Of a stretch of 64,000 nucleotides of DNA, positions 1 through 64,000 are shown one piece after another. Positions within the stretch are counted from its first letter, which is position 1. Each line of letters starts with the position of its first letter. This stretch comes from a phage. Where the stretch lies: sequence record OZ335960.1; one strand, given 5' to 3'. The notes under the pieces were generated by a model. The model did not search any database. It was given only the letters and a program-made list of their open reading frames with translations, and was not told where the DNA came from. The translations under genes were made by a program, and so were the position numbers.

Positions 1-367
1 CTTCTGAGAAGGCACCAGGAAAAAGAGCATTCAAATTAAATTGACGATTCAGCAGAGCGTCAATAGAATCACCCAATGCTGTAACAGCTACAAAATTATA
101 ATCTTCTTTTAATTTGTTAATTACACACAGGGCATCTTTATACGGAGACAAGTAACGAATAAAATCTGAACGATTGTATTTTTCAATTAGCTTGACACCG
201 AGTTCTTCATCACAATTAAAGAGTTTACCCGGAGAAATAAATTTCTCATCTTGGATCATTTTTAAAATATGTTCTAACGGAAGATTATATTTCTGAGCAA
301 AATAAGGAAGTCCTGATTGCCAGCTTAAACATACTCCATCAATATCAGTTAAAATAGTAGGCTTCAT
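1..367 (-). CDS. HAD-like hydrolase family protein, C-terminal part lies beyond the window edge
   Basis: Minus-strand ATG at 367 overlapping (ATGA) the stop of the 364-828 ORF; hand translation MKPTILTDIDGVCLSW... carries the DxDG motif I of HAD phosphatases; ORF runs off position 1. Confidence 0.5.
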   Translation of the reverse strand, partial: MKPTILTDIDGVCLSWQSGLPYFAQKYNLPLEHILKMIQDEKFISPGKLFNCDEELGVKLIEKYNRSDFIRYLSPYKDALCVINKLKEDYNFVAVTALGDSIDALLNRQFNLNALFPGAFSE

Positions 368-828
368 AGAGAGTCTCTTAATAGGTTTAACACATCAATA
401 AATTCAGCTTCGGTTAGTATTGTATCATCTTTTGTTAGACCACTAGCCATGCTGTGCTTCAAAACTTTTCCTTTCGAGGCTTGTAATGCATCACGAAAGC
501 CCTTGTTTTGGAACGCTGCTTCAAAATATGCATTTGTGTATAATTCTTTCCACGCCGGAGAGTATCTTGAAAACGGAACTCCAAGCCAAAAGAGGGTCCC
601 ACGGTCCTGAGCTCTAGCACAAGACCTTCCAGCTTGTTGGGCGGCAAGCCCGGATAACCCAAATATACGACGTTGCTGTTCAACATTTTTCACCTTGCAT
701 CCTTGGAGGAATCCTTCGAGACCTCCAAATTGAATACCATCCATAACGAAAGGCCATTGGGCGAAATTACTTAATGCGCATGATGGCCATTTAAAATTGC
801 TTCTTATCTCTAGCTCAGACATTTTCAA
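364..828 (-). CDS. NADAR (YbiA-like) domain protein
   Basis: ORF track 154 aa; motif SNF..WP..(F)..G..F...E..FQ..K resembles the NADAR/DUF1768 core; assignment from motif memory only. Confidence 0.5.
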   Translation of the reverse strand: MKMSELEIRSNFKWPSCALSNFAQWPFVMDGIQFGGLEGFLQGCKVKNVEQQRRIFGLSGLAAQQAGRSCARAQDRGTLFWLGVPFSRYSPAWKELYTNAYFEAAFQNKGFRDALQASKGKVLKHSMASGLTKDDTILTEAEFIDVLNLLRDSL

Positions 829-1021
829 TACTTATAATTTCAACATCAGCCCAATGACCATAGCAAGGAAGACGAAATTCAACTGGCCAGTTAGGGTCCT
901 TTTCTAATATAATAGACTCAACTCGTGGTTCTTCATGTTCATCAGTATATGGATTTTTATCTGTTACTTTATATGTGACCTTAATGTACTGAATTCCAAA
1001 AATCTTATTAATTATATTCAT
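815..1021 (-). CDS. hypothetical protein
   Basis: ORF track 68 aa; co-oriented with and overlapping neighbours in the early-gene array. Confidence 0.4.
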   Translation of the reverse strand: MNIINKIFGIQYIKVTYKVTDKNPYTDEHEEPRVESIILEKDPNWPVEFRLPCYGHWADVEIISIENV

Positions 1022-1215
1022 ACTAATTCCTTTAATCCGTAAATAGGAGATAATTCATCGCCCATACGAAGGTCTTCATTTCCATCTACCCAGGAAACAA
1101 TATAAGCCTCTTTTATTTGAATACCACTCCATTTAAATGGAGGTAGAACCTTAGAAATTAATCCAGGTATACCAACTCCCTTTAATTCAACAGTTTGACC
1201 TAAAAAGAATTTCAT
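1018..1215 (-). CDS. hypothetical protein
   Basis: ORF track 65 aa; 4-bp overlap with neighbouring ORFs. Confidence 0.4.
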   Translation of the reverse strand: MKFFLGQTVELKGVGIPGLISKVLPPFKWSGIQIKEAYIVSWVDGNEDLRMGDELSPIYGLKELV

Positions 1216-1502
1216 TAGAACCTCATCTGAAAACCGTGCGATTTAACATTACCGCCGCCAATATCAGAAATGTTAATTTCACGCGCAATTGAAGGGTCAA
1301 TGTCAATTTCACGATTGAGTTTAGTGATAGCTAAAGTATCGCGCCCATTTACAGTACGGAATTCTAAAGGACATACTACATTAACGTAGTTTTTAATCGA
1401 TTCGCTAGTAGGTTGCAAATGAGCAGGAAGGTCTTTAGGCGCCTTAGAGAAAACTACTTCGCAGAAGTTTTTACGAGTATCAAAATAAGTAGTCATAAAC
1501 AT
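1215..1502 (-). CDS. hypothetical protein
   Basis: ORF track 95 aa; followed upstream by a GC hairpin at 1513-1530. Confidence 0.45.
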   Translation of the reverse strand: MFMTTYFDTRKNFCEVVFSKAPKDLPAHLQPTSESIKNYVNVVCPLEFRTVNGRDTLAITKLNREIDIDPSIAREINISDIGGGNVKSHGFQMRF

Positions 1503-1543
1503 AGTATTTTCCTCAGTAAGGGGCCGAAGCCCCTTATTTTATT

Positions 1544-1909
1544 TTAAATATCAAATTCGTTAAGAACTACATCAAAGATTGCTTCAAGATGCTCAGGTTT
1601 AGCTTTGTTACTCAGAATATGACGAATCCAAGTTTTAACCAGAAGTTTACGATTGACGCCATTCCAGCAAGGATGAGTCCCTAAATCACGTTGACGGAAA
1701 TCATCATCCAGAGCGATTTTAAAAGAAGAACCTTCTTTCGTGATTGAAACCGTGATGCCATTTTCAAATCGCATATAAACGTAGTTAGGAGTCATATACT
1801 GTTCAATTTCGCATACTGATCCATTTTGATGTTTCCAAAGGCAGATAGTATCAATAGAACCTGCAATACCATTAGAAACATATTTACGTTCAAAGTTGAT
1901 GTAGTTCAT
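1544..1909 (-). CDS. hypothetical protein
   Basis: ORF track 121 aa; RBS GGAGAATAAAA before ATG; early-promoter-like element upstream. Confidence 0.5.
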   Translation of the reverse strand: MNYINFERKYVSNGIAGSIDTICLWKHQNGSVCEIEQYMTPNYVYMRFENGITVSITKEGSSFKIALDDDFRQRDLGTHPCWNGVNRKLLVKTWIRHILSNKAKPEHLEAIFDVVLNEFDI

Positions 1910-1943
1910 TTTTATTCTCCGAGATGTTTAATTGCGGTACAGG

Positions 1944-1974
1944 TATATAATATCATATCCTGTACCAAAGTAAA
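1944..1974 (-). promoter_or_regulatory. early (sigma-70) promoter-like element
   Basis: Minus strand TTTACT, 16-17 nt, TATTAT upstream of the 1544-1909 ORF. Confidence 0.4.
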
Positions 1975-1977
1975 CAA

Positions 1978-2310
1978 TTATTTTACTACTTTCCAGTGCT
2001 GCATGTCAAGTTTACCAACTTTTTTCATCTTCTCAATTAAGCGTTCGGCACGTTGGCGAGCTGTAACATAATACCATTCACCCAATTCATTTTGTTCAAT
2101 TTTTCCAACGATTACTGTATTCAATTCATAAATCCAACCAGTAAAGAAATTATGAACTTGAATTGTAAAGGTGAAATCTGTTCCCATACCTTCTGTTGTT
2201 TCTACTTCAATAATATCACCTTCAACTGCCATTAAGAACCACATAGTTTCATCATATTTACCATTGAAGCATTTAGTTTTAACTGTAGCGTTCAGATTAA
2301 TCGTTTTCAT
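1978..2310 (-). CDS. hypothetical protein
   Basis: ORF track 110 aa; RBS AAGGAGAATAAA before ATG 2310; early promoter at 2338-2366. Confidence 0.5.
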   Translation of the reverse strand: MKTINLNATVKTKCFNGKYDETMWFLMAVEGDIIEVETTEGMGTDFTFTIQVHNFFTGWIYELNTVIVGKIEQNELGEWYYVTARQRAERLIEKMKKVGKLDMQHWKVVK

Positions 2311-2337
2311 TTTATTCTCCTTTGTTTGTGTAAGATA

Positions 2338-2366
2338 ATACTATCACAAAGGAACCATACTGTAAA
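2338..2366 (-). promoter_or_regulatory. T4-type early promoter
   Basis: Minus strand GTTTACA, 17 nt, TAGTAT with an A/T-rich upstream region. Confidence 0.55.
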
Positions 2367-2389
2367 CAACTTTGTGCAATCTTTGGAAA

Positions 2390-2415
2390 ATAAAAAAGGA
2401 CTCCCGAAGGAGTCC
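2390..2415 (-). terminator. rho-independent terminator
   Basis: Minus strand GGACUCC-UUCG-GGAGUCC followed by UUUUUUAUUUU. Confidence 0.6.
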
Positions 2416-2420
2416 TCAAC

Positions 2421-2597
2421 TTATGCTTTCTGCTTACCAAAACGAGAAGCATCATCTCGAAGAACCGCACGTGCTCGGCGCATGATCTTCTCAACAGTTT
2501 GATTGATACGAGAGTTCGACCCACGCTTGTAGCCAGCGCGTTTAGAATCACCAACTTTCTTTTCAACTGCTTTCTTTGCTTTAGCTTGTTTTGCCAT
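2421..2597 (-). CDS. small lysine/arginine-rich protein
   Basis: Track ORF 2421-2639 trimmed to internal ATG at 2597 (MAKQAKAKKAVEKK...) with RBS AAGAG upstream; terminator hairpin immediately downstream. Confidence 0.45.
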   Translation of the reverse strand: MAKQAKAKKAVEKKVGDSKRAGYKRGSNSRINQTVEKIMRRARAVLRDDASRFGKQKA

Positions 2598-2992
2598 TAT
2601 AAATTCTCTTTTAAATGAAAATGCAGGACTTATTGGCATTGCCTGCGCAAGCCCTCAAGGGGAACATAGGTTTTGTATATTTACCGACAGGATAACCATA
2701 AACCCGTCAACATACCTTATAGCTCTTATCTGTTGCACACCGTTAGCTTAAAGGTTCCGGGTTCGATTTCTCGAGGATAAGATATATACTGATGGATATA
2801 TAGGCCTTGAGGCGTACTCCCGATTAGCCATCACCTCGGGGTAGCATGCACTTGCCGCTATAAAATAACATTCAAGAGGTACACCGTAAAACTGCCGGGG
2901 TCTTAAAACTATAATGATTCGCAAATCATTAATCAGACAGTTCGACGGCTCCTCGTTTTAACTTCACACTAAGGCAGTGACTCTCCAATAAA

Positions 2993-3241
2993 TTACTTCA
3001 GTGTTACCACAAAGTGACGAACTGCTTTTCGTGCAGCAGAAGCCAGTGGCTTAGCATATTTAAGTTCATCTTTTTCCTGAAGCTCAGCAGCTAATGCAGT
3101 TTGAGCAGGATTCAGATGTTTGAAATAACGCAGGATTTCAAGAGCTTCGGCTTCAACATCAATAGATGCGCCATAGTTTTCGTGACCATTATTCCATGCG
3201 TTTCGTTGCAGTTCAAGAGCGTGTTGTAATTGTTTAATCAT
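2993..3241 (-). CDS. rIII: rIII lysis-inhibition accessory protein
   Basis: 82 aa, position next to gene 31, sequence matches recalled T4 RIII (MIKQLQHALELQRNAWNNGHENYG...). Confidence 0.75.
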   Translation of the reverse strand: MIKQLQHALELQRNAWNNGHENYGASIDVEAEALEILRYFKHLNPAQTALAAELQEKDELKYAKPLASAARKAVRHFVVTLK

Positions 3242-3388
3242 TTAAAAATTCTCGTTAGAGATTAAAACTCGGTAGTCACGTTCTTCTGAATTTCATCTTC
3301 TTTCGACAGATCTCTCAGTTGTAGACTACCACATAGAATTGTTCGGTTAACTTATTATTCCGACACCCAATTCATATTATTATTTATA

Positions 3389-3724
3389 TCACTTATAAAG
3401 ACACGGAATAGCTTTATAGTGACAGGTAACGAATTTTTGTTTAATTTCTTTTGGCTGCTTAAGACCCAGAGCTACAAAAGGATGCGGAACGTTTCGAATT
3501 TGACCAACTGGAAGAGAAGTCAAATCACCAACTTCGCAGAAACCTTCAGGAACATCAGGACCAACGGAGTGAACTACACACAGTTCAGGAACTTCACCTT
3601 GAACACGTTTACCGATAATAAGTCCTGATTCTGTAACTTCTTCATCACCGGCTTGTGCAGGTTCAGAAACTAAAATAACATATTCACCGACAGCACGAAT
3701 TGGTAGCTGTTGTACTTCAGACAT
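3389..3724 (-). CDS. 31: gp31 co-chaperonin (GroES-like) for major capsid protein folding
   Basis: 111 aa, same length as T4 gp31; GroES-like glycine-rich mobile loop; MotA-box middle promoter immediately upstream. Confidence 0.85.
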
Positions 3725-3754
3725 CGTTTTTCCTTTTTGTTAACAGATGAATTA

Positions 3755-3779
3755 ATAATAACAAATAATTCTTAAAGCA
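3755..3779 (-). promoter_or_regulatory. MotA-dependent middle promoter for gene 31
   Basis: Minus strand MotA box TGCTTTA, 12 nt, TATTAT, about 30 nt before the gene 31 RBS. Confidence 0.55.
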
Positions 3780-3780
3780 T

Positions 3781-4089
3781 TTATTTACCAATAAATTGAA
3801 GCAAATGCTCAACTTTCATACCATTAACGGAAATCAATTTGTCAATAGAAAAACCTCGCCATGCACCGAGTTCAACATCAAATACTGGAATCATATCAGT
3901 AGATTCTTTCCGAGCAGATTCAGTCAATTTACCAGTTTGCATGGTTGGCATAAAGTCTGCATCGCGAGTACCTTTCATAGTACGAATAGTACCATCAGAC
4001 TTTTCAAAAACTACATTTGAAATACCCATGGACAATTTAGTTTTCAAAATTTCACGAATTGCTACTTTTTGTTCAGTCGTCAGTTTCAT
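3781..4089 (-). CDS. hypothetical protein (31.1 position)
   Basis: ORF track 102 aa. Confidence 0.5.
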   Translation of the reverse strand: MKLTTEQKVAIREILKTKLSMGISNVVFEKSDGTIRTMKGTRDADFMPTMQTGKLTESARKESTDMIPVFDVELGAWRGFSIDKLISVNGMKVEHLLQFIGK

Positions 4090-4326
4090 TTATTTACCTA
4101 TTACAGTTTTATGATAAATTGTTCCACGTTCTTTAAGAGTGGAAAGTAATTTTTGATATTTTTCTAAATCAGATTTCCAACTATGCGGTCTATCAATACA
4201 AACCCAGTTTGATTTATAATACTGTTTCCACCTAGAGAAAAAATATTTCTTATACTCTACAGCAAATGAAATGTTCTCGGTAGAATAAGAACTAATTGCT
4301 GTGAGCTGTACCAAACGAAATTTCAT
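4090..4326 (-). CDS. hypothetical protein (31.2 position)
   Basis: ORF track 78 aa. Confidence 0.45.
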   Translation of the reverse strand: MKFRLVQLTAISSYSTENISFAVEYKKYFFSRWKQYYKSNWVCIDRPHSWKSDLEKYQKLLSTLKERGTIYHKTVIGK

Positions 4327-4907
4327 TATTCACCACAGAATTCGTTGATATTTTCCCAGTTTAACTTATTCAAGTTTTTCTTAGGAACATTAAACACTTC
4401 AATACCTGCATTTCGCAGAATATCATCCCAGCCAGGTTTATTTTTATCGTATGTTTCGCAATAAACCAGCTTTTTAATACCAGATTGAGCTATCGCTTTT
4501 GCGCAATCTGGGCAAGGAGAAAGTGTTACATACATAGTAGCACCTTCAATTGAAGAACCGTTTCGTGCAGCAAACAAAATCGCATTTAGTTCAGCATGAA
4601 TTTCATTTTTAGACGACCATTCAGAGTGAGCGCTACGGTGTTCTTTCGCCAAGACAAAACGATCAGTTGAACCAAACGATACACATTCAGGCTTATGACC
4701 TTGAATGATAGTATGTTTAGGCTTATTCAGCAACCAACCTTGCTCGGCAGCATAATCACAACAATTCACACCACCAGCAGGTGAACCATTATATCCGGTA
4801 GAAATAATACGCCCATTCTTTTCAATTACTGCTCCTACCTTCCAGGAGCAGCATTTTGATTCTTGTGATACTAAATATGCAATTTGAAGTACTGTACTCG
4901 CTTTCAT
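4326..4907 (-). CDS. cd: dCMP deaminase
   Basis: 193 aa; zinc-binding cytidine/dCMP deaminase motifs HAELNA and PCPDCAKAI; T4 cd position. Confidence 0.9.
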   Translation of the reverse strand: MKASTVLQIAYLVSQESKCCSWKVGAVIEKNGRIISTGYNGSPAGGVNCCDYAAEQGWLLNKPKHTIIQGHKPECVSFGSTDRFVLAKEHRSAHSEWSSKNEIHAELNAILFAARNGSSIEGATMYVTLSPCPDCAKAIAQSGIKKLVYCETYDKNKPGWDDILRNAGIEVFNVPKKNLNKLNWENINEFCGE

Positions 4908-5242
4908 TTCATAATCACCAGATAAGCAGATTTAGCAGTTTCAACACGATAAATTTCGTGACGAAGTTTAGTTATACTTTTAATAACAGAACTAATTATA
5001 TTCTGCCCATCTTTAAAGCGGTTTTTCTTATCAATAAAAATTGCGCCAACCATCTTTTTGTGAAGCTCAACTGGATACTTCGTCACAATAATAGCATCAT
5101 ACACAGAAGGATGAATACTATTCACTAAAGTATCATTCATTAAAGTTATTCTAATGAACTGTGCTGTTTCAGAATCAAGCGCTCTATGATCGCCAGTATC
5201 ATTTTCAAGACAATTATCAATTATATCAGTTAAATTCATCAT
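4904..5242 (-). CDS. hypothetical protein
   Basis: ORF track 112 aa; overlapping stop/start with cd. Confidence 0.45.
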   Translation of the reverse strand: MMNLTDIIDNCLENDTGDHRALDSETAQFIRITLMNDTLVNSIHPSVYDAIIVTKYPVELHKKMVGAIFIDKKNRFKDGQNIISSVIKSITKLRHEIYRVETAKSAYLVIMK

Positions 5243-5475
5243 AGTACGCCATACACCCTTTGTGCTTCAACTAATCCATCAAAATCCAATTTGAGATGTG
5301 TTATTTGGTCACCATCACCTGGATTCACAATTACTAATACTGAACGAGGAGTTTCGGTAATAACGCGAACCGATGTTTCTGGAAATCGTTCAGAAACCTT
5401 ATTTACCAATTCCTGAGCAAATAGTTTAACTTTTTCTTGGAATTCTTTAACAGTAATTGGTTTTTCACTTAGCAT
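5239..5475 (-). CDS. hypothetical protein
   Basis: ORF track 78 aa. Confidence 0.45.
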   Translation of the reverse strand: MLSEKPITVKEFQEKVKLFAQELVNKVSERFPETSVRVITETPRSVLVIVNPGDGDQITHLKLDFDGLVEAQRVYGVL

Positions 5476-5996
5476 GTTGATCCTAGCTCCTTACTTTCAA
5501 CGTTTTTAACTAATTTGACAGAAACTAATTCGGCATCTTGGGTAATCATTACCGGGCCTTCTTTATACTCTTCAAGATATTCTAGAGCTTTCTTTTTAGC
5601 TTCTTCCTTCGTATCAGTTTGAGCATAGATATAAAACATACAACCAGTAATACCTACTACTTTCCACTTAATTTCTTTATCAGTTTTAATTTCAAATTTA
5701 CTGACAGAATCATCTTTTTGAACTTCTTCGAAAAAAGAATATTCTAACATATAAGCAATTGAAAATAACGGGCTAACTTTATAGGATTCGCCCATTACAT
5801 CAACAGCTTTATACCAACAGTCATCAATTTCGCGTTTAATGCTAATAACATTTTTCGCAGGATCTATTTTTACTTTAAATGAATTTTCTCCAATAAACTG
5901 AGCAATTCGTTTATTAGCCCCGCAAGTTTCATTAAAAATATCTTTATATCCAGCTTTAAAGCGATAAACCTTATCTTCTTCAAACCATTCGCTCAT
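5469..5996 (-). CDS. hypothetical protein
   Basis: ORF track 175 aa. Confidence 0.5.
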   Translation of the reverse strand: MSEWFEEDKVYRFKAGYKDIFNETCGANKRIAQFIGENSFKVKIDPAKNVISIKREIDDCWYKAVDVMGESYKVSPLFSIAYMLEYSFFEEVQKDDSVSKFEIKTDKEIKWKVVGITGCMFYIYAQTDTKEEAKKKALEYLEEYKEGPVMITQDAELVSVKLVKNVESKELGSTC

Positions 5997-6058
5997 TTCA
6001 ATTTCCTCATTTGTTTTGGTAGAGCTATAATATCACAACTCTACCATAAAGTAAACCA

Positions 6059-6340
6059 TTAAATTGCTTTGAATTCTGATGTCTGTGATTCAAAGCGAAT
6101 ATCGCCTTTGATGACTAGCTCAGCATCAAGACCAAATACGACAATGATATGCGCGAAACCCGGATACAGCGTAATTGCAATAGAATCCACCTGGTCTGGA
6201 AGCAAAGTGTTCAATACATGAGTCACTTGAGCATGAATTCGAAGCTCGGCTGCGTTATCAAGCTTTTCAAACATATTATTAGCGATAATTTGACTAAACA
6301 CTACTTCTACGATTTTAGAATAAGTCGGAAACATATTCAC
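6059..6340 (-). CDS. hypothetical protein
   Basis: ORF track 93 aa. Confidence 0.45.
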   Translation of the reverse strand: MNMFPTYSKIVEVVFSQIIANNMFEKLDNAAELRIHAQVTHVLNTLLPDQVDSIAITLYPGFAHIIVVFGLDAELVIKGDIRFESQTSEFKAI

Positions 6341-6537
6341 CCCACATAATTTTCTTCAAGCCAATTAATAACATCCAACGCATTATCAAAAGTTGAACCA
6401 TCTACTATGTCTTCTGTTTCATAATCAAGAATATCTAAGTCTATTCTTCCATCAACAATAGGCCATAAACAAAATAGATATTTCTTTTCTTTTTCAATTT
6501 TATCACAAAGTCGATAAATCTTTTCTATGTTATTCAT
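6337..6537 (-). CDS. hypothetical protein
   Basis: ORF track 66 aa. Confidence 0.4.
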   Translation of the reverse strand: MNNIEKIYRLCDKIEKEKKYLFCLWPIVDGRIDLDILDYETEDIVDGSTFDNALDVINWLEENYVG

Positions 6538-6726
6538 AAGTTTTCCATGGTAAAGGCAGTTTAGTTTTCTTTACTGTTAGTTCAACATCAGGATTCTTTT
6601 CCCTTAATTTAAGACATTCCTCCCAAGCTCTGTTTTCACTAGTGAAAACACAAAATTGCCCATTACTAGTACCAACTAAACCGCTATTTACAATAACAAT
6701 AGCCCAAGTTTCATGATGCAAAGCCA

Positions 6727-6727
<1 letters not shown>
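6530..6727 (-). CDS. hypothetical protein
   Basis: ORF track 65 aa. Confidence 0.4.
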
Positions 6728-7948
<1,221 letters not shown>

Positions 7949-7952
<4 letters not shown>

Positions 7953-8185
7953 CTATTTTCCTCAACCAATGATTGAATATAATCATGCAAGTCTTTAGAT
8001 GCTTTACCCCACTTATTTTGGTATTCATTTTTAAGATTAGCACGAGATTGAGCTAATAAAACATCATTAGTTGGAGGTAAAGATTCTAACCGCTGAATCT
8101 GGCGTCCGTAAATCATTGCAGCCATCTCGGATTCATAAATCAATCCTTTGAGATGTTCAAATTGATGCCATGAAATCATTTGCAT
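7949..8185 (-). CDS. hypothetical protein
   Basis: ORF track 78 aa. Confidence 0.45.
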
Positions 8186-8475
8186 TTATCCTCTTTTAAC
8201 TCTTGGCGATAATAACATATCATAGTTTTCTGATCATGTACATATCGTTTTACATCATTAAGCCAAATACGAAATTCCTGGGAATCTTCGAATGGCATAC
8301 CGACCCAAGCTTTACCATCAATAACTTTAACTTGCCAGGATAGTTTAGCTTCATCATATGACTTTATTTGTACAGGCCAATTAGGATGAACTGTTTCTTT
8401 CTTTACTTCTAGAGGCTTTGTCGAACAACCAACTAGAAGACCAATAGATAATATTACTGCTGATAGTTTAATCAT
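8176..8475 (-). CDS. putative lipoprotein
   Basis: 99 aa; N-terminal signal peptide with lipobox (LLVGCS). Confidence 0.5.
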   Translation of the reverse strand: MIKLSAVILSIGLLVGCSTKPLEVKKETVHPNWPVQIKSYDEAKLSWQVKVIDGKAWVGMPFEDSQEFRIWLNDVKRYVHDQKTMICYYRQELKEDKCK

Positions 8476-8825
8476 TTAGAAAGGTCCTGGATGTCTTCTG
8501 CGAACTTGTTGAAGGAGTTATTGATTTGTTTTTCAACCAATCCTGGCTTATGAGCCACCACATCCGCCTTCTTTGCGTCTTTGCGCAGTTTTTCATTTTC
8601 ACGCTCAATAGCAGCAATTGCCTCACGATTTTTATTATTCATCGCATCAATATAATTATACTGAATTCGCAAATTATTTAATGCTAAAGCGTTTTCATTG
8701 GCCGTTTTTGTAATTTCTACAACAGACGTTTCTAATCTTTCAATTTTATTTTTTAAAATTAAAGAAGTTCCGCCCAATGCAATTACAATTAATAGCAAGC
8801 CTGTTGTCGTATTACTTAATTGCAT
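8472..8825 (-). CDS. membrane-anchored coiled-coil protein
   Basis: 117 aa; hydrophobic N-terminal helix followed by a charged heptad-like region. Confidence 0.45.
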   Translation of the reverse strand: MQLSNTTTGLLLIVIALGGTSLILKNKIERLETSVVEITKTANENALALNNLRIQYNYIDAMNNKNREAIAAIERENEKLRKDAKKADVVAHKPGLVEKQINNSFNKFAEDIQDLSK

Positions 8826-9322
8826 AAAGTTTTAATAACCTCTATAATATCGTCTTGAGAAAGACCGTTAATTAAAATATGATGTTCAGCAGGAGATTTA
8901 GAAATTTTAAAGCATGCCTCAACATCTTCTGCCATATCCGATGCGCTGCGATTTGGATTACTAATTCCAAGACGATGTTTTCCCGTTAAAGGATTAACGA
9001 TGATATAGCATTTACAGTTGTTGATATGAACATTAGGTTGAGTCTGATTAATGAACACATCACAATCATATTTCGCAAGCTGATTTTCTAAAAAGACTTT
9101 CATCTCCTCAACCGCATCAGGAAGCATATCACGGGCTTGCTCAAGACGACGATTTCGATATTCTTTAATGGTCGTTTTCCGCTTGACTTGCTTAGCTAAA
9201 TCTTTCTTAAGATCGGTGATATATCCAACTCGACGATTTCCTTTAAATACAGAAATCCCATCTGTAGTATCACCGTATGCTTCAACGACCATCTCAGTAG
9301 TAATAAGCTGTAAATCCATCAT
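8816..9322 (-). CDS. alc: Alc-like host-transcription inhibitor (positional assignment)
   Basis: 168 aa ORF in the position between the pseT cluster and rnlA where T4 encodes the 167-aa Alc; assigned by length and position only. Confidence 0.5.
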   Translation of the reverse strand: MMDLQLITTEMVVEAYGDTTDGISVFKGNRRVGYITDLKKDLAKQVKRKTTIKEYRNRRLEQARDMLPDAVEEMKVFLENQLAKYDCDVFINQTQPNVHINNCKCYIIVNPLTGKHRLGISNPNRSASDMAEDVEACFKISKSPAEHHILINGLSQDDIIEVIKTLCN

Positions 9323-9383
9323 AAAGTCCTCATGTTATGTCAGTAAGACTACTATAACACAACACGAGGGACTTGTAAACAGC

Positions 9384-10971
<1,588 letters not shown>

Positions 10972-10979
10972 AATAAAAT

Positions 10980-10993
10980 GGGCCTTACGGCCC
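10980..10993 (-). promoter_or_regulatory. GNRA-loop hairpin between a Shine-Dalgarno sequence and the denA start codon (split RBS)
   Basis: Minus strand reads TAA-GGAG-TG-GGGCC-GUAA-GGCCC-AUUUUAUU-AUG; the hairpin would bring AAGGAG to about 9 nt from the AUG. Confidence 0.45.
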
Positions 10994-10998
10994 ACTCC

Positions 10999-12168
10999 TT
11001 AAAAATATTTTTTAAAACTCATCATAACTTTATCATCAACATCATTATCAATCTGTGCTACAAGGTAAGATGAAAGTTCTACTTCTTGTGGCGCGGATTG
11101 AACATTATCAGAATTAAGATATTCACGAATCCAAGGATACGGATGTTTAACCGGAGCATCAGTAATTGGGCATGGAAGACCACACTGTTTCATACGAGAT
11201 ACAGTTAAGTAATCAATAAAGCTCCACATGCTATTTGTATTTAATCCAGGAACATCACCATCTTTAAATAAATGAACTGCCCAGTCTTTTTCTTGGCGGT
11301 TAACTTCCATGAAAATATCAACTGCTTCTTGTTCACACTCTTGGGCGATTTTAACCCATTCATCACCATCAGTGCCAAGTTGAAGTTGACGAATAATATA
11401 TTGGGTGCCTTTAAGGTGAAGCTGCTCATCACGTGCAATGAACTTCATAATCTTGGCATTACCTTCCATGATTTCCATGTTTTTATGGAAGTTAAAGGTA
11501 CACGCGAAAGATACATAAAAACGAATAGCTTCCAATGCGTTGATTACATGAAGGCAAAGATAAAGAGATTTCATTAGTGCTCGTTTAGTACATTCAACAA
11601 CTTTGCCTAACTCTTCTTTGCGAAATCCTTCTGATAAAATTCCTTCATAATCTTCAACCGCATTCTGATATTCACGAGTCTTAACTAGAACATCATCGTA
11701 ATAGCGACCAATAGATTCAGCACGTTTCATAATAGCTTTATCTAATACAATCTCATCAAACACTTTTGACGGATCAGTATAAAGATTTCGCATAATATGA
11801 GTGTATGAACGGCTGTGAATAGTTTCACTAAAAGTCCATGTAGCAACCCATGTATCAAGACTTGGGTCTGAAATTAACGACATAAGTACAGCAGACGGTG
11901 CACGACCCTGAATGCTATCTAGAAGTGATTGATACTTCAGGTTATTAGTAAAAATATCTTGCTGATACTGAGGAAGCTTGTTAAATTGTGCAGCATCCAT
12001 CATCAAGTTTACTTCTTCAGGACGCCAGAAAAATGACAATTGCTTTTCGGTTAAATCTTCAAAAACTTTATGACGTTGAATATCATAACGCGCAATACCA
12101 AGACCTGAACCGAAGAACATAGGTTCTTTTAAAACATCAACTGGATTTGTATTAAAAACTGTGCTCAT
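10999..12168 (-). CDS. nrdB: ribonucleotide reductase beta subunit, uninterrupted (no intron)
   Basis: 389 aa continuous ORF; di-iron/tyrosyl-radical R2 fold motifs; no group I intron as in T4 nrdB. Confidence 0.9.
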   Translation of the reverse strand: MSTVFNTNPVDVLKEPMFFGSGLGIARYDIQRHKVFEDLTEKQLSFFWRPEEVNLMMDAAQFNKLPQYQQDIFTNNLKYQSLLDSIQGRAPSAVLMSLISDPSLDTWVATWTFSETIHSRSYTHIMRNLYTDPSKVFDEIVLDKAIMKRAESIGRYYDDVLVKTREYQNAVEDYEGILSEGFRKEELGKVVECTKRALMKSLYLCLHVINALEAIRFYVSFACTFNFHKNMEIMEGNAKIMKFIARDEQLHLKGTQYIIRQLQLGTDGDEWVKIAQECEQEAVDIFMEVNRQEKDWAVHLFKDGDVPGLNTNSMWSFIDYLTVSRMKQCGLPCPITDAPVKHPYPWIREYLNSDNVQSAPQEVELSSYLVAQIDNDVDDKVMMSFKKYF

Positions 12169-12219
12169 AAATTTTCCGCTTAGTTAATAGATAGTGACTC
12201 GTCCGTGAGTCAAATTATA

Positions 12220-14484
12220 TCATAATTTACAGGATGAACAATCTTCAGCTTTTGGAGTTTCTATTTCATAATCATCAGTACCAGAACCGTCACGGGTATT
12301 ATGATAATAGAAATTTTTTCCGCCAAAATACCAAAAATACAAAAGGTCATCAATCATTATTGACATTGGAACCTTTCCTTTTGGAAAAATCTGCGGGTCA
12401 TAATATGTATTCGCTGAAGCTGATTGACACACCCATTTCAGCATAATAGCTACTTGCGTAAGATAAGGTTTATTGCCTTTCTTAGCTAATTTCCATGTAT
12501 AATCATAGAGGTCTATGTTGTGCTCAATATTGGGCACGACTTGATTAAAGGAGCCCTCTTTTGATTCTTTAACAGAGACTGGTCCACGTGGAGGCTCGAT
12601 ACCGTTTGTACTGTTAGAAACTTGGGAAGATGACTCACATGGCATAAGTGCTGATAATGTGCTATTACGGATGCCAAAGAGCTTAAGGTCTTCCCGCAGC
12701 GACGACCAGTCACAAACGTATTTTGGAGCTGCGATTTGGTCAATCTTTTTATTGTACCAGTCGATAGGTAATTCGCCTCGAGACCAACGAGTGTCTGAAT
12801 AATATTCGCAAGGTCCTTTTTCTTTGGCGAGCTTAATGGATGCTTTAATGAGTCCATACTGTAATCTCTCAAATAGTTCATGTGTTAAATCGTTAGCATC
12901 TTCATAAGAAGCAAAATTACTTGCTAGCCAAGCTGCATAGTTAGTAACACCTACGCCAAGGTTTCGACGTTTTTTAGCTTTTTCTGCTTCAGGAACTGGA
13001 TATCCTTGGTAATCCAAAAGATTATCAAGAGCACGAACTTGGACTTCTGCCAATTCATTAATTTTATCTTGGTCTTGCCAATCGAAGTTATCTAACACAA
13101 ATGCAGATAACGTACACAATCCAATTTCAGCATCAGGACTATTCACATCATTTGTTGGAATAGCAATTTCACAACACAAGTTGCTCTGACGAATAGGTGC
13201 CTTTTCACGAATAAATGGCGTATAGTTATTCGTATTATCAATGAACTGCACATAAATCCTTGCTGTTCCTGAGCGTTCAGTCATGAGCAATTCAAACAGT
13301 TCACGGGCTTTAATACGCTTTTTACGAATATTAGGGTCTTTTTCTGCAGCTTCGTATAATTCACGGAAACGGTCTTGGTCTTTAAAATAAGAATAATAAA
13401 GTTCGCCACCCATTTCATGCGGACTGAACAAAGTAATGTAATCATTCTTTCCGAATCGTTCCATCATTAGGTCATTCAGTTGAACGCCATAATCCATATG
13501 ACGGATACGGTTTTCTTCTACACCTTTGTTATTTTTCAAAACGAGAAGATTTTCAACTTCCAAATGCCAAATAGGATAATAAGCAGTAGCAGCGCCGCCA
13601 CGAATTCCACCCTGTGAACATGATTTAACTGCAGTCTGAAAATGTTTCCAAAAAGGAATAACACCAGTATGACGCACTTCACCCATTCCAATCTTAGAAC
13701 CTTCGGCACGAATCATACCAACGTTAATACCAATTCCAGCGCGTTTGGAGATATATTCAACAATTGAAGCAGAAGCCTTATTGATAGACTTTAATGAATC
13801 ACCTGCCTCAATAACAACGCATGAACTAAACTGCCGAGTTGGAGTACGGCAACCAGCCATAATAGGGGTTGGCAGTGAAATCTGTCGAGTAGATACTGCT
13901 TCATAAAAACGAATAACATGTTTTAATCTATCAACAGGTTCATCTTGATGCAATGCCATTCCAATAGTCATAAATGCAAACTGTGGAGTTTCATAAATTT
14001 GACCAGTGGTTTTATCTTTAACTAGATATTTTTCTTTTAATTGCATCGCCCCGGAATAAGTAAATTCCATATCCCGCTCGTGCTTAATTTTTGATTCTAA
14101 AAATGTAATTTCTTCTGCTGAATATTTTGACAACAATTCAGGGTCGTATTTACCTTCATTTACACAGTAAGAAATATGGTCAATAAATGAACGGGGCTCA
14201 TACTGCCCGTAAACATGCTTACGAAGAGCGAACATTAAACACCGTGCAGCTACATATTGATAATCAGGCTCTTCAACTGAAATAGAATTCGCAGCAGCCT
14301 TAATGACAATAGTCTGAATGTCATCAGTTGTCATTCCATCACGGAGATATGATTTAATATTTTCATATAATTCATAAGGATCTACAGATGTTCCTTCAGC
14401 TGCCCAAGATAAAACTTTAATAATTTTTTGCGGGTCAAAGCTCTGAGAAACACCACTACTTTTGATAACATTAATTAATTGCAT
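12220..14484 (-). CDS. nrdA: ribonucleotide reductase alpha subunit
   Basis: 754 aa; ATP-cone N-terminus, catalytic cysteines, C-terminal CxxC tail. Confidence 0.95.
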   Translation of the reverse strand: MQLINVIKSSGVSQSFDPQKIIKVLSWAAEGTSVDPYELYENIKSYLRDGMTTDDIQTIVIKAAANSISVEEPDYQYVAARCLMFALRKHVYGQYEPRSFIDHISYCVNEGKYDPELLSKYSAEEITFLESKIKHERDMEFTYSGAMQLKEKYLVKDKTTGQIYETPQFAFMTIGMALHQDEPVDRLKHVIRFYEAVSTRQISLPTPIMAGCRTPTRQFSSCVVIEAGDSLKSINKASASIVEYISKRAGIGINVGMIRAEGSKIGMGEVRHTGVIPFWKHFQTAVKSCSQGGIRGGAATAYYPIWHLEVENLLVLKNNKGVEENRIRHMDYGVQLNDLMMERFGKNDYITLFSPHEMGGELYYSYFKDQDRFRELYEAAEKDPNIRKKRIKARELFELLMTERSGTARIYVQFIDNTNNYTPFIREKAPIRQSNLCCEIAIPTNDVNSPDAEIGLCTLSAFVLDNFDWQDQDKINELAEVQVRALDNLLDYQGYPVPEAEKAKKRRNLGVGVTNYAAWLASNFASYEDANDLTHELFERLQYGLIKASIKLAKEKGPCEYYSDTRWSRGELPIDWYNKKIDQIAAPKYVCDWSSLREDLKLFGIRNSTLSALMPCESSSQVSNSTNGIEPPRGPVSVKESKEGSFNQVVPNIEHNIDLYDYTWKLAKKGNKPYLTQVAIMLKWVCQSASANTYYDPQIFPKGKVPMSIMIDDLLYFWYFGGKNFYYHNTRDGSGTDDYEIETPKAEDCSSCKL

Positions 14485-14801
14485 AAGTCCTCAACTTGAA
14501 AATCGTCTTTAAACAATCGGTTAACTATATGAGCTATTATATCACCATGACACGGCTTTGGTTTACATGTGCATCCTAGCCTCATTCCACGTAAAGGCTC
14601 TAAATGTGCTTTAGTTATTTCTCCGGATTTAATTCGACGTATAAAATCTTTTTTGAATAATTCAATGGCAGCCTCCCGGCTGCCAGCATCTTTACCGACG
14701 TAATTTCCCCAAAATGTACCACGGTGAATATTAACATCAAAGTCGGATTTATATTTATTCACTACCTGGCATAGACGGCCCGCGCGGTGATAATTCGTCA
14801 T
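14475..14801 (-). CDS. hypothetical protein (nrdA.1 position) with C-x-C ... PCHGD motif
   Basis: ORF track 108 aa. Confidence 0.5.
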
Positions 14802-15030
14802 ATTGTTTTTCCGTTAAAACAGTAATATCATAGTAACAATCAGAAGAAGTTTTAACTGTGGAAATTTTATTATCAAAATACTCACGAGTCATTTTATGAG
14901 TATAATACTTTTTACCATAAATGATAATAGGTTGTTCTGGTCCTGGAACTTCTAACTCGCTTGGATTAGGAAGTGTAAAAAGAACGATACCAGAAGTATC
15001 CTTAAATCGTAAAATCATATATCCTCTCAA
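14755..15030 (-). CDS. hypothetical protein (nrdA.2 position)
   Basis: ORF track 91 aa; overlaps the next ORF start, so the true start may be internal. Confidence 0.4.
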
Positions 15031-15041
15031 TTAAATTAAAA

Positions 15042-15902
15042 TTACACCGCCATCTTTCCTTTCAAAACACCGTGGGACTGATAATCTTTGAGAACGAAAT
15101 CCCGTGCTGTCATATATTCAGTTAACCAATACATTTGAGTTTCAGTATCGCATTGACTGAATCCATTAGGCCAATTAATACTGAGTTTGCATAGATCCAT
15201 AGGAGTTCTATTTAATATCTCTTTGCATTGCTCAATATGGTTAGAATAAATGTGTGTATTACCACCAGAGAATACCAAATCGCCCGGAACTAGTTCACAC
15301 ATGTCAGCAACAATATGTAAAAGAGCAGCATAACTCGCGATGTTAAATGGAAGACCGAGGAAAACATCTACCGAACGTTGATACCATTGGAGGTCAAGGT
15401 ATCCGTTACGCACATTAAACTGATAGAACATATGACAAGGTGGTAATGCCATCTGCTTGAGTTCAGCTGGATTCCATGCCGACACAATTTGACGTCTATC
15501 ATTGGGAAATGTTTTAATACGATTAACAACTTCTACAATTTGATCTACACCACCAAAATCACGCCATTGTTTTCCGTAAATTGGACCAAGTTCACCGCTA
15601 TGATAACCTAGGTCTTTGGCCTGGTTTTCGTAGTTTTCATCCCAAATTGTTTTTCCTGCAATTAAAGATCCATGAGTACGTTGACGTAAATCATTTACGT
15701 TAGTACTTCCTGATAAGAACCACAATAACTCAGAAATACATGCATTCCAGGCGAGCTTCTTAGTTGTTACTGCAGGAAAACCTTTAGTTAAATCCCAGCG
15801 TAATTTAGTACCGAACAAAGCAATTGTTCCTGTGCCTGTTCGGTCATCGGTTTCATAGCCGTTTTCAAAAATGTCTTTAATTAAATCTTGGTATTGTTTC
15901 AT
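15042..15902 (-). CDS. td: thymidylate synthase, uninterrupted (no intron, no I-TevI)
   Basis: 286 aa continuous ORF with the ThyA active-site region (PPCH); T4 td is split by a group I intron, which is absent here. Confidence 0.95.
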   Translation of the reverse strand: MKQYQDLIKDIFENGYETDDRTGTGTIALFGTKLRWDLTKGFPAVTTKKLAWNACISELLWFLSGSTNVNDLRQRTHGSLIAGKTIWDENYENQAKDLGYHSGELGPIYGKQWRDFGGVDQIVEVVNRIKTFPNDRRQIVSAWNPAELKQMALPPCHMFYQFNVRNGYLDLQWYQRSVDVFLGLPFNIASYAALLHIVADMCELVPGDLVFSGGNTHIYSNHIEQCKEILNRTPMDLCKLSINWPNGFSQCDTETQMYWLTEYMTARDFVLKDYQSHGVLKGKMAV

Positions 15903-15946
15903 TTAGTACCTTATATAAATTATAATACATTTTATGAAGCTAATAA

Positions 15947-16294
15947 TCAATACGGTTTAGCATCAAATTTTCTTTCAATTTCAGGCGTAAAATATAATTC
16001 TTTACCACGCTTGGAAAAGCGACCAATAATATGATAATTATTCTCATCAAACGTGATATTGCCGATATCCATAGCTTTCAACCAAATATCGATATTTCTG
16101 TCAAGCTTTATATCAAAATTCCAATACGGAGAATTATTACCAAAAATACTACAAGCGGATTCAGTGAAACAACTGCTATAAATTTTGTCTTTAGGAACTA
16201 CTAATTGATAGACTCCTTTAATAAACTGAGGACCTTGCCATTTTGGTTGTTTCGCGTCTTTTTCTAATAGAATAGGATAATAATTAAAATTCAT
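15947..16294 (-). CDS. hypothetical protein inserted between frd and td
   Basis: Track ORF 119 aa from a GTG; likely ATG at 16294 (116 aa); occupies a junction where, as recalled, T4 frd and td directly overlap. Confidence 0.5.
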   Translation of the reverse strand: MNFNYYPILLEKDAKQPKWQGPQFIKGVYQLVVPKDKIYSSCFTESACSIFGNNSPYWNFDIKLDRNIDIWLKAMDIGNITFDENNYHIIGRFSKRGKELYFTPEIERKFDAKPY

Positions 16295-16314
16295 ATTTTC
16301 CGCCACGTGTTATT

Positions 16315-17141
<827 letters not shown>

Positions 17142-17149
17142 TTTATCTC

Positions 17150-17485
17150 CTAATATAAAGGATCGGGAACATATCCACTAGCTTTAATCATTTTAATTAA
17201 TGTTAACATTCCTTTATTAACTGCTAGTGAAATTTCATCAAAAACTTCATCACTAAAAAGTTCTAACACGCCCTTCTGAACTTTTAGTTTACAGCCAACA
17301 ATTTCGTCATCGCCTATAGTAAATTCGTTTCCGCCAATTCCACCGAAAAACTTAATTACGCCAGTTAACTGTCTTCCACGAGAATATGGGTCGTGCGATA
17401 AAGTAATATGAGTCACCCCAGGTACAGTTTTAAATTGGCAGCGGATGTTTACTTGAGCAATTCCAGTTACATGAATGTCAGACAT
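17150..17485 (-). CDS. hypothetical protein
   Basis: ORF track 111 aa. Confidence 0.45.
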   Translation of the reverse strand: MSDIHVTGIAQVNIRCQFKTVPGVTHITLSHDPYSRGRQLTGVIKFFGGIGGNEFTIGDDEIVGCKLKVQKGVLELFSDEVFDEISLAVNKGMLTLIKMIKASGYVPDPLY

Positions 17486-17495
17486 AATATTTTCC

Positions 17496-17738
17496 TCAAA
17501 CAGTCTTTTTCACAATTTTCCAATCAGCTTTAAACTGTTCAACATCAGAATGGTAAATCCAGAATCCTGCGCTTTCTCCATCCTCGTAAAGAGGGCATCC
17601 ATCACATTCATCTTCCCATCCCATGTCACGCAAAAGATGTTCAGCTTTTTCAACAAGTTCAGAATCTTTACCGATGATATTAAAATACCATTTACCTCTA
17701 ACTTCTGAATCTTTAATACTCTGGCGTTGTAATCTCAT
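17496..17738 (-). CDS. hypothetical protein
   Basis: ORF track 80 aa; early promoter at 17848-17876 upstream. Confidence 0.45.
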   Translation of the reverse strand: MRLQRQSIKDSEVRGKWYFNIIGKDSELVEKAEHLLRDMGWEDECDGCPLYEDGESAGFWIYHSDVEQFKADWKIVKKTV

Positions 17739-17847
17739 TTTATTCTCCTTAGCAAGCTTTAATCAAAAGATATAAACAGACCAACATAACTATTGCCATA
17801 ATATAAGGTGCGAACATTTTCTTTTCTCCATTAGTTTTGATAGGGTA

Positions 17848-17876
17848 ATAGTATCACACTACTACCCTTTTGTAAA
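17848..17876 (-). promoter_or_regulatory. T4-type early promoter
   Basis: Minus strand GTTTACA, 17 nt, TACTAT. Confidence 0.55.
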
Positions 17877-18263
17877 CTACTTTTTGAAAGTTTTTCGCAA
17901 AAGTTCAATGATTTCATCTACATTGTTTTCGTCAACAATGCAGTGAATTTTTGTCACGCCAGAAACTATACCTTCATTAGCGGATTGAGGCTTTTCTAAA
18001 GTTACCTCAGTAAAGTATTTGAATTCTTCAGAGTAAATCTCAAAATACGTCTCAAGTGGGCCACCCGCCATGTATTCAGTGCCATCTTCCATAGTTACAC
18101 GTACCACACATTCACCAGCACAATCATCACTTTCCATTTCATCTACAACAAAACTAGGCCCGTGCTTCTCTATTAAATTTAGCATCATTACATTGCAACG
18201 GCACTCGTTAGCAAAGTCATTTTTAAATAAAGGGTTAATGATATAAGTTTTTCCAACTTCCAT
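17877..18263 (-). CDS. hypothetical protein
   Basis: ORF track 128 aa. Confidence 0.45.
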   Translation of the reverse strand: MEVGKTYIINPLFKNDFANECRCNVMMLNLIEKHGPSFVVDEMESDDCAGECVVRVTMEDGTEYMAGGPLETYFEIYSEEFKYFTEVTLEKPQSANEGIVSGVTKIHCIVDENNVDEIIELLRKTFKK

Positions 18264-18307
18264 TTTGATTTCCTCATTTTAATAGGGGCTTGATAGCCCC
18301 TTGATAA

Positions 18308-18535
18308 TTATTGTTCAATTAATCCCATGTAAAATTCTGTGTCTTCAGAATCCATACCATCACAATATTCATTAGCCATAAAGCGGGTGAGGTCTTCAAG
18401 AGGACCTTCAATAACGATTTGAATACTCCAAAACTTAGAATCTTGCACGCTTGTGATACTAAGTTCAGGATAACGATTACGAATAATTTCTTCGATATAT
18501 TCAAAATCAACGATGTCAATATCAACTTTAGCCAT
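18308..18535 (-). CDS. hypothetical protein
   Basis: Track ORF (TTG start at 18610) trimmed to ATG 18535 (MAKVDIDIV...) with RBS AAGAGGAAA, because the early promoter at 18579-18607 lies inside the longer version. Confidence 0.45.
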
Positions 18536-18578
18536 ATTATTTTCCTCTTTAATCATCAGCAGTATTGCCGATAGTCGT

Positions 18579-18607
18579 ATAGTACCACAGTTCTTATAGT
18601 ATGTAAA
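18579..18607 (-). promoter_or_regulatory. T4-type early promoter (conserved cassette copy)
   Basis: Minus strand TTTACA, 17 nt, TACTAT within the conserved ...GTTTACA...CTGTGGTACTATAC... cassette. Confidence 0.6.
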
Positions 18608-18631
18608 CAACTTTGTGAAAAAATTTTTGAA

Positions 18632-18658
18632 ATAAAAAAGGGGACCTCTAGGGTCCCC
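18632..18658 (-). terminator. rho-independent terminator downstream of gene 32
   Basis: Minus strand GGGGACC-CUAGA-GGUCCCC followed by a U-run. Confidence 0.65.
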
Positions 18659-18680
18659 AATTAATTAGTAATATAATCTA

Positions 18681-19589
18681 TTAAAGGTCATTCAAAAGAT
18701 CATCCAGGTCCGTGTCATCAGCACTAGATGAACTGCCAGAGCTTGAGCTCATAAAATCATCTTCAGTTTTTGTATTGAAGTCGTCAACATTGAATGCATC
18801 CAAATCATCAGCAACTTTATCAGCTTTCTTAGCGGCAGTCGCTGCGGCACCACCCATAGCAGCAGTTCCCATAACTTGACTGAATTTAGTGCTCAGTTCT
18901 TCAAACGATTTGAATTTATCTTTAGAAGTCATTTCAGAAAGGTCAACCATTTGTTCGAACAGTTCTTTCTGGAAAGATTCATCATCAATGTTTGGAATCG
19001 CAGATTGATTCAGGAATTTAGATTCGTCGTAGTTACTAAAACCAGAAACTTGTTTAACTTTCAGTACAAAGTTAGCACCTTCCCACGGACAAGTTACATC
19101 AACCGGAGTTTCACCCATTTCAACATCAACTGCAATCATTGCATTGATTTTATCCCAGATTTTCTTACCGAAGCGGTATTTAAATACTTTACCTTCATTT
19201 TCTGGAGCAGCCGGGTCTTTTACTACAAGAATGTTAGCCCAGTAAGAAGTTTTACGTTTAACAAGACCGTACTCTTTATTGTCAGTGTTATACAAATCAT
19301 TTTTACTGATGTACTGACATACTGGACAAGAATCGTAATCACCGTGGGTAGATGAACAGTTTTCAATATACCATTTACCATTTTTCTTGAAACCGTGATT
19401 TACAAGAATTGCAAATGGTGCTTGTTCATCATTTTTAGACGGAAGAAAACGAATTACTGCTTGACCGTTACCCGCATTATCGAGTTTCAGTTTCCACTCG
19501 CCTTTATCTTCAGAAGAAAAACCACCTTTATTTCCAGCCAGTTTAGCCATTTGTGCAGCGAGTTCAGCAGTAGATTTACGTTTAAACAT
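18681..19589 (-). CDS. 32: single-stranded DNA-binding protein gp32
   Basis: 302 aa; zinc-binding C/H cluster, acidic serine-rich C-terminus; matches recalled T4 gp32. Confidence 0.95.
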
Positions 19590-19656
19590 TTTTATTTCCT
19601 TTTTAATTTAATTAACAGTTGGTGCTATGACGATGTATGACCTCATAGCTGGTCAG
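19590..19656 (-). promoter_or_regulatory. gene 32 translational operator (5' pseudoknot plus unstructured A/U-rich leader)
   Basis: Leader contains GACCAGCUAUGAGGUCAUACAUCGUCAUAGCAC followed by AACUGUUAAUUAAAUUAAAAAGGAAAUAAAA before the AUG; this is the known gp32 autoregulation site. Confidence 0.6.
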
Positions 19657-19662
19657 TGAGAT

Positions 19663-19687
19663 AATTATAATCTATTTATAATAAGCA
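19663..19687 (-). promoter_or_regulatory. overlapping late (TATAAATA) and MotA-box middle promoter elements for gene 32
   Basis: Minus strand TGCTTAT-TATAAATAGATT-ATAATT. Confidence 0.5.
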
Positions 19688-19688
19688 A

Positions 19689-20342
19689 TTAATACTTGCA
19701 AGATTTCACAGTTTCAATGAAAACACTTTTAGCTTTCTGCGAATCAATATTTAAAATTTTTCTATAAGCCTTTAACTTTATAGAATAATTATTCCAGACT
19801 AAATTATCAGTCTGTTCATCATGTTTATCAATTATATTTAAAAACGAATCAAGCAAGATAAACGTCTCAAACGAAATTATATTCGATTGAAGTAGTTTAA
19901 AAATATAACTTGATTGAACTTTTGGATTATAATCAAAGATTTCTTTAAAAGCAGAAACTTCAACTTTTTTACTAAAATAATAAATGTTGCGAATATCTTC
20001 TTCAAACTTAAATTTAATTTGCTTTAAGCGTCCGATATATTCACGATAAAACACAAGTGCATCAGCGTCAGAGATGTCACCAATCCAAGCATCTTGGTTA
20101 GCAACAAGATTGCTTATAAAGATTAAAGCAAGTTCCTTTAATTTATATTTTTCTGATAACTTCTGGAAAAAATACTTATCCCTTCGCTTTTGATAAGCGG
20201 CATCAGACACCCGCATGCACCAATTATACTTAATTACATCATACTTTCCATTCATATGTTGTTTTATCATTAAGTATAATTTATAAACTGATTTACCATC
20301 GATGTATCTTTCACCACCAGCAGGCATGCGGAGTTTAATCAT
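19689..20342 (-). CDS. 59: gp59 helicase loader
   Basis: 217 aa, T4 gp59 length and position between 32 and 33. Confidence 0.85.
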   Translation of the reverse strand: MIKLRMPAGGERYIDGKSVYKLYLMIKQHMNGKYDVIKYNWCMRVSDAAYQKRRDKYFFQKLSEKYKLKELALIFISNLVANQDAWIGDISDADALVFYREYIGRLKQIKFKFEEDIRNIYYFSKKVEVSAFKEIFDYNPKVQSSYIFKLLQSNIISFETFILLDSFLNIIDKHDEQTDNLVWNNYSIKLKAYRKILNIDSQKAKSVFIETVKSCKY

Positions 20343-20677
20343 AGTAGAAAATCTAATGTATTAGTTTTTTCACAACGAACAACAGAAGGACGTAAAAGAT
20401 TTTCGTCAATAGCTTCTGACTGAATTTTTTCAATTATACCCGAAGGAATAAATTTAGCAAATTGAGTTTCAGGAATAGAATTTTCTTCTAAGAATGCTGT
20501 TGTAGCTTCAAGATAACTCATTCCAAACTCTTCTACCATTTTTTCAATAATAAATCCATTTTCTTGGCGGTCAAGAAGCTTTGCAATTTCATCCTTTTCT
20601 TTCTTAATTGAAAGTTCTTTTTCTGAAAGACCGGTCTCATCGACCGGACGAATATCATTTAGAGAAAACTGTGTCAT
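20339..20677 (-). CDS. 33: gp33 late-transcription co-activator
   Basis: Track ORF trimmed to ATG 20677 (MTQFSLNDIR...) giving 112 aa. Confidence 0.8.
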   Translation of the reverse strand: MTQFSLNDIRPVDETGLSEKELSIKKEKDEIAKLLDRQENGFIIEKMVEEFGMSYLEATTAFLEENSIPETQFAKFIPSGIIEKIQSEAIDENLLRPSVVRCEKTNTLDFLL

Positions 20678-20924
20678 AAAGTTCAACTACCTCTTCAGTT
20701 TCAGCTTCAAACACATCGCGGTTATCTTTATGATACAAAGCTAACAGACGATTAAACATCTTACCATCAACGCCAAGTTCATCTTTGGCGCGAATTCGAA
20801 TATCTTTAATCAATTCATTATAGCCAGAAATTTTCAGTTTATGATCAGATGCTTCTTTAATAAATTTAGCCAAATCTTCGCCATGGATGGCTTCATCAAA
20901 TTCAACCATTTCTTTTTTAGCCAT
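20655..20924 (-). CDS. dsbA: DsbA double-stranded DNA-binding protein
   Basis: 89 aa; position between rnh and 33. Confidence 0.75.
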   Translation of the reverse strand: MAKKEMVEFDEAIHGEDLAKFIKEASDHKLKISGYNELIKDIRIRAKDELGVDGKMFNRLLALYHKDNRDVFEAETEEVVELYDTVFSK

Positions 20925-20932
20925 TATTCACC

Positions 20933-21850
20933 TCAAAATTCATTAATGCTATTAGTTAATTTAGAAAGACCCGCTTTTACAAAATATGAATAAATTTTGC
21001 CACGCGGTGGTAATTTATATGAATTATAGTAATTCACAATGTTTGAAGCAATATTATCAGGAATATAATCAAAATCAATTAGAACTAAATTTTCTTTATA
21101 ACGATTATATTCAGATTCTGTGAGAAGCACCTTAGCTTGATCACGGTCATTAGCAATAGCTTCGACAATAGATGTTTTCATTGAAGGAGTTCGTTCACCT
21201 TCAACTCTGGTAAACCAAAAGTCAGATCGTACTTTAACTGAAGCAACGTTATCCTTTTTGTCACCTTTAAGGATTTTAGTCATACAGTCAATTTCAGCAG
21301 AACCGCTTTTAATTTTAACCCATTTCTTGTGCATCGGTGACCATTGCTTAACATTTGGGTATTTATGAAGTTGAGTAAAGTCACCATCCGATGAAATGAT
21401 TAAAATCTTATGTCCTTCTAAAGAGAACTTTTTAACAAGAACAGCAATATGGTCATCTGCTTCATACTTATCAATATCCATAACGATGTATGGCATATAA
21501 GCTTTCAATTCATCTATAACTTTATGACTGGATTCAAAATAACCTTCCCAGTCCCAAGTAGATTCTTCTCGTGCTTTTCCACGGTTTTTCTTATAATAAT
21601 AAGCAAAATCACGACGCCAGTATCCAGATTTCGCGTTATCAATACACAGTACAATTTTAGTGTATCCAAGAGTTTTTGCTTTTTTGACATTAAACTTAAT
21701 TGAGTTCAATATCAAATGACGAACCATTGATAAATTAATTTTTTCTTTATCTGGAAAGTTTACCAAAGCAGTTGAAAGCGCAATTTGACTAAAGTCAATT
21801 AAGCAGATTCCTTCTTTGTAATCTTCATCCAGCATCATTTCTAAATCCAT
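20933..21850 (-). CDS. rnh: RNase H (5'-3' exonuclease/flap endonuclease)
   Basis: Track ORF (TTG start) trimmed to ATG 21850 with GAGG RBS giving 305 aa; FEN-family acidic residues. Confidence 0.9.
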   Translation of the reverse strand: MDLEMMLDEDYKEGICLIDFSQIALSTALVNFPDKEKINLSMVRHLILNSIKFNVKKAKTLGYTKIVLCIDNAKSGYWRRDFAYYYKKNRGKAREESTWDWEGYFESSHKVIDELKAYMPYIVMDIDKYEADDHIAVLVKKFSLEGHKILIISSDGDFTQLHKYPNVKQWSPMHKKWVKIKSGSAEIDCMTKILKGDKKDNVASVKVRSDFWFTRVEGERTPSMKTSIVEAIANDRDQAKVLLTESEYNRYKENLVLIDFDYIPDNIASNIVNYYNSYKLPPRGKIYSYFVKAGLSKLTNSINEF

Positions 21851-21912
21851 ATGAACCTCGTTCAATTAGTGAGATTTCTATTATATACTATCCAAATCTT
21901 AAAGTAAACAAG

Positions 21913-21920
21913 TATAAATA
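21913..21920 (+). promoter_or_regulatory. late promoter (TATAAATA) for gene 34
   Basis: Exact TATAAATA about 35 nt before the gene 34 RBS GGAG. Confidence 0.65.
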
Positions 21921-21954
21921 CTTATTATTGAAAACACAATAGGAGCCCGGGAGA

Positions 21955-24900
21955 ATGGCCGAGATTAAAAGAAAGTTCAGAGCAGAAGATGGTCTGGACG
22001 CAGGTGGCGATAAAATAATCAACGTAGCTTTAGCTGATCGTGCCGTAGGAACTGACGGTGTTAACGTTGATTACCTAATTCAAGAAAACACAGTTCAACA
22101 ATACGATCCAACTCGTGGATATTTAAAAGATTTTGTAATCATTTATGATAACCGCTTTTGGGCTGCTATAAATGATATTCCAAAACCAGCGGGAGCTTTT
22201 AATAGCGTACGTTGGAGAGCATTACGTACTGATGCAAACTGGACAACTGTTTCGTCAGGACCTTATCAATTAAAGTCAGGTGAATCAATTTCAGTTAATA
22301 CTGCAGCAGGAAATGATATCACATTTACTTTGCCAACTTCTCCAATTGATGGAGATACTATCGTTCTTCAAGATATTGGTGGAAAACCTGGAGTTAACCA
22401 AGTTTTAATTACCGCTCCAGTGCAAAGCATTGTAAATTTTAGAGGTCAGCAAGTACGATCAGTATTAATGACCCATCCAAAATCACAGATAGTTTTAATT
22501 TTTAGTAATCGTCTGTGGCAAATGTATGTTGCTGATTATAGCAGAGAAGCTGTAATTGTGACGCCAGCAAGTCTCTATCAGGCGCAGTCAAACGATTTTA
22601 TCGTACGCAGATTTACTTCTGCTGCTGCAATTAATATTAAACTTCCTAGATTTGCTAATCATGGCGATATTATTAATTTCGTTGATTTAGATAAATTAAA
22701 TCCTCTTTATCATACAATTGTCACGACATATGATGAAACAACTTCAGTACAAGAAGTTGGAACTCATTCTATTGAAGGTCGTACATCGATTGATGGTTTC
22801 TTGATGTATGATGATAATGAGAAATTATGGAGATTATTTGACGGGGATAGTAAAGCACGTTTACGCGTTATAACAACTAATTCTAATATTCGTCCAAACG
22901 AAGAAGTTATGGTATTTGGTGCGAATAATGGAACAACTCAAACAATTGAACTTCAGCTTCCGACCGATATTTCCATTGGCGATACTGTTAAAATTTCCAT
23001 GAATTACATGAGAAAAGGCCAAACAGTTAAAATAAAAGCTGCCGGTGAAGATAAAATTGCTTCTTCAGTTCAATTGCTGCAATTCCCAAAACGTTCAGAA
23101 TATCCACCTGAAGCTGAATGGGTGACTGTTCAAGAATTAGTTTTTAACGGTGAAACTAATTATGTTCCAGTTTTACAACTTGCTTATATCGAAGATTCTG
23201 ACGGAAAATACTGGGTTGTACAGCAAAACGTTCCAACTGTAGAAAGAGTTGATTCTTTAAATGATTCTACTAGAGCAAGATTAGGCGTGATTGCTTTAGC
23301 TACACAAGCTCAAGCTAACGTCGATTTAGAAAATTCTCCACAAAAAGAATTAGCAATTACTCCAGAAACATTAGCTAACCGTACTGCTACAGAAACTCGT
23401 AGAGGTATCGCAAGAATAGCAACCACTGCTCAAGTGAACCAGGACACTACATTCTCTTTTGCTGATGATATTATCATCACTCCTAAAAAGCTGAATGAAA
23501 GAACTGCTACAGAAACTCGTAGAGGTGTTGCTGAAATTGCTACGCAACAAGAAACTAATACAGGTACTGATGATACTACAATCATCACTCCTAAAAAGCT
23601 TCAAGCTCGACAAGGTTCTGAATCATTATCGGGTATTGTAACCTTTGTATCTACCGCGGGAGCTACTCCAGCTTCTAGTCGTGAATTAAATGGTACAAAT
23701 GTTTACAATAAAAACACTAATAATTTAGTTGTTTCGCCTAAAGCTCTGGATCAGTATAAAGCTACTCCAACACAGCAAGGCGCAGTAATTTTAGCAGTTG
23801 AAAGTGAAGTAATTGCTGGACAGAGTCAAGAAGGATGGGCAAATGCGGTTGTAACGCCAGAAACGTTACATAAAAAGACATCAACTGATGGAAGAATTGG
23901 TTTAATTGAAATTGCTACGCAAAGTGAAGTTAATACAGGAACTGATTATACTCGTGCAGTCACTCCTAAAACTTTAAATGACCGTAAAGCAACTGAAAGT
24001 TTAAGTGGTATAGCTGAAATTGCTACGCAAGTTGAATTCGACGCAGGCGTCGACGATACTCGTATCTCTACACCATTAAAAATTAAAACCAGATTTAATA
24101 GTACTGATCGTACTTCTGTTGTTGCTCTATCTGGATTAGTTGAATCAGGAACTCTCTGGGACCATTATACCCTTAATATTCTTGAAGCAAATGAGACACA
24201 GCGTGGTACACTTCGTGTAGCTACACAAGTTGAAGCTGCTGCAGGGACATTAGATAATGTTCTAATAACTCCTAAAAAGCTTTTAGGTACTAAATCTACT
24301 GAAGCGCAAGAAGGCGTTATTAAAGTTGCAACTCAAGTTGAAACTGTAGCTGGAACGTCAGCAAATACTGCTGTATCTCCAAAAAATTTAAAATGGATTG
24401 TACAGAGTGAACCTACTTGGGCAGCAACTACTTTGATAAGAGGTTTTGTTAAAACTTCATCTGGTTCAATTACATTCGTCGGTAATGATACCGTTGGTTC
24501 AACACAGTCATTAGAATTATACGAGAAAAATAGCTATGCAGTATCTCCATATGAATTAAACCGTGTATTAGCAAATTATTTGCCGTTAAAGGCAAAAGCT
24601 GCTGACACGAATTTATTGGATGGTCTAGATTCATCCCAGTTCATTCGTAGGGATATTGCGCAGACGGTTAATGGTTCACTAACCTTAACTCAACAAACGA
24701 ATCTGAGTGCCCCTCTTGTATCATCTAGTACTGCTACGTTTGGTGGATCAGTTTCGGCAAATAGTACACTAACTATTTCTAATACTGGAACAGCAACTAA
24801 ATTGATTTTTGAGAAAGGACCTCAAACTGGAACGAACCCAGCGCAGACGATGACTGTCAAAGTGTGGGGAAATCAATTTAGTGGGGAATCAGATACAACA

Positions 24901-25824
24901 CGTTCTACTGTATTTGAAGTTAGTGATGAAACGTCTAGTCATTTTTATTCTCAGCGCAATAAAGCTGGTAATATAACATTTAATATCAACGGTACAGTAA
25001 CTCCGATAAATGTTAATGCTTCAGGAACATTGAATGCAAATGGTGTAGCAACATTTGGTAATTCAGTCACTGCAAGTGGTGAAATTATTTCTCGAAGCGC
25101 AAATGCTTTCCGTGCTATTAACGGAAATTATGGTTTTATTGTTCGCAATGACGGGTCAGTAACGAATTTTATGCTTACTGCATCGGGCGATCAGACTGGT
25201 GGATTTAATGGATTACGTCCATTAACTATTAATAATGCATCTGGTCAAGTAACGATTGGTGAAAGCTTAATCATTGCCAAAGGTGCTACTATAAATTCAG
25301 GTGGTTTAACTGTTAACTCGAGAATTCGTTCTCAGGGTACTAAAACATCTGATTTATATACCCGTGCGCCAACATCTGATACTGTAGGATTCTGGTCAAT
25401 CGATATTAATGATTCAGCTACTTATAACCAGTTCCCAGGTTATTTTAAAATGGTTGAAAAAACTAATGAAGTGACTGGACTTCCATACTTAGAACGTGGC
25501 GAAGAAGTTAAATCTCCTGGTACATTGACTCAGTTTGGTAACACACTCGATTCGCTTTACCAAGATTGGATTACTTATCCAACGACTCCAGAAGCACGTA
25601 CCACTCGCTGGACACGTACATGGCAGAAAACCAAAAACTCTTGGTCAAGTTTTGTTCAGGTATTTGATGGAGGTAACCCTCCTCAACCGTCTGATATCGG
25701 TGCTTTACCATCTGATAATGCTACAATGGGGAATCTTACTATTCGTGATTTCTTACGAATTGGTAATGTTCGCATTATTCCTGACCCAGTGAATAAAACG
25801 GTTAAATTTGAATGGGTTGAATAA
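21955..25824 (+). CDS. 34: long tail fibre proximal subunit gp34
   Basis: 1289 aa; late promoter TATAAATA at 21913; near-identical to recalled T4 gp34 over long stretches. Confidence 0.95.
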   Translation: MAEIKRKFRAEDGLDAGGDKIINVALADRAVGTDGVNVDYLIQENTVQQYDPTRGYLKDFVIIYDNRFWAAINDIPKPAGAFNSVRWRALRTDANWTTVSSGPYQLKSGESISVNTAAGNDITFTLPTSPIDGDTIVLQDIGGKPGVNQVLITAPVQSIVNFRGQQVRSVLMTHPKSQIVLIFSNRLWQMYVADYSREAVIVTPASLYQAQSNDFIVRRFTSAAAINIKLPRFANHGDIINFVDLDKLNPLYHTIVTTYDETTSVQEVGTHSIEGRTSIDGFLMYDDNEKLWRLFDGDSKARLRVITTNSNIRPNEEVMVFGANNGTTQTIELQLPTDISIGDTVKISMNYMRKGQTVKIKAAGEDKIASSVQLLQFPKRSEYPPEAEWVTVQELVFNGETNYVPVLQLAYIEDSDGKYWVVQQNVPTVERVDSLNDSTRARLGVIALATQAQANVDLENSPQKELAITPETLANRTATETRRGIARIATTAQVNQDTTFSFADDIIITPKKLNERTATETRRGVAEIATQQETNTGTDDTTIITPKKLQARQGSESLSGIVTFVSTAGATPASSRELNGTNVYNKNTNNLVVSPKALDQYKATPTQQGAVILAVESEVIAGQSQEGWANAVVTPETLHKKTSTDGRIGLIEIATQSEVNTGTDYTRAVTPKTLNDRKATESLSGIAEIATQVEFDAGVDDTRISTPLKIKTRFNSTDRTSVVALSGLVESGTLWDHYTLNILEANETQRGTLRVATQVEAAAGTLDNVLITPKKLLGTKSTEAQEGVIKVATQVETVAGTSANTAVSPKNLKWIVQSEPTWAATTLIRGFVKTSSGSITFVGNDTVGSTQSLELYEKNSYAVSPYELNRVLANYLPLKAKAADTNLLDGLDSSQFIRRDIAQTVNGSLTLTQQTNLSAPLVSSSTATFGGSVSANSTLTISNTGTATKLIFEKGPQTGTNPAQTMTVKVWGNQFSGESDTTRSTVFEVSDETSSHFYSQRNKAGNITFNINGTVTPINVNASGTLNANGVATFGNSVTASGEIISRSANAFRAINGNYGFIVRNDGSVTNFMLTASGDQTGGFNGLRPLTINNASGQVTIGESLIIAKGATINSGGLTVNSRIRSQGTKTSDLYTRAPTSDTVGFWSIDINDSATYNQFPGYFKMVEKTNEVTGLPYLERGEEVKSPGTLTQFGNTLDSLYQDWITYPTTPEARTTRWTRTWQKTKNSWSSFVQVFDGGNPPQPSDIGALPSDNATMGNLTIRDFLRIGNVRIIPDPVNKTVKFEWVE
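23383..23600 (+). repeat. internal direct repeats in gene 34
   Basis: Identical 24-mer ACTGCTACAGAAACTCGTAGAGGT at 23383 and 23503; ATCATCACTCCTAAAAAGCT at 23473 and 23581; encode repeated TATETRRG and IITPKKL peptide motifs. Confidence 0.6.
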
Positions 25825-25832
25825 GAGGTATT

Positions 25833-26948
25833 ATGGAAAAATTTATGGCAGAGTTTGGACAAGGATATGTCCAAACGCCATTTTTATCGGAAAGTAATTC
25901 AGTAAGATATAAAATAAGTATAGCGGGTTCTTGCCCGCTTTCTACGGCAGGACCATATGTTAAATTTCAGGATAATCTTGTCGGAAGTCAAACATTTAGC
26001 GCAGGTCTTCATTTAAGAGTTTTTGATCCTTCCACCGGAGCATTAGTTGACAGTAAGTCATATGCTTTTTCGACTTCAAATGATACTACATCAGCTGCTT
26101 TTGTTAGTTTCATGAATTCTTTTTCAAACAACAGACTTGTTGCTATATTAACTAATGGAAAGGTTAATTTTCCTCCTGAGGTAGTATCTTGGCTAAGAGC
26201 TGCAGGAACGTCTGCTTTTCCATCTGATTCTATATTGTCAAGATTTGACGTATCATATGCTGCCTTTTATACTTCTTCCAAAAGAGCTATTGCATTAGAA
26301 CACGTTAAACTAAGTAATAGAAAAAGCACAGATGACTATCAAACTATTTTAGATGTTGTATTTGACAGTTTAGAAGACGTTGGAGCTACAGGATTTCCTA
26401 AAAGAACATACGAAAGCGTTGAGCAATTTATGTCAGCAGTCGGTGGAACTAATAACGAAATTGCACGTTTACCAACTTCATCTGCGATAAGTAAACTCTC
26501 TGATTATAATTTAATTCCTGGCGATGTTCTTTATCTTAAAGCGCAGTTATATGCTGACGCAGATTTACTTGCGCTTGGAACTACAAATGTATCAATCCGT
26601 TTTTATGATGAATCGAATGGATATATTTCTTCAACACATGCCGAGTTTACTGGACAAGCTGGGTCATGGGAATTAAAGGAAGATTATGTAGTTATTCCAG
26701 AAAATGCAGTAGGATTTACGATATATGCACAAAGAACTGCACAAGCAGGTCAAGGCGGCATGAGAAATTTAAGCTTTTCTGAAGTATCAAGAAATGGTGG
26801 AATTTCAAAACCTGCTGAATTTGGCGTCAATGGTATTCGAGTTAATTATGTCTGTGAATCTGCTTCACCTCCGGATATAATGGTACTTCCTACGCAAGCA
26901 TCGTCTAAAACTGGTAAAGTGTTTGGACAAGAATTTAGAGAAGTTTAA
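25833..26948 (+). CDS. 35: long tail fibre hinge (knee) protein gp35
   Basis: 371 aa; RBS AAGAGGT; follows gene 34. Confidence 0.9.
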   Translation: MEKFMAEFGQGYVQTPFLSESNSVRYKISIAGSCPLSTAGPYVKFQDNLVGSQTFSAGLHLRVFDPSTGALVDSKSYAFSTSNDTTSAAFVSFMNSFSNNRLVAILTNGKVNFPPEVVSWLRAAGTSAFPSDSILSRFDVSYAAFYTSSKRAIALEHVKLSNRKSTDDYQTILDVVFDSLEDVGATGFPKRTYESVEQFMSAVGGTNNEIARLPTSSAISKLSDYNLIPGDVLYLKAQLYADADLLALGTTNVSIRFYDESNGYISSTHAEFTGQAGSWELKEDYVVIPENAVGFTIYAQRTAQAGQGGMRNLSFSEVSRNGGISKPAEFGVNGIRVNYVCESASPPDIMVLPTQASSKTGKVFGQEFREV

Positions 26949-26953
26949 ATTGA

Positions 26954-26979
26954 GGGAGCCTTCGGGTTCCCTTTTTCTT
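26954..26979 (+). terminator. rho-independent terminator after gene 35
   Basis: GGGAGCC-UUCG-GGUUCCC followed by UUUUUCUUU. Confidence 0.6.
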
Positions 26980-26987
26980 TATAAATA
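26980..26987 (+). promoter_or_regulatory. late promoter (TATAAATACTATT) for genes 36-37-38
   Basis: Exact TATAAATA with the extended late consensus, directly after the terminator. Confidence 0.6.
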
Positions 26988-27010
26988 CTATTAAAATAAA
27001 GGGGCATACA

Positions 27011-27667
27011 ATGGCTGATTTAAAAGTAGGTTCAACAACTGGAGGCTCTGTCATTTGGCATCAAGGAAATTTTCCATTGAATCCAGCCGGTGACGATGTA
27101 CTCTATAAATCATTTAAAATATATTCAGAATATAATAAACCACAAGCTGCTGATAACGATTTCGTTTCTAAAGCTAATGGTGGTACGTATTTAAATAAAG
27201 TAATTTTTAATAAAGGAATGACTGTTCCTGGTGCAGGGTCAGGTGACAATGGTATTTTTGCTGGTCCTGGTGATAATGCCACGTATGATACTACAAATAT
27301 GGATATTGTTTCATGGTATGGTATTGGTTTTAAATCATCGCAGGGTTCAGCAGGTAGAACTGTAGTAATTAACACACGAAATGGAGATATTAGCTCAAAG
27401 GGTGTAATTGAAGCATCACAAATACGCGCAACTTCATTATCTCCAGTAAATAATTATGACCTTACGCGGAAAGATTATGTCGATGGAGCAATAAATATTG
27501 TTACAGCAAACGCAAACTCTAGGGTATTACGCTCTGGAGACACTATGACAGGTAACTTAACCGCGCCAAACCTTTTTTCACAGAATCCTGCATCTCAACC
27601 CTCACATGTTCCACGATTTGATCAAATTGTTATTAAGGATTCTGTTCAAGATTTCGGCTATTATTAA
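27011..27667 (+). CDS. 36: long tail fibre distal connector gp36
   Basis: 218 aa; late promoter at 26980 and terminator hairpin of gene 35 upstream. Confidence 0.9.
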   Translation: MADLKVGSTTGGSVIWHQGNFPLNPAGDDVLYKSFKIYSEYNKPQAADNDFVSKANGGTYLNKVIFNKGMTVPGAGSGDNGIFAGPGDNATYDTTNMDIVSWYGIGFKSSQGSAGRTVVINTRNGDISSKGVIEASQIRATSLSPVNNYDLTRKDYVDGAINIVTANANSRVLRSGDTMTGNLTAPNLFSQNPASQPSHVPRFDQIVIKDSVQDFGYY

Positions 27668-27675
27668 GAGGACTT

Positions 27676-29125
27676 ATGGCTACTTTAAAACAAATACAAT
27701 TTAAAAGAAGCAAAACCGCAGGAGCACGTCCTGCCGCTTCAGTATTAGCCGAAGGTGAATTGGCTATAAACTTAAAAGACCGCGTACTTTTTACTAAAGA
27801 CGACCAAGGAAATATCATTGATCTTGGTTTTGCTAAGGGCGGTAGTATTGACGGGAATGTTATTCATATAGGAAACTATAATCAAACTGGTGATTATACT
27901 TTAAATGGCACCTTCACTCAGACGGGTAATTTTAATTTAATCGGTATTGCTCGAGTAACTCGCGATATTATTGCCGCCGGGCAGATTATGACCGAAGGCG
28001 GAGAACTTATTACAAAAAGTTCAGGTACATCACATGTTCGTTTTTTCGATAGCAATAGCCGCGAGCGCGGAATCATTTATTCTCCTGCTAATGATGGATT
28101 AACTACACAAGTACTTAATATCAGGGTTCAAGACTACGCCGCTGGTAGCGAAAGCACCTATGCATTTTCAGGCAATGGCCTATTTACTTCACCTGAAGTA
28201 TCAGCATGGAAATCTATGTCAACTCCTCAGATTTTGACCGATAAAGTTATTACAGATGGGAAGAAGACAGGCGATTATGACATCTATTCATTAGCAAATA
28301 ACACTCCATTGGCAGAAAGCGAAACGGCTATTAACCACCTCCGTGTTATGCGAAATGCCGTAGGATCTGGTATATTCCATGAAGTTAAAGATAACGACGG
28401 GATAACCTGGTACGCCGGTGACGGATTAGATGCCTATCTTTGGTCGTTTACCTGGTCCGGTGGATTGAAAGCAGGCCATTCTATTTCTATAGGTCTTCCG
28501 GGCGGCTCTAAAGGATATTCTGAATTAGGGACTGCTTCGATTGCTCTTGGTGATAATGATACTTGGTGATAATGATACTGGTTTAGTCCATGGCGGTGAT
28601 GGCCGAATCAATATGGTTGCCAATGGTATACATATTGCAAACTGGGGCGCAGGCTATCAATCTCATCCTGGGCTTTGGGATTCAACCGGTGCTTTTTGGA
28701 CAGAAGTTGGAAGAGCTATCGTTTCTCATGGGCATCTCGTTCAGGCAAATGATAGTTATTCAACGTTTGTCCGTGATGTTTATGTCCGTTCTGATATTCG
28801 CGTTAAAAAAGACCTCGTTAAATTTGAAAATGCTTCTCAGAAGCTTTCTAAAATTAACGGTTACACTTATATGCAGAAGCGAGGCCTAGATGGAGAAGGT
28901 AATCAGAAATGGGAACCTAACGCTGGTTTAATTGCTCAAGAAGTTCAAGCTATTTTACCAGAATTAGTTGAAGGCGACCCTGATGGCGAAGCTTTACTTC
29001 GTTTGAACTATAACGGTGTAATTGGTTTAAATACAGCTGCAATCAATGAGCATACCGCAGAAATTGCAGAACTTAAATCAGAAATCGAAGAACTTAAAGC
29101 ATTAGTTAAATCGTTGTTAAAATAA
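27676..29125 (+). pseudogene. 37: long tail fibre distal subunit gp37, frameshifted by a 16-bp tandem duplication; C-terminal intramolecular-chaperone-like domain
   Basis: N-terminal frame 27676-28569 (297 aa, MATLKQIQFKRSK... conserved gp37 N-terminus) ends at TGA created by the duplication; the +1 frame continues LGDNDTGLVHGG... to 29125 and ends with an SDIRVKKD...GLIAQEVQ... domain. Confidence 0.7.
28547..28578 (+). repeat. perfect 16-bp tandem duplication (TTGGTGATAATGATAC x2) inside gene 37
   Basis: Copy 1 at 28547-28562, copy 2 at 28563-28578; creates in-frame TGA at 28567-28569. Confidence 0.9.
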
Positions 29126-29156
29126 TAAGAGGGGCTTCGGTCCCTTGGAGGTTTAT

Positions 29157-29951
29157 ATGGCAGTTGAAGGACCGTGGGTAGGATGGTCTGCAGTAGTTAA
29201 TACAGGACAAAATTGGATGGGTGGTGCGGCCCAACGATTAAGAATGGGCATTCCGTTCTGGATGAGTAATATGATAGGTCGATCCGTTGAAGTAATTCAC
29301 ACACTTGGAGCAGACCATAACTTCAATGGTCAATGGTTCCGAGATAGATGTTTTGAGGCAGGTAGTGCACCCATAGTGTTTAATATCACAGGAAATTTGG
29401 TATCATATTCTAGAGATGTTCCTTTATTCTTCATGTATGGAGATACACCAAATGAATATGTTCAGTTGAATATTAGCGGTGGAGCTCATATGTGGGGCAG
29501 AGGTGGACAAGGTGGGTGGACTCATTCTGGTGGAGATGGTAATGGTCAACAGGGTGGACATTGTATTCAAAATGACATTGGTGGTCGATTAAGAATTAAT
29601 AATGGTGGAGTAATTTGTGGCGGCGGTGGCGGCGGTGGCGGCATCGCTTATCGTCCTCACTCTGGTGCAAACTGGCAAGATATTGGTGGCGGTGGAGGAA
29701 GACCATTTGGCCCAGGAGGTGGCGGTGGTTATTCAGGAGGTGCTGCTTCTTATGACGGTCCAGGAGGCGGTTATAATTATGGTAATGCTCACTCTGGACA
29801 GGGTGGTGATGCTGGCGGAAATGGACAAAATGCCTGGTATGATGGTGGTAAAGTTCTAAAAGTTGGCGCTGGCGGGGCTGCAGGTTATGCTGTAATAGGG
29901 TCTGCTCCAACATGGCAAAATGTTGGAATAATATATGGTCCAAGAGTATAA
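29157..29951 (+). CDS. 38: T2-type receptor-binding adhesin gp38 with glycine-rich motifs
   Basis: Track ORF starts at TTG 29145; ATG at 29157 with GGAGG RBS gives 264 aa; conserved N-terminal attachment region then poly-Gly runs (GGGGGGGG, GGGGG) separating variable segments. Confidence 0.8.
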
Positions 29952-29982
29952 TTTTGAATAAATATCCTTAAAAGGAGGGTCT

Positions 29983-30639
29983 ATGGCAGCACCTAGAATA
30001 TCATTTTCGCCCTCTGATATTCTGTTTGGTGTTCTAGATCGCTTGTTCAAAGATAACGCTACCGGGAAAGTTCTTGCTTCCCGGGTAGCTGTCGTAATTC
30101 TTTTGTTTATAATGGCGATTGTTTGGTATAGGGGAGATAGTTTCTTTGAGTACTATAAGCAATCAAAGTATGAAACATACAGTGAAATTATTGAAAAGGA
30201 AAGAAATGCACGCTTTGAATCTGTCGCCCTGGAACAACTCCAGATAGTTCATATATCATCTGAGGCAGACTTTAGTGCGGTGTATTCTTTCCGCCCTAAA
30301 AACTTAAACTATTTTGTTGATATTATAGCATATGAAGGAAAATTACCTTCAACAATAAGTGAAAAATCACTTGGAGGATATCCTGTTGATAAAACTATGG
30401 ATGAATATGCAGTTCATTTAAATGGACGTCATTATTATTCCAACTCAAAATTTGCTTTTTTACCAACCAAAAAGCCTACTCCCGAAATAAATTACATGTA
30501 CAGTTGTCCATATTTCAATTTGGATAATATCTATGCTGGAACAATAACCATGTACTGGTATAGAAATGATCATATAAGTAATGACCGCCTTGAATCAATA
30601 TGTGCTCAGGCGGCCAGAATATTAGGAAGGGCTAAATAA
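29983..30639 (+). CDS. t: holin
   Basis: 218 aa; single N-terminal TM segment and large C-terminal domain; RBS AAGGAGGG. Confidence 0.9.
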   Translation: MAAPRISFSPSDILFGVLDRLFKDNATGKVLASRVAVVILLFIMAIVWYRGDSFFEYYKQSKYETYSEIIEKERNARFESVALEQLQIVHISSEADFSAVYSFRPKNLNYFVDIIAYEGKLPSTISEKSLGGYPVDKTMDEYAVHLNGRHYYSNSKFAFLPTKKPTPEINYMYSCPYFNLDNIYAGTITMYWYRNDHISNDRLESICAQAARILGRAK

Positions 30640-30912
30640 TTATTTGTTCGTATACATCTCTAGATATCGATATACACCCTCAAAACCCTCGTTGAATTCG
30701 TCGATGAGGGTTTTCTTATCTTCTTGAGTTAATTCAGAAACAATTTTACGGAATGAATTCTGATTTAACTTTCTACCTTCATGCGTTACTCCAATCTCAT
30801 TCAGAAATGCAATAAAATTAGCGCGATTCTCAACAATATCTTCTCTGGAAAATTTAATCAAAATAGACGCAACAGTAATAATTTCACGAACTGTATCAAT
30901 ATTTTTATTCAT
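30640..30912 (-). CDS. asiA: anti-sigma-70 factor AsiA
   Basis: 90 aa; matches recalled T4 AsiA; convergent with and abutting t. Confidence 0.9.
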   Translation of the reverse strand: MNKNIDTVREIITVASILIKFSREDIVENRANFIAFLNEIGVTHEGRKLNQNSFRKIVSELTQEDKKTLIDEFNEGFEGVYRYLEMYTNK

Positions 30913-30924
30913 TAACTATACCAC

Positions 30925-31077
30925 TCAATTAGTTGACTTTGTTATAATATCATCAGACGCTTGATTTGTAAACTGGTCTGTGGTATTTTCTTCAAAAATT
31001 TTTTCTACGAATTCCTTGAACGACTTACGTTCCTGAGCTACATTATGCTCGATTACTTTTTCAAGATTATGACTCAT
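30925..31077 (-). CDS. small hypothetical protein (below track cutoff)
   Basis: Hand translation MSHNLEKVIEHNVAQERKSFKEF... 50 aa; ATGA overlap with the arn stop; contains the asiA promoter in its 3' part, so coding status is uncertain. Confidence 0.3.
   Translation of the reverse strand: MSHNLEKVIEHNVAQERKSFKEFVEKIFEENTTDQFTNQASDDIITKSTN
30944..30972 (-). promoter_or_regulatory. T4-type early promoter for asiA
   Basis: Minus strand GTTTACA, 17 nt, TATTAT about 30 nt before the asiA start. Confidence 0.55.
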
Positions 31078-31352
31078 TCGAAATAATCTTCAATTTCATA
31101 ATCAAGGACATAAATCATTATAGTTTTTAATACATCATCAATACTTTTTCCTGGAGCTGGAATTACGTAAAAATATCCTGCTTTTGAGAGGTCTTTATAA
31201 GTTCCAACCAAGAAATCATTATTCTCGAGATGTAGTTCTTCAACTAATTCATTAACAATTGAGTTGTATAAATTTGGTAGAAACTTATATAGCTTTTCTA
31301 GAATATCAATTTTGATTGTGTATTGAACCACAGATTGAGAATCAATAATCAT
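31074..31352 (-). CDS. arn: Arn anti-restriction protein (McrBC inhibitor)
   Basis: 92 aa, strongly acidic; RBS AAGGGGAAGG; matches recalled T4 Arn. Confidence 0.8.
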   Translation of the reverse strand: MIIDSQSVVQYTIKIDILEKLYKFLPNLYNSIVNELVEELHLENNDFLVGTYKDLSKAGYFYVIPAPGKSIDDVLKTIMIYVLDYEIEDYFE

Positions 31353-31435
31353 AGACCTTCCCCTTATGTTTCTGTTTGCGATTAGATTCTTTAAACGCTT
31401 TCTTCTTATCTTTATGGACAGAAGCTTTATTAAAA

Positions 31436-31654
31436 TTATGTTTTGCGACTAAATTGTTCATAGTGCTGAATTACCTCTCTCAAACATTTGCATGTGAATG
31501 AAAACTTTTTAGCTACACCACATTCAAATATATGTTCTCTTAAATCACGTGTGTCAGTATATCCCATCTCAACAATAAAATGCCGTATTAGATTTTTATC
31601 TTTATCATTGAGAGAATTAAAATAATCGGATTTTGAATTAATTTCCCTGGCCAA
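31436..31654 (-). CDS. hypothetical protein
   Basis: ORF track 72 aa. Confidence 0.4.
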   Translation of the reverse strand: MAREINSKSDYFNSLNDKDKNLIRHFIVEMGYTDTRDLREHIFECGVAKKFSFTCKCLREVIQHYEQFSRKT

Positions 31655-31934
31655 ATTGAATCACCTTCAGTTGACGTTTTAGTTCTTTTATCATCTCTTC
31701 GTTCATCGCAATATAAAGATCGCGTAAAGCAGGTTTTAGCATTCCATTTACTGGAGAACTAAATGGACATACATAATCTTTTCCTACGAGCTTTTTAGTG
31801 AATTCCATGTCACAGAACTGAAATGCCGGTTCATTGGCATAAATTCCCCAATTAGTTGACATCATTTTATTGGCATATTCCAACGCCTGGATTTGATTCA
31901 TAATTCCGTCAATTTGAAACTTTTTAATATTCAT
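31638..31934 (-). CDS. hypothetical protein
   Basis: ORF track 98 aa. Confidence 0.45.
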   Translation of the reverse strand: MNIKKFQIDGIMNQIQALEYANKMMSTNWGIYANEPAFQFCDMEFTKKLVGKDYVCPFSSPVNGMLKPALRDLYIAMNEEMIKELKRQLKVIQFGQGN

Positions 31935-32395
31935 TAGTAAAGGTCCTCAGAGTAAAGTTCTTTTTCACTACCACCGCGTTCAATACGTACTTGTCCAGCA
32001 TAAGTTGCAATAATCATTGCTTCTTCGCGGGTCCAATAATTACTATATTGGTCAATAAACCCTTGGTCATCATCACAAACTTGTTGAGTAACTAATTGAG
32101 GTTTAACTACATCTAAAACTTCTGCCATATCTTTAGAATAATGACGAGCACCTGGAATAACAAGATTTCGACCATCTTTTAATTTAAAACGGTTGGCGGC
32201 ACAAACAATTCGTCGTTGATACTTTTGGTTTTCGTCCCAATACGCAGTCTGCCAACAGATTTCAGGAACTTCTTTCAGAATATCTTCTTCTGTGCATTTA
32301 TAACCATGTGCTTTAAATTTTTCAACAAGACTTTCTGGAGTTTCACGAGATAAAGGAACATTCAGCATTTTTAAACGATTAATAAATGGGTTCAT
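31934..32395 (-). CDS. hypothetical protein
   Basis: ORF track 153 aa. Confidence 0.5.
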
Positions 32396-32721
32396 TTAAG
32401 CCATCCTTTAATACGCTGCCACAAAGTTTTCTGTTGAGCTTTGTTAATACCAATTGAGCGAATAACTGGTTGAGATTCCTGGAATTCTTTATAATCAGCA
32501 AGGTAAATTTCGTAAGCTGCATCCGTAAATGAACTTATCGCCGCCATAAAATTATTGCGAATACCTACTGGAGCATCTTTACTTTCACGAATAATCATGT
32601 ATTTACCAGTCTTAATCTTTACGATAGTTCCAAGATAAGCTCCATGGTACCAGATGTCCCACCCCTCTTGAGTGGGTTCTGCACAACGACGAAGTTCATT
32701 GATAATTTCTAACTTGTTCAT
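32392..32721 (-). CDS. hypothetical protein
   Basis: ORF track 109 aa. Confidence 0.45.
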
Positions 32722-32731
32722 TATTTATTCC

Positions 32732-33367
32732 TCACAGTTCAGATGCTACGGTGATTACTGCTTCAATGTTTTCTGCCGAGCGTTTAATGTCAAGATACAC
32801 ATTACCGTTTTTAGCGATTTTACATGACATTCCGATATCAGTAAATTTCTGAATATAGTGTTCCATCATTTTGTATCCAAAAATTCGCATATTTCCGTTG
32901 TTGTTAATTTCAAAATTGCGAATTCCGTGAGTACGTTTTTCTAAAATAGCAAGATAGTTACTGCGGTAAGTTTCAACCTTTTTAAGAACAAATCCATTTT
33001 CATCTAAAAGTTTTAACATGAAGTCTTTATCTTCTTCCATATCGGAAGTAATCTCACGAGCTTTACGAGTTGCTCGTTTTTTCAGTAGTTCAGGAGCATT
33101 TTCCTGTGCGTATAAAGTTGCCGCATTTGAAATAATATCCTGAGCTTCACCAGTAATGATTAATCCATCACCGGATTTCTCCACCAGGCCTTTTTTAATC
33201 AATACCCCAATATTACTATTAACTACTGCATTACCTAAATCTGGATGCACCTCACGAACTTCTGCAGCTGTAATGAAATCTTTCTTAGCAATGGTAATTA
33301 AAATTGCAGCAGTTTTTTCATTCAGAACATCGTTAGAAGCTTTGATGATGTAAGTTACTTTAGACAT
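32732..33367 (-). CDS. motA: MotA middle-transcription activator
   Basis: 211 aa; early promoter copy immediately upstream; matches recalled T4 MotA. Confidence 0.9.
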   Translation of the reverse strand: MSKVTYIIKASNDVLNEKTAAILITIAKKDFITAAEVREVHPDLGNAVVNSNIGVLIKKGLVEKSGDGLIITGEAQDIISNAATLYAQENAPELLKKRATRKAREITSDMEEDKDFMLKLLDENGFVLKKVETYRSNYLAILEKRTHGIRNFEINNNGNMRIFGYKMMEHYIQKFTDIGMSCKIAKNGNVYLDIKRSAENIEAVITVASEL

Positions 33368-33408
33368 TTTCTAATCTCCGTAATTCTGTATCAGTAGTTG
33401 ATAGTTGT

Positions 33409-33437
33409 ATAGTACCACAGTATGCTTTGGTTGTAAA
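33409..33437 (-). promoter_or_regulatory. T4-type early promoter for motA (conserved cassette copy)
   Basis: Conserved cassette ...GGTTTACA...CTGTGGTACTATACAACTATCAACTACTGATAC... Confidence 0.6.
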
Positions 33438-33463
33438 CCGTTTTGTGAAAAAATTTTTGAAAT

Positions 33464-33489
33464 AAAAAAGGGAGAGCCTCAGCTCTCCC
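33464..33489 (-). terminator. rho-independent terminator downstream of gene 52
   Basis: Minus strand GGGAGAGC-UGAG-GCUCUCCC followed by a U-run. Confidence 0.6.
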
Positions 33490-33494
33490 TAAAA

Positions 33495-33644
33495 TTACTG
33501 CATGACTGTGATAACTGTCATGATAACACGTTGAATTCCGAACGCAAGAAGACCTCCTGCTACGGCAGGAACAACACCTAAACCCGCCAGTAAAATGCTA
33601 CCAGATACTAATGCAGCGCTTGTAATACCAATGAATGGACTCAT
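33495..33644 (-). CDS. small hydrophobic membrane protein (below track cutoff)
   Basis: Hand translation MSPFIGITSAALVSGSILLAGLGVVPAVAGG... 49 aa; ATGA overlap with the gene 52 stop; terminator hairpin directly downstream. Confidence 0.35.
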   Translation of the reverse strand: MSPFIGITSAALVSGSILLAGLGVVPAVAGGLLAFGIQRVIMTVITVMQ

Positions 33645-34969
33645 TTGATTTCCTCTAAATCTTTGGTGTATTCTGTAACTACATCAGTAGTTTTCCAATA
33701 TTCGTTTTCTTCTTTCTTAGCTTTAGCTTCTTCGGCAAGTTTCTTTGCTTCGTCGGAAGTCATATGAAAAATATTCATTCCGACTAGTTTATCAACATAA
33801 GAAGAATACATATCAATTTTAGAAAGTTCTTCGGTCAGTTCTTTGCGAGTTTTACCTTGCACAACAATTTCACCTGAAATTACTTTCTTAATGAAATGTG
33901 CCTTGGCAAAAGCTAAACGAAATGCTGATTCAGTTTCTTTGATTTTGTTATCAATTCGTTTTTGGACATAAGTTTTACGAACTTCAACGAAGTCTTTGAT
34001 TAAATCAACTACATTATCGTAAACTTGCAGCTTTCCTTTCTCATTAATAACGGTGATATTCTGGGAACGACGCTCAATCAACCCAAAGTCTTTCATGATT
34101 TTTGCGTGGCGTTCTTCTTCGTTATCGCTCAAAGAATATTCTTTGCGGAATTTAACTTTGAAGCCAAAACCATGCTCACCACAAGCATCATCCCACGTAA
34201 TGAAGCCTTTATCTTCAAGCGGGTCTAAGATTTTACTCACATAAGTTTCACGATCATACTTATACGGAATCTCAGTGATATGCATTTGAGTTCGTGAAGT
34301 AAACTTGTATGTTCCACGAATTTCATATTGACCGTCAATTTCAACGACTTCACCACGAAATTCTGGGAATTCTACCTTCGGTTTAGTTACTTTCTTTCCT
34401 TGAAGAGCTTGCAATACAGCTTTCTTGACAGAAGAAACACTATGAGGAAGAATGTAAGTTGCATAACCAGTTGCAATACCGGAAACACCATTAAGAAGAA
34501 CAGTAGGAATAATAGGCAAATAGAAAGCAGGCGGAATGTGTTCTTTATCTTGATGTACCGGAGCATATTCAGTATCTTTATATACACTATAGAAATTTTT
34601 ACTTACACGAGCAAAAATATAACGACTTGCCGCTGCTTTTTGAACGGTACGAGAACCAAAGTTTCCTTGACCATCTAACAAAGGAAAGTTATTATTCCAA
34701 GTATTAGCCATCAAAGCACCTGCGTCTTGCGCAGAGTTTTCACCATGATGATATCCAAGGTCTGCTACACCACCTGCAATAGAAGCGAGTTTGTGAAACT
34801 TATCTTTATTTCCTCGTGCCAAATCAAGAGCTCGAGCAATAACAAATCGTTGAACTGGCTTAAATCCATCAATCATATTTGGGATAGCACGATTTTCAAC
34901 CGTGTACATAGCATAAGCCAATGCTTCATTATCAATGATACTTTTTAAATCGCGATTATTCAGTTGCAT
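33641..34969 (-). CDS. 52: DNA topoisomerase II medium subunit gp52
   Basis: 442 aa; GyrA-like active-site tyrosine region. Confidence 0.9.
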   Translation of the reverse strand: MQLNNRDLKSIIDNEALAYAMYTVENRAIPNMIDGFKPVQRFVIARALDLARGNKDKFHKLASIAGGVADLGYHHGENSAQDAGALMANTWNNNFPLLDGQGNFGSRTVQKAAASRYIFARVSKNFYSVYKDTEYAPVHQDKEHIPPAFYLPIIPTVLLNGVSGIATGYATYILPHSVSSVKKAVLQALQGKKVTKPKVEFPEFRGEVVEIDGQYEIRGTYKFTSRTQMHITEIPYKYDRETYVSKILDPLEDKGFITWDDACGEHGFGFKVKFRKEYSLSDNEEERHAKIMKDFGLIERRSQNITVINEKGKLQVYDNVVDLIKDFVEVRKTYVQKRIDNKIKETESAFRLAFAKAHFIKKVISGEIVVQGKTRKELTEELSKIDMYSSYVDKLVGMNIFHMTSDEAKKLAEEAKAKKEENEYWKTTDVVTEYTKDLEEIK

Positions 34970-35106
34970 AAATTTACCATACTAGTGAATGTAGTGCCAT
35001 AATAACATCAGAAATGAAAAGCACGACTTGAATTAATCCGAACATTACTCCATAATATAGTGCTACCAATAAAGTAGCAAGGGCTAATGAATAGCCCAAG
35101 ATTTTC

Positions 35107-35265
35107 TTAATCATTAGTAGATAACAACACAAATGTTAAATATGCACACATACCCTGGGCTAAAGCTTGTGAAAACACACTGCTAGCATCAATACAGATA
35201 GTTAAAACACATGCTACTATCCAACAAACAAATGAAATAACTCCTAATAATTTTGCGATATTCAT
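35107..35265 (-). CDS. small inner-membrane protein, ac-like
   Basis: Track ORF trimmed to ATG 35265 (RBS GAGGAGAA) giving 52 aa; hydrophobic; tandem paralog of the next ORF. Confidence 0.5.
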   Translation of the reverse strand: MNIAKLLGVISFVCWIVACVLTICIDASSVFSQALAQGMCAYLTFVLLSTND

Positions 35266-35275
35266 AATATTCTCC

Positions 35276-35431
35276 TCAACTATTTTTAGAACCAATGTAC
35301 GCGAATAATGATAAAATCGCTAATACGCCCTGAGCTGATGCTTGCAAAAATACTGAAGTTTCTCCAGTTATTACTGTTCCGATGCATAAAAAGAACCAAC
35401 AGAAAAAGGCTATACCGTGAACAAATTTCAT
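35276..35431 (-). CDS. small inner-membrane protein, ac-like paralog (below track cutoff)
   Basis: Hand translation MKFVHGIAFFCWFFLCIGTVITGETSVFLQASAQGV... 51 aa; shares FxCW...SVF.QA.AQG with the adjacent ORF. Confidence 0.45.
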   Translation of the reverse strand: MKFVHGIAFFCWFFLCIGTVITGETSVFLQASAQGVLAILSLFAYIGSKNS

Positions 35432-35438
35432 ATTTTCC

Positions 35439-35519
35439 TCACTGGCGTCCGAAGACGCCTTTGGTTTTAAGATTATTACGATAGAACTGCATCACGTGTT
35501 CGTTATGGAAATTACTCAT
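35439..35519 (-). CDS. stp: Stp peptide (activator of the host PrrC anticodon nuclease)
   Basis: Hand translation [26 protein letters not shown], 26 aa, matches recalled T4 Stp; start overlaps the ndd stop. Confidence 0.8.
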
Positions 35520-35974
35520 TAGTATGCCTGCAAAACAAATTTAAAGTTATCAGCCAACATACGGTTCATTTCTTCAAGCGTTTGATATTCAGAATGATGA
35601 TTACGAGTAAACGCTAAAGCTAACTGGCCTTTTCCAAATCCTGTCGTCAGAGGTTTCATCTTAGAAGCAGGTAGATAAAATACTGTATATGGAACATTAT
35701 TATTTGCAATAGTACGCGCAAGCTGAGACCGACGCTGACGAATATGACTTAGAACTGCACTGAATCCTTGCTTAGAACGCTGATTACCTACATAAAATCG
35801 TGCAGATACACACGGACTATCAAATGGACCACCAAATTTACTCACTAAAAAGTAAAATCCAGGTGTAGATAAAATGTCTTTATGTGGAGTTCCAAAAACC
35901 CATTCACCGCCCTTGATTGTACCAATAACAGTAGCACCTGCATTATTCAAATCAGTAACAGTCATGTATTTCAT
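35519..35974 (-). CDS. ndd: nucleoid disruption protein
   Basis: 151 aa, matches recalled T4 Ndd. Confidence 0.85.
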
Positions 35975-36033
35975 ATTAATTTCCTCTAATTATTTTCTAC
36001 TCCAAGGCCGCATGAATACACACGGCCGATAAA

Positions 36034-36351
36034 TTAATCGTCGCAGTCGACGCTCAATTCCCAGAACTCTTCTACAGTATAAGTTTCAGTATCGTTTTCA
36101 ATACAGAAACGTTCATTACTGTTATTTGCTAAAGTAGCATTAACTGTCATTTTCTCGCTAGTGCTCTTAAGAGGTGAAATACGAATTAACTGATCACCAC
36201 TATCCAAGCAAAAAATTTCGCCAACTTTTACATCTTTAAAAATTTTCATATTCACCTCAGGGAGTATAAAATCCAAATGCAGTTGTTGACCATCCCATCC
36301 AATACGGAAAATTTGCACCAACGTAAAACATGAGAATATAAAACCAACCAC
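36034..36351 (-). CDS. hypothetical protein
   Basis: ORF track 105 aa. Confidence 0.45.
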   Translation of the reverse strand: MVGFIFSCFTLVQIFRIGWDGQQLHLDFILPEVNMKIFKDVKVGEIFCLDSGDQLIRISPLKSTSEKMTVNATLANNSNERFCIENDTETYTVEEFWELSVDCDD

Positions 36352-36363
36352 TCAGCAAATTCA

Positions 36364-36582
36364 TCATTTTACACCATTCCAAATTGTTTCAACCACAGAT
36401 TTTAAGCCATTTTGATGAATGTCCATTCCGACAACTGCCATCAAATAAATTCCAACTACAACTGAACCTAAGGCAAAAATCAGCATGAAAATGAATAAAG
36501 CTGGAAAAATATTATCGAAAAACCATTCAATAAATGTAAAAGCACTACGTTTACGCTTCATATTTTCCTCACATAAATCCAA
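36364..36582 (-). CDS. small membrane protein
   Basis: ORF track 72 aa, two hydrophobic helices. Confidence 0.45.
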   Translation of the reverse strand: MDLCEENMKRKRSAFTFIEWFFDNIFPALFIFMLIFALGSVVVGIYLMAVVGMDIHQNGLKSVVETIWNGVK

Positions 36583-36681
36583 AGTAAGCGTTTAATACAT
36601 CAATCATTAAAACGATTGGGAATATACTCAAAACTACTAGTATTATAACTACATTCCATATAGCTTTAACAATCTTTTTCA
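36569..36681 (-). CDS. small membrane protein
   Basis: Track ORF 36569-36817 reads through an early promoter; real start ATG 36681 with GGAGGAA RBS gives 37 aa (MKKIVKAIWNVVIILVVL...). Confidence 0.4.
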
Positions 36682-36709
36682 TTTTCTGTTCCTCCGTAGT
36701 TGATAGTTG

Positions 36710-36738
36710 TATAGTACCACAGAGGAACAGTCTTGTAA
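36710..36738 (-). promoter_or_regulatory. T4-type early promoter (conserved cassette copy)
   Basis: Same about 45-bp conserved cassette, TTTACA-17-TACTAT. Confidence 0.6.
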
Positions 36739-36957
36739 ACAACTTTTTTAAAAATATTCGTAATAAATGTGAATACCAATCACTACTGCCGAAACTTGCG
36801 CAACCCACCACGCACAAGCAATAAGCACAGAATTCAAAATTTTCATAATAACCTCATTACAAAAGTAAATGTTAAACAAATTAATGGAATACTAATTAAC
36901 CAAACAAAACACCACCACAATGAACTCATAGTTCAATCTCAACGATTTTCATTTTAC

Positions 36958-37164
36958 TCAATAATCTGCTAAAAGATCGACGATTGCATCACGAAGACAC
37001 TTATTCGCAATACGTTTAAGAGCAATTTCAGTTTCTGGAGCATTTTGAATAATCATTGAATTCAATTCAGCCTCAGCAAACTGAAGTTCTTTAACTAATT
37101 CAGCTTTATATTTTCCTTGCCCTTTCTTAGCTTTTGCTCGTTTTAATTCAGCTGTAGTAAACAT
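36958..37164 (-). CDS. hypothetical protein
   Basis: Track ORF (TTG start) trimmed to ATG 37164 with GGAGAAT RBS; early promoter copy at 37199-37227. Confidence 0.45.
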   Translation of the reverse strand: MFTTAELKRAKAKKGQGKYKAELVKELQFAEAELNSMIIQNAPETEIALKRIANKCLRDAIVDLLADY

Positions 37165-37198
37165 TTTATTCTCCAAATCCGTATCAGTTGATAGTTGT

Positions 37199-37227
37199 AT
37201 AGTACCACAGTCCTTGTGGTATGTAAA
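37199..37227 (-). promoter_or_regulatory. T4-type early promoter (conserved cassette copy)
   Basis: Same conserved cassette, TTTACA-17-TACTAT. Confidence 0.6.
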
Positions 37228-37245
37228 CCGTTTTGTGAAAATTTT

Positions 37246-37803
37246 TTAAATGGAAAGATACCATCCGTTGTAGTTGCTTTTTCTTACAACCTTACGAAGG
37301 TCTTCTCTATCACCGATGAACTTCGGAGTGTACTGGATGACACCTGGGTGAATTTCTTTAGTGTTGAATATAATTATACAGTCAGCGACCTGATGATTCA
37401 GAATGGGCCCTAGATTTATTCCAGAACCATATGGATACTCTCCGCTGCATCCTGTTGTTACAGAAATCCAACGTGAGTCAGTTTGATGTGTCTTAACTTC
37501 TACACGAAGCCCGCAATATCTTGGATGCGCCAATACATCCCATGCGTATGTATACGGGTCATTAACATCCTCTTGGCCTTTGTTAACATACCCGCTTAGC
37601 CAATCTGCTACAAAAAACTCTGCGTACACCGCGATACGACATCTTTCAATAACTTCTGCTTTATCCTGATTTGGATTTTGTTTTAAAGAGTATCTTGCTG
37701 TATCAGCAATTTTGACCTTCATTTCACTAGTCAAGTCACTGTTCGATAGGGTAAATGTCGGAATCTGAAATAGTCTCTGTAAACCCGGATTCGTTTTCTG
37801 CAT
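37246..37803 (-). CDS. denB: endonuclease IV
   Basis: 185 aa, matches recalled T4 DenB. Confidence 0.85.
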   Translation of the reverse strand: MQKTNPGLQRLFQIPTFTLSNSDLTSEMKVKIADTARYSLKQNPNQDKAEVIERCRIAVYAEFFVADWLSGYVNKGQEDVNDPYTYAWDVLAHPRYCGLRVEVKTHQTDSRWISVTTGCSGEYPYGSGINLGPILNHQVADCIIIFNTKEIHPGVIQYTPKFIGDREDLRKVVRKSNYNGWYLSI

Positions 37804-38065
37804 TTAGACTTTCCTTTTTACCGCTGAGATAAGCGTTATATACTTTAAGAGTGCCGTAATAAATTCGGTCATTTTCGTCTAAAGACTCACGGTCAAGTTC
37901 ATCGAGTTCCTTTTTATCCATGACTATAATATCATTGCAGTAAAGAAACCCAAGTTTTTCGTGACCAAACTCAAATTTATTGCAGTACACAATATTAGCA
38001 TGATGATTTCCGTGCAGTTTAATCTCTTTTATGTCGGAATCACCGATATTCATACAATAAATCAT
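37736..38065 (-). CDS. hypothetical protein
   Basis: ORF track 109 aa; long overlap with the denB start, so boundaries are uncertain. Confidence 0.4.
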   Translation of the reverse strand: MIYCMNIGDSDIKEIKLHGNHHANIVYCNKFEFGHEKLGFLYCNDIIVMDKKELDELDRESLDENDRIYYGTLKVYNAYLSGKKESLNAENESGFTETISDSDIYPIEQ

Positions 38066-38103
38066 AATTTTTCCTTAAAACAAAAGGGCCGAAGCCCCTT
38101 ATT

Positions 38104-38298
38104 TTATTTGAATTGTGCAATTCTTTTTTCTAAACAATCTGCGTAAGATTTCATTGAGATGAACTGTGAAAGCAGTAATTCTTGCTCAACTTCATTAATC
38201 GTTAGAAACTTTGTGCTTTCTAAAAATTTGCTCAGTGCATTAATTTTGAGCATTAATTGATCGTATTCTTCTTTTACTCGTGCTTGATAACCTAACAT
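38104..38298 (-). CDS. hypothetical protein flanked by UUCG hairpins
   Basis: ORF track 64 aa; GGGCC-UUCG-GGCCC type hairpins on both sides. Confidence 0.4.
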   Translation of the reverse strand: MLGYQARVKEEYDQLMLKINALSKFLESTKFLTINEVEQELLLSQFISMKSYADCLEKRIAQFK

Positions 38299-38326
38299 AA
38301 TTTTCCTTAGTTAAGGGCCGAAGCCC

Positions 38327-39265
38327 TTATTTAAATTGTTCAGTAACGTCTTCAACTACTTCGTATTGGCAGGTACGCATTTTAGCATCATTGTAATCAA
38401 TCGGAATTGATACTACATCGCGAGGATGTACTTTAACTTTTACAACTCGACTGGTTGAACTGCCAAAGTGACGAATATAAGATTTAGAACACACATGCAG
38501 ACCATGAGAACAAGTTTGTGTATCATCGTCATTCACGCGAGTACGTGGCATTTTAACTACTTTACCGGGACTGTTATCAAAAGTATTTGAATGACAGTCA
38601 AAGTAATTGCTGCGAACTACTTTCCAAGCATAGAAGTAACCATCTTCTGTAATTTCAATATCGTTTGCTACCAAGAAATCAAAGAGTCGAGATACTGCTT
38701 TTTGGCTTGGGTTTTCCAACAGATTTTCCAAGAACGGAAAATAAAATTCAAAGTTTTCACCTTTTTCCATCGAATCGAGAATACGATCAACTAAACCAGA
38801 CCGCAATTCAATATTTTGATAGAACAAGCTTCCACCTTCAATTCGAACATCACCGGAAATATATTTTTCAACAGCGCGGCGAACATTAATTTTTTGTGCC
38901 GCTTCTTCCAATTTATCTGCAACAAGCAGATTAAGAATTTCCTGGAAGTTTGAATGAGTATTAGGAGTTGCGTTATAAGTTACACCGTCAACAGTAATTG
39001 AAATGAATTTTTTAGATGCATTCCAAATAATGTCAGATTTAGCAACTGGAGCGATAGCTGTATCGCTATTAACTTTAACCGTAATATCACCACTAATAGT
39101 AACTTTAGAGCGCTCAGCTTCTTCAGCATTTTTCAAAACACGACGGATTGTGTCAACCGATACACCTTGCCAATCAGCCAATTCCTGCTGGGTGTAATTA
39201 CCACTTGAATACAGTTTGACAATTTCAGCTTGTTCGTTTTTGGTCAGGCATTTAATATTGTACAT
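38327..39265 (-). CDS. rIIB: rIIB protein
   Basis: 312 aa, matches recalled T4 rIIB. Confidence 0.9.
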   Translation of the reverse strand: MYNIKCLTKNEQAEIVKLYSSGNYTQQELADWQGVSVDTIRRVLKNAEEAERSKVTISGDITVKVNSDTAIAPVAKSDIIWNASKKFISITVDGVTYNATPNTHSNFQEILNLLVADKLEEAAQKINVRRAVEKYISGDVRIEGGSLFYQNIELRSGLVDRILDSMEKGENFEFYFPFLENLLENPSQKAVSRLFDFLVANDIEITEDGYFYAWKVVRSNYFDCHSNTFDNSPGKVVKMPRTRVNDDDTQTCSHGLHVCSKSYIRHFGSSTSRVVKVKVHPRDVVSIPIDYNDAKMRTCQYEVVEDVTEQFK

Positions 39266-39276
39266 AATTTTCCTTA

Positions 39277-41454
39277 TTAGGCCGCAAGGGCCTTCATAGT
39301 TTTAGCGATTTGTGAAACTTCATCATCACTTAAAGAGTTGCGATAACCGATGAAGTCGGAAACAATACGGAATTTCTTAGTAAACTCAGTAACCATTTTA
39401 TCACTGTTTTTTGAAGCATTGTTTGATAATACATCAAAAAGATTAGTTACTGTCCAGATGTCATGACCGATGGTACCTTTTCCACCGTTGAAATATATAC
39501 CCTGCAATGAACTAACCATATTACCAAGGCGAGTATATTCTTCAGAAACTTCATCTACACTGAAGTACTTCATCATAAAATCTAGTTCAGGATACTTAAT
39601 AATTTTATCAATATATCGTTTAGCTGAACTTGAATAACCTACATACTTATCATAATCTACAGCATCAAAAGCATCTACATATAAATCACGTAGAGTTTCA
39701 AAAATACATTGGCATTGACCGAGTTCTTTTACCTTTTTCTGTAAAAGCGGACGAATAACATAAAATTCATTAATGCCAATAAGATTAGCCATACGAGTCA
39801 AAATACTCGTAGATGGATGACAAAGAGATGTAGTACCATCCATAGAGAAAATATCAGAACGATGCATATATGCTACATAGCCAGTAATTTCATCTGCTTC
39901 TGATGTGAGTGTAAACAGTTCCTCTTTTTCCCAGCGTCCGTCTTTAATTTCAAACTTAAATGCAGTGGCAGCTTTAGGACGAGGAGCTTTACTTTTAACT
40001 ACCTTCGGAATATAACTTTTAACTAAAGCTTCAATTTCTGACAAATAATGAATGTTAACTTCATCACTTTCAAACATTGCCATAATATCAGGGAGTAAAT
40101 CAATCTGTGATTCTACTTCCGGATTAATAAACAGAAGACGCTCATTGTGATGAATATTCAAAGTGTTATTAAATTCACTATCATCTAATGCACGTGCTAA
40201 TCCACGGACAATATTAACACGATTTTTAGTATTATCAATAACAATATTAATTTTTGTTGTATTAATACCAAACAGACGATAACTTGATGCAACGGCTGAA
40301 GTTTCATGACTTTGCTTAATGCGTTTCAGTCGAGGGTCAAGATTTACTTCATACACAACCCCTGCATTGCATAGTTTACTATCAGGTTCAAACATGCTTT
40401 GCATCTTCTTATATGACAGATTTTTAGTCGTGAATTTGACTGAATTACTAATCATATAATCTCGAGCAGAATACCCCATCTTCATCAATTCACGGTATGT
40501 ATGACGAGGAGATGTAGATTCTTTAAATCGTTTTACATCTTTATTAAATGCCTTCTCACTGAGCTCTTTAACACGCTCAATAATATTTTTACGAGTACGA
40601 TCATCTAATGAAAGAGCCTCACGCGATGGAGCAATATCAAGTGAACCCATTGGAAACTTAATGTAATTCACTTCATTGCGGATGCTTAACCAGTTACGGT
40701 CTCTAATAACACCATCAATAGGATAAACAATACCACCATAGATAGCATATAATCCACCGCGATCTGGCCAGTATCTTTCTGGATTTACACCGTAATAGTC
40801 ATCAAAATCAGGAAAATAATCAATTTCGCGGTCAAGACCATTAATGATAGCCAAATCTTTGAATGGCCGCATGATATAAGAAACTTCATAAGCAAAGTTT
40901 CTAAAGTCTTTTTCTTCAACTGGAACTACGATTTCAATACCAGTTTTATCGTTTGGACCCATTTCTTTTACGAATGTAGGTTTAATTTGCGGACCATCAC
41001 CATCCATGTAAGCTACATAACCACGAATTTCACCTTTATGATATGAAGTAATACTAAATGTATCAGTATAACTAAACGGAGATTTAGAACCTAAACCAAA
41101 TCCGCCAATGAAATCGTTAGATTCAGCCTTAGATGAACTAAAGTATGAATTATACAACCCAGGAGAATTATCATCACCTTGAATATCAAAATCACTCATA
41201 CCCGGACCAAAATCTCGACAAACAAATCGCGGATCTAATCGTCCTGGAACTTGAATGATAAATTTTTCAGGATTTCCATTGAGAGCATGGGCATCAATCA
41301 TGTTGGTAATCAATTCACGGACTACTGCGCGAATCCTGTTTGTATACAAATCAGATGACAGAATTTTAAATACTTTAGGAGATGCTGTGATGCTAAATGC
41401 TTTTGATTTAGAACCATTACCAAGAATTGTTTCTTTTTCAGTGGTGATAATCAT
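39277..41454 (-). CDS. rIIA: rIIA protein (GHKL ATPase-like N-terminus)
   Basis: 725 aa; Bergerat-fold motif [10 protein letters not shown]. Confidence 0.95.
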
Positions 41455-41464
41455 AATTTCCTCA

Positions 41465-41668
41465 TTAATTCATATTGCGTTTAATAACTTCAGCGACTTC
41501 TAGTAGTTCATCTTTAGTTGCAGTGTCAGATTGAATTTTATCTCTAATATCCTTAAAGCGGTTTTTAAACTCTTCGGCTTCTCCCATATCGAAAAAGCGT
41601 TGAATGATTCTATATTCTCGATGAACTGCTTTATCAAAAAGTTCTAAATTTACTTTATATGATTTCAT
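41465..41668 (-). CDS. hypothetical protein (rIIA.1 position)
   Basis: ORF track 67 aa. Confidence 0.45.
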
Positions 41669-41722
41669 TTCAATATCCTCATTTGCCCAATTAATTATAC
41701 CACATCCTTGTGGTAAAGTAAA

Positions 41723-43540
41723 CTACTGGCTCATCCATTCTTTACGAAGGTCAGCATTATCTCCCATGAGCATTTCAAAAAGCTCTTTCCAGTTCTCAGG
41801 AAGTTTAACAACATCATATACCGGGTTTTGAATCATCTCACGATATTCAGATTTTTCCAAAGAGCCAAGTCCCTTAATATAACGGATGCTATGTTTAGGT
41901 AGAGCATCTTTGGCACTCTCATATTCAGCGACTGTATAAAACCATTCTTGTTTTTTACCGACCTGGGCGATGATTACAGGAGTTTTGACGAAACGAATTC
42001 TTCCTTGTTCAAACAGTTCTGGCCAATTACTAAAAAATCCGAGCAGAGAAGGATAAATGCTTCCTAGACCATCGTGGTCAGCATCGGTCATAATAGCAAT
42101 ATTATGATAATTCAAGTTTTCAGCTTTTTCACCAAGAACTAATCCAGTGATTGCGCAAATATCAAATAGTTCTTTGTTTTTAAGCATATCAGCATATGAC
42201 ATACCCCAGCTATTAAGAACTTTACCACGCAATGGATAACCACCATGAAGTTCTTTATCACGAACATCAATAAGATATCCGATAGCAGAATCACCCTCAG
42301 TCAAGAAAAGAGTAGTATCAGCATCTTTACCGCAAAGATTCGCTTTAATGTGTTTATGAACCTTAGCTTTAGAAGCCTTTTTAGCTGCTTTAGTTTCTGC
42401 TGCCTTTTCTGCCGCCAATTTACGAGCCAAGGCAGCTTCAATAATTGGCATTAAAATTGCTTCATTATTTAAAATAGCACGTGAAATCTTTTTAGCATCA
42501 AGCTGAATATGACTACGAATTTCACCAAATGGAGAAGTCAAACGCTCTTTAGTCTGAGAATCAAATCGCATGTTTTTCATATCACGAACAAACATAACGA
42601 TAGTCAAACATTCTTTAACCCGTGCTTTAGTTACATCAATTTTAAACTTGCGTTTGATTTGTGGAATAAGGTCTTCACAAATATCATCCATAACGCAGTC
42701 AATGTGATGGCCACCATTCTTAGTATGAATGTTATTGACGTATGTTAATTGACGAAAACCATCCGGTGAACGACCGACTGCAATAGAACAGTTTTCCTGT
42801 TCTTGAACGATAGCATGCTCATCATATTGGCGTGCATATTTCTTAAAATTACCCTGAACCTTTTTACCATTAAAGGTAAATTGAATATCAGGATAAACTA
42901 CTGCAAGTGTCTGGAGACGATCCAGTGTAATGTCAAGATAAACTTGAGATAGCTCATTAGTTTCAAATGACATAAAATCAGGAATGAAAGTAACACGAGT
43001 TCCTTTCCATTTTCCAGGAATAGTTTCCCATGATTTATTTTCCATGCCATTTGAACAACGAACTACAATATTATTTTGACCGTCGCCAGTTTCACCGACA
43101 AACATCACAGAAAAAATGTTAGTTAAACTAGAACCAACACCGTTCATACCGCCAGTGACGCGTTCTTTATCATCACCAAAGTTACCACCTGCTTTTGGAA
43201 TAGTCCATGCAGCAACAGGACCAGGAATTTCTTCACCAGTAGGTGTTTTAACCATCGCTTGCGGAATACCACGACCGTTATCTTCAACTGTTACTTGATT
43301 GTTTTTGATAGTAACATTAATTTTATTCGCGAATTTAAACTTAGTACGAATACCTTCATCTACTGAGTTATCGATAATTTCATCAATAAGCTTAACAAGA
43401 CCAGGTACATACTGAACACTTTCCCATTTACCAAACAGAAAGCGCTCATGCATTTCATTAGCAGAAGAACCAATGTACATGCCGCTACGCTTTTTGATAT
43501 GTTCAATATCGCTCAGAATTTTAATTTCATTCTTAATCAT
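41723..43540 (-). CDS. 39: DNA topoisomerase II large subunit gp39, unsplit (covers T4 genes 39 and 60)
   Basis: Track ORF starts at GTG; ATG 43540 with GAGGA RBS gives 605 aa; GHKL ATPase N-terminus, TOPRIM C-terminus; the C-terminal 120 aa match recalled T4 gp60 without the bypass segment. Confidence 0.9.
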   Translation of the reverse strand: MIKNEIKILSDIEHIKKRSGMYIGSSANEMHERFLFGKWESVQYVPGLVKLIDEIIDNSVDEGIRTKFKFANKINVTIKNNQVTVEDNGRGIPQAMVKTPTGEEIPGPVAAWTIPKAGGNFGDDKERVTGGMNGVGSSLTNIFSVMFVGETGDGQNNIVVRCSNGMENKSWETIPGKWKGTRVTFIPDFMSFETNELSQVYLDITLDRLQTLAVVYPDIQFTFNGKKVQGNFKKYARQYDEHAIVQEQENCSIAVGRSPDGFRQLTYVNNIHTKNGGHHIDCVMDDICEDLIPQIKRKFKIDVTKARVKECLTIVMFVRDMKNMRFDSQTKERLTSPFGEIRSHIQLDAKKISRAILNNEAILMPIIEAALARKLAAEKAAETKAAKKASKAKVHKHIKANLCGKDADTTLFLTEGDSAIGYLIDVRDKELHGGYPLRGKVLNSWGMSYADMLKNKELFDICAITGLVLGEKAENLNYHNIAIMTDADHDGLGSIYPSLLGFFSNWPELFEQGRIRFVKTPVIIAQVGKKQEWFYTVAEYESAKDALPKHSIRYIKGLGSLEKSEYREMIQNPVYDVVKLPENWKELFEMLMGDNADLRKEWMSQ

Positions 43541-43609
43541 CACTTATCCTCGTTTGGTTTCGGGAATATTATACTCCGGTAATCATAAAGCTAAAGGCCC
43601 GAAGGCCTT

Positions 43610-43882
43610 TTATTTAAAACGGATAGTCGAATCCTTGAAGAATAGACCAGAACATACGGTTCCTTCTACTTTCTGCCCGGTAGGTCCAATAGCACGAAAT
43701 CCAGTATGTTGGAAATCATTTTCAGAGCAACCGAACCAATTGTATCCAGTGATTTCAATATTAGTAAAACCGCTTGAAGACAAAACTTTGGTTGCATTAT
43801 CAGCATCAGTACATCCTGCTAAAGACACTGCTAATACTAATGCCGCGATAGAACGATTAACATATTTCATAATTTCACTCAA
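43610..43882 (-). CDS. putative lipoprotein
   Basis: ORF track 90 aa; signal peptide with lipobox (LAGCTD); start may be the internal ATG 43870. Confidence 0.5.
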   Translation of the reverse strand: MSEIMKYVNRSIAALVLAVSLAGCTDADNATKVLSSSGFTNIEITGYNWFGCSENDFQHTGFRAIGPTGQKVEGTVCSGLFFKDSTIRFK

Positions 43883-44246
43883 ATTTAATGGCTTGAAGGA
43901 GACTAATAATTCTTAAACGGCTTCTTTCATCTTTAACCGTAAAAGAAAGAGGGTCGCCAGATTTCATAGTGATAGTGCATTCAAAACTAAAATCTTCAGG
44001 AACTTCTTCGAAGAAGTCAAATTCTTCATCATATATTAGAACATTACTCTGAAAACTGTGAAGAATTTTTCCGTCATTTCCAGATGCTGTACTAATCATT
44101 GTAACATTATTACCTTTCATATCTTCAACGATAAATTCGCTTGTAGATATTACGGCATTAATAGAACCATTCCTATAAATAGAAGAAAGCAGATATTTCT
44201 TTTCTTCACCTTCACGAATGCGATATTTCTTACCGATTTTAAACAT
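43875..44246 (-). CDS. hypothetical protein
   Basis: Track ORF (GTG at 44252) trimmed to ATG 44246. Confidence 0.45.
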   Translation of the reverse strand: MFKIGKKYRIREGEEKKYLLSSIYRNGSINAVISTSEFIVEDMKGNNVTMISTASGNDGKILHSFQSNVLIYDEEFDFFEEVPEDFSFECTITMKSGDPLSFTVKDERSRLRIISLLQAIKFE

Positions 44247-44248
44247 AA

Positions 44249-44425
44249 TCACCCTTTAAGTAAGTCATAAAATCCGCCATTCACATGCTTAGGAGCAGAA
44301 GGCCGACGAGTAGACAGACGATGGCATTTAGGGCAAACATCATTTTCTCGTTCAGAAATCTTTTTAATTTTTTCGTATTCATGCCCGCAATCTTCGGATT
44401 GGCATTTATAATCATACATTGGCAT
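44249..44425 (-). CDS. FmdB-like zinc-ribbon protein (below track cutoff)
   Basis: Hand translation MPMYDYKCQSEDCGHEYEKIKKISERENDVCPKCHRL... 58 aa; CxxxxC and CxxC pairs. Confidence 0.4.
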   Translation of the reverse strand: MPMYDYKCQSEDCGHEYEKIKKISERENDVCPKCHRLSTRRPSAPKHVNGGFYDLLKG

Positions 44426-44427
44426 AA

Positions 44428-44847
44428 TTATTCCTTAAAGTGTGCTTTCAACATCTGATACAAGGACCATGCCTGTTCATTATTTTCAATAGTAACTTTC
44501 ATGACAGGAAATTCTGTGAAATCTTCTATTTGTTCTTGCTCTTCCTGCTCTTGCTCTTCAGATGCCTGATATGGATTTTCAACTTCATCAAAGAACTCAG
44601 CTTCGTTAGTAGAGAGCCAGATAAAGTTTTCGTCAAGGATATCACCATGTGTTGCATATCCAACTGTGCCAGTAGATGTCACAATTTTAGTAGGACGACC
44701 AAGATGGTCAACATCTAAAATTTTAAAAGGATGCATACCTAAACGGCGTGCATAGATTCCGTTATCAGTATGGTCTTTAATAAAATTTTCTTGAGCTTGT
44801 TTATTTTTAAATTGATACCATTTATTAACTTCAAATCTAATAGCCAT
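44428..44847 (-). CDS. hypothetical protein with acidic EQEQEEQEQ tract
   Basis: ORF track 139 aa. Confidence 0.5.
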
Positions 44848-45062
44848 TAATAAATTTCCTTCCAGTAAGTTGTGCCATCTTCAGTAATTTCACGGAATAC
44901 ACCGTAAATTGGTTGTTTATCGCCGGCTTTCTCATACACATAAACCGAAGTCAAGTGAGTAAACTTAACAGTATGTTCCTTTTGAACTACTACCAAATCT
45001 GGATCGAATAATACATCTTCAAATTCGTCATTAGTGCAGTTCTGAACAATTTTACGTTTCAT
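44847..45062 (-). CDS. hypothetical protein
   Basis: ORF track 71 aa. Confidence 0.45.
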
Positions 45063-45075
45063 TACAATTTCCTCA

Positions 45076-45357
45076 TTAATTGAACAGTGGAGCGATGCGT
45101 TTCAGAAGAGTGGCAGCACCTTTGGCGAATTTTACATCATGAAAAACAGTTTCTTCTTCCGTTACAACACGAACTTTAATGTTTTCACAATCCCAATTTT
45201 TACGAACAATCTTCAAAAGCTGCAGTAAATCTTTACATTCAGCAATATCGATAACACATCCACGAGAATCTTCCATTATCGCACGATAACCGTAAGCCAT
45301 ACCATAATCGTTGAAAGATTGTTCGATGATAATTAAGTTTTCCATTTTATTCTCCAA
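45076..45357 (-). CDS. hypothetical protein
   Basis: ORF track 93 aa; degenerate early-promoter copy upstream. Confidence 0.45.
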   Translation of the reverse strand: MENKMENLIIIEQSFNDYGMAYGYRAIMEDSRGCVIDIAECKDLLQLLKIVRKNWDCENIKVRVVTEEETVFHDVKFAKGAATLLKRIAPLFN

Positions 45358-45442
45358 ATTGTTTTCTGTATCAGTAGTTGATATTGATATAGTACCATAA
45401 TCAACTACTGATGTATATAGTTTTATGAAAAAATTTTAAACT

Positions 45443-45940
45443 TTATGCACAGCGGGCTTTGCTATAGTGTTTAATCCAACTTTCTGGAATGACTTTGTAT
45501 GTTCCTAAAAATACCGCGTTGTACAACTTAACGCCATCTTCTACCCACTGATCGGTAATGTATGCACACATAGCGCGAGTACGGTGTTTTTGAACAACCC
45601 CTTCCTCATCTTCAGTAAATTCGAATTCATAAGGAGCAACGAACTTAATAGCTTGACCGAGTTTCCACTTAAAGTCTACGCCTACATGCGAAGTATCAAT
45701 CGTTTCAATTCCTTTAGCAGGAACAGCTTTCAAAAACGCAGACTCAATAAATTTCGCACGAACATAGCCAAACTGAGGTTTAGATTTTCCATCTTTAGGA
45801 ATGATACGCACTTTTACTTCAGAATCTTCATCTTTAACACCGTGTTTAAGCTGAATGCTTACAATTTCAACCAATTTTCCTGCTGCTTTAGAACGGGATT
45901 TATCAGATACACGAGCAATTTCACCAATATTAATAATCAT
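45443..45940 (-). CDS. hypothetical protein, paralog A (motB-region)
   Basis: ORF track 165 aa; C-terminal motif C.YITDQWVEDGVKLYNAV shared with the 46017-46559 ORF. Confidence 0.5.
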   Translation of the reverse strand: MIINIGEIARVSDKSRSKAAGKLVEIVSIQLKHGVKDEDSEVKVRIIPKDGKSKPQFGYVRAKFIESAFLKAVPAKGIETIDTSHVGVDFKWKLGQAIKFVAPYEFEFTEDEEGVVQKHRTRAMCAYITDQWVEDGVKLYNAVFLGTYKVIPESWIKHYSKARCA

Positions 45941-46016
45941 AGTTATCTCTCACTTGTTAAAAAGATTTTATACTCCACGGGACCATTATACTCTGGTCCC
46001 AAGAGTTTGTAAACTA

Positions 46017-46559
46017 TTAATTCAAAATAGCTACCACTGCACTACGAGGTACTACGCTAAAATCGCCTGCATGAACCACGTTCAGAAGTTCAACACCATC
46101 TTCAATCCACTGGTCTGTTACCCAACCACAGACCGAAACAAATGGAGTCTTAATAGCTACTGCACGAGTCAAAAGGTCAGTAGGATCGCATTCTTGGAAG
46201 AGGATAAGCTCTGCTTCAAAGACTATAGTTTTAATTACTTCATCATTATCTAAGCGTTGTGCTCGAATCACATAAGCTTTATTCTTATCATACCAATTAC
46301 TTTTTGAAAAACTTTTAACCACAAACTCGCCTTCACCAAAAACACTAGTCAATGCTTTATAACCCAAACTTAGTTCAGTAGTTTTAATTTCGGTTTCAAC
46401 CAGTTTGTAGGTTTTGCCAATTTCGATGGTCCGAGCAGTCATAAAGGTTTCCTTAATTTCCAGTGGTTTAACAGGGCATACATAAGTGCTTAAAACATCA
46501 AAATCAATCAATTTAGCTACCGGATTTGGTGTGTATTCAGGATTATAATTAAATTTCAT
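46017..46559 (-). CDS. hypothetical protein, paralog B
   Basis: ORF track 180 aa; C-terminal motif CGWVTDQWIEDGVELLNVV. Confidence 0.5.
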   Translation of the reverse strand: MKFNYNPEYTPNPVAKLIDFDVLSTYVCPVKPLEIKETFMTARTIEIGKTYKLVETEIKTTELSLGYKALTSVFGEGEFVVKSFSKSNWYDKNKAYVIRAQRLDNDEVIKTIVFEAELILFQECDPTDLLTRAVAIKTPFVSVCGWVTDQWIEDGVELLNVVHAGDFSVVPRSAVVAILN

Positions 46560-47062
46560 AATTGTCTCATTTCAATAAAATCTACAAGTTCAGCATGGGA
46601 TTTACGGAACATTACTTGGTGTCCGCCAATGATAACTTCATCTTCAGGAACTTCGTATATAGCGAGATAAAATCCTTTAGAAGATAATTCTTCACGCTCT
46701 TCTCGTGTGAACCATCTCATCATATCATATTCGCTAGCGAAAGCAAAATGATAAAGAGCTATAAACCATCCTGGAATATGATATTCTACTCCAACATAAT
46801 CTTTCTTGAACTTAGTATTAATTACTATATTAGCGTTTTTAACTAATAGTTTATCTTCATGTGGTACAGGAATTCTTTTATTATCATCACTATGATGCAT
46901 AAAATTAGGTCTGCTATAACCTACCCGTAATAGCCACTCTTCGCTCCATGAATCTATTATACTCCTGTATGGCGTTATTTGAACACAAAGATTTCGACGT
47001 ATTGTTATAGCATCTTCATAATCAAGAATACTAAACGATGATTCAACACGATAAATTTTCAT
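46556..47062 (-). CDS. hypothetical protein
   Basis: Track ORF (TTG at 47101) trimmed to ATG 47062 with GAGGA RBS, placing it downstream of the early promoter at 47090-47118. Confidence 0.45.
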   Translation of the reverse strand: MKIYRVESSFSILDYEDAITIRRNLCVQITPYRSIIDSWSEEWLLRVGYSRPNFMHHSDDNKRIPVPHEDKLLVKNANIVINTKFKKDYVGVEYHIPGWFIALYHFAFASEYDMMRWFTREEREELSSKGFYLAIYEVPEDEVIIGGHQVMFRKSHAELVDFIEMRQL

Positions 47063-47089
47063 TTTATTATCCTCAGTAGCTATGGTGTT

Positions 47090-47118
47090 ATAATACCACA
47101 ACTAACCGAGGAAGTAAA
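47090..47118 (-). promoter_or_regulatory. T4-type early promoter
   Basis: Minus strand GTTTACT, 17 nt, TATTAT directly downstream of the dexA stop. Confidence 0.5.
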
Positions 47119-47125
47119 CAACTTT

Positions 47126-47809
47126 TTATCGTTTTGTTGGAAGGGAAAGAGGATCGCACTCTTCCTCTGACGGAGCATCTTCAAGACCCATAGCATATCG
47201 CAAAGCATACTTCATCATCAGGATGTCTTTCGCACAGTCATGAATAGAATCATGTGCAACGAATCCGTCTAAAGTTCCCTTTGGAAGAGGACATGTGGTC
47301 ATATCACGAACAAGCAGAAGTGCTTCAATTCTTGTACGGATATCACGCTGATTCCAGAATTTACAAGGTTCTAACTTAAACGTATCAAGCTCATTCTCGG
47401 AAACGCCGTTAAGACGTTGAATATCACGAATGAGATCAACTAAAATTGGAAAATCAAACGACATTCCACGACACCAGCCTTGAGATTTCCAAGGATCGAT
47501 ATTATGCGCATTGATGTAATCATTAAATTTTGCAATACCATCGATAGTGCTTACATCTTCATCTGATGGCGCAATATTTTTTCGAGCTTCAGGAGATTGA
47601 TTTTTCCACCATTCGATAGTGCTTTTAGTAAAAAGACGATGTCCTTTTTGGCTTTTTAAATCAAACTTGATTTTAATGCCGCGTGAAACTAATTCATCAA
47701 ATGTTTCAACTACTTCTGGATTAGGGTCAAAGGCAATAACAGCCAAATCAATAACAGCTGCCTTTTCACCGCTTCCCATTGTTTCAAAATCTATAATAAA
47801 ATCAAACAT
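47126..47809 (-). CDS. dexA: exonuclease A (DEDD 3'-5' exonuclease)
   Basis: 227 aa; Exo I motif IIDFETMG. Confidence 0.9.
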   Translation of the reverse strand: MFDFIIDFETMGSGEKAAVIDLAVIAFDPNPEVVETFDELVSRGIKIKFDLKSQKGHRLFTKSTIEWWKNQSPEARKNIAPSDEDVSTIDGIAKFNDYINAHNIDPWKSQGWCRGMSFDFPILVDLIRDIQRLNGVSENELDTFKLEPCKFWNQRDIRTRIEALLLVRDMTTCPLPKGTLDGFVAHDSIHDCAKDILMMKYALRYAMGLEDAPSEEECDPLSLPTKR

Positions 47810-48084
47810 TAAATTTTCCTCGCTAAATCGCGAATTTGACCTACAGTATAATCTTGGATATAAACTTTATTAATGGGCTCATCAATAAATTTTGCCATAG
47901 ATTCAATATCTTTTTGTATCTCTTCAAGACTGTATACTATCTTTAAAGCTTTTTCGCGAATAGTAACATTATCAGGTCCTGGATTTTCTTGAATGACAGC
48001 TTTAACATTTGCCATAAGAGATTTAAACTGATGCAAACTTAATTCAATCATTAATAACCGCCTTATAAAGATGGCTAATTTCAC
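47809..48084 (-). CDS. hypothetical protein
   Basis: ORF track 91 aa. Confidence 0.45.
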   Translation of the reverse strand: MKLAIFIRRLLMIELSLHQFKSLMANVKAVIQENPGPDNVTIREKALKIVYSLEEIQKDIESMAKFIDEPINKVYIQDYTVGQIRDLARKI

Positions 48085-48304
48085 CTAAAACATAATCACT
48101 GATTGTGACAGTTTTCACTTCACCACAAAAGAATTCTAACGCAATCAAATCTCGTTCAATTTCTTCCAATTGAAGCATTAACTTGCCTGATTCAATTTTC
48201 ACGTTTTTGCGATTTTTACTATAAGCTATTTCATAAATTTCGCTCACTTTATCTTGAAGTAGATAAAACTGATCTTTAGTTATTTCCACGAATAGCTTCC
48301 TCAA
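48044..48304 (-). CDS. hypothetical protein
   Basis: ORF track 86 aa. Confidence 0.4.
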   Translation of the reverse strand: MRKLFVEITKDQFYLLQDKVSEIYEIAYSKNRKNVKIESGKLMLQLEEIERDLIALEFFCGEVKTVTISDYVLGEISHLYKAVIND

Positions 48305-48536
48305 ATTTAATTAGTAATTTACAGACACTTTCATCTAGCGTAATTACCGTGTCTGTATTACTGTGATATGATTGTTTTTCAATTCGTTTAATTGCTAGTA
48401 TAGTATCACTTATAAGATTAAGCTTATAAAGGAGCTCAGCTCCTGTTACCATAACACTGAGGTTATCTTGCTTATCAGTATGCTTCTTTATACCATCTAT
48501 TAGACGATTTAAATATTTTGAATTGATGTTAATCAT
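48276..48536 (-). CDS. hypothetical protein
   Basis: ORF track 86 aa. Confidence 0.4.
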   Translation of the reverse strand: MININSKYLNRLIDGIKKHTDKQDNLSVMVTGAELLYKLNLISDTILAIKRIEKQSYHSNTDTVITLDESVCKLLIKFEEAIRGNN

Positions 48537-48542
48537 ATATCC

Positions 48543-49862
48543 TCACACATAAAACACATCATAACGACCACGAGTGACACCAACATAAAGAAGCTGCTGA
48601 GCCAATTCAGCGTCTGCATAATGAATACAAGGCGTATAGATGAAAGCACGGTCTACAGACATGCCCTGAGCTTTATGGAATGTTGATGCAGGAAGTGCTT
48701 TCACTTTACTAAACTGTGATTTAGCATCCCAAAAATCACTCCACGGAGCTTTTCCACCTTTATTCCAATTTTTATACGTTTCTGCCGTTTTACCTAAAAA
48801 TAAGTTAAACTTATACAGCTCTTCATCAGATGAAATTATTTTAATCTTTTCACGATAATATTCATCATCGCCGTAAGTTTCTACTGTTAAATCCCAATGA
48901 CGAATTAGATATTCTCCAGAAACACCACGAGCTTTAACAAATGTTGATGTATACTCTGCTTCTATAATACGAACTAATTGTCCGTTATTAAAAATAATTT
49001 CTGACACAGGCTTTCCATCAATTTTATATGTTTTAATTAATGGTTCCTGCATTACAATAATTTCACCAACGATAAAATCTTTATCAGTTTCAAAAATCTT
49101 TTTGCGAATAATGCTATTTAACTTGTCGACAGATTTATTCGTAAATGCCATTACGCGATTTTCAAACAAATCATCTAGCGATTTTACGATTGAAAAATAA
49201 TTTACCATAAAATCGCGTAAAGCGGTATCACCAGTAAATCCACGTACTCCATGCCCGTCAACAACTTTATCATAAATCCACTTACCGTTGCGAACATCAG
49301 TAGCTACATCAATAATAGGAGCATTACTGCGTTTAACTTCAGTGAGTTCACACTGATAAAAATCTTTATGCGTAAAGAATGGACTGATATAAGCAGTGTT
49401 TTCTCCTGGGTCAACAGGTCTAATTTGCTTATTATCGCCTATTCCAATTATAGTACACCACGGCGGGATAGTTGAAAGCAGAATTTTAAATAGCTTTCTA
49501 TCATACATTGACACTTCGTCGCAGATTAATACTCTACATTTAGCTAAATCTGGTACTTCTTTTTGTTCAAAAAGAACGTTTTCTTCATATGTTACTGGGT
49601 TAATTTTAAGAATACTGTGAATAGTACTCGCTTCTTTCCCTGATAGTTTTGAAAGAATCTTTTTAGCCGCATGTGTAGGAGCTGCTAAAATAATGCCAGT
49701 TTCGCCTGTAGATATTAAGGCTTCAATGATGAACTTAGTAAGAGTAGTCTTACCAGTACCAGCAGGTCCATTAATAGTTACATGATGTTTCTTTTCTTTA
49801 ATAGCCCTCATAACTATGTTAAAGGCATTTTTCTGACCTTCTGTCAAATCATCAAATGTCAT
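48543..49862 (-). CDS. dda: Dda SF1B DNA helicase
   Basis: 439 aa; Walker A GPAGTGKT, Walker B CDEVSM. Confidence 0.95.
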   Translation of the reverse strand: MTFDDLTEGQKNAFNIVMRAIKEKKHHVTINGPAGTGKTTLTKFIIEALISTGETGIILAAPTHAAKKILSKLSGKEASTIHSILKINPVTYEENVLFEQKEVPDLAKCRVLICDEVSMYDRKLFKILLSTIPPWCTIIGIGDNKQIRPVDPGENTAYISPFFTHKDFYQCELTEVKRSNAPIIDVATDVRNGKWIYDKVVDGHGVRGFTGDTALRDFMVNYFSIVKSLDDLFENRVMAFTNKSVDKLNSIIRKKIFETDKDFIVGEIIVMQEPLIKTYKIDGKPVSEIIFNNGQLVRIIEAEYTSTFVKARGVSGEYLIRHWDLTVETYGDDEYYREKIKIISSDEELYKFNLFLGKTAETYKNWNKGGKAPWSDFWDAKSQFSKVKALPASTFHKAQGMSVDRAFIYTPCIHYADAELAQQLLYVGVTRGRYDVFYV

Positions 49863-50170
49863 CGTAAATTCCCTGCAATTGGTATACTAACAATACGCCC
49901 AGTATCTAAAATTCGCCGATATAATCTTTGCGTGTCTACATCAGGCTTAACATGTTTAACTTCTATTTTATTAAACCAAAACTTGCGTGGAGTCTCAACT
50001 AATCTCGGAATTCCCATACCTAAAGCTAGTCGATACTGCTCTTTAAGAGTGGTAAATACTTTATCAGCAATCTCCCTTTCAAAAAATACAGCAGGGCGAT
50101 GTTCATCAAGCGGAACTGGCACCGCAAATCCATCTTTATCTCTATACACTATCGCATATACATAAAACAT
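49859..50170 (-). CDS. hypothetical protein (dda.1 position)
   Basis: ORF track 103 aa. Confidence 0.45.
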   Translation of the reverse strand: MFYVYAIVYRDKDGFAVPVPLDEHRPAVFFEREIADKVFTTLKEQYRLALGMGIPRLVETPRKFWFNKIEVKHVKPDVDTQRLYRRILDTGRIVSIPIAGNLR

Positions 50171-50171
50171 A

Positions 50172-50918
50172 TTATCCTCGGATAAGTTTAAAAATTGAAC
50201 AATTTAGCGGGTATCCTCTTTTCAGTTTAAGTTTATCAATAAAAGACAAGTTTTGATACCGCTCTACACCTTGAATAATTTTATCACACATGTCATATTG
50301 CATTTCTGCTTCTGACAACTTTTTCACAGTTTTCCAATCAGAGCCTTTAAGAAGAACGTTCAATTTAACAACTTCAGTGCCTTCTGCTATACGAGAACCA
50401 TCAATACGAGCTTTGAGTGCTACAATCGTTAGCTTAACGTCAGAGGTCTGTTTTGATTTAGAAAGCTGAGAAATGTGTTCAATTCGGTTTTCACGTTTTT
50501 TCTGTATAGCTTTAATTTGATTATAAGTCTTTTTGATTTTAGCCCATTTCTTTTCATCTAAATTTAGTTTATGAACTTTTTTCGCAGATGAACGACCAAT
50601 TCGCAAAGCAAATAAATCACGCTTTTCAATCAACTCTTCTAAAGTATAATCAGAACGAAATGTATTGTACTTTTTCTTTACTGCAATAACATTCCCTTTA
50701 ATGTATCCAACGTTATTATCAAAACGTTCTAATGATAATTTCTCTCCTTCAATACGATTATCAAAAGGTTCTCCCGAGTAAGCGCAAACTTTCTGATCTA
50801 AAATGTTCTTAATGTAATTGAAGTCTAAGTTAAAATCTTTAGAACGTCTTTTAGCAGATGCCTGAGTGTGCTCTAGACGACGTGTAATTTTACGAATTTG
50901 ATTTTTAGACAGTTTCAT
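50172..50918 (-). CDS. srd: Srd-position protein (positional assignment only)
   Basis: 248 aa ORF between dda and modA, preceded by an early promoter; basic and lysine-rich; identity not verified. Confidence 0.4.
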   Translation of the reverse strand: MKLSKNQIRKITRRLEHTQASAKRRSKDFNLDFNYIKNILDQKVCAYSGEPFDNRIEGEKLSLERFDNNVGYIKGNVIAVKKKYNTFRSDYTLEELIEKRDLFALRIGRSSAKKVHKLNLDEKKWAKIKKTYNQIKAIQKKRENRIEHISQLSKSKQTSDVKLTIVALKARIDGSRIAEGTEVVKLNVLLKGSDWKTVKKLSEAEMQYDMCDKIIQGVERYQNLSFIDKLKLKRGYPLNCSIFKLIRG

Positions 50919-50948
50919 ATTTTTCTCACGGACGGGTTAACTACTTAT

Positions 50949-50977
50949 ACTATAACATTTTTACTTCAGCTTGTAAA
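50949..50977 (-). promoter_or_regulatory. T4-type early promoter upstream of the srd-position ORF
   Basis: Minus strand GTTTACA, 17 nt, TATAGT. Confidence 0.55.
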
Positions 50978-50992
50978 CAACTTTATGAAAAA

Positions 50993-51017
50993 TGCTTTAA
51001 AACTTTCATGGTATAAT
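50993..51017 (+). promoter_or_regulatory. plus-strand MotA-box middle-promoter-like element pointing antisense into modA
   Basis: Plus strand TGCTTTA, 12 nt, TATAAT; no plus-strand ORF downstream. Confidence 0.3.
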
Positions 51018-51034
51018 GAATCTAAGTCCTTCCA

Positions 51035-51637
51035 TTATAGATTAAATCCTTCAAAGTCAAGAGTATAGATAGTGTATGTTGAATACTTTTTATACTCATA
51101 TCTATCCGCAATTCTAAATACACTTCCAGCCGGTATCATTACTTCTTGTTCATCTGAAACTAATTCCATATTACGATAGCGATGGCTATCTGGAAACTTA
51201 AAACTCGGACTATATTCTTTACAACGTAGAGCTTTTATAGCATACTCCTGGAAATTAAACACCATAGGAGCTTTGAATTCAAAAATAACTTGTGTGTTGT
51301 ATTCTAATCCAGAAGCAAAATGTAGAGCTATATTTTTATCATATGAAGCTGATACTACTTTATCAAATGTAATAATATCAATTCCTTGATTTAACACCTG
51401 TTTAGTCTCAACTGGAACACCTCTCCAAAGAGGTTTATCGTTTGGAACCAAACGAGATTTGATTATTTCATTTAACCAAGAATGATCGTCTGGCTTATTA
51501 GTAATACAATGAATTAAAAGTTCAATTTCGGATAAATTAAATCCTTCAGAAAGTAATTCTTCACGAATAGAAGCACGCACCGATGCATCCATTGATTTGA
51601 TTTTAAAATCTTTTAATTGCATTGCTGAATATTTCAT
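51035..51637 (-). CDS. modA: ADP-ribosyltransferase ModA
   Basis: 200 aa; R-S-E type ART signature (LWRG, SAS, EQEVMIP). Confidence 0.8.
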   Translation of the reverse strand: MKYSAMQLKDFKIKSMDASVRASIREELLSEGFNLSEIELLIHCITNKPDDHSWLNEIIKSRLVPNDKPLWRGVPVETKQVLNQGIDIITFDKVVSASYDKNIALHFASGLEYNTQVIFEFKAPMVFNFQEYAIKALRCKEYSPSFKFPDSHRYRNMELVSDEQEVMIPAGSVFRIADRYEYKKYSTYTIYTLDFEGFNL

Positions 51638-52257
51638 TCAACTACCTCAATATCATACACTTTAAATGTTCCAAATGAATCGTGTAATTTTTCTTTTGAA
51701 ATAGAAGTTATTTTATACTTTCCAATTGGAATCATCCATTCTTGTTCACGTACAATCATCATTAAGTTATCAGTACGTTCTGAATCTAATCCATCGGTAT
51801 CTTCATATGTATACTTAAACTCAGTATTAGGAGAAGAAAGTATAATATCGCTGATATGGTCAGAATAATTAAAAGCTTTATCAGTTTTTAAGCGAAATAT
51901 TATTTCAGTGGAATATTCAACATAAGAAAAACCACATGCTGTATGCAAACTAGTAGTAAATGAATCTACTCTGTTCGTTGAAAACACTTCTCCAACTTGT
52001 AAATCTTTAATGAGTTCTTTTGTCGATTTTGATATACCACGATATAGCTGATAAGGCGATTTAGTTAAATGCTTTTTAACGATTTTATTCAACTGCCGAT
52101 GAAGAGCTTCATTCTTTTTGGCTTCCATACATTGCCAAAGAACTGACTGTTCAAAGTCAGTAAATTTTTCACAGACCTTTTTATACATATTATATTGAAA
52201 ATCGACACTTTCAGCTTTTATAGATAACTGTTCAACATCTGCGAGATTAATAATCAT
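51634..52257 (-). CDS. modB: ADP-ribosyltransferase ModB
   Basis: Track ORF trimmed to ATG 52257 with GGAGG RBS giving 207 aa; ART signature (LYRG, STN, EQEWMIP); tandem with modA. Confidence 0.8.
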   Translation of the reverse strand: MIINLADVEQLSIKAESVDFQYNMYKKVCEKFTDFEQSVLWQCMEAKKNEALHRQLNKIVKKHLTKSPYQLYRGISKSTKELIKDLQVGEVFSTNRVDSFTTSLHTACGFSYVEYSTEIIFRLKTDKAFNYSDHISDIILSSPNTEFKYTYEDTDGLDSERTDNLMMIVREQEWMIPIGKYKITSISKEKLHDSFGTFKVYDIEVVE

Positions 52258-52324
52258 GATAGCCTCCATATACTTCAGAAGCTATCATATCATTGTTAGG
52301 AAGGAAAGTAAACAACTTTTTGAA

Positions 52325-52507
52325 TTATTTTGCCCAGGGAGCCCAGGGCGGAGGGTCAAGATGGTATGAAGCTAGTTCTTCTAGAAGAGCATCTGGGGCT
52401 TCAATTCCATAATTCTGTAATACTATACGGTACTCTTTCTTATAATCACTAGAATCATTCTGGATATTCGTAGAATGATTATCTTCTAACATCTCAAATA
52501 AATCCAT
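52325..52507 (-). CDS. hypothetical protein
   Basis: ORF track 60 aa. Confidence 0.4.
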   Translation of the reverse strand: MDLFEMLEDNHSTNIQNDSSDYKKEYRIVLQNYGIEAPDALLEELASYHLDPPPWAPWAK

Positions 52508-52515
52508 ATTAATTC

Positions 52516-52986
52516 CTAGCGATAAAAACCAAAATAACGATTAGCTTCAATAATCTTTCTTTCTTCTTCAGACATTCTCCAGCGTAGTCCAACATCAAAA
52601 TGAGCCCAGACCATCTTAACAAATGCATTTATATCTTTAATATCTTCAATAATGAATGATTTACTTTTAGAAGGTTGACTAGCTAATTTAACTTTATCGT
52701 CTTCAAACAGGTCAAAAAGACCATATTCATGAGCTCTTTTATAGCCTTTAATAGTTAAAGCTTCAGAAGAAGAAAAAGGTGAATCAGTATTCTGCAAAAT
52801 ATCTTCAGTATGCTTTATAATTAGAATAACATTTTCTGGATATTTTCTTTCTTTTATATCTTTAATTAAAAGATCCGGATTTTCTGCTAAAGGAATAATT
52901 AATGAGCACTTTTTATCAAGTGTATTTACTGATTTACCTTCTTTGGACATAAATTCTATTGAATAATGTTTTGCTACTTCAATCAT
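52516..52986 (-). CDS. hypothetical protein
   Basis: ORF track 156 aa. Confidence 0.45.
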
Positions 52987-53139
52987 GTGATTTCCTCTTG
53001 CCTACTAATGGGCCGTCAGGAATTTTGTTTTCCTGGATATATTTCTCATTTTCTTCCATCATTTTACTGCCAATTTTAAGAAGCAAATCCATTGCTTCAT
53101 TTGCTTTAGCTTTAGCCTCTTCTAACGTCATATCTCTGT

Positions 53140-53343
53140 TCACGATTTATCCCCATAGATGTCTCTCATCAATTTAAGCGCTGAGCGTTCTAATTTCTTT
53201 TCTTTCTCAGCACTAATCATTGATTTCATCCATTCTTCTGATTCGTTCTGCATTTCTTTATTTGCTTGTTCAACCCAACCATCGTCAATATACATTGAGT
53301 TTGGTCTATTGAACCATTCAAGCATCTTCTTCAGAACTTTCAT
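53140..53343 (-). CDS. hypothetical protein
   Basis: ORF track 67 aa. Confidence 0.4.
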
Positions 53344-53815
53344 TTGTTTTACCTAAAACAATAGTAGGAGCATCGTCAAATTTATGAATTTTTAGTAAAT
53401 TTGGATGTAAACTATTCCACACAGAAGAAATAAAGTATGATAAAGCATCTTCACTTGCAATTATAAATTTATTTCCTTTATCTATTTTCCAACTATATAC
53501 TGAATCATACGAATAAAAAGATAAAGGTTTATCATTATATTGTTCTGCGCTAACATTAATGTATTCTGATTTAGTAAATGCTTCAATTGCTCTAAACGGA
53601 ATATTTGGCACAGTTTCAATAATACCAATCTTTTTAAGTTTTATTTCAGCATCTTCTGGAACTGGCATTGAAACGAAATTTTCTACGAGATACATTGGGT
53701 CACAATAACCCTTATCAATCATTACTGCTACGGTAATTGGAACGTCTTTAGCAAACGACAAACTATTACTGCTAATATACATTTCAAACAAAATCGCTTC
53801 CATAATTTTCCTCAA
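53318..53815 (-). CDS. hypothetical protein
   Basis: ORF track 165 aa. Confidence 0.45.
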
Positions 53816-54150
53816 TCACAAGATGTAGATGAACAACTAGAATCACAAGAACTTCCACATGAATCGCCCGTCCATACATGAATAGGAACATTAGTGTCAT
53901 ATGAATCAGAACTAGACTGTGCATTCTGTGTATTAGATGATGTAGGTGTTGACCAGCGCCAAGGATTTTTATAATATTCCTGGGCTTCTTCATAAGTCAT
54001 AGTAACTGCTTCTACTGTTCCATCTCCCATATAAACATATTCAACTACAGTTAAAGGAAGGTAGTCATTTGAAATAGGAACTACACCTTCTCCGGGAGTT
54101 GTAGAGAAAAAATCCGTAAAGAAACTTTTAAACCAATTAAAGATAAACAT
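53812..54150 (-). CDS. hypothetical cysteine/serine-rich protein
   Basis: ORF track 112 aa; C-terminal [15 protein letters not shown]. Confidence 0.45.
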
Positions 54151-54362
54151 TACAAAAAGCCTCTTTGAAATTCGACTCTTTGAAATCCACCCCAGTCAGT
54201 GTATCGCATTTCAGCATTGAACTCGACTGAACCATCTGCATGCATCATGAATGAATGCGTGACGATATCACAATCCCAGCTTTTCATACCCCATTTATCA
54301 GAGATAGCTTTATCAAGAACCTTCTGGAGGTCTTCATTTGGTTTAATCCAGCGATTTAACAT
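54150..54362 (-). CDS. hypothetical protein
   Basis: ORF track 70 aa; consensus early promoter (TTTACT-17-TATAAT) upstream. Confidence 0.5.
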   Translation of the reverse strand: MLNRWIKPNEDLQKVLDKAISDKWGMKSWDCDIVTHSFMMHADGSVEFNAEMRYTDWGGFQRVEFQRGFL

Positions 54363-54388
54363 AGTGCTCTCCTCTATAAGATAATTCT

Positions 54389-54417
54389 ATTATACCATAC
54401 TCATTTTGGAAAGTAAA
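54389..54417 (-). promoter_or_regulatory. T4-type early promoter
   Basis: Minus strand GTTTACT, 17 nt, TATAAT (perfect -10). Confidence 0.6.
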
Positions 54418-54427
54418 CCGGTAAAAT

Positions 54428-54451
54428 GAAAAAGGACTCCCGAAGGAGTCC
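54428..54451 (-). terminator. rho-independent terminator downstream of soc
   Basis: Minus strand GGACUCC-UUCG-GGAGUCC followed by a U-run; same hairpin sequence as at 2398-2415. Confidence 0.6.
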
Positions 54452-54457
54452 TTGAAA

Positions 54458-54703
54458 TTATTCACCAGTTACTTTCCACAAATCTTCGTTTGCAGCAATC
54501 CATGCATCACGTTGATTTTCTTCGTATACTGTAGTATATGCTGCTTTTTCTGAAGGGAATATCTGATAATGAGCGCCAGAAATTTTGTGAACGTCAGAAT
54601 AAAGAGGGAAAGCTACAGAAATTTCTTTTCCTTCAATTTTCTTATTTCCATCTAATTTCTGCTCAAATGTTTTAATATTAACATAACCGCGAGTACTAGC
54701 CAT
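54458..54703 (-). CDS. soc: small outer capsid protein Soc
   Basis: 81 aa; matches recalled T4 Soc; late promoter TATAAATA upstream. Confidence 0.9.
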   Translation of the reverse strand: MASTRGYVNIKTFEQKLDGNKKIEGKEISVAFPLYSDVHKISGAHYQIFPSEKAAYTTVYEENQRDAWIAANEDLWKVTGE

Positions 54704-54733
54704 GTAATTCTCCTTTTATTTAAATTACATGAC

Positions 54734-54741
54734 TATTTATA
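54734..54741 (-). promoter_or_regulatory. late promoter (TATAAATA) for soc
   Basis: Minus strand TATAAATA about 25 nt before the soc RBS AAGGAGA. Confidence 0.55.
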
Positions 54742-54775
54742 ATAAATTCTCACAGCTTTTAAGCTGTCGTTTATA

Positions 54776-55294
54776 TTAATAACCTCGGTCTTGACGAGCG
54801 AAGTTTTCGGCATTTTTTAGATAATAAAGTTTAAAGATTTCTTCAGCCGTAAGACCGAGACTCTGGAACATGTTCAGAACGAAATGAAGAATATCAATCA
54901 TTTCAAATTTAATTTCCAACTGGTCTTGTGGAGATAAGTCAGTAATCAGAGTTTCACGACGTTCACCGTGTTGAGCTTTCCACGGCTTCCATACAGCAGA
55001 TGCATCTTTTTCGCCATTGCTCATACCACCAAGAGAAGTCAGTAGTTCGCGGAATTCATCATCAATATAATCTTTCTGATTACGCAGCCAATCAACAACT
55101 TCACCTGCGGTAGCCAAATCATCAGGATGACGGTTATATTCAGGTTTATCTTTAGCTAAACGAACCTGCAGAGATTTCTGCATATCAAGCATAACTTGCA
55201 GCGGATCTTTTTCATCACCGAGAATATCCCAGTATTCGTTTTGAGCTTTATCAGCGCCTTCAATCAGTTGTGAACATTCATTAAAGTAAGCCAT
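54776..55294 (-). CDS. 56: dCTP pyrophosphatase gp56 (MazG-like)
   Basis: Track ORF (GTG at 55387) trimmed to ATG 55294 with AAAGGA RBS giving 172 aa. Confidence 0.85.
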   Translation of the reverse strand: MAYFNECSQLIEGADKAQNEYWDILGDEKDPLQVMLDMQKSLQVRLAKDKPEYNRHPDDLATAGEVVDWLRNQKDYIDDEFRELLTSLGGMSNGEKDASAVWKPWKAQHGERRETLITDLSPQDQLEIKFEMIDILHFVLNMFQSLGLTAEEIFKLYYLKNAENFARQDRGY

Positions 55295-55365
55295 TATTTT
55301 TCCTTTCAATTCATGGGTTAGTAGATTAATTATACAATAAATATATAAAGCAATAAGGAGGACAT

Positions 55366-55566
55366 ATGGTACAAAAATTAATGGCACTTGTTAATGCCAT
55401 AAAAGGTAATAAAAGACGTATAGCTTTTACTATTTCTGCTATGGTAGGAATTTTACTTTGGAATTTTATTTTATCACCAATTGCTATTGCTCATGGCGTT
55501 AATATTCCAGTAATTACTCTTGATACATTCGTAGATTTAGCATTTGCTTTAGTTGGGTTAATTTAA
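55366..55566 (+). CDS. small hydrophobic protein on the opposite strand, convergent with gene 61
   Basis: 66 aa; strong RBS AAGGAGG 4 nt before ATG 55366; two predicted hydrophobic helices; 3' end overlaps the gene 61 stop. Confidence 0.4.
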   Translation: MVQKLMALVNAIKGNKRRIAFTISAMVGILLWNFILSPIAIAHGVNIPVITLDTFVDLAFALVGLI

Positions 55567-56591
55567 ATCTTAGCATATTTAGATAGCCGCATTTTAGCCA
55601 TCAACCCTTGAGCAATATTATTTTTCATATATTCCATAATTTGTTCAGGGGTTGCACCTTCCTTTCTAATCATATCATTAACATCTTTTGATTTCCAGGG
55701 AGATTTGTCCCAAAACATAACCCTTTCTCCTGCATCAACTAATTTAGTCATTCGTTTAATAGTGTCAGGGTGACGAGGTTCATTATCTAAAACCCATACA
55801 CGTCTATCTTTAAATGGAACAATTTCTAGGTCTAATTGACCACCCGTAATAGCTATACCATTTTCAATAAAAAGTGAATCTATAGGTCCTTCTAGAACAT
55901 ATACATCACCATCTTTGACTCGTTCAACTCCATAGATTTTTGTTGCCTCAGGATAAGCTTTGATGGTAATATATTTTTGAGGAGCATCTTTCTTTAGTGC
56001 ACGTCCTTGAAAAGACTCAGCTTTTCCATTAGCGTTATAAATTGGAATAACAAGACGAGGCTCAGGTATTTCCTTTTTATATGTTCCTGGCGCTATACTA
56101 TTAACTAATTTAGGCCATTCGGTTGTAAACCAAAGATATTTCCATTTATCCTTTGGAATACAACGAGCTTTTACATATTTTATAATTGGATGGTCTTCCG
56201 CCAGTTTATCTAATCTAATGCATGACGGAAGAGATTTAATTATTTTCTTCTCAGGTTGTTTAGGAAGTTCTTTAGGTTTTTCTACTGGACGACTTTTACC
56301 TTTTTCTTTTCTTATTTCAAAGATATACTCACGATATAAATCGGGTTCAAACTCCTTTAAATATATTCCAATTGGTGCATGATAGTTACAGTTATAACAA
56401 TGAATATTTCCTTCATTATTATCACCATAATACCATCCACGGGCTTTATTTTGGTCGGTTTTTGAATCTCCACAAACAGGGCATCTAAACCGCAATTTAA
56501 AAGTTGAACTATTATTTACTTGTGTGAATTTAGGTAAATGAGCTAATGCACGGTATGCAAACTCATTATCAATCCAAGGTATTGATGACAT
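55563..56591 (-). CDS. 61: DNA primase gp61
   Basis: 342 aa; N-terminal zinc ribbon CPVCGD...CYNCNYH and TOPRIM-like core. Confidence 0.9.
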   Translation of the reverse strand: MSSIPWIDNEFAYRALAHLPKFTQVNNSSTFKLRFRCPVCGDSKTDQNKARGWYYGDNNEGNIHCYNCNYHAPIGIYLKEFEPDLYREYIFEIRKEKGKSRPVEKPKELPKQPEKKIIKSLPSCIRLDKLAEDHPIIKYVKARCIPKDKWKYLWFTTEWPKLVNSIAPGTYKKEIPEPRLVIPIYNANGKAESFQGRALKKDAPQKYITIKAYPEATKIYGVERVKDGDVYVLEGPIDSLFIENGIAITGGQLDLEIVPFKDRRVWVLDNEPRHPDTIKRMTKLVDAGERVMFWDKSPWKSKDVNDMIRKEGATPEQIMEYMKNNIAQGLMAKMRLSKYAKI

Positions 56592-56593
56592 TT

Positions 56594-56758
56594 TTACTCT
56601 TCTTTTTCTTTAGATTCCTCTTTTTTCTTTTTAGGAATCTGTTCAGGACCTTTATTTACTACAGCGCCTGACGTTGTTCCAGTGGAGATATTTTCAGGAT
56701 TACCACCTGAATCTCCAGCGACCATATCTTCTTTAATAAATTCTTTAAACGTTTTCAT
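56594..56758 (-). CDS. small hypothetical protein (61.1 position, below track cutoff)
   Basis: Hand translation MKTFKEFIKEDMVAGDSGGNPENISTG... 54 aa. Confidence 0.3.
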   Translation of the reverse strand: MKTFKEFIKEDMVAGDSGGNPENISTGTTSGAVVNKGPEQIPKKKKEESKEKEE

Positions 56759-56770
56759 ATTAGCCTCTAA

Positions 56771-57064
56771 TTATTCACCTACCACTTCAGCGATGATATT
56801 TTTATTATTAAAGTTTTTATCGCAATACAGAACATAATTATACTGCATTACACCGCCAGACTTAAGCTGTTTTTGCACTTCAACTTTCATTTCAGGACGA
56901 TCACGCTCAACGATATTCATAATATCTGCTTCAATTTGAGTTTCAACCTCAGTCTGATCTGCAGTCATAGACCACTCACACAAATCTTTGTCATAACCCG
57001 CCATAGCAGGCTGAGCAGCGCAAGAAGATAAAGCAAAAATTGCAGCAAAGATAAATTTTTTCAT
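56771..57064 (-). CDS. sp: Spackle periplasmic protein (lysozyme inhibitor, superinfection exclusion)
   Basis: 97 aa with cleavable signal peptide (AQPAMAG); position between 61 and dmd. Confidence 0.75.
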   Translation of the reverse strand: MKKFIFAAIFALSSCAAQPAMAGYDKDLCEWSMTADQTEVETQIEADIMNIVERDRPEMKVEVQKQLKSGGVMQYNYVLYCDKNFNNKNIIAEVVGE

Positions 57065-57122
57065 GATAATCTCCTCAGTAGTTTATGTTTATAGTATCTC
57101 AATTTCCAATAAAAGTAAACAG

Positions 57123-57422
57123 TTATTTTAAAACTTCTGCATAATCGCATGTTACAAACTGTTTCTCTAACTTGACGATTTTACGAAAGTATCTTTTGCA
57201 TTGACGAATCTGTCGCTTCGTAGGGCGCACAGCAAACTTAATAAATTCCACTCGACCAAATGGAGGACTTTCTTCTGCCGGAATATCTAACACCAATTCC
57301 CACGTATCTGCAATAAGTGCTTTAAATTGAGTATTTTTCCTGACGTTATACGGAGTAGGTTTAAATAAAACAATATGCATATTATCCTCGGCAATCCACT
57401 TCGCATACTTTCTTGTCATCAA
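57123..57422 (-). CDS. hypothetical basic protein (61.4 position)
   Basis: ORF track 99 aa; overlaps the dmd start. Confidence 0.45.
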   Translation of the reverse strand: MMTRKYAKWIAEDNMHIVLFKPTPYNVRKNTQFKALIADTWELVLDIPAEESPPFGRVEFIKFAVRPTKRQIRQCKRYFRKIVKLEKQFVTCDYAEVLK

Positions 57423-57564
57423 TGAAAGCTTTAACTAGTGCTTTATTAACTTCAGCATATTGATTAGTAGCCCATTGAACGTCATCTTTCATCATTGTGA
57501 TTTCTTTAGTAAACATGCTTTCGTTCTTAAACCACCCCATAAAAACTACCTTTACCAATTCCAT
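57382..57564 (-). CDS. dmd: Dmd antitoxin (inhibitor of host RnlA/LsoA toxins)
   Basis: 60 aa, matches recalled T4 Dmd; own consensus early promoter upstream. Confidence 0.85.
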   Translation of the reverse strand: MELVKVVFMGWFKNESMFTKEITMMKDDVQWATNQYAEVNKALVKAFIDDKKVCEVDCRG

Positions 57565-57593
57565 AACAATCTCCTCATTTAACCAACAAGACT

Positions 57594-57622
57594 ACTATAC
57601 CATAGTCTTGTCAGCTTGTAAA
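57594..57622 (-). promoter_or_regulatory. T4-type early promoter for dmd
   Basis: Minus strand GTTTACA, 17 nt, TATAGT immediately after the gene 41 stop. Confidence 0.6.
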
Positions 57623-59050
57623 CTAAAATTTTAATTCATTTGCCAAAGCATCTAACTGAGCTCGAGCAGATTCGTTTCTTTGATAGCGATTCTGTTCAGC
57701 CTGAATCTGTTGTGAACCTGCTACTTCGTTCACTTCAGTTGGAGTAGAATCTTGTTCAATTTCTACCCATTTCTGATTTCCTTTTTGAACACCCATTAAA
57801 AACTTATTCCATTTATTCTTATCACCATATCGTGATTTGATTTGCTTAATGAGTTGTTGTTCAGCAGCTGCTAACTCCTCGGTTTCAATGACCGCAAGCA
57901 TAAAATCAGCTGTTGCTGGAAGCCCGGCAGATTCTGCAATATCGCTCATGTTAACATCAGAAGAATCCCAAGCTTGCTTACCAACCTGTGCTGCAGTCCA
58001 AAGAACGGTTTCGGTTTCAACAGCAAGAGCACGCAATTCCTCTGCGATAGCTTTAACAGTCGTGTAACTATTTTCTGAATAAACTCTAATGCGGCAAGAT
58101 TTACAAATACCCAGATAGTCAACAATAATGATTGTTGGAACAAAATTCTTCTTGAGCTTCAATTCATTCAAGAGAGACCTGAATGTATTAGCGTCTGCTC
58201 CACCAGTAGGATACTGTTTAACGATTAAACGACCGAGAGTAGATTTCTCACGCCATTTTTCCATTTTTCCTTTATATTCAGCGTAAGAAATATGCCCATC
58301 ATCAATGTCATCAAGAGAAACATCAAGCATATTAGCATCAATACGCTTAGCACAGACTTCTTCTGCCATTTCCATGGAAATGTAAAGAACATTATGTCCG
58401 AGCTGCAAATAATCTGCTGCTAATGAACACAATCCTAATGACTTACCAACGTTAACACCAGCCATTAAAACGTTCAGTGTTCCAGTTTCAGCTCCGCCTT
58501 TAGTAATTTTATTTAGAATTTTGAGTTTAAATGGAACCTTACGAGCTTTATTCATATAAGATAGCCAACGTGCTTCGTAGTCATCCATCCAATCATGACC
58601 AACGTAACTATCAAATGAAATTGATAATGCTTGGCGCATGATGTCAGGAATAGCACCAACATCCGGCATTTTCTTATTTCGTTTTTCCGGAGGAAGCTCA
58701 GCATTAGTTTGAATTTCAATTATTTTAGATGTGGCGTTAAACATCGCCCTTTGCTGAACATATTTTTCTGTTTCTTTTACTAACCAGCTGTGGTCTTCTG
58801 GAGAATCGGCTAGTTTCGAAATAAGTGTTTTTACACCAGAATATTCTGTTTCAGTAAATGAACTATTTTCTAATGCAACATTTAACGCATTAATAGATGG
58901 AACGCTATGGTACTCATTAACATGAGATTTAATTAATTTGAATGTATTTTTAGCTGGACCACTTTCAAAATATTCTGAATCCATATATGGCCAAACTTTT
59001 GAAAAATAAGCTTGATCAAATATGAGATGAGAAAGAATAATTTCTACCAC
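57623..59050 (-). CDS. 41: replicative DNA helicase gp41 (DnaB family)
   Basis: 475 aa; Walker A GVNVGKS. Confidence 0.95.
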   Translation of the reverse strand: MVEIILSHLIFDQAYFSKVWPYMDSEYFESGPAKNTFKLIKSHVNEYHSVPSINALNVALENSSFTETEYSGVKTLISKLADSPEDHSWLVKETEKYVQQRAMFNATSKIIEIQTNAELPPEKRNKKMPDVGAIPDIMRQALSISFDSYVGHDWMDDYEARWLSYMNKARKVPFKLKILNKITKGGAETGTLNVLMAGVNVGKSLGLCSLAADYLQLGHNVLYISMEMAEEVCAKRIDANMLDVSLDDIDDGHISYAEYKGKMEKWREKSTLGRLIVKQYPTGGADANTFRSLLNELKLKKNFVPTIIIVDYLGICKSCRIRVYSENSYTTVKAIAEELRALAVETETVLWTAAQVGKQAWDSSDVNMSDIAESAGLPATADFMLAVIETEELAAAEQQLIKQIKSRYGDKNKWNKFLMGVQKGNQKWVEIEQDSTPTEVNEVAGSQQIQAEQNRYQRNESARAQLDALANELKF

Positions 59051-59059
59051 ACTTACTCC

Positions 59060-59422
59060 TTAAAAGAATTTAAATTTTTTCTTTGACCTTTTATTAAATG
59101 CATCTTGTAGTTGCATTGTAATACATTTTTCTACATGAGGAGCTAACTCAGCTTTTCTTTCTTGGTCAAGAACAGCAAAGTCCATTACGACTTTTCCATC
59201 AACCCAATCTAATTTTGTCACATACACAATGTGTGTAGAACCGTCTTCTAGTTTAATGACAATCTCCTGGATAACATTTTCCATGGCAGATTTAATTATC
59301 TTAAGAGATTCATTAAAAAGACGTTCTTTTCTTTCTTCTTCCCCCTCCGAAGAGGGGGATTCATCGATAATTTCTAGATCTAAATCTAAATCATCTTTAT
59401 TCATTAAATTCTTCCATATCAC
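59060..59422 (-). CDS. 40: gp40 head vertex assembly protein (positional assignment)
   Basis: 120 aa between 41 and uvsX. Confidence 0.55.
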   Translation of the reverse strand: MIWKNLMNKDDLDLDLEIIDESPSSEGEEERKERLFNESLKIIKSAMENVIQEIVIKLEDGSTHIVYVTKLDWVDGKVVMDFAVLDQERKAELAPHVEKCITMQLQDAFNKRSKKKFKFF

Positions 59423-60578
59423 TTAACTGATCTAGGTCAGTTTCTAAATCAGCTGCTGATTTACTTTTACTTTCTGGAGATTTAAATTTTTCAACCTTTG
59501 AGTTAATCAATTCATCAACTTCAGCTTCAACAATTTCATTACTATCAATAGCACCTAACTGATAAGCACGTTTAATAGCATCTCGGAATGGTTGATGCTT
59601 AAATAAAGGACCCCAGAATGTAGTGCAATTGGTATCTTTTGCACGCCAAGATTTTTCTTCGCGAATCATCTCGCCGGTTTCTTCGTCAAGAAATTCACGA
59701 GCATACCAGCCATTTTTAGGTTTTACCACAAATCCTAATTCAAGAGCCATATCTAACAATCCAGAATAAGGATCGATACCACCGTCAAATTTAACATCAA
59801 TAAAGAATTTACTTTTTTCTTTAACGGTACGAGATTTTTCTACATTTAGAACAAATTGATACCCCTGAAGATCAGAACCATCTTTAATCTGGCGCTTACC
59901 GATAATGAATACAGTATCAGCCGAATACATTACGCCTGTACCACCTGTCATCACGGTTTTACTAAACATTTCAATTGTTTCAATTGTATGGTTAACCGCA
60001 ACACATGGAATGTTTTTAATACTAAAATAAGGAGTAACAATACGGAATAATGACTTCAGTGATTTAGCACGAGTCATATCTGCCACAGATTTTTCATTCA
60101 AGGCATCTTCCGTTTCTTTCTTAGAAGCCATATTACCAATTGAGTCGATGAATACAATAACTTTTTCACCACGCTCAATAGCTTCAAGCTGATTCACCAT
60201 ATCAATTTTCAGCTGTTCAACTGACTGGATTGGTGTATGAATTACTCGTTCCGGGTCAACTCCCATGGATCGCAAATAAGCAGGAGTAATACCAAATTCG
60301 CTATCATAGAATAGACATACCGCGTCAGGATATTTGTTCAAATACGCCGCAACCATAGTCAAAGACATATTTGATTTAAAGTGTTTAGAAGGACCTGCAA
60401 AAATAGTTAAACCAGACTGCATACCACCGTCAATCGCACCTGAAATAGCGATATTAAGCATTGGGATTTTTGTACGGATTACATCCTTTTCATTAAAGAA
60501 TTTAGATGTAGTCAGTTCAGCAGTCATTTTAGAAGTGGAAGCTTTAATCAAACGGGATTTTAAATCTGCAATAGACAT
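59397..60578 (-). CDS. uvsX: UvsX recombinase (RecA family)
   Basis: 393 aa; Walker A GPSKHFKS; matches recalled T4 UvsX. Confidence 0.95.
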   Translation of the reverse strand: MSIADLKSRLIKASTSKMTAELTTSKFFNEKDVIRTKIPMLNIAISGAIDGGMQSGLTIFAGPSKHFKSNMSLTMVAAYLNKYPDAVCLFYDSEFGITPAYLRSMGVDPERVIHTPIQSVEQLKIDMVNQLEAIERGEKVIVFIDSIGNMASKKETEDALNEKSVADMTRAKSLKSLFRIVTPYFSIKNIPCVAVNHTIETIEMFSKTVMTGGTGVMYSADTVFIIGKRQIKDGSDLQGYQFVLNVEKSRTVKEKSKFFIDVKFDGGIDPYSGLLDMALELGFVVKPKNGWYAREFLDEETGEMIREEKSWRAKDTNCTTFWGPLFKHQPFRDAIKRAYQLGAIDSNEIVEAEVDELINSKVEKFKSPESKSKSAADLETDLDQLSDMEEFNE

Positions 60579-60655
60579 TCATTTTTTCCATAGGCATCAT
60601 TATATTTTCCTCACTGGTTAAAGATAGAGTAATTATAACACAATAAATTTAGGCA

Positions 60656-61498
60656 TTAATCAACTGCTATTGGATGAATAGCATTAAACTTATGAAACGC
60701 TTCTGATTTTTCTTTGCGCGAAACACACATGCGAAGAACCTTTAATGGCTCGTCTTCTTCACCTAATGATTTTCGTTTTTCAATATTCGATGTTTTCCAA
60801 CGAGCTTGCTCTGGAAACTCTCTATTGATTTGCTCAAGCGCTCTATTATGTTTAGAATTACTACGAATTGAACTACATCCGCCTGGGGCTTGTGCTTTTC
60901 CAGATACAACCAGATATTTGAACAAGGCCAAATGCGGATAACCTTGATTAATTAAATTGAGAAATGCATACATATCTTCGCATAAATCAATTTTTCCATA
61001 CCCAATTTGTTCTGTTGTAAGTTTTCCAAGGTCATACCAGGTATTCGTGAATCCATATGAATTTTCACGATAATTACCCCAAGATGAAGTAATTTTAAAA
61101 ATAGGCAGACGAGCATGACCATGATAATACCCGCAATCCATGGCATCTTCAACGTATTGAATCAATTCATAGAACTGTTCACGAGTTAACTGATTAATTT
61201 TATCTACGCAGCGACGATCATCTTTCTTTCGCATTGAACTCATACGAATAGTAGTATCATCATCAATCATCCAAATTCGTTGACCTGCATACATATCAGT
61301 AATTGCTTTACGAGTACCAGCAATTCCGTTAACATCATCAGGAATAATTATAATTTTAGCTCTAGACCCGTAAGCGTCATAATAAGCTTTTTCTTCGTGT
61401 TCACGTACTACAATATGAGGTTCATAATCAGTCGGAAACATATCAAGGGCAGAAACTGCCCCTACGCGCTGATAGCTTGGAATTACGAATTGAATCAT
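60656..61498 (-). CDS. DxD-motif glycosyltransferase at the beta-gt locus (candidate beta-glucosyl-HMC-alpha-glucosyltransferase type)
   Basis: Track ORF (GTG at 61504) trimmed to ATG 61498, which overlaps the gene 42 stop (ATGA); 280 aa; IWMIDDDTT motif; unlike recalled T4 beta-gt. Confidence 0.5.
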   Translation of the reverse strand: MIQFVIPSYQRVGAVSALDMFPTDYEPHIVVREHEEKAYYDAYGSRAKIIIIPDDVNGIAGTRKAITDMYAGQRIWMIDDDTTIRMSSMRKKDDRRCVDKINQLTREQFYELIQYVEDAMDCGYYHGHARLPIFKITSSWGNYRENSYGFTNTWYDLGKLTTEQIGYGKIDLCEDMYAFLNLINQGYPHLALFKYLVVSGKAQAPGGCSSIRSNSKHNRALEQINREFPEQARWKTSNIEKRKSLGEEDEPLKVLRMCVSRKEKSEAFHKFNAIHPIAVD

Positions 61499-62235
61499 TT
61501 CCACTCACCGTTATAATCTTTTTTCGCAATATGAGTTTCGCCAGTTTTCCACCAATGGTCAACCAAATAAAAATGACGGGAATACACATGAAGGCTTCCG
61601 ACATTCCATATAATGGAACCTGCTTTATACTGACGAGTTGAATCACCTGCATTCAAATCAGATACTAATTTATCTAGTACGTATTTTTGCCACGCATAAT
61701 CATTACGGAATCCGAAGACCACGTCATTTGAACGCATGCTTACTACTGCATTGACTTTCTTATCACGAATCAGGTACTGTACTGTATTCGTACACATGAA
61801 ATCTGACATACCATCTTTACGATAGTCAAACTGCATGGATGGGCGAGTATAAATCATGATACCACGCCGAGAATCAGGATTTTGACCAAGTTCAAATAAA
61901 CACATATCATACTGGGCATAGTTATCTTCTGACCAGATGGCCCAACCATAATTCGAGTTAATTTCGCCTTTAGAAGATGCTACCTGCTGCCAAATCTTTG
62001 GTGTTTCGCCTGGAATATCTTTAACAAACAAACTTTTAGATTTATACCATTCAAGTTCACGCTGAATGTATTCATCATTAAGAGCGCCAAAAATAAACGG
62101 TTCATCTGCTACAAATGATGCACCAATAATTTCAATAGTTTTAACACCAGTTTTATCAACTACGAAATCTTTTTCCTTTAATGCAAGCCCCAAATGAAGA
62201 CGGATTTCTTCAACTGTCATAGAGTCACTAATCAT
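61495..62235 (-). CDS. 42: dCMP hydroxymethylase gp42
   Basis: 246 aa; ThyA-like fold. Confidence 0.9.
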   Translation of the reverse strand: MISDSMTVEEIRLHLGLALKEKDFVVDKTGVKTIEIIGASFVADEPFIFGALNDEYIQRELEWYKSKSLFVKDIPGETPKIWQQVASSKGEINSNYGWAIWSEDNYAQYDMCLFELGQNPDSRRGIMIYTRPSMQFDYRKDGMSDFMCTNTVQYLIRDKKVNAVVSMRSNDVVFGFRNDYAWQKYVLDKLVSDLNAGDSTRQYKAGSIIWNVGSLHVYSRHFYLVDHWWKTGETHIAKKDYNGEWK

Positions 62236-62388
62236 TTAAACCTCAATTGATACATTCATATTTAACTTGTAACAGTAATAAACCCCAACCTATAATAAGG
62301 GTCGGAATCATAAGAGGAACCGTTACGCTATAGTATATACTTATTATAATCATCAAGATTAAAAGCAATACTGCTAAAATTTTGCTTT

Positions 62389-62640
62389 TCATTCCTTCTC
62401 TCTGATGATAATTACTTGATTTTGCTGTGCGGATTTTTTAGTTTCACCCGCAATTGACCAAATAAAGGTAATAAACCAACCAATAATTGACCAATTAAAC
62501 AGTAAAGATGTGAAAAAGATTCCTACTGTCGATTTTGACCCACGCATCAAGGCGATGAACCATGGAAGCATGTATATAATAATAGCCAACACGCCTGAAA
62601 CTAAAACCATAAAAATTGAACCTGCTACTAAAGTTTCCAC
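62389..62640 (-). CDS. imm: Imm immunity (superinfection exclusion) membrane protein
   Basis: 83 aa, two TM helices. Confidence 0.85.
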   Translation of the reverse strand: METLVAGSIFMVLVSGVLAIIIYMLPWFIALMRGSKSTVGIFFTSLLFNWSIIGWFITFIWSIAGETKKSAQQNQVIIIREKE

Positions 62641-62647
62641 GTTTTCC

Positions 62648-63028
62648 TCACTTAATCAAATTTTTTACACATGAATTATAAGAATTCACTACATACTCCA
62701 TTGGAGCATTTTTACCAGTACGCCATTGATAATTATTAGCCCAATTAGCCCAAAGTTCGGCACAGTAGTTTTCAATTTTTTCTTCGCGTGTAATTACATC
62801 TGAATTACGATATGCTTGAGCAGATTCATCTGGACGAATAGCTTCGTCAAAATTCGCCTGCATTTGTTCTACTGTCTGTTTTGGAGCCTCTTTATAACAC
62901 TTAACGTTAGGATTATAAAATTTGCTTGAACAATTTACAATTTTTCCTGCGTCAGACTGATTTACTACTGATCCTTGAGCTACACAGCCAGTAAGACCCA
63001 ATGCAATAACCAAAATAGCGATTTTCAT
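62648..63028 (-). CDS. putative lipoprotein
   Basis: Track ORF reads through an early promoter; real start ATG 63028 gives 126 aa with signal peptide and lipobox (LTGC). Confidence 0.5.
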   Translation of the reverse strand: MKIAILVIALGLTGCVAQGSVVNQSDAGKIVNCSSKFYNPNVKCYKEAPKQTVEQMQANFDEAIRPDESAQAYRNSDVITREEKIENYCAELWANWANNYQWRTGKNAPMEYVVNSYNSCVKNLIK

Positions 63029-63062
63029 TTCATTCTCCAAATCCGTATCAGTTGATAGTTGT

Positions 63063-63091
63063 ATAGTACCACAGAGGAACAGTCTTGTAAA
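63063..63091 (-). promoter_or_regulatory. T4-type early promoter (conserved cassette copy)
   Basis: Same conserved cassette, TTTACA-17-TACTAT, upstream of the lipoprotein ORF. Confidence 0.6.
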
Positions 63092-63175
63092 CAGTTTTGT
63101 GAAAAAATTTTTAATGAATTTACAGGACCTAGAATCATCTATTTTTCTTAAGTATAGATTTATATTACTTGTATG

Positions 63176-63196
63176 AAAAAGGGACCCGGAGGTCCC
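63176..63196 (-). terminator. rho-independent terminator downstream of gene 43
   Basis: Minus strand GGGACC-UCCG-GGUCCC followed by UUUUU. Confidence 0.5.
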
Positions 63197-63209
63197 TAGA
63201 TTTATTCTA

Positions 63210-64000
63210 TCAGCCAAACAGGAAGTCTAACGAAGCTTTTTCCTCATAGTCCATACCTGCCGATTCACACATACCCGCAAGCGGTTTAACAAACGATTTT
63301 TGGAACAAAGTTGAGTAGTCAATCCAAGACAGTACGTCAGAACGAATTTCCTTTGGAAGTTCTGTGCCTGACGGCCAAGCAATGCACTTATCACCAAATG
63401 GATTTCCTTCACGTAATGGAAGAACCATTACCTTATTTCCATCCAAAATTGGAGCTACACCTAAACCGCTAACAGCTCGACGATAAGTTAGCACACCACG
63501 AATATGGAACGGACATTTAAATCCTGGCCAACCTTTATCATCATATTTCGCTATATCGTTCGCAGTTTTTACTTCAGCAATAACTTTATAGTCAAGTTGA
63601 CGATATTCTTTCTCAAAGTTCTTGTAGTATTCTTGGACAGACTCTTCGCCTTCCTGAAGAATACGACGAATACTTTCTTCGAGAGCTTCTTGCACTGCTT
63701 TTGGTGTTGAACTTTGCTGAGTTTCCATACCCATGATTTTTAGATGCGGTTCAGCAAATCGCTTATCTTCCATATCATAAACGTTCAGAGCATAACGTTT
63801 TTTCGCTTTCCAAAATCCACCAACACCCTTTGAACCAAGCGGAGGGCAAGAAATAGCTTCACGGTCCATATGCATCAGATGCTCGCGGTTATTCATATAG
63901 TCACATAACTCACGATATGCAACATCAATCATCGGTTCCATCTTTTTCTTACCGAACTGATTCATGAATTCAACTAAATCATTTTGTTCTTTAAAGCGGT
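63210..64000 (-). CDS. 43: DNA polymerase gp43, C-terminal part (gene continues beyond the window end)
   Basis: Frame open to the window edge; ends with the clamp-interaction tail SLDFLFG; terminator hairpin downstream. Confidence 0.85.
   Translation of the reverse strand, partial: RFKEQNDLVEFMNQFGKKKMEPMIDVAYRELCDYMNNREHLMHMDREAISCPPLGSKGVGGFWKAKKRYALNVYDMEDKRFAEPHLKIMGMETQQSSTPKAVQEALEESIRRILQEGEESVQEYYKNFEKEYRQLDYKVIAEVKTANDIAKYDDKGWPGFKCPFHIRGVLTYRRAVSGLGVAPILDGNKVMVLPLREGNPFGDKCIAWPSGTELPKEIRSDVLSWIDYSTLFQKSFVKPLAGMCESAGMDYEEKASLDFLFG

Follow-up and report, generated by a model that had tools for sequence, protein, structure and literature searches.

A shaft-less gp37, split between two reading frames, at the distal tail-fibre locus of a T2-like coliphage

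Genes and features of the locus

The window, by which we mean the whole 64,000-nucleotide stretch of phage DNA that was analysed (OZ335960.1), carries what, judged by its sequence, is a standard T2-type long-tail-fibre tip module of a Tequatrovirus (T2-like coliphage). The gene order, as read from the ORF list and by profile search, is gp36, gp37 (from 27676), gp38, and the holin t (29983–30639). Upstream of gp37 lie gp34 (1289 aa), gp35 (371 aa), and gp36 (218 aa), keeping the g34-g35-g36-g37 synteny, and gp36 has 100% amino acid identity to that of Ec_MI-02. A T4-type late promoter box located 5' of gene 36 probably drives g36-g37-g38-t. The argument for this box is one of position and not of count, because chance alone would give 8.9 matches to its pattern in the window and seven are present; by pattern matching, there is none within gp37 or ahead of gp38.

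As written, gp37 consists of two ORFs in frames 1 and 2 rather than a single intact one. The 5' ORF ends in ...SIALGDNDTW, followed by TGA TAA, and is 95% identical in amino acid sequence to residues 1–296 of Ec_MI-02 gp37. Its N-terminal 60 residues are T4-like, as a previous sequence-only reading had noted (55 of 60 identical to T4 gp37), and the conserved gp36-joining region is thus present. The 3' ORF, which is 189 aa in length if counted from an ATG at 28556, contains the fibre tip and chaperone domain without the gp36-joining part, and has 88% amino acid identity to residues 711–900 of Ec_MI-02 gp37. The two frames overlap at 28518–28569. None of four window proteins that were looked up (the 297-aa and 194-aa products, gp38, and gp34) is on record. 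The sequence-only reading, from which the frameshift is absent, had put gp37 at about 477 aa, whereas the gene as written encodes 297 and 194 aa in different frames. A 477-aa protein is obtained solely by manual removal of one copy of a duplicated 16-mer; we refer to it as repaired gp37.

Table 1. Positions of the features discussed, numbered from the first nucleotide of the window.
Feature	Position	Strand	Basis
T4-type late promoter box TATAAATA, 5' of gene 36	26980..26987	+	pattern match only
gp36, small distal fibre subunit, 218 aa, intact	27011..27667	+	Pfam Phage_T4_gp36, E 7e-30
gp37 5' ORF, 297 aa, frame 1, conserved N-terminal part of distal fibre	27676..28569	+	ORF list
gp37 3' ORF, 194 aa from TTG, frame 2	28541..29125	+	ORF list
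First 16-mer, TTGGTGATAATGATAC, at the left GDNDTG site (full-length gp37 aa 292)	28547..28562	+	
Second 16-mer, same sequence as the first, at the right GDNDTG site (Ec_MI-02 gp37 aa 715)	28563..28578	+	
Fibre-tip segment, TGLVHGGDG...FVRDVYVR, repaired residues 296–366	28577..28789	+	collinear with 6F45_A
Peptidase_S74 intramolecular chaperone, 111 aa	28790..29125	+	PF13884; 6F45_A alignment; translation
gp38, T2-type adhesin, 264 aa	29157..29951	+	PF21721, PF05268; 9V85_A, 6F45_D

Tip, chaperone, and adhesin

The last 111 residues of gp37 (SDIRVKKD...KSLLK, nt 28790–29122) match Peptidase_S74 (PF13884, E 2.2e-12; 47.5 bits against a cut-off of 22), the matched residues being 367–426 of repaired gp37. 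The C-terminus also aligns with 6F45_A, the tip-plus-chaperone construct of S16 gp37 (E 8.8e-46), and the S74-like chaperone suspected from the sequence is thereby confirmed. The domain starts with SDIRVK (nt 28790–28807), containing a candidate Ser/Lys dyad, and ends in a heptad-repeat helix. A role for the Ser/Lys dyad in cleavage of S74 chaperones was reportedly described by Schulz et al. in 2010. SDIRVK aligns with SDRRIK of S16, with S-D-x-R-x-K at the domain's N-terminal edge. Cleavage sites in related fibres are DLNVS^SDRRIKK (S16) and DVYIR^SDGRLKI (fPS) (PMC7917993). By analogy, cleavage is predicted between R366 and S367 (...DVYVR^SDIRVK..., repaired numbering), with the chaperone domain likely being cut off following trimerisation, and DVYVR at the end of the tip is a predicted gp38-docking strand.

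The chaperone is located at the extreme C-terminus, yet its frame differs from that of the N-terminal 297 aa, and it shares one polypeptide with the fibre only after deletion of one 16-mer. In repaired gp37, collinearity with the S16 tip runs straight across the joint (S16 ALGSASIAIGDNDTGLRWGGDG; window ELGTASIALGDNDTGLVHGGDG). Because the collinearity with this crystallised tip spans the joint, the fusion recreates a natural sequence context. For the assignment of the tip, the sequence match to 6F45 is decisive.

gp38 begins 31 nt past the gp37 stop codon, with an ATG at 29157; the ORF list instead gives a TTG at 29145. The protein matches PF05268 (E 8.8e-68) and PF21721 (E 6.1e-21), covering the adhesin body and the N-terminal attachment domain, and is collinear with gp38 of PP01 (9V85, E 2e-72) and S16 (6F45_D, E 2e-51). 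It contains 27% glycine, with six glycine-rich runs between variable loops, and has tryptophans at N-terminal positions 7, 10, 20, and 35 (W7/W10/W20/W35). Glycine-rich motifs separating variable segments are the motif scheme described for gp38 (PMC3157838). The call of a glycine-rich, gp38-type adhesin in the sequence-only reading therefore stands. Compared with gp38 of Ec_MI-02, identity is 95% in nucleotide and 96.6% in amino acid sequence.

As established for S16 and T2, gp37 would trimerise with the aid of its C-terminal S74 intramolecular chaperone, which would then cleave itself off at the predicted R366/S367 site. The exposed gp37 tip would bind the tryptophan-bearing N-terminal domain of gp38, and the glycine-rich core of gp38 would present its variable loops to an outer-membrane receptor.

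The joint in gp37 and the missing shaft

At the joint between its two parts, gp37 has a perfect 16-bp tandem duplication (28547–28578), the only perfect tandem duplication of at least 10 bp in the 64-kb window. The frame shifts by +1, because the second 16-mer beside the first adds 16 nt. The two copies are identical over 16 nt, or over 18 nt with overlapping flanks.

The nearest relatives have gp37 proteins of 900 aa (Ec_MI-02, OP856590) and 912 aa (HY01, KF925357), in whose genes the 16-mer sites encode two GDNDTG motifs 1269–1305 bp apart. Both sites fit the structural motif LG.ASIA[LI]GDNDTG-x5-DG-x4-V-x-NG. The window gp37 is without exactly the 1253 bp between the GDNDTG sites of Ec_MI-02, with both 16-mers kept; in the alignment, the window up to 28562 corresponds to L001 up to 3887, and the window from 28563 to L001 from 5141. 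Counting one repeat copy, the loss amounts to 423 codons between in-register GDNDTG motifs, and only 296 N-terminal residues precede the tip in repaired gp37. Ec_MI-02 is 94–96% identical in nucleotide sequence on either side of the joint and has the same synteny, S74 tail, and gp38 type, while HY01 is 87–93% identical and has the same synteny and S74 tail. Both differ from the window in having an extra segment between the GDNDTG sites (1253 bp and about 1289 bp, respectively), which in Ec_MI-02 includes a Gp34_trimer-like domain (aa 450–556).

Complete gp37 homologues encountered were 609–1312 aa in length, and the long shaft is missing from the window gp37. Among the matches listed from a search of 50%-identity representatives, complete homologues spanning the conserved N-terminal ~300 aa were at least 670 aa; this search is unable to count short alleles, because the one short allele found elsewhere (see below) is merged into a 1103-aa cluster. 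For most phages, the match to the query begins only at position 888/890, or extends no further than ~aa 312. Of 13 full-length relatives, 11 have both sites; in each of these, the motifs are exactly identical and in register over 10–18 nt, at a spacing divisible by 3. The end points of the loss lie in these in-frame direct repeats. The right-site 16-mer is also found at the left site in one of the 13 full-length genes, and the 16-mer of the window occurs at both sites in none of the 11 genes having both.

Several explanations for the split gene were considered and rejected. Programmed frameshifting or recoding finds no slippery heptamer or RF2-like CUU-UGA context in the overlap, and ACT-TGG-TGA-TAA at the end of frame 1 permits no re-pairing. 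Separate expression of the 3' ORF from the ATG at 28556 was rejected as a functional design, because no late promoter box lies ahead of it and the gp36-joining part is absent; on inspection, no obvious Shine-Dalgarno sequence is present in the 26 nt upstream of this ATG. The 189-aa tip-plus-chaperone fragment starting there is equivalent to the S16 crystallisation construct. A view of the 16-mers as target-site duplications left by a mobile insert was also rejected: in relatives, the 1253-bp segment is an in-frame shaft with a Gp34_trimer domain, and the 16-mers sit within a longer paralogous protein motif.

The sequence-only reading had seen here a compact receptor-recognition module made by swapping in a new fibre tip. 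Repaired gp37 does have the joining part, tip, and chaperone, together with a cognate gp38. However, gp37 is not an intact ORF, and the difference from relatives consists of the 423 codons lost at the repeats, that is, of the whole middle shaft. Because the nearest full-length relatives, including Ec_MI-02, have a tip and gp38 of this same type, nothing was swapped in, and we regard an intact, evolved compact module as very improbable. Nor is the combination of S74 domain and gp38 special to this locus, since the closest relatives, with full-length gp37 proteins of 900–1114 aa, share both the S74 tail and the gp38 type. What holds from that reading are its domain calls and gene layout; its intact 477-aa gp37 does not.

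Origin of the short gene and comparison with known fibres

An in-frame gp37 of 477 aa (P0001) exists in a metagenome, on the 165,631-bp scaffold CHIN23-1_SAMN13279041_METAG-scaffold_47 (ENA ERZ28583736). It is 88% identical to the window gp37 in amino acid sequence (86–88% in nucleotide sequence) from end to end, and has the same length, joint, motifs, and domains, with normal gp34, gp35, and gp36 neighbours and no Ns in the 21.4-kb stretch around gp37. It differs in being in frame with one repeat copy, in its right site (FL08/HY03 type), and in being followed by a PP01-like gp38 of 239 aa that is unlike the gp38 of the window. A second contig of 20–50 kb is also listed for this protein (sources Logan and ENA). 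It is the only gp37 protein of comparable length that was found. A protein search centred on the junction returned three candidates and missed P0001 itself, and so carries no weight either way. The contiguous joint occurred in 0 of 233 matching cultured-phage records, and searches of IMG/VR, JGI metagenomes, and GTDB genomes for the duplicated joint or a degenerate in-frame joint pattern gave no further short alleles; the single IMG/VR match to the right flank is of the ordinary full-length type.

The reading we favour, at about an even chance, is that the window records a real, extreme shaft-deletion allele of gp37, blurred by an unmerged join or a consensus error. We infer that the deletion is genuine in the window phage and that the second 16-mer is an artefact. 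Recombination between the two GDNDTG-coding repeats would have removed the whole shaft between them. The resulting allele would specify a precursor of 477 aa, processed to a mature fibre subunit of 366 aa, and some or all of the sequenced phages would carry it. The second 16-mer would have arisen at the joint through joining or consensus calling, breaking the frame. This might occur if contig ends overlapping by the repeat were abutted and not merged, or if an aligner placed the direct-repeat-flanked deletion ambiguously. A real short allele is supported by the in-frame metagenomic gene, the collinearity with S16, the in-register repeats shared by relatives, the shaft deletions known in PP01, and the identity of the two 16-mers, which is expected because the two copies would be one physical sequence. 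That the duplication is an artefact, and not a sign of generally poor sequence quality, is argued by its being the sole tandem duplication, located exactly on the joint, and by ~115 other CDSs, each of which is single-frame in comparison with Ec_MI-02; gp37 alone is split, and poor quality overall was rejected on this ground.

Several observations count against this allele. Recombination at direct repeats leaves one hybrid copy, yet the window retains two, and two abutted copies would equally be produced by butting contigs of a full-length gene with its middle lost. Both halves of gp37 are also nearer to full-length Ec_MI-02 (93.8% and 90.5% nucleotide identity) than to the short metagenomic allele (85.6% and 88.4%), and short forms are missing from the cultured-phage records and, beyond the one above, from the contig collections.

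The two retained copies, the closeness of both halves to full-length alleles, and the lack of a short form among cultured phages favour the main rival, pure misassembly, in which the variable middle of an ordinary gp37 of ~900–1100 aa was dropped and the flanking contigs were concatenated. For example, strain-level variation may have broken the assembly at the edges of conserved blocks, leaving contigs that end and begin with the conserved 16-mer; the conserved N- and C-terminal blocks of T2-type gp37 do end and begin at the GDNDTG motifs, and the broken frame would follow from the abutted copies. On the other hand, the window has 0 Ns and all other genes checked (~115) are intact. Its 30 other exact repeats of 16–44 nt were all assembled through normally, which also makes a contig break from a very small k-mer unlikely. 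An independent genome has the same joint in frame, and the left 16-mer equals the right one, a state found at the left site in only one of 13 full-length genes. We consider misassembly unlikely on balance. The sequence-only reading had named as its own refutation a close homolog showing a long internal gp37 segment to be missing through misassembly; close homologs do show such a segment to be missing, and for its cause the estimate just given applies.

Less probable still is that the sequence is accurate, with a real deletion followed by a real 16-bp duplication, or with an unusual blunt join. On this view the genome would be a defective or minority one in which gp37 is a genuine pseudogene, and its particles would be fibre-less and non-infective unless complemented. 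The rest of the window is clean, de Bruijn assemblers would not be expected to invent k-mers absent from the reads, and in T4, frameshifts caused by short tandem duplications are a classical type of mutation. Against this, two events would both have to fall exactly, to the base, on the repeat boundaries (a random duplication would land on the joint at ~1 in 10^3–10^4), and the flanking microhomology that might promote slippage is only 2 nt (CT). With gp37 broken, a lytic T4-like phage could not propagate alone, and the overlap at 28518–28569 offers no slippery or RF2-like site for recoding. As a speculative extension, the duplication might revert readily and act as an on/off switch; we give next to no weight to this idea of a real tandem repeat that turns fibre production off and readily reverts.

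For T-even phages at large, the favoured deletion allele suggests, tentatively and at somewhat less than an even chance, that forms with an essentially shaft-less distal half-fibre exist, and that recombination at the two GDNDTG motifs generates them repeatedly. In these, the 70-aa gp38-docking tip and the chaperone would follow straight after the N-terminal 296 aa. A repeated origin is suggested by the presence of the same joint in the window and in a diverged metagenomic phage with a different gp38. If the short allele is real, the length of the distal fibre can roughly halve with the assembly elements (joining region, tip, chaperone, and gp38 dock) kept, which bears on fibre length as a means of tuning adsorption and baseplate triggering, on natural recombination hot spots in tail-fibre genes, and on the minimal scaffold size for host-range engineering. 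If it is an assembly artefact, it would be wrong to annotate gp37 of OZ335960.1 as a compact fibre or to use it as one, and hypervariable fibre genes require read-level checks.

The S74-plus-gp38 architecture itself is nothing new. An S74-tailed gp37 with gp38 is the textbook arrangement of T2 and S16 (PMC7917993, PMC3157838, PMC12892980), and the distal-fibre tip of S16 is represented by PDB 6F45 (Dunne et al. 2018, as cited in PMC7917993 and PMC12892980). The pairing of S74 gp37 with T2-type gp38 occurs in hundreds of Tequatrovirus genomes. The window shares with T2 and S16 the S74 domain, the R/S^SDxRxK cleavage-site motif, a tip starting from GDNDTG, a gp38 with an N-terminal tryptophan domain and glycine-rich core, and the order g36-g37-g38-t. 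In contrast to S16 gp37 (749 aa) and E. coli T2-type gp37 (900–1114 aa), the window gp37 is shorter and split between frames.

Internal deletions in gene 37 of T4 were reportedly engineered by Hyman, Valluzzi & Goldberg in 2002. In experimental evolution of PP01, gp37 shaft deletions of ~580–690 bp appeared in four of four lines within 2–3 passages, and these deletions improved adsorption in viable phage (Akusobi et al. 2018, PMC6027323); HY01 has a similar natural gp37 deletion (PMC6027323). The window resembles PP01 in the loss of internal distal-fibre shaft sparing the N-terminal joining part and the receptor-binding tip. However, the PP01 deletions lie upstream of the right GDNDTG site and take out ~20% of the gene, whereas the window lacks the whole inter-motif shaft, 1253 bp relative to Ec_MI-02 and ~1.9 kb relative to 1103-aa forms. 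A shaft-less gp37 would be the natural extreme of the fast-adsorbing PP01 shaft deletions.

Long-tail-fibre locus and genomic background

The window is a segment of a Tequatrovirus (T4/T2-like) genome. Its flanks share 96-98% identity with many phages of E. coli and Shigella; no record identical to it occurs among 50,697 phage genomes. The long-tail-fibre genes stand in the same order as in T4.

Features of the long-tail-fibre locus and of the remainder of the window
Feature	Position	Remark
Late promoter box	21913	upstream of gp34
gp34	21955-25824	1289 aa
gp35	25833-26948	
Late promoter box	26980	upstream of gp36
gp36	27011-27667	
gp37	from 27676	
16-mer TTGGTGATAATGATAC, two copies	28547-28562, then 28563-28578	perfect 16-bp tandem duplication
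Stop of frame-1 gp37 ORF	28567-28569	ORF of 297 aa
21-bp unit x2	29058-29098	90% identity; AEIAELK / SEIEELK heptads
gp38	ATG 29157 to 29951	264 aa, MAVEGPWVG...
9-bp unit (GTGGCGGCG) x2.9	29617-29642	Gly8 run of gp38
holin t	29983-30639	
asiA		opposite strand, after holin t
Exact repeats, 25-44 nt	33394-33420, 36696-36741, 37168-37211, 63032-63093	core AGTTGATAGTTGTATAGTACCACAG
Identical 24-nt GC-rich palindromes	1521-1544 / 38086-38109	
Identical 24-nt GC-rich palindromes	2393-2416 / 54429-54452	
Divergent patches	~15000-18300, 54150-55300	

The repeats with a common core are apparently intergenic, beside early genes, and may represent common regulatory or early-promoter cassettes such as have been described for T4-type phages (compare PMC2839356). 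Both palindrome pairs adjoin A/T runs, one 3' and one 5' (GGGCCGAAGCCCCTTATTTTATTT; AAAAAGGACTCCCGAAGGAGTCCT), and look like duplicated intrinsic terminators. The two divergent patches, far more diverged from Ec_MI-02 (a nearest relative, OP856590) than the 97-100% background, look like mosaic replacement regions: amino acid identity is 81% for td, 85% for frd, 41% for one ORF, 54% for soc and 71.5% for dCTPase, and several small Ec_MI-02 ORFs are without counterpart.

Split gp37 frame and missing shaft

The sequence-only reading had proposed a compact, reconstructed gp37 of about 477 aa. This protein is not encoded, since the tandem duplication divides the gene between the frame-1 ORF and a 194-aa ORF in frame 2, and we consider an intact compact module very improbable. 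Taking out one 16-mer copy yields the proposed 477 aa (the repaired protein). Recoding, internal initiation of the 3' ORF, and a mobile-element footprint for the 16-mers were examined and rejected. Public records do contain split gp37 genes, as the deposited Tequatrovirus genome vB_EcoM_005 (MK295203 / NC_055783) annotates gp37 as two CDSs; its product P0002 has 754 aa and a tail apparently out of frame (...NPNGEVNFISTRCCDVQ).

The gp37 proteins of the nearest relatives are full length (Ec_MI-02, 900 aa, L001 3001-5703; HY01, 912 aa, L002 3001-5739). Alignment with Ec_MI-02 ends with the first 16-mer, whose last base is L001 3887, and restarts at the first base of the second (L001 5141), so that 1253 bp, including a Gp34_trimer-like domain, are absent. 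In Ec_MI-02 each of the two 16-mers codes for a GDNDTG, one at residue 292 and one at residue 715, within a longer paralogous motif (...GDNDTG-x5-DG-x4-V-x-NG). Both motifs are present in 11 of 13 full-length T2-type gp37 genes surveyed (900-1114 aa), with exact in-register DNA identity of 10-18 nt and spacings of 1269-1896 nt that are always multiples of three. The shortness of gp37 thus comes from losing the entire shaft between a pair of repeats, and the suggested modular swap of the fibre tip does not account for it; tip and gp38 are of the Ec_MI-02 type (gp38, 95% nucleotide and 96.6% amino acid identity). As the relatives' own gp37 proteins are shorter than the 1075-1114 aa of most T2-type Tequatroviruses and HY01 has a natural deletion, the window's lineage may already have been shaft-shortened ahead of the larger loss.

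The form of the joint bears on its origin. Direct-repeat recombination or slippage leaves one copy, and we know of no recombination mechanism that two abutted copies fit. An in-silico join that was not merged does leave such copies, as would follow if a full-length gp37 had lost its middle during assembly; consensus-calling over a repeat-flanked deletion with ambiguous placement produces them too. Neither poor read quality nor a contig break from a small k fits the rest of the window: this is its only perfect tandem duplication of at least 10 bp, a further 30 exact repeats of 16-44 nt are undisturbed, and the ~115 Ec_MI-02 CDSs compared have single-frame counterparts, gp37 being the sole split gene. 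The identity between the copies extends over 18 nt at the joint. One physical copy written twice is modestly favoured, because no full-length gene carries the 16-mer in both places and only WFK carries it at the left site. We rank first, at about an even chance, a real deletion allele with an artefactual second copy; loss of the middle in assembly comes second, as a minority possibility, and a genuinely broken, accurately sequenced gp37 is unlikely.

A short in-frame allele elsewhere

In a collection of 5.8 billion sequences, one protein (P0001; 477 aa, 88% identical) covers the repaired gp37 end to end. Its gene, on a 165,631-bp ENA metagenome scaffold, is in frame and joined at the same point with a single copy of the repeat, and the surrounding 21.4 kb have no Ns and normal fibre-gene neighbours. 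This speaks for a real deletion in the window, as do the collinearity with the S16 tip and the PP01 shaft deletions described below. P0001 is also listed on a second contig of 20-50 kb, the protein sources being Logan and ENA. Logan assemblies are built with 31-mers; if the second contig is from Logan, a ~20-nt repeat could not have created the join there, and the allele would be present in reads. On the opposite side, no contiguous joint occurs among 233 matching phage records, nor did IMG/VR, JGI metagenomes or GTDB genomes yield further short-joint examples. Both halves of the window gp37 are nearer full-length Ec_MI-02 than P0001; should both deletions be genuine, the joint either formed on two occasions or has undergone recombination since. 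The gp38 of the P0001 phage differs from that of the window and is PP01-like.

Tip architecture and comparison with known fibres

The domain assignments of the sequence-only reading stood. The first 60 gp37 residues are T4-like (55 identical to T4 gp37), and the last 111 match Pfam Peptidase_S74 (47.5 bits; cut-off 22). Residues 283-477 of the repaired protein align with Salmonella phage S16 gp37 (PDB 6F45 chain A, a tip-plus-chaperone construct; E 8.8e-46), collinearly across the joint, so the fusion recreates a natural context. The N-terminal edge of the chaperone, SDIRVK, matches the cleavage sites of S16 (DLNVS^SDRRIKK) and fPS phages (DVYIR^SDGRLKI) (PMC7917993), which predicts a cut at DVYVR^SDIRVK. 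The imperfect 21-bp repeat lies within the chaperone C-terminal helix.

The glycine-rich adhesin downstream is of gp38 type, matching both gp38 Pfam families (E 6e-21 and 9e-68), PP01 gp38 (9V85) and S16 gp38 (6F45_D), with six glycine-rich runs and the N-terminal tryptophans. The mechanical ORF list starts it at TTG 29145 (268 aa), while homologues and the Gp38_N match indicate the ATG. Its potentially slippage-prone Gly8 run, part of one glycine-rich motif, has the same length in Ec_MI-02.

Fibre-tip assembly, established for S16 and T2 (PMC7917993, PMC12892980, PMC3157838), would by analogy proceed similarly here. The late promoter before gp36 probably transcribes g36-g37-g38-t; gp37 trimerisation would start from the C-terminal chaperone, which would then cleave itself at R366^S367, and the N-terminal domain of gp38 would dock onto the exposed DVYVR strands. 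The glycine-rich sandwich of gp38 would show hypervariable loops to an outer-membrane protein. As written, the sequence gives only the 297-aa fragment, which lacks the chaperone, and the long fibre could not assemble. The repaired allele, if real, would have a mature subunit of 366 aa versus ~790-1000 aa, and its distal half-fibre would be far shorter. In practice the main result is a caution against taking gp37 as it stands in the window for an intact compact fibre.

The S74/gp38 architecture and shaft-length polymorphism by deletion are already known. In evolved PP01, gp37 shaft deletions of ~580-690 bp appeared in four of four lines within 2-3 passages and improved adsorption, and the natural HY01 deletion resembles them (PMC6027323). 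Against these, a 477-aa allele without its shaft would be new and extreme, with P0001 as the one other instance.

Follow-up and report, generated by a model that had tools for sequence, protein, structure and literature searches.

The DNA analyzed here is a 64,000-nucleotide stretch of a phage genome (sequence record OZ335960.1), referred to below as the window and numbered along one strand. Around positions 33409-33437, a 10-kb slice matches many sequenced Tequatrovirus (T4-like) phages at 96-98% identity, and on the T4 map the window corresponds to the span that runs from approximately 128 kb across the origin to 28 kb. This span includes 30.x, cd, pseT, nrdAB, td, frd, and 32, followed by the tail-fibre genes 34-38 on the plus strand, and beyond the tail fibres by asiA, motA, 52, ndd, denB, rIIB, rIIA, 39, motB, dexA, dda, modA, soc, 61, 41, uvsX, 42, and imm. 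Judged from its sequence, the window is a segment of a Tequatrovirus genome.

The motA promoter region

The site at 33409-33437 lies on the minus strand and faces motA. When the region was read in the direction of transcription, the first element was a hairpin, AGGGAGAGCTGAGGCTCTCCCT, followed by a T-run (33469-33490), the best terminator-like match in our scan. It ends the upstream gene 52/motA.1 unit and forms the stem-loop part of a composite cassette; T4 carries the same hairpin upstream of motA with one loop base different. Next comes an A/T-rich, UP-element-like tract, TTTTTTATTTCAAAAATTTTTTCACAAAACG (33439-33468), which is kept across the copies described below and has 31 exact nt in common with the copy upstream of the frd.3 orthologue. 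The -35 element GTTTACA (33432-33438) matches the T4 early consensus GTTTAC, and the pattern search placed an extended -10 element, TGgTACTAT (33409-33417), behind a 17-bp spacer. From the spacing, transcription is predicted to start at 33402, the A of CT-A-TCAA, 7 nt past the -10. The resulting motA mRNA leader would be approximately 35 nt long (33368-33401) and unstructured (fold z = 0.01), with a GGAG ribosome binding site (RBS) at 33376-33379 that by sequence match lies inside a RegB/S1-type site, GGAGATTAGAA. The motA coding sequence of 211 aa (32732-33367, start codon at 33367) was identified from the open reading frame and from the annotation of relatives and T4. Since the core, leader, and terminator upstream of T4 motA are identical in type, we assign 33409-33437 as the motA early promoter.

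The cassette family and related promoters in the window

The first-pass annotation had described this site as one of a family of near-identical 45-bp minus-strand cassettes at 18579, 33409, 36710, 37199, and 63063, with a degenerate copy near 45386. Those coordinates are the low ends of the minus-strand -10 hexamers; here the copies are named by the position of the -35 element: 18607 (frd.3), 33437 (motA), 36739 (ndd.4), 37227 (denB-proximal), 45417 (motB-cef), and 63091 (imm.1). The recurrence was borne out. A core, CTGTGGTACTATACAACTATCAAC, is common to the six minus-strand copies with a chance expectation of nil, and the pattern GTTTACA-N-TGGTACTATA gave five matches in the window, all on the minus strand (18578-18608, 33408-33438, 36710-36740, 37198-37228, and 63062-63092), and none in shuffled sequences. 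Exact matches to the 21-nt core TGGTACTATACAACTATCAAC lie at 33397, 36699, 37187, and 63051 (chance expectation 0), and matches with three mismatches at 18567 and at 45377; the last of these belongs to the degenerate copy, in which ATATACA replaces GTTTACA. Near-identity holds for a core of approximately 25-27 nt and for the UP-like tract (AAAAATTTTTTCACAAAAC, upstream of the -35 and kept across copies); the 30-mer quoted in the annotation is exact at two sites only (37181-37210 and 63045-63074). The spacers between -35 and -10 fall into several types, the motA leader has an additional ACT (CAACTACTGATAC), and in the ndd.4 copy the leader type changes after CAACTAC. An unbiased repeat search ranked the cassette first in size among the direct-repeat families of the window (D1, eight copies, 73 nt).

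A plain two-hexamer sigma-70 scan of the window showed no enrichment (68 found vs 71.8 expected). The sites are therefore called promoters on the strength of the extended pattern and of orthology. TGgTACTAT, with TG at -15/-14, is present in all six copies, and the extended -10 with TG is also found at 13 of the diverged sites. When GTTTAC(A/T), a spacer of 17 +/- 1 bp, and TAnnnT were required, five copies matched exactly, the exception being copy 45417 with its ATATACA. Up to seven elements were distinguished per cassette: a terminator hairpin, which only some copies have, the UP-like tract, GTTTACA, TGgTACTAT, CTATCAA, the leader, and a GGAG RBS, the leader being 22-37 nt long across the copies. 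All copies lie on the minus strand, which is the early strand, and each faces an early gene; the downstream genes include the T4 early orthologues motA, frd.3, ndd.4, imm.1, and the gene upstream of cef.

The frd.3-orthologue copy (18533-18658, minus strand) consists of the gene 32 terminator hairpin GGGGACCCTAGAGGTCCCC, analogous to the one at motA, the UP tract, a -35 at 18602-18607, a -10 at 18579-18584, and a leader variant, ACGACTATCGGC, that leads to a start codon at 18535. The ndd.4-orthologue copy (36680-36775, minus strand; -35 at 36734-36739, -10 at 36711-36716, start codon at 36682) has a spacer, CTGTTCCTC, that is complementary to its leader, GAGGAACAG, RBS included. Downstream of denB lies the denB-proximal copy (37162-37262, minus strand; -35 at 37222-37227, -10 at 37199-37204, start codon at 37164), with a perfect RegB site, GGAGAATAAAA, at 37164-37174. 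It drives a 72-aa ORF that is absent from T4 (36958-37164 from ATG; the mechanical ORF listing gives 36958-37176, from an upstream TTG). The degenerate copy between motB and cef (45343-45452, minus strand; -10 at 45389-45394, start codon at 45345) has a perfect RegB site at 45345-45355 and a 13-bp inverted repeat, ATCAGTAGTTGAT/ATCAACTACTGAT, that brackets the -10. The gene behind it is a 93-aa ORF between motB and cef, and T4 has the same motB-cef element; with ATATACA in place of GTTTACA this copy may be weak as a promoter. The imm.1-orthologue copy occupies 63026-63126 on the minus strand (-35 at 63086-63091, -10 at 63063-63068, start codon at 63028).

T4 itself has the exact core at motA, ndd.6, imm.1, nrdC.8, nrdC.10, and e.8; its copies at frd.3, the motB-cef gap, denV, and ndd.4 are degenerate. 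A 111-nt cassette query matched 570 phage records, typically at seven to nine places per Tequatrovirus genome. In the close relative OL960580.1 two copies in the ndd region are annotated as 'similar to phage T4 early promoter GTTTAC(N14)gtggTAttaT', the promoter at the ndd.4 site being annotated as overlapping a predicted terminator, and in U76612.1 the -35 and -10 signals are annotated at the nrdC.10 copy.

More diverged promoters had been listed at 1944, 2338, 17848, 30944, 47090, 50949, 54389, and 57594, and all eight fit the extended pattern upstream of an early gene: TTTAC(A/T), a spacer of 16-17 nt, and TGnTAnnnT on the minus strand. The 30.8 orthologue is preceded by the promoter at 1947-1974 (TTTACT, 16 nt, TATTAT, with TG), whose -10 is flanked by the arms of an 8-bp inverted repeat and which has a RegB site, GGAGAATAAAA, downstream. 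At 2338-2366 (repeat families D3 and D18) a terminator hairpin precedes the promoter at 2387-2416, and the spacer TCCTTTGT is complementary to the RBS region ACAAAGGA. TTTACA, 17 nt, and TACTAT are found at 17848-17876 upstream of the frd.2 orthologue (family D1). Further sites lie upstream of asiA (30944-30972, where an orthologous T4 site is present), dexA (47090-47118, found by pattern and repeat search), srd (50949-50977, families D2 and D20), mrh.2 (54389-54417, family D18, with a terminator hairpin before it at 54423-54452), and dmd (57594-57622, family D20, where the arms ACAAGACT and AGTCTTGT of an 8-bp inverted repeat flank the -10). Five promoters of the same form, absent from the first-pass annotation, were found at 6055, 9379, 41722, 52312, and 57119, as were two weaker ones without TG at 21908 and 46013.

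The elements match the T4 class, the orthologous T4 sites have the same core and leader, and a relative already carries the annotation; the reading of these sites as early promoters was thereby upheld. The cassettes are very probably T4-type immediate-early promoters read by host sigma-70, each with its leader and RBS as a portable expression cassette.

Leaders and hairpins

In several copies the identity reaches 20-45 nt past the -10, and it had been suggested that a conserved 5' UTR element might be carried there. Conservation into the leader stood up to analysis, as a start-site consensus plus a RegB-type RBS, but a folded element did not. CTATCAA, in the first part of the leader, is best seen as the start-site region common to promoters of this class, since it is also the consensus of promoters that are not near-identical: after removal of the near-identical copies, T4 early-type promoters still show c.TATCAA directly after the -10, and early promoters of the Mosigvirus PhAPEC2 show a strong gtCCTATCAA. 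The C preference reported at -3 to -1 (Nolan et al.) agrees with this consensus. The last part of the leader is the RBS, TTTGGAGAATAAAATG, which contains GGAGAATAAAA, the exact RegB/S1 optimum. The optimum for the RegB endoribonuclease with ribosomal protein S1 has been given as GGAGAAUAAAA, and the T4 motA and motB RNAs are good RegB substrates (Durand 2006). In the window the RegB/S1 11-mer occurs five times vs 0.43 expected, each time on the minus strand at an RBS. The consensus GGAGRAYARAA is perfect in copies 37227 and 45417 and has one mismatch in copies 63091 and 33437; copy 18607 (GAGG) and copy 36739 (GGAGGAACAGA) depart from it. Given the near-identity of the sequences to those of T4, RegB would be expected to cut at the cassette sites.

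One could instead regard the stretch past the -10 as a distinct cis-regulatory RNA element of the early regulon, such as a structured leader, a riboswitch-like element, an sRNA target, or a protein-binding site. Besides the extent of the identity, this reading can draw on a weak 5'-terminal hairpin, AUCA-ACUAC-UGAU, which can be drawn in three copies, and on a 7-bp version of it in the frd.3 copy. However, leaders folded from the predicted +1 were no better than shuffled sequences (z between 0.01 and 1.38, with the frd.3 copy at only -1.03), the 4-bp hairpin is impossible in the copies without ACT (37227 and 63091), and an Rfam search of the whole window matched no family. Both conserved parts of the leader are already accounted for by the start-site consensus and the RegB/S1 site with the RBS, and leader types have been swapped between copies and between phages at one orthologous site. 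A structured 5' UTR element was rejected on the fold scores, the Rfam result, and this account of the leader, and a separate RNA element of any kind appears very improbable. In the leaders from the predicted +1 no stable fold covers the RegB site, which fits the need of RegB for a single-stranded site. Another role can be proposed for the start-site block CTATCAAC, which, with a C-rich discriminator before it, is common to non-identical Tequatrovirus and Mosigvirus early promoters. T4 early promoters are shut off 2-5 minutes post infection, and according to reviews neither AsiA nor ModA explains this. That the block is the cis target of the shut-off mechanism is conceivable, if very unlikely.

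Two of the six copies (36739 and 45417) have inverted-repeat arms in the spacer and the leader with the -10 in the loop, and it may be asked whether such hairpins are the main point of the cassettes that carry them, and of roughly one-third of early promoters, either by terminating or attenuating read-through transcription or by hiding the RBS so that translation proceeds only from the cassette's own promoter. Both stems are strong: in copy 36739 the repeat CTGTTCCTC/GAGGAACAG covers the RBS and gives the read-through RNA -23.2 kcal/mol (z = -4.95), and the 13-bp repeat of copy 45417 gives -20.7 kcal/mol (z = -4.65). The RBS-covering hairpin can form only in read-through RNA, because the proximal start site lies past the 5' arm. 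We counted perfect inverted repeats of at least 7 bp bracketing the -10 and compared them with shuffled expectation: they occur at 6 of 21 promoters in the window (1.2 expected), at 11 of 33 in T4 (1.5 expected), and at 5 of 13 in PhAPEC2 (0.7 expected), while control arms 60-100 nt farther downstream gave almost no repeats. A search for loci related to dmd gave only five near-identical ones, too close for covariation, and T4 was compared with the Mosigvirus PhAPEC2 instead; the regB and denV arms of PhAPEC2 have a sequence different from those of T4, yet complementarity is kept, with a G-U pair in the T4 regB stem. The 3' arm holds the RBS at 36739 and 2366 and at T4 denV, regB, and nrdC.8.

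These hairpins also have a history. The 1986 record X04567.1 labels inverted repeats B/B', C/C', and D/D' around the -10 of ipII, denV, and regB as potential terminators, with the RBS within the 3' arm for denV and regB, and stem-loops overlapping the -10 are among the PeSL subclasses of Arbiol et al. (2010); in the review of Uzan and Miller (2010), RBS masking is named only for e, soc, 49, and I-TevI, where the promoter is late. We therefore rejected the -10-bracketing hairpins as a new feature, and the earlier record counts on the side of the proposal. Against their being the main point, no U-run follows the stems, which are thus not classic intrinsic terminators, and four of the six near-identical copies have no such repeat, so that hairpins cannot explain the whole family. 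For the cassettes that do have them the proposal comes close to an even call, leaning slightly to the negative. It complements the early-promoter explanation and does not replace it.

Exchange between copies and comparison with known systems

The copies are mosaics of one another. Copy 63091 is chimeric: a run of 44 exact nt through the -35, spacer, and core is shared with copy 36739, and one of 43 through the core and leader with copy 37227. In T4, too, a small number of spacer types and of leader types recur among the copies in mixed combinations. At the ndd.4 site the window has TATACAACTATCAAC vs TATTACCCTATCAAC in five other phages (ACAAC vs TTACCC), and this patch gives copy 36739 near-identity with the T4 nrdC.8 promoter over approximately 60 nt; the patch appears gene-conversion-like. 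The shared ACT leader indel was set aside as evidence of conversion since ACTACT can slip recurrently. The exact identity of the 25-nt core exceeds what polymerase contacts alone need, and the mosaic patterns suggest that the excess is due to conversion.

Gene content also changes beside the cassettes. Behind the denB-proximal copy we found four gene contents among six phages: no extra ORF in T4, ORF-A in this window, ORF-A and ORF-B in SA21RB, and ORF-B in PYps32T, JE01, and BMB16. JE01 and BMB16 have a different leader type at this site, beginning right after CTATCA. The ORF junctions show RBS/start-codon microhomology, and of the two ends of an indel, one lies at the cassette and the far one falls in a short TAAAATGAAA-type microhomology instead of another cassette. 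Two 200-bp differences between the window and T4 lie next to cassettes: 36959-37162 is an ORF inserted directly behind copy 37227, and 45137-45338 corresponds to an internal T4 deletion of the ORF behind copy 45417. The first-pass annotation had proposed that the copies provide dispersed homology for deletion or duplication of intervening genes, to be sought as rearrangements bounded by cassette copies. The mosaic copies, the conversion-like patch, and ORF gain and loss with one end at a cassette support homology-driven rearrangement as in the published PeSL model, but in the comparison with T4 and relatives no deletion or duplication had both ends in cassette copies of the window, and the relatives examined showed no clean deletion between copies 36739 and 37227.

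The same variation might be ascribed to a dedicated site-specific recombination or mobility system for which the cassettes are recognition sites, in place of promoters that recombine by general homology. The 25-nt core is invariant, gene content varies immediately beside a cassette, and Arbiol et al. leave open a targeted recombinase in PeSL exchange. A recognition site should break at a fixed place, however, and the breakpoints found here are not fixed: they lie after CTATCA, in RBS/start-codon microhomology, or anywhere in the core for the chimeric copy. No recombinase gene is associated with the copies, and the phage's own recombination needs only short homology of less than 50 bp (Arbiol et al.). 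We consider a dedicated system highly improbable.

Under the early-promoter explanation, unmodified host sigma-70 RNA polymerase would read the cassettes once the DNA enters the cell, with the alpha C-terminal domains on the A/T-rich UP tract, sigma region 4 on GTTTAC, region 3 on TG, and region 2 on TACTAT, and would initiate at the A of CTATCAA. The single-stranded leader of 22-37 nt would allow immediate ribosome loading at GGAG; minutes later RegB and ribosomal protein S1 would cleave within GGAG(A/G)A(U/C)A(A/G)AA and translation would stop. Upstream terminators or the -10-bracketing hairpins would insulate the unit from read-through transcripts. The near-identity up to the start codon in a subset of copies could have two causes, strong selection on the polymerase and RegB contacts and repeated homologous exchange or gene conversion between copies, and in the PeSL model this exchange would also let ORFs be inserted, lost, or swapped. 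We infer both the exact start sites and conversion as a cause of the near-identity from sequence comparison.

It follows from this analysis that the early-promoter set of a T4-like phage can be recovered from sequence reading alone, and the approximately 20 early promoters listed define the early transcription units of the phage. Genes with a RegB-type RBS are probably translated for the first minutes only. The published PeSL picture, in which promoter, leader, and RBS travel as one unit, holds in this genome.

The feature is a T4 early promoter/PeSL cassette that is already known and annotated. T4 early promoters are exceptionally strong in the T4 literature and are described as an UP element, GTTTAC, TGn, and the -10 plus extra consensus regions (Hinton, 2010, PMC2988021). 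The cassettes agree with the T4 Pe class (Liebig and Rueger, 1989; Miller et al., 2003; reviewed in Hinton, 2010) in UP tract, GTTTAC, 17-bp spacer, TGn with TAnnnT, strand, and gene context, and the T4 copies at motA, ndd.6, and imm.1 share their core and leader types. The window differs from T4 slightly, by the ACT indel in two leaders, the converted ndd.4 discriminator, and the extra ORF behind the denB-proximal copy.

PeSLs are units of approximately 100 bp that combine a promoter, a stem-loop, and an RBS linker and through which ORFs are shuffled (Arbiol, 2010, for RB49/phi1; Comeau, 2014, for PST/T4 and nt-1/KVP40); one published example, the ndd.4/.5 exchange between T4 and PST (Comeau, 2014), concerns the same ndd region as the window copies. 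The likeness extends to the composite of approximately 100 bp (stem-loop, AT-rich tract, -35, -10, RBS, and start codon), to the location in plastic regions, and to ORF indels and mosaic copies; among close relatives, repeated copies lie beside indels and replacements (ORF-A/ORF-B, the leader swap, and the mosaics). Four of the six copies show the full PeSL architecture, two with upstream terminators (18607 and 33437) and two with bracketing hairpins (36739 and 45417); no stem was found at copies 37227 and 63091. Mini-circles were shown for RB49/phi1. The window stems are upstream terminators or -10-bracketing repeats, in contrast to the GGGG...CCCC type of RB49.

The RegB/S1 sites of Durand et al. 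(2006) have the same optimum, GGAGAATAAAA, as copies 37227 and 45417, single-stranded at the RBS. The leader of copy 36739, GGAGGAACAGA, differs by one base from that of T4 nrdC.8, GGAGGAACACA, whose RNA is only moderately cut by RegB (Durand et al., 2006). The RBS-masking hairpins of T4 e, soc, 49, and I-TevI (Uzan and Miller, 2010) likewise enclose a promoter, and the hairpins of copy 36739 and of T4 denV and regB are similar. At e, soc, 49, and I-TevI, however, the enclosed promoter is late and translation is delayed, whereas at copy 36739, T4 denV, and regB the enclosed promoter is early.

RegB/S1 sites and variable ORFs behind the cassettes

The exact optimum of the site targeted by the RegB endoribonuclease with ribosomal protein S1, GGAGAATAAAA, is matched five times in the window against 0.43 expected (1910-1920, 2310-2320, 17738-17748, 37164-37174, and 45345-45355, all on the minus strand), and all five matches fall at ribosome-binding sites of minus-strand early genes. 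Between the denB-proximal copy of the early promoter cassette (37162-37262, minus strand) and ndd.6, the presence of two small ORFs varies among Tequatroviruses: ORF-A (72 aa, MFTTAELKRAK..., at 36958-37176 in the window) and ORF-B (87 aa, MKFKFYYAKHK...). When the interval was compared with that of related Tequatroviruses (L007 559-1034 and L008 556-819), four states were seen (none, A, A+B, and B), and the junctions occur at TAAAATGAAA-type microhomology. A 93-aa ORF behind the degenerate cassette between motB and cef is intact in the window (45076-45357, compared with T4 6550-6557). In T4 it has lost about 200 bp internally; the small reading frame that remains of it in the motB-cef interval is not annotated in NC_000866.

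Gene content relative to T4

Compared to T4, this phage lacks the nrdB and td introns as well as mobE, nrdB.1, segG, segF, dam, and 61.2. The gene 60/60.1/mobA insertion of T4 is also absent, and the large topoisomerase subunit is therefore encoded by a single 606-aa ORF (41723-43543) without translational bypass. The window sites of the T4-relative absences are 11501/11502, 12168-12224, 15353/15354, 19652-19688, 42058-42123, 54741-54813, 55334/55355, and 56769/56770. Two blocks are replaced: the distal tail-fibre/adhesin region encoding the gp37 C-terminus and gp38 (27842-29958), and the segA/beta-glucosyltransferase region (60566-61513), which holds a different 282-aa ORF at 60656-61504. More small ORF-sized insertions relative to T4 were observed in the early regions (5475-5993, 7633-7945, 15906-16306, 16917-17473, 43873-44243, and 48312-48542), the first of them directly behind the early promoter 6055. 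Inside the proximal tail-fibre gene 34, at 23356-24281 on the plus strand, stretches of 33-68 nt recur as diverged direct repeats (families D4 and D10); they probably correspond to the structural motifs that gp34 is known to repeat.

Terminator hairpins and inverted repeats at early promoters

Distant sites in the window carry near-verbatim copies of the same terminator hairpins. The AGGACTCCCGAAGGAGTCCT hairpin (30 nt, 97% identical between copies) is located directly upstream of promoters 2366 and 54417, at 2387-2416 and 54423-54452, and a GGGGCCGAAGCCCC-type hairpin occurs three times (1506-1543, 38071-38108, and 38300-38337), one copy being GGGCCGAAGCCC. These reused hairpins look like the stem-loop halves of promoter-early stem-loop (PeSL)-type units.

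In about one third of early-type promoters the -10 hexamer lies between the two arms, 7-13 bp long, of a perfect inverted repeat: 6 of 21 in the window (1.2 expected), 11 of 33 in T4 (1.5 expected), and 5 of 13 in the Mosigvirus PhAPEC2 (0.7 expected). The window examples, all on the minus strand, are at 45389-45417, 36711-36739, 1947-1974, 2338-2366, 6027-6055, and 57594-57622. The 3' arm often holds the ribosome-binding site, and the repeats may act either by terminating transcription or by masking that site. At regB and denV (T4 locus L004, 12740-12800 and 15360-15412, respectively; PhAPEC2 locus L006, 31460 and 28153), the repeat arms differ between T4 and the Mosigvirus, with complementarity kept in both. 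Such repeats are already on record: X04567.1 labels them potential terminators, and they have been described as a PeSL subclass.

Follow-up and report, generated by a model that had tools for sequence, protein, structure and literature searches.

We analysed a 64,000-nucleotide stretch of phage DNA (sequence record OZ335960.1; hereafter the window) and focused on the small genes that lie between ndd and gene 52. This interval is the standard early-gene block ndd-stp-ac-52.1-52 of Tequatrovirus, the T4-like coliphages, plus one extra ac gene. The features of the block, together with two repair genes located elsewhere in the window, are as follows.

6727-7635, minus strand: pseT, polynucleotide kinase/phosphatase, Pnk (PF25109 HAD_PNKP, E 1e-58; AAA_33, P-loop kinase, E 3e-23)
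9384-10508, minus strand: rnlA, RNA ligase 1, Rnl1, 374 aa from MQELF (PF09511 RNA_lig_T4_1, E 3e-25; PF20819 T4_Rnl1_C, E 1e-39)
33641-34969, minus strand: gene 52, topoisomerase II medium subunit, 442 aa (length and position as T4 gene 52; labelled DNA topoisomerase II in the records that match the block)
34974-35114, minus strand: 52.1, predicted membrane protein, 46 aa, equivalent to T4 gene 52.1 (PF24129 DUF7396, E 3.5e-23; phrog_3595)
35107-35265, minus strand: acB, the T4 Ac ortholog, 52 aa (phrog_2501, E 1e-24; 98% aa identity to T4 Ac)
35267-35432, minus strand: 166-bp segment present here and absent from T4 in the DNA alignment
35276-35431, minus strand: acA, the extra Ac-family paralog, 51 aa (phrog_2501, E 5e-26)
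35439-35519, minus strand: stp, 26 aa, activator of the PrrC anticodon nuclease and inhibitor of EcoprrI (identical to T4 Stp; PF08133; phrog_6763)
35444-35459, minus strand: hairpin GGCGUC-UUCG-GACGCC with a C(UUCG)G tetraloop, within the last stp codons
35519-35974, minus strand: ndd, nucleoid disruption protein, 151 aa, an open reading frame (PF06591 Phage_T4_Ndd, E 8e-89)

The stp ATG and the ndd TAA have base 35519 in common (TAATG), an arrangement identical to that of T4. Ten bases separate acA from acB, and the acB stop overlaps the 52.1 start, as T4 ac does. Phage Ec_MI-02 showed 100% identity to the window across the 611 bases compared, and an Rfam search of positions 34000-37000 at E values up to 1 gave no match. 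Upstream of ndd, at 36034-36900 on the minus strand, lies the usual run of very small predicted membrane ORFs (ndd.1 to ndd.6 equivalents); these differ from T4 in length, ndd.2a for example having 65 aa in KNP5 and 40 aa in T4. Several public records carry doubtful labels around this block. Ndd appears as "naphthalene 1,2-dioxygenase" in several GenBank records (Ec_MI-02, locus L046 790-1242, L009 and others), apparently an error copied from record to record; Ec_MI-02 has no annotation for stp or 52.1; and MotA.1 of KNP5 is labelled "flagellar motor protein MotA".

The Stp peptide of the window was identical to T4 Stp and matched PF08133 at 26 of 26 positions (E 2e-21), in agreement with the preliminary description of this DNA, which had recognised a 26-aa Stp overlapping the ndd stop. 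The same description had placed pseT and rnlA in the window, and the domain matches bear this out: the kinase and HAD phosphatase of Pnk and the ligase and C-terminal domain of Rnl1, four of four Pfam domains, scored above the curated cut-offs. The repair logic that had been invoked for these genes is established: EcoprrI is inhibited and PrrC activated by Stp, while the tRNA is mended by Pnk and Rnl1 (PMC1484252, PMC2610378). Given its identity to the characterised T4 peptide (PMC1484252), the window Stp probably has the same activity on EcoprrI/PrrC. In a prr+ host, Stp would inhibit EcoprrI and unleash PrrC, and the cut tRNA-Lys would then be repaired by the window's Pnk and Rnl1. Compared with the T4 circuit, the phage side shows no difference, since Stp is identical and Pnk and Rnl1 have their full domain sets; this part of the story is textbook and already known. 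Stp itself varies among relatives. Two further forms were seen at loci L004, L006, L008, L017 and L043: one of 25 aa ending in GR*, in RB51, wV7 and REP4-like phages, and a diverged one of 26 aa (…MQWHRHNLKLTGVFGRP), in relatives with about 63% Ndd identity. One metagenomic contig has a version cut to 13 codons (L047 663-), and stp is absent from many distant relatives.

The acA gene encodes MKFVHGIAFFCWFFLCIGTVITGETSVFLQASAQGVLAILSLFAYIGSKNS (51 aa), and acB encodes MNIAKLLGVISFVCWIVACVLTICIDASSVFSQALAQGMCAYLTFVLLSTND (52 aa, counted from the ATG giving MNIAKLL). A Shine-Dalgarno GAGG lies 5 nt ahead of the acA ATG (context GAGGAAAAT-ATG) and GAGGAG precedes that of acB (context GAGGAGAATATT-ATG), with normal spacing in both. 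Pairwise BLASTP aligned the two peptides at 43% identity over 40 aa (E 8e-10), and both matched phrog_2501 from end to end, indicating a paralogy well above chance and confirming the earlier view of two paralogous Ac-like peptides of 51-52 aa. Neither peptide matched an Ac family in the local Pfam copy; precomputed PF26944 Phage_T4_Ac tags were present on the acA-type proteins P0004 and P0007, and on P0009. Alignment with T4 Ac (gene ac, NP_049877; PF26944; phrog_2501), which the preliminary description had suggested as a check, separated the two copies: acB is the ortholog, with the same 52.1 overlap, whereas acA is just 43% identical and lies on the segment that T4 is without. The acA peptide resembles T4 Ac in length, hairpin architecture, the SVF-Q-A-AQG motif and locus, but it ends in KNS with its own stop, while T4 Ac ends in ND and overlaps the 52.1 start. 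Compared with T4 Ac, acB carries one extra Thr before the final ND; this is the extra residue described for PP01 Ac, where it is reported not to change acriflavine susceptibility (bioRxiv 10.1101/2025.06.30.662393).

The AF2 model of acA, computed from a 9-sequence alignment, was a helical hairpin (helix 2-22, turn GETS 23-26, helix 27-50; mean pLDDT 76). The same hairpin shape has been obtained for T4 Ac by ESMfold (bioRxiv 10.1101/2025.06.30.662393), and the hydropathy profiles of acA and acB both fit two hydrophobic helices with a short polar turn. Columns invariant in both types were F9, C11, W12 and T19 in helix 1 and S-V-F-x-Q-x-x-A-Q-G at the start of helix 2. The conserved part of the family is the turn and the helix 2 start, [GD][EA][ST]SVF-Q-A-AQG. 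Over helix 1 and the C-terminal tail, acA and acB differ almost throughout. Both copies keep the SVF-Q-A-AQG motif, whose Gly is G35 in acA and G38 in acB. The G38R substitution of T4 Ac, which gives acriflavine resistance (bioRxiv 10.1101/2025.06.30.662393), falls in the alignment on the Gly of AQG. Among solved structures, the Ac profile matched no PDB chain by sequence at E values up to 10, and a Foldseek search of the acA hairpin against the PDB gave meaningless matches alone (E about 10), as expected for a 51-residue hairpin. A word-indexed protein search found 7 close Ac relatives, and when 1.84 billion representatives were scanned with HMMER, the Ac-like proteins came to about 6 small clusters, indicating that the Ac family is narrow and confined to these phages; two long proteins also returned by the scan look like spurious matches. 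Within acA (35352-35368, minus strand), the codons of the invariant TGETSVF motif coincide exactly with a terminator-like hairpin, ACTGGAG-AAA-CTTCAGT, and ATTTTTG comes after it; only 3 G-C pairs hold this weak stem, and its reading is confounded by coding constraint.

For T4, annotation and DNA alignment agree on a single ac gene located between stp and 52.1, in line with the earlier impression that T4 carries no second copy. Where the window has the acA segment, T4 shows a clean gap of 166 bp, and the two sequences are nearly identical on either side of it. The ends of this segment are ambiguous within the microhomology TATGAA, which is common to both possible crossover points. T4 retains the leader that is found ahead of acA here (…GGACGCCAGTGAGGAAAATATG), joined to the acB coding sequence at TATGAA, and its junction sits in a repeated Shine-Dalgarno/start sequence. 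T2 and T6 also have a single acB-type ac and no acA, and their sequenced stocks carry it truncated or frameshifted. The T6 reference ac (MH550421, L050 4678-4827), which is also the cluster representative P0011, is frameshifted after AQGM, giving …AQGMWCIFNICVVI*, and for the T2 reference (LC348380, L051 5035-5200) the annotation gives just 42 nt as a remnant of ac, preceded by in-frame stops. Each is apparently a loss-of-function allele of a laboratory stock. The higher proflavine sensitivity reported for T6 was considered as a possible effect of a tandem ac and ruled out, as T6 has the single acB type, frameshifted in the sequenced stock.

In RB51, RB32/33 and wV7, the sole ac gene is of the acA type, and its stop overlaps the 52.1 start as that of T4 ac does. 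This does not support the idea that the extra copy is new. The ac products of RB51, RB68, RB32/33 and wV7 ("acridine resistance protein") are 71-78% identical in amino acids to the window acA, and their genes follow the same stp leader; these phages have the acA type alone, overlapping 52.1, whereas the window has acA and then the T4-type acB. The tandem of acA and acB is found in KNP5, T4_ev151 and Ec_MI-02, and ECML-134 and pSs-1 carry it as well. The acA of T4_ev151 (L007 901-1056) is a mosaic, with an N-terminal half like that of wV7/RB51 and a C-terminal half identical to the window acA, which is direct evidence of recombination within the gene.

We counted each ac state in GenBank phage records from search matches, with RefSeq/GenBank duplicates included. 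Any match to the 611-bp block was found in 528 records, and about 51 of these carry the tandem (at least 80% of the block covered). The acB type was present in 460 records and the acA type in 93 (50 of them at at least 95% nt identity); derived from these figures, about 409 records have acB only, about 42 have acA only and about 26 are in another state, such as REP4. The window acA was present at full length and at least 95% aa identity in 48 records. The novelty that the preliminary description had implied for the tandem therefore does not hold: Ec_MI-02 is one of the tandem-bearing records, many of them annotate the two ORFs as "acridine resistance (x2)", and in Ec_MI-02 they are "hypothetical" or "acridine resistance". 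The tandem is thus already in public annotated genomes, and the acA form is already called ac in the GenBank/RefSeq records of RB phages. A literature search found no paper discussing the ac tandem, which leaves a small descriptive gap and nothing surprising.

Beyond these records, we collected 36 IMG/VR loci anchored on Ndd at 46-95% identity. All 5 Tequatrovirus-like loci among them were acB-only, and two Ac genes were found in 0 of the 36 loci and in 0 of 3 further contigs obtained from profile matches. Distant loci, with Ndd 46-66% identical and well outside Tequatrovirus, had at most one Ac-family gene, and many were without any; Jiaodavirus KP179 and the three contigs from profile matches had one each. 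The Ac-like proteins of these distant relatives still match phrog_2501.

A codon-aware comparison was used for rates between acA and acB and within each type. The two genes share 56% DNA identity with a dS of about 1.5, which is saturated; the flanks show 98-99% identity. Saturated synonymous sites indicate an old split between acA and acB rather than a recent duplication, contrary to what the word "duplicated" had suggested in the preliminary description. Within the acB type, dN/dS was 0.06-0.13. Within the acA type it was 0.32-0.67, only moderately below 1 and based on small counts (7-25 changes), with a motif free of changes, which gather instead in helix 1 and the tail; this is consistent with purifying but looser constraint on acA. 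In the roughly 50 tandem-bearing records, acA was at least 98% identical and nearly clonal at the locus, so that the intact acA ORFs in these records are weak as independent evidence of maintenance.

We also examined the position directly after stp. The stp hairpin has a perfect 6-bp stem, folds at -12.2 kcal/mol with a z-score of just -1.9, and lies directly 5' of the Shine-Dalgarno of the next gene. In nearly all stp-bearing loci fetched, the hairpin and the leader TGAGGAAAATATG are conserved before whichever small gene follows stp. The loop is UUUG in three loci and the opening pair is G-U in two, and the hairpin is lost in L047, where stp has decayed. There is no U-run after it on the sense strand, and the antisense strand reads terminator-like (GGCGTCCGAAGACGCC TTTGGTTTTA). 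In total, CUUCGG hairpins with a stem of 4-9 bp occur 13 times in the window. Behind the leader stands acA or acB in some loci and, in others, a distant Ac-like gene of 49 aa or an unrelated peptide of 53 aa (phrog_9347), and the array in the ndd-52 slot is completed by phrog_5941 (57-61 aa) and 52.1 (DUF7396). Slot variability of this kind fits the known plasticity of the peripheral regions of T4-type phages (PMC2839356, PMC4122927). In relatives, phrog_9347 has 51-55 aa and a GVW-P motif, and phrog_5941 has 57-61 aa and a motif like FER...GVYK and lies in some loci between ndd and stp. Either family occurs in the relatives' slot (L008 710-871; L009 755-910; L014-L020, L031-L036, L043 and L045), in varying order and number.

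No early-promoter-like sites were found on the minus strand in the stp-acA and acA-acB intervals. A PeSL mobile regulatory cassette was considered and rejected, as neither junction has a promoter motif and the stp hairpin stands on one side only. The locus is like PeSL shuffling (PMC2839356, PMC4122927) in the indel of a small ORF between near-identical phages, in its region of small membrane genes, and in a conserved stem-loop and leader at one junction. It differs in that the junction homology here is a ribosome-binding site and start codon of about 6 bp, not a promoter/stem-loop cassette of about 70 bp.

Taken together, the locus carries a T4-type Stp, a T4 Ac ortholog in acB and an anciently diverged paralog in acA. 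We consider it probable that one versus two ac genes is a presence/absence polymorphism, segregating at a plastic site that is occupied by small membrane genes. An assembly artefact is refuted as the source of the tandem and has next to no probability, because the copies are just 56% identical in DNA and the same arrangement appears in about 51 records from many phages and laboratories. Outgroups that have an Ac-family gene carry one copy, so that the most likely and most parsimonious course is that the pair arose once within Tequatrovirus. Single-copy states such as that of T4 would then arise by unequal or illegitimate recombination, and the different ac states would spread by recombination between co-infecting phages.

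For the first assembly of the pair, the sequences are compatible with either of two routes. In one, a unit extending from the stp stop through ac would have been duplicated in tandem, and the copies would then have diverged and been lost differentially; in the other, two diverged alleles would have been joined illegitimately. In the latter case there was no duplication in place, and acA and acB diverged as alleles in separate lineages before they were joined at co-infection. We regard such joining as a tentative but serious possibility: both single-gene states share their flanks (the stp leader upstream and a stop overlapping the 52.1 start), intermediate sequences exist in REP4 and P0009, T4_ev151 has its mosaic acA, and modular shuffling is documented for the plastic regions of T4-type phages (PMC2839356, PMC4122927). 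However, AGTTGAGGAGAATATTATG, the sequence between acA and acB, is similar to the leader at the stp end, AGTGAGGAAAATATG, as a tandem duplication of a unit beginning at the stp stop would leave. This resemblance favours duplication weakly and counts for little, because it is mostly generic T4 ribosome-binding site.

Ac makes the infected cell accumulate acridines, and acridine sensitisation is a laboratory phenotype. T4 becomes acriflavine-resistant when ac is knocked out, and E. coli expressing Ac is sensitised to the drug (bioRxiv 10.1101/2025.06.30.662393). In the same preprint, the only original source of the hypothesis, Ac is proposed to interfere with an inner-membrane efflux component, for example of AcrAB-TolC (repeated in PMC13250531). 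From its 98% identity to T4 Ac, acB may reasonably be expected to confer acridine sensitivity; no acridine-sensitivity test of an acA-type protein was found in the literature searched. The kept motif, the separate ribosome-binding sites and the purifying selection suggest that acA and acB would both be translated early and act like Ac. Both peptides are predicted to insert in the inner membrane as helical hairpins of about 50 residues, with termini that would face the cytoplasm by the positive-inside rule (K2 and K49 in acA, K5 in acB, and an acidic residue in the turn). A protein of similar size and membrane is AcrZ, a small E. coli protein of about 50 aa that binds AcrB in the inner membrane. 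There is no sequence relation between the two, as the PDB search with the Ac profile indicates; AcrZ has one helix whereas Ac is modelled as a two-helix hairpin, and action of Ac on the same pump is a proposal only.

Selection on membrane-associated exclusion or drug-uptake functions, as suggested in the preliminary description, would be conjectural. If both copies are made, they may have diverged in function, either by acting on distinct targets in the host membrane (such as separate RND pumps, or pumps belonging to other host species) or by working together as a hetero-oligomer, so that carrying both broadens or strengthens the effect. The low identity of the peptides, with helix 1 and the C-terminal tail almost wholly different, is consistent with such divergence, as are the unequal rates of the two types and the fact that about 50 records retain both copies with separate Shine-Dalgarno sequences. 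However, the conserved motif is the same in both, most relatives manage with one type, either acA or acB, and phages with the tandem form a young clade, nearly clonal at the locus; we therefore consider functional divergence possible but doubtful. Still less probable is a reading that combines this with the variable position behind stp, in which the hairpin and leader mark a recombination slot stacking alternative membrane hairpins (Ac types A and B, phrog_9347 and phrog_5941) and two Ac genes widen or strengthen the hold on inner-membrane targets such as RND pumps or membrane-linked defence. It would be expected to give the tandem clade a measurably different drug sensitivity or host range, and we treat it as an unlikely conjecture. 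The opposite view, that acA is an untranslated or decaying relic and acB alone is functional, seems very improbable to us. Several records do leave acA unannotated, its dN/dS reaches 0.67 in one close pair, and ac is dispensable and often broken in laboratory stocks, as in the T2 and T6 references. Against this, the ORF is intact in the 48 records, acA sits behind GAGGAAAATATG, the strong leader next to stp from which ac is driven in T4, its motif is fully conserved with the functionally critical Gly included, and the same type is the sole ac of RB51, RB32/33 and wV7.

Returning to the preferred reading of an old paralog that segregates in the population, the finding matters little beyond annotation housekeeping. 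Public records of these phages miss or misname stp, 52.1 and sometimes acA, and "ac" in T4-like annotations stands for two quite different proteins, of which a minority of phages carry both. The invariant SVF-Q-A-AQG motif marks a target for mutation in Ac, and the natural acA-only, acB-only and acA plus acB phages offer a comparison set for the proposed link between Ac and AcrAB-TolC.

Follow-up and report, generated by a model that had tools for sequence, protein, structure and literature searches.

The window (the whole stretch of 64,000 nucleotides that was analysed) comes from a Tequatrovirus, a T4-like phage, and the 4.4 kb surrounding the gene pair considered here matches 742 phage records by DNA (top identity 97.5%), the best matches among those listed being to Tequatrovirus and related T-even phages. 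The region is transcribed from the minus strand, on which the gene order reads 39 (606 aa, the fused 60+39 form), 39.1, a 125-aa GoF/Frd.2-like ORF without a counterpart in T4, a zinc ribbon gene, goF, cef, an unnamed 93-aa ORF, motB, motB.1, motB.2 and dexA, with dda lying further upstream beyond dexA. This is syntenic with the T4 order 39-goF-cef-motB-motB.1-motB.2-dexA, and the flanks are about 95% identical in nucleotide sequence. The original prediction had placed two adjacent ORFs of 165 and 180 aa between 39 and dexA, and the ORF list, the family matches and the synteny with T4 all bear this out: the two genes are motB (ORF1, 45443..45940 including the stop codon, 165 aa) and motB.1 (ORF2, 46017..46559, 180 aa), both on the minus strand. 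Next to them on the same strand lies motB.2 (46556..47101; phrog_1106, E 5.6e-57, with synteny to T4), which is not a paralogue of the pair and whose stop codon overlaps the motB.1 start codon by 4 nt (ATGA); the ORF finder gives it 181 aa from a TTG codon, its homologues, by annotation, starting at the ATG of MKIYRVE and having about 166 aa. Two plus-strand ORFs (45584-46012, 142 aa, and 45855-46253, 132 aa) were discounted as antisense artefacts because the minus-strand genes match families strongly and the GC skew is negative throughout the region. A consensus scan of the region for intrinsic terminators found none. Upstream of motB lies a 76-nt gap that has the same sequence in T4 (100% identity) and contains, on the minus strand, a putative sigma-70 early-type promoter (45985..46013; TTTACA, 17-nt spacer, TATAAT) that agrees with the consensus at 11 of 12 positions and is the top-scoring site in the region, so that on the strength of its sequence this element may function as a promoter. 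A GGGACC/GGUCCC hairpin spans the −10 element, and folding the gap as RNA gives a z score of −4.2.

ORF1 was identified as MotB by its match to Pfam family PF17613 (E 1.9e-98; 327.4 bits, the cut-off being 25; profile positions 1-160 of 162 aligned) and to phrog_1671 (E 4e-76). The gene is about 95% identical to T4 motB in nucleotide sequence, and the protein is about 88% identical to its closest cluster of 162-aa proteins. T4 MotB is an abundant early protein that coats DNA, alters H-NS footprints, lifts repression from part of the H-NS regulon and increases burst size about twofold (PMC6070864, PMC7827196); it is toxic to Escherichia coli and copurifies with H-NS and StpA (PMC6070864, PMC7827196), and its DNA binding is tight and sequence-non-specific (PMC7827196). 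By orthology ORF1 would be expected to have the same DNA-binding and H-NS-related activity as its T4 counterpart. In the AF2 model (mean pLDDT 78.8, about 90 in the C-terminal domain) MotB is predicted to consist of a basic KOW-like barrel (residues 1-68), a disordered linker (69-86) and a C-terminal beta-barrel (87-165), the last of these with an extra long hairpin (FKWKLG...) modelled ahead of the block that it shares with MotB.1. The assignment of the N-terminal domain to KOW was made previously with HHpred (PMC7827196); in ORF1 Pfam gave no match to KOW at E <= 0.1, and Foldseek retrieved KOW6-KOW7 of DSIF at E 0.04. The protein has a pI of 9.1 and its net positive charge is located in the N-terminal barrel, and this contrast in charge suggests that it is there that MotB binds DNA.

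ORF2 matches phrog_2333 over its full length (E 9.6e-80). It scores 34.3 bits against the Pfam motB profile (cut-off 25) but only through residues 142-175, which align with profile positions 120-153; it fails to match PF17613 as a whole, so that it has the C-terminal core in common with MotB but not the architecture as a whole. A MotB.1-type C-terminal domain, an N-terminal domain that is not that of MotB and a position directly upstream of motB identify it as MotB.1; some GenBank records already label it 'motB-like protein' or 'transcriptional regulator'. At least 80% of this 180-aa allele is carried by 356 phage records, T6 among them. The original prediction had described both genes as being of unknown function, which is wrong for ORF1, the characterised DNA-binding protein MotB; MotB.1 too has been the subject of study, is dispensable and is not known to have a phenotype. 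Deletion of motB.1 leaves burst size and latent period unchanged, and an RNA reporter assay shows no effect of the protein (PMC12152347).

The AF2 model of MotB.1 (mean pLDDT 75.4) predicts three parts, a disordered extension (residues 1-41), an LSm-like/SH3-like barrel with an inserted helix (42-124) and a five-stranded barrel (125-180). The protein has a pI of 4.9 and its C-terminal domain a pI of 4.3. The N-terminal barrel (46188..46436, minus strand) is modelled with strands E50-53, E79-86, E95-102, E108-114 and E121-123 and a helix at 61-74. The 125-aa GoF-like ORF of the window is similar to it (BLASTP E 4e-4) and matches phrog_2333 weakly, and alignment of the domain with GoF/Frd.2 by hhalign gave an E value of 1.2e-4 with a probability of only 55%. 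That the N-terminal domain of MotB.1, GoF and Frd.2 form a single LSm-like fold family has been reported (Kim et al. 2025, PMC12152347). The MotB.1-type C-terminal domain (46020..46187, minus strand, residues 125-180, DPTDLLTRAVAIKTPFVSVCGWVTDQWIEDGVELLNVVHAGDFSVVPRSAVVAILN) is modelled at a pLDDT of about 90 with strands E133-137, E142-153, E156-163 and E166-171, a 3-10 turn and E175-179, and has a mean pairwise identity of 0.91 within the 180-aa family. Within the disordered extension lies a conserved linear motif, DFDVLSTYVCPVKPL (46461..46505, minus strand, residues 19-33), of the pattern D.D[VI]..xY....P[LI], at which the pLDDT is below 50. In the family this motif recurs only alongside a DPTDLL-type, that is MotB.1-type, C-terminal domain, and it does so in two positions, either ahead of the LSm-like barrel or immediately ahead of the C-terminal domain.

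The starting observation was that the two proteins have a C-terminal block in common and differ in their N-terminal regions; the peptides quoted in support of it, CAYITDQWVEDGVKLYNAVFLGTYKVIP and CGWVTDQWIEDGVELLNVVHAGDFSVVP, are both present, and pairwise and profile alignments show the similarity to be highly significant. BLASTP between the two ORFs aligned 32 residues (16 identical, 24 positive, E 5e-11); a Smith-Waterman score of 105 compares with 29.9 ± 4.9 for 5000 shuffled sequences, none of which reached it (z 15.4, Gumbel p about 1e-9); and hhalign of the two family alignments paired MotB.1 residues 141-177 with MotB residues 122-158 at E 1.7e-15 and gave no other match. The N-terminal regions do differ, as had been claimed, there being no detectable similarity between those of MotB and MotB.1 (a Smith-Waterman score of 28, where shuffled sequences average 26.6). 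The block is about 35 residues long, with the consensus TDQW[IV]EDGV.L.N.V..G.[FY].V[IV]P.S, and the two copies of its core motif in these genes are the only ones in the window. In MotB it occupies residues 122-165 (45446..45577, minus strand, AMCAYITDQWVEDGVKLYNAVFLGTYKVIPESWIKHYSKARCA), the last four strands of the model (E115-134, E137-144, E147-152 and E156-159), and according to the models it would in general make up the closing three or four strands of the C-terminal barrel. No other segment of either family is as conserved (mean pairwise identity 0.93 for MotB.1 and 0.75 for MotB), and within each family the N-terminal regions are more variable than the C-terminal domains. A profile of the block searched against 1.84 billion representative sequences found only 34 proteins, about 26 of which are small members of the MotB/MotB.1 family; matches longer than 500 aa were weak and broken into many stretches, and were taken as noise.

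We consider it very probable that three elements jointly explain these data: the identity of the pair as motB and motB.1, an architecture of two barrels in each protein, and duplication accompanied by exchange of the N-terminal domain. Going by the models, both proteins would comprise a variable small N-terminal beta-barrel, a flexible linker and a conserved SH3/Tudor-like C-terminal barrel, and thus both are predicted to be two SH3-like barrels in tandem. Foldseek searches of the PDB with either model retrieved the tandem Tudor domains of 53BP1 and UHRF1 and KOW6-KOW7 of DSIF, and the MotB.1 model additionally retrieved the SH3-like tandem of KIN. It should be noted that the E values were marginal (1.5e-3 to 5e-2) and the rmsd was high, the latter being due to the flexible linkage of the two barrels. 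As neither full-length model gave a PDB structure match at E <= 1e-3, the assignment of the fold is based on matches that are consistent but marginal; a sequence-profile search of solved structures gave nothing at E <= 1.

An alternative concerns the nature of the shared domain. HHpred had previously placed it among the cold-shock-type OB-folds, its closest match being eIF5A, and it was proposed as a possible DNA-binding domain of MotB (PMC7827196). Were the block an OB-fold nucleic-acid-binding module, both proteins would use it to bind DNA or RNA, and their N-terminal barrels would only modulate the binding. In keeping with this, conservation is highest in the block in both families, and eIF5A models are weak Foldseek matches in BFVD (E about 0.02). 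Two features nevertheless point towards an SH3/Tudor-like barrel rather than an OB-fold: in the predicted topology a 3-10 turn separates strand 4 from strand 5, and the PDB matches of both full-length models are headed by Tudor, KOW and SH3-like tandem modules. The MotB.1 block is, moreover, acidic (pI 4.1-4.3), D, E and D are among its invariant residues, and the positive charge of MotB lies in the other barrel; we regard the OB-fold explanation as unlikely. The invariant acidic and aromatic residues (D, W, E and D), together with the net negative charge in MotB.1, lead us to favour protein contact or self-association over DNA binding as the probable role of the C-terminal barrel.

A more specific proposal can be made along these lines, although we hold it only tentatively and think it unlikely. 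The shared barrel would be a Tudor/SH3-like interaction or dimerization module through which MotB and MotB.1 either share a partner or pair with one another, and the disordered motif would be its ligand. The KOW-like barrel of MotB would then bind DNA and the LSm-like barrel of MotB.1 possibly RNA, with the motif peptide KLIDFDVLSTYVCPVKPLEIKE as the candidate ligand of the MotB.1 C-terminal domain. If this were true the locus would amount to a set of barrel modules that are shuffled among its proteins and follow a defined code of interactions. In the two-barrel reading that we prefer, MotB.1 would probably retain the function of the shared barrel while its own N-terminal barrel directs the protein to a different ligand.

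The origin of the pair was addressed by comparison with T4 and with the other proteins found by the block profile. It has been described previously that T4 MotB and MotB.1 have a conserved C-terminal domain in common and different N-terminal domains (Patterson-West et al. 2021, PMC7827196), and the same study proposed duplication of one of the genes as the source of the other and sorted 102 phage homologues into four categories (PMC7827196), of which Categories 2-4 correspond to MotB.1; the 180-aa allele would fall into Category 2 or Category 4. In its Fig. S1 the consensus line includes MKFNYNPEYTPNPVAKLIDFDV...IEIGKTYKLVE, which is the N-terminus of the 180-aa allele (PMC7827196). When the window was compared with T4 DNA, motB.2, the motB.1 C-terminal domain from DPTDLL onwards, the intergenic promoter region and motB were about 95-100% identical, whereas the segment encoding the MotB.1 N-terminal domain was not homologous in DNA, homology resuming exactly at the DPTDLL codons; at the level of sequence, this difference between the two phages is a cassette replacement. 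The small relatives found by the block profile combine their domains in several ways: a KOW-like barrel is joined to a MotB-type or to a MotB.1-type C-terminal domain, one or two LSm-like barrels are joined to a MotB.1-type C-terminal domain, and an extra N-terminal domain also occurs. In the Klebsiella phage PhiKpNIH-6 (Marfavirus) a single 126-aa gene, encoding a KOW-like barrel and a MotB.1-type C-terminal domain, occupies the syntenic slot between dexA and cef, and this one outgroup locus suggests that a single copy with that architecture is ancestral. We infer the following order of events. One ancestral gene would have joined a KOW-like barrel to the C-terminal domain; this KOW-barrel gene would have been duplicated; and the N-terminal barrel of one copy would then have been exchanged by recombination with neighbouring GoF-like paralogues. 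If the barrel was replaced by recombination then the difference between the N-terminal domains reflects domain swapping rather than gradual divergence, which is how we are inclined to read it, and the MotB/MotB.1 family is a clear, small case of domain shuffling in phage early proteins.

The original prediction had instead envisaged duplication followed by diversification of a target-recognition part, as in anti-defence or exclusion families. The duplication stands as likely, the genes being tandem paralogues, but the N-terminal regions are not diverged copies of one another: they are different domains, a basic KOW-like barrel in one protein and an acidic LSm-like barrel, probably of the GoF/Frd.2 family, in the other, with the latter cassette swapped relative to T4. 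In its full form the earlier scheme would require duplication of a whole gene and then rapid divergence of the N-terminal target-recognition region under diversifying selection. The tandem arrangement with a common C-terminal block would be expected from it, as would the greater variability of the N-terminal regions in each family; the genes also lie in a dispensable early region with many host-takeover genes, and MotB counters H-NS-dependent repression, this effect on H-NS silencing being the nearest thing to an anti-defence role that we can point to. Set against these, the N-terminal domains retain no residual similarity and probably belong to separate KOW-like and GoF/Frd.2 LSm-like families, that of MotB.1 changes by cassette replacement with sharp boundaries, and KOW barrels are found paired with either type of C-terminal domain. 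Searches with motB, motB.1 and motB.2 gave no match in PADLOC, which counts for little as PADLOC models defence rather than anti-defence proteins, and none in NCBIfam. Likewise, no anti-defence phenotype appears in the published MotB and MotB.1 studies cited here; another paper that mentions MotB together with anti-defence lies outside that scope. The anti-defence or exclusion-like role thus has no direct support, and we consider divergence of this kind distinctly improbable. Lastly, that the block, which is admittedly short, is alike by chance or low complexity with no common ancestry behind it is virtually impossible in view of the shuffling, BLASTP and hhalign statistics, the Pfam score of ORF2 above the curated cut-off and the narrow set of proteins that the block profile finds.

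One observation made in the course of the T4 comparison concerns the reference record itself. In AF158101.6 (= NC_000866.4), alone among the T4 records, the TDQWI codons are followed directly by an additional G; those resequenced T4 genomes that gave a match lack this base and are shorter by one nucleotide. As a result of the extra base MotB.1 is truncated in NC_000866.4 to 119 aa, without most of the shared block and C-terminal domain, whereas MT984581 annotates a 143-aa MotB.1 with the full domain. The published MotB.1 constructs were designed from NC_000866.4 and make the 119-aa product (PMC12152347). As such a construct is without most of the C-terminal domain, the negative results obtained with it may not carry over to MotB.1 in its 143-aa or 180-aa form.

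The gene pair, its shared C-terminal domain and the idea of duplication were already published in 2021 (PMC7827196), and the LSm-like nature of MotB.1 is also on record (PMC12152347), so the finding itself is a known one. What is added here, as prediction, comprises the two-barrel models, the Tudor/SH3-like character of the shared barrel, domain swapping and the motif linked to MotB.1, together with the extra G in T4. These carry little weight as a discovery; as side results they should be modestly useful for work on T4 early genes.

With regard to known systems, the closest is T4 MotB (Pfam PF17613; Patterson-West et al. 2018, 2021), of which ORF1 is the orthologue, with the same synteny and an identical promoter region; a small indel affecting the first hairpin of the C-terminal domain gives the protein of the window three more residues (165 aa) than that of T4 (162 aa). 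T4 MotB.1 (P39415, '13.8 kDa protein in the motB-dexA intergenic region') occupies the same locus as ORF2, between motB.2 and motB, has the same C-terminal domain from DPTDLL onwards, with nearly identical DNA, and is predicted to have a fold that is alike overall (Foldseek match of the ORF2 model to that of P39415, E 2.4e-6, TM 0.59). It differs in its N-terminal cassette and in length (143 aa as against 180 aa), and the 180-aa allele, unlike the T4 protein, carries the 41-residue disordered extension with the D.D[VI]...Y motif. The GoF/Frd.2 LSm-like family of the Tevenvirinae aligns with residues 43-123 of ORF2, for which a small beta-barrel is likewise predicted, but GoF and Frd.2 are without a MotB-type C-terminal domain and, as the hhalign probability indicates, their sequence link to ORF2 is weak. 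The tandem Tudor, KOW and SH3-like modules of 53BP1, UHRF1, Spt5 (KOW6-7) and KIN are the best structural matches, each presenting two SH3-fold barrels in series as predicted for MotB and MotB.1, but they have no sequence relationship to the phage proteins, the likeness being one of fold only and not of family membership.

Over the N-terminal domain of MotB.1, the product of the 180-aa allele of motB.1 (46017–46559, minus strand), the DNA of the window (46188–46559, minus strand) has no homology to that of T4 (about 3870–4151 in L003, the reference stretch NC_000866.4 3500–11000). The two phages are about 95–100% identical in motB.2, in the C-terminal domain from DPTDLL on, in the intergenic region and in motB. 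On this alignment the N-terminal segment is a cassette replacement with sharp boundaries. The window carries three LSm-like paralogs within 3 kb, namely the MotB.1 N-terminal domain, goF and a 125-aa member of the GoF/Frd.2-like family (43875–44252, minus strand; phrog_622, E 3.7e-30, with Pfam FRD2 under its cut-off). This last ORF sits between 39.1 and the zinc-ribbon gene, a position at which T4 has no gene.

A segment of MotB.1 that is predicted to be disordered also contains a short, conserved linear motif, D.D[VI]..xY....P[LI] (DFDVLSTYVCPVKPL in the window, 46461–46505, minus strand). Within the family the motif is found only alongside a C-terminal domain of the MotB.1 (DPTDLL) type, in some members N-terminal to the LSm-like barrel and in others immediately before the C-terminal domain; it is not mentioned in the portions consulted of the two MotB.1 papers (Patterson-West 2021, PMC7827196; Kim et al. 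2025, PMC12152347).

The T4 reference MotB.1 is 119 aa long and ends in ...GGWVTDQWIGRWR* (L003, about 3792–3870, minus strand). Its gene has one additional G (GGATTGGAAGATGG as against GGATT-GAAGATGG; window counterpart 46095–46115), 3′ of which EDGVELLNVVHAGEYSVVPRSAVVAILN remains encoded in another frame. Among the T4-type records compared the extra G is limited to AF158101.6 and NC_000866.4, at least 11 further records (T4, T4T, RB55 and RB59) being 1 base shorter at this site, and in MT984581 MotB.1 is annotated as 143 aa. The extra G is likely to be a sequencing error in the reference or a mutation confined to a particular stock. The reference coordinates were the ones used in published work on MotB.1. 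A 43-aa protein of the representative library, P0258 (MKIYRVESSFSILDYEDGVELLNVVHAGDFSVVPRSAVVAILN), looks like the result of a deletion that joined the N-terminal end of motB.2 with the last part of the MotB.1 C-terminal domain; the join is at an ...ED codon pair common to both parts. The 29-aa ‘Category 3’ peptide of RB69 (Patterson-West 2021) may be an analogous case.

The stop and start codons of motB.2 and motB.1, respectively, share a 4-nt overlap (ATGA, 46556–46559), which suggests that these genes are translationally coupled. Unlike motB.1, motB (45443–45940, minus strand) is preceded by a 76-nt gap (45941–46016, minus strand) containing its own putative early-type promoter (TTTACA, 17-nt spacer, TATAAT). 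The −10 element of this promoter is enclosed by the loop of a GGGACC/GGUCCC hairpin (z −4.2), and the gap is 100% conserved in T4. In the stretch between motB and a 93-aa ORF (45358–45442, minus strand), an inverted repeat with perfectly matching 13-bp arms, AUCAGUAGUUGAU...AUCAACUACUGAU, forms a strong hairpin (−23 kcal/mol, z −4.3; none of 200 shuffles folded equally well). Its sequence is identical in T4, and it is a candidate processing site, terminator or promoter-associated element.

The topoisomerase II large subunit is encoded by one 606-aa ORF (41723–43543, minus strand) in the fused 60+39 form. The split specific to T4 is missing, as are mobA and gene 60, in keeping with an organization like that of T2/T6 and not that of T4.
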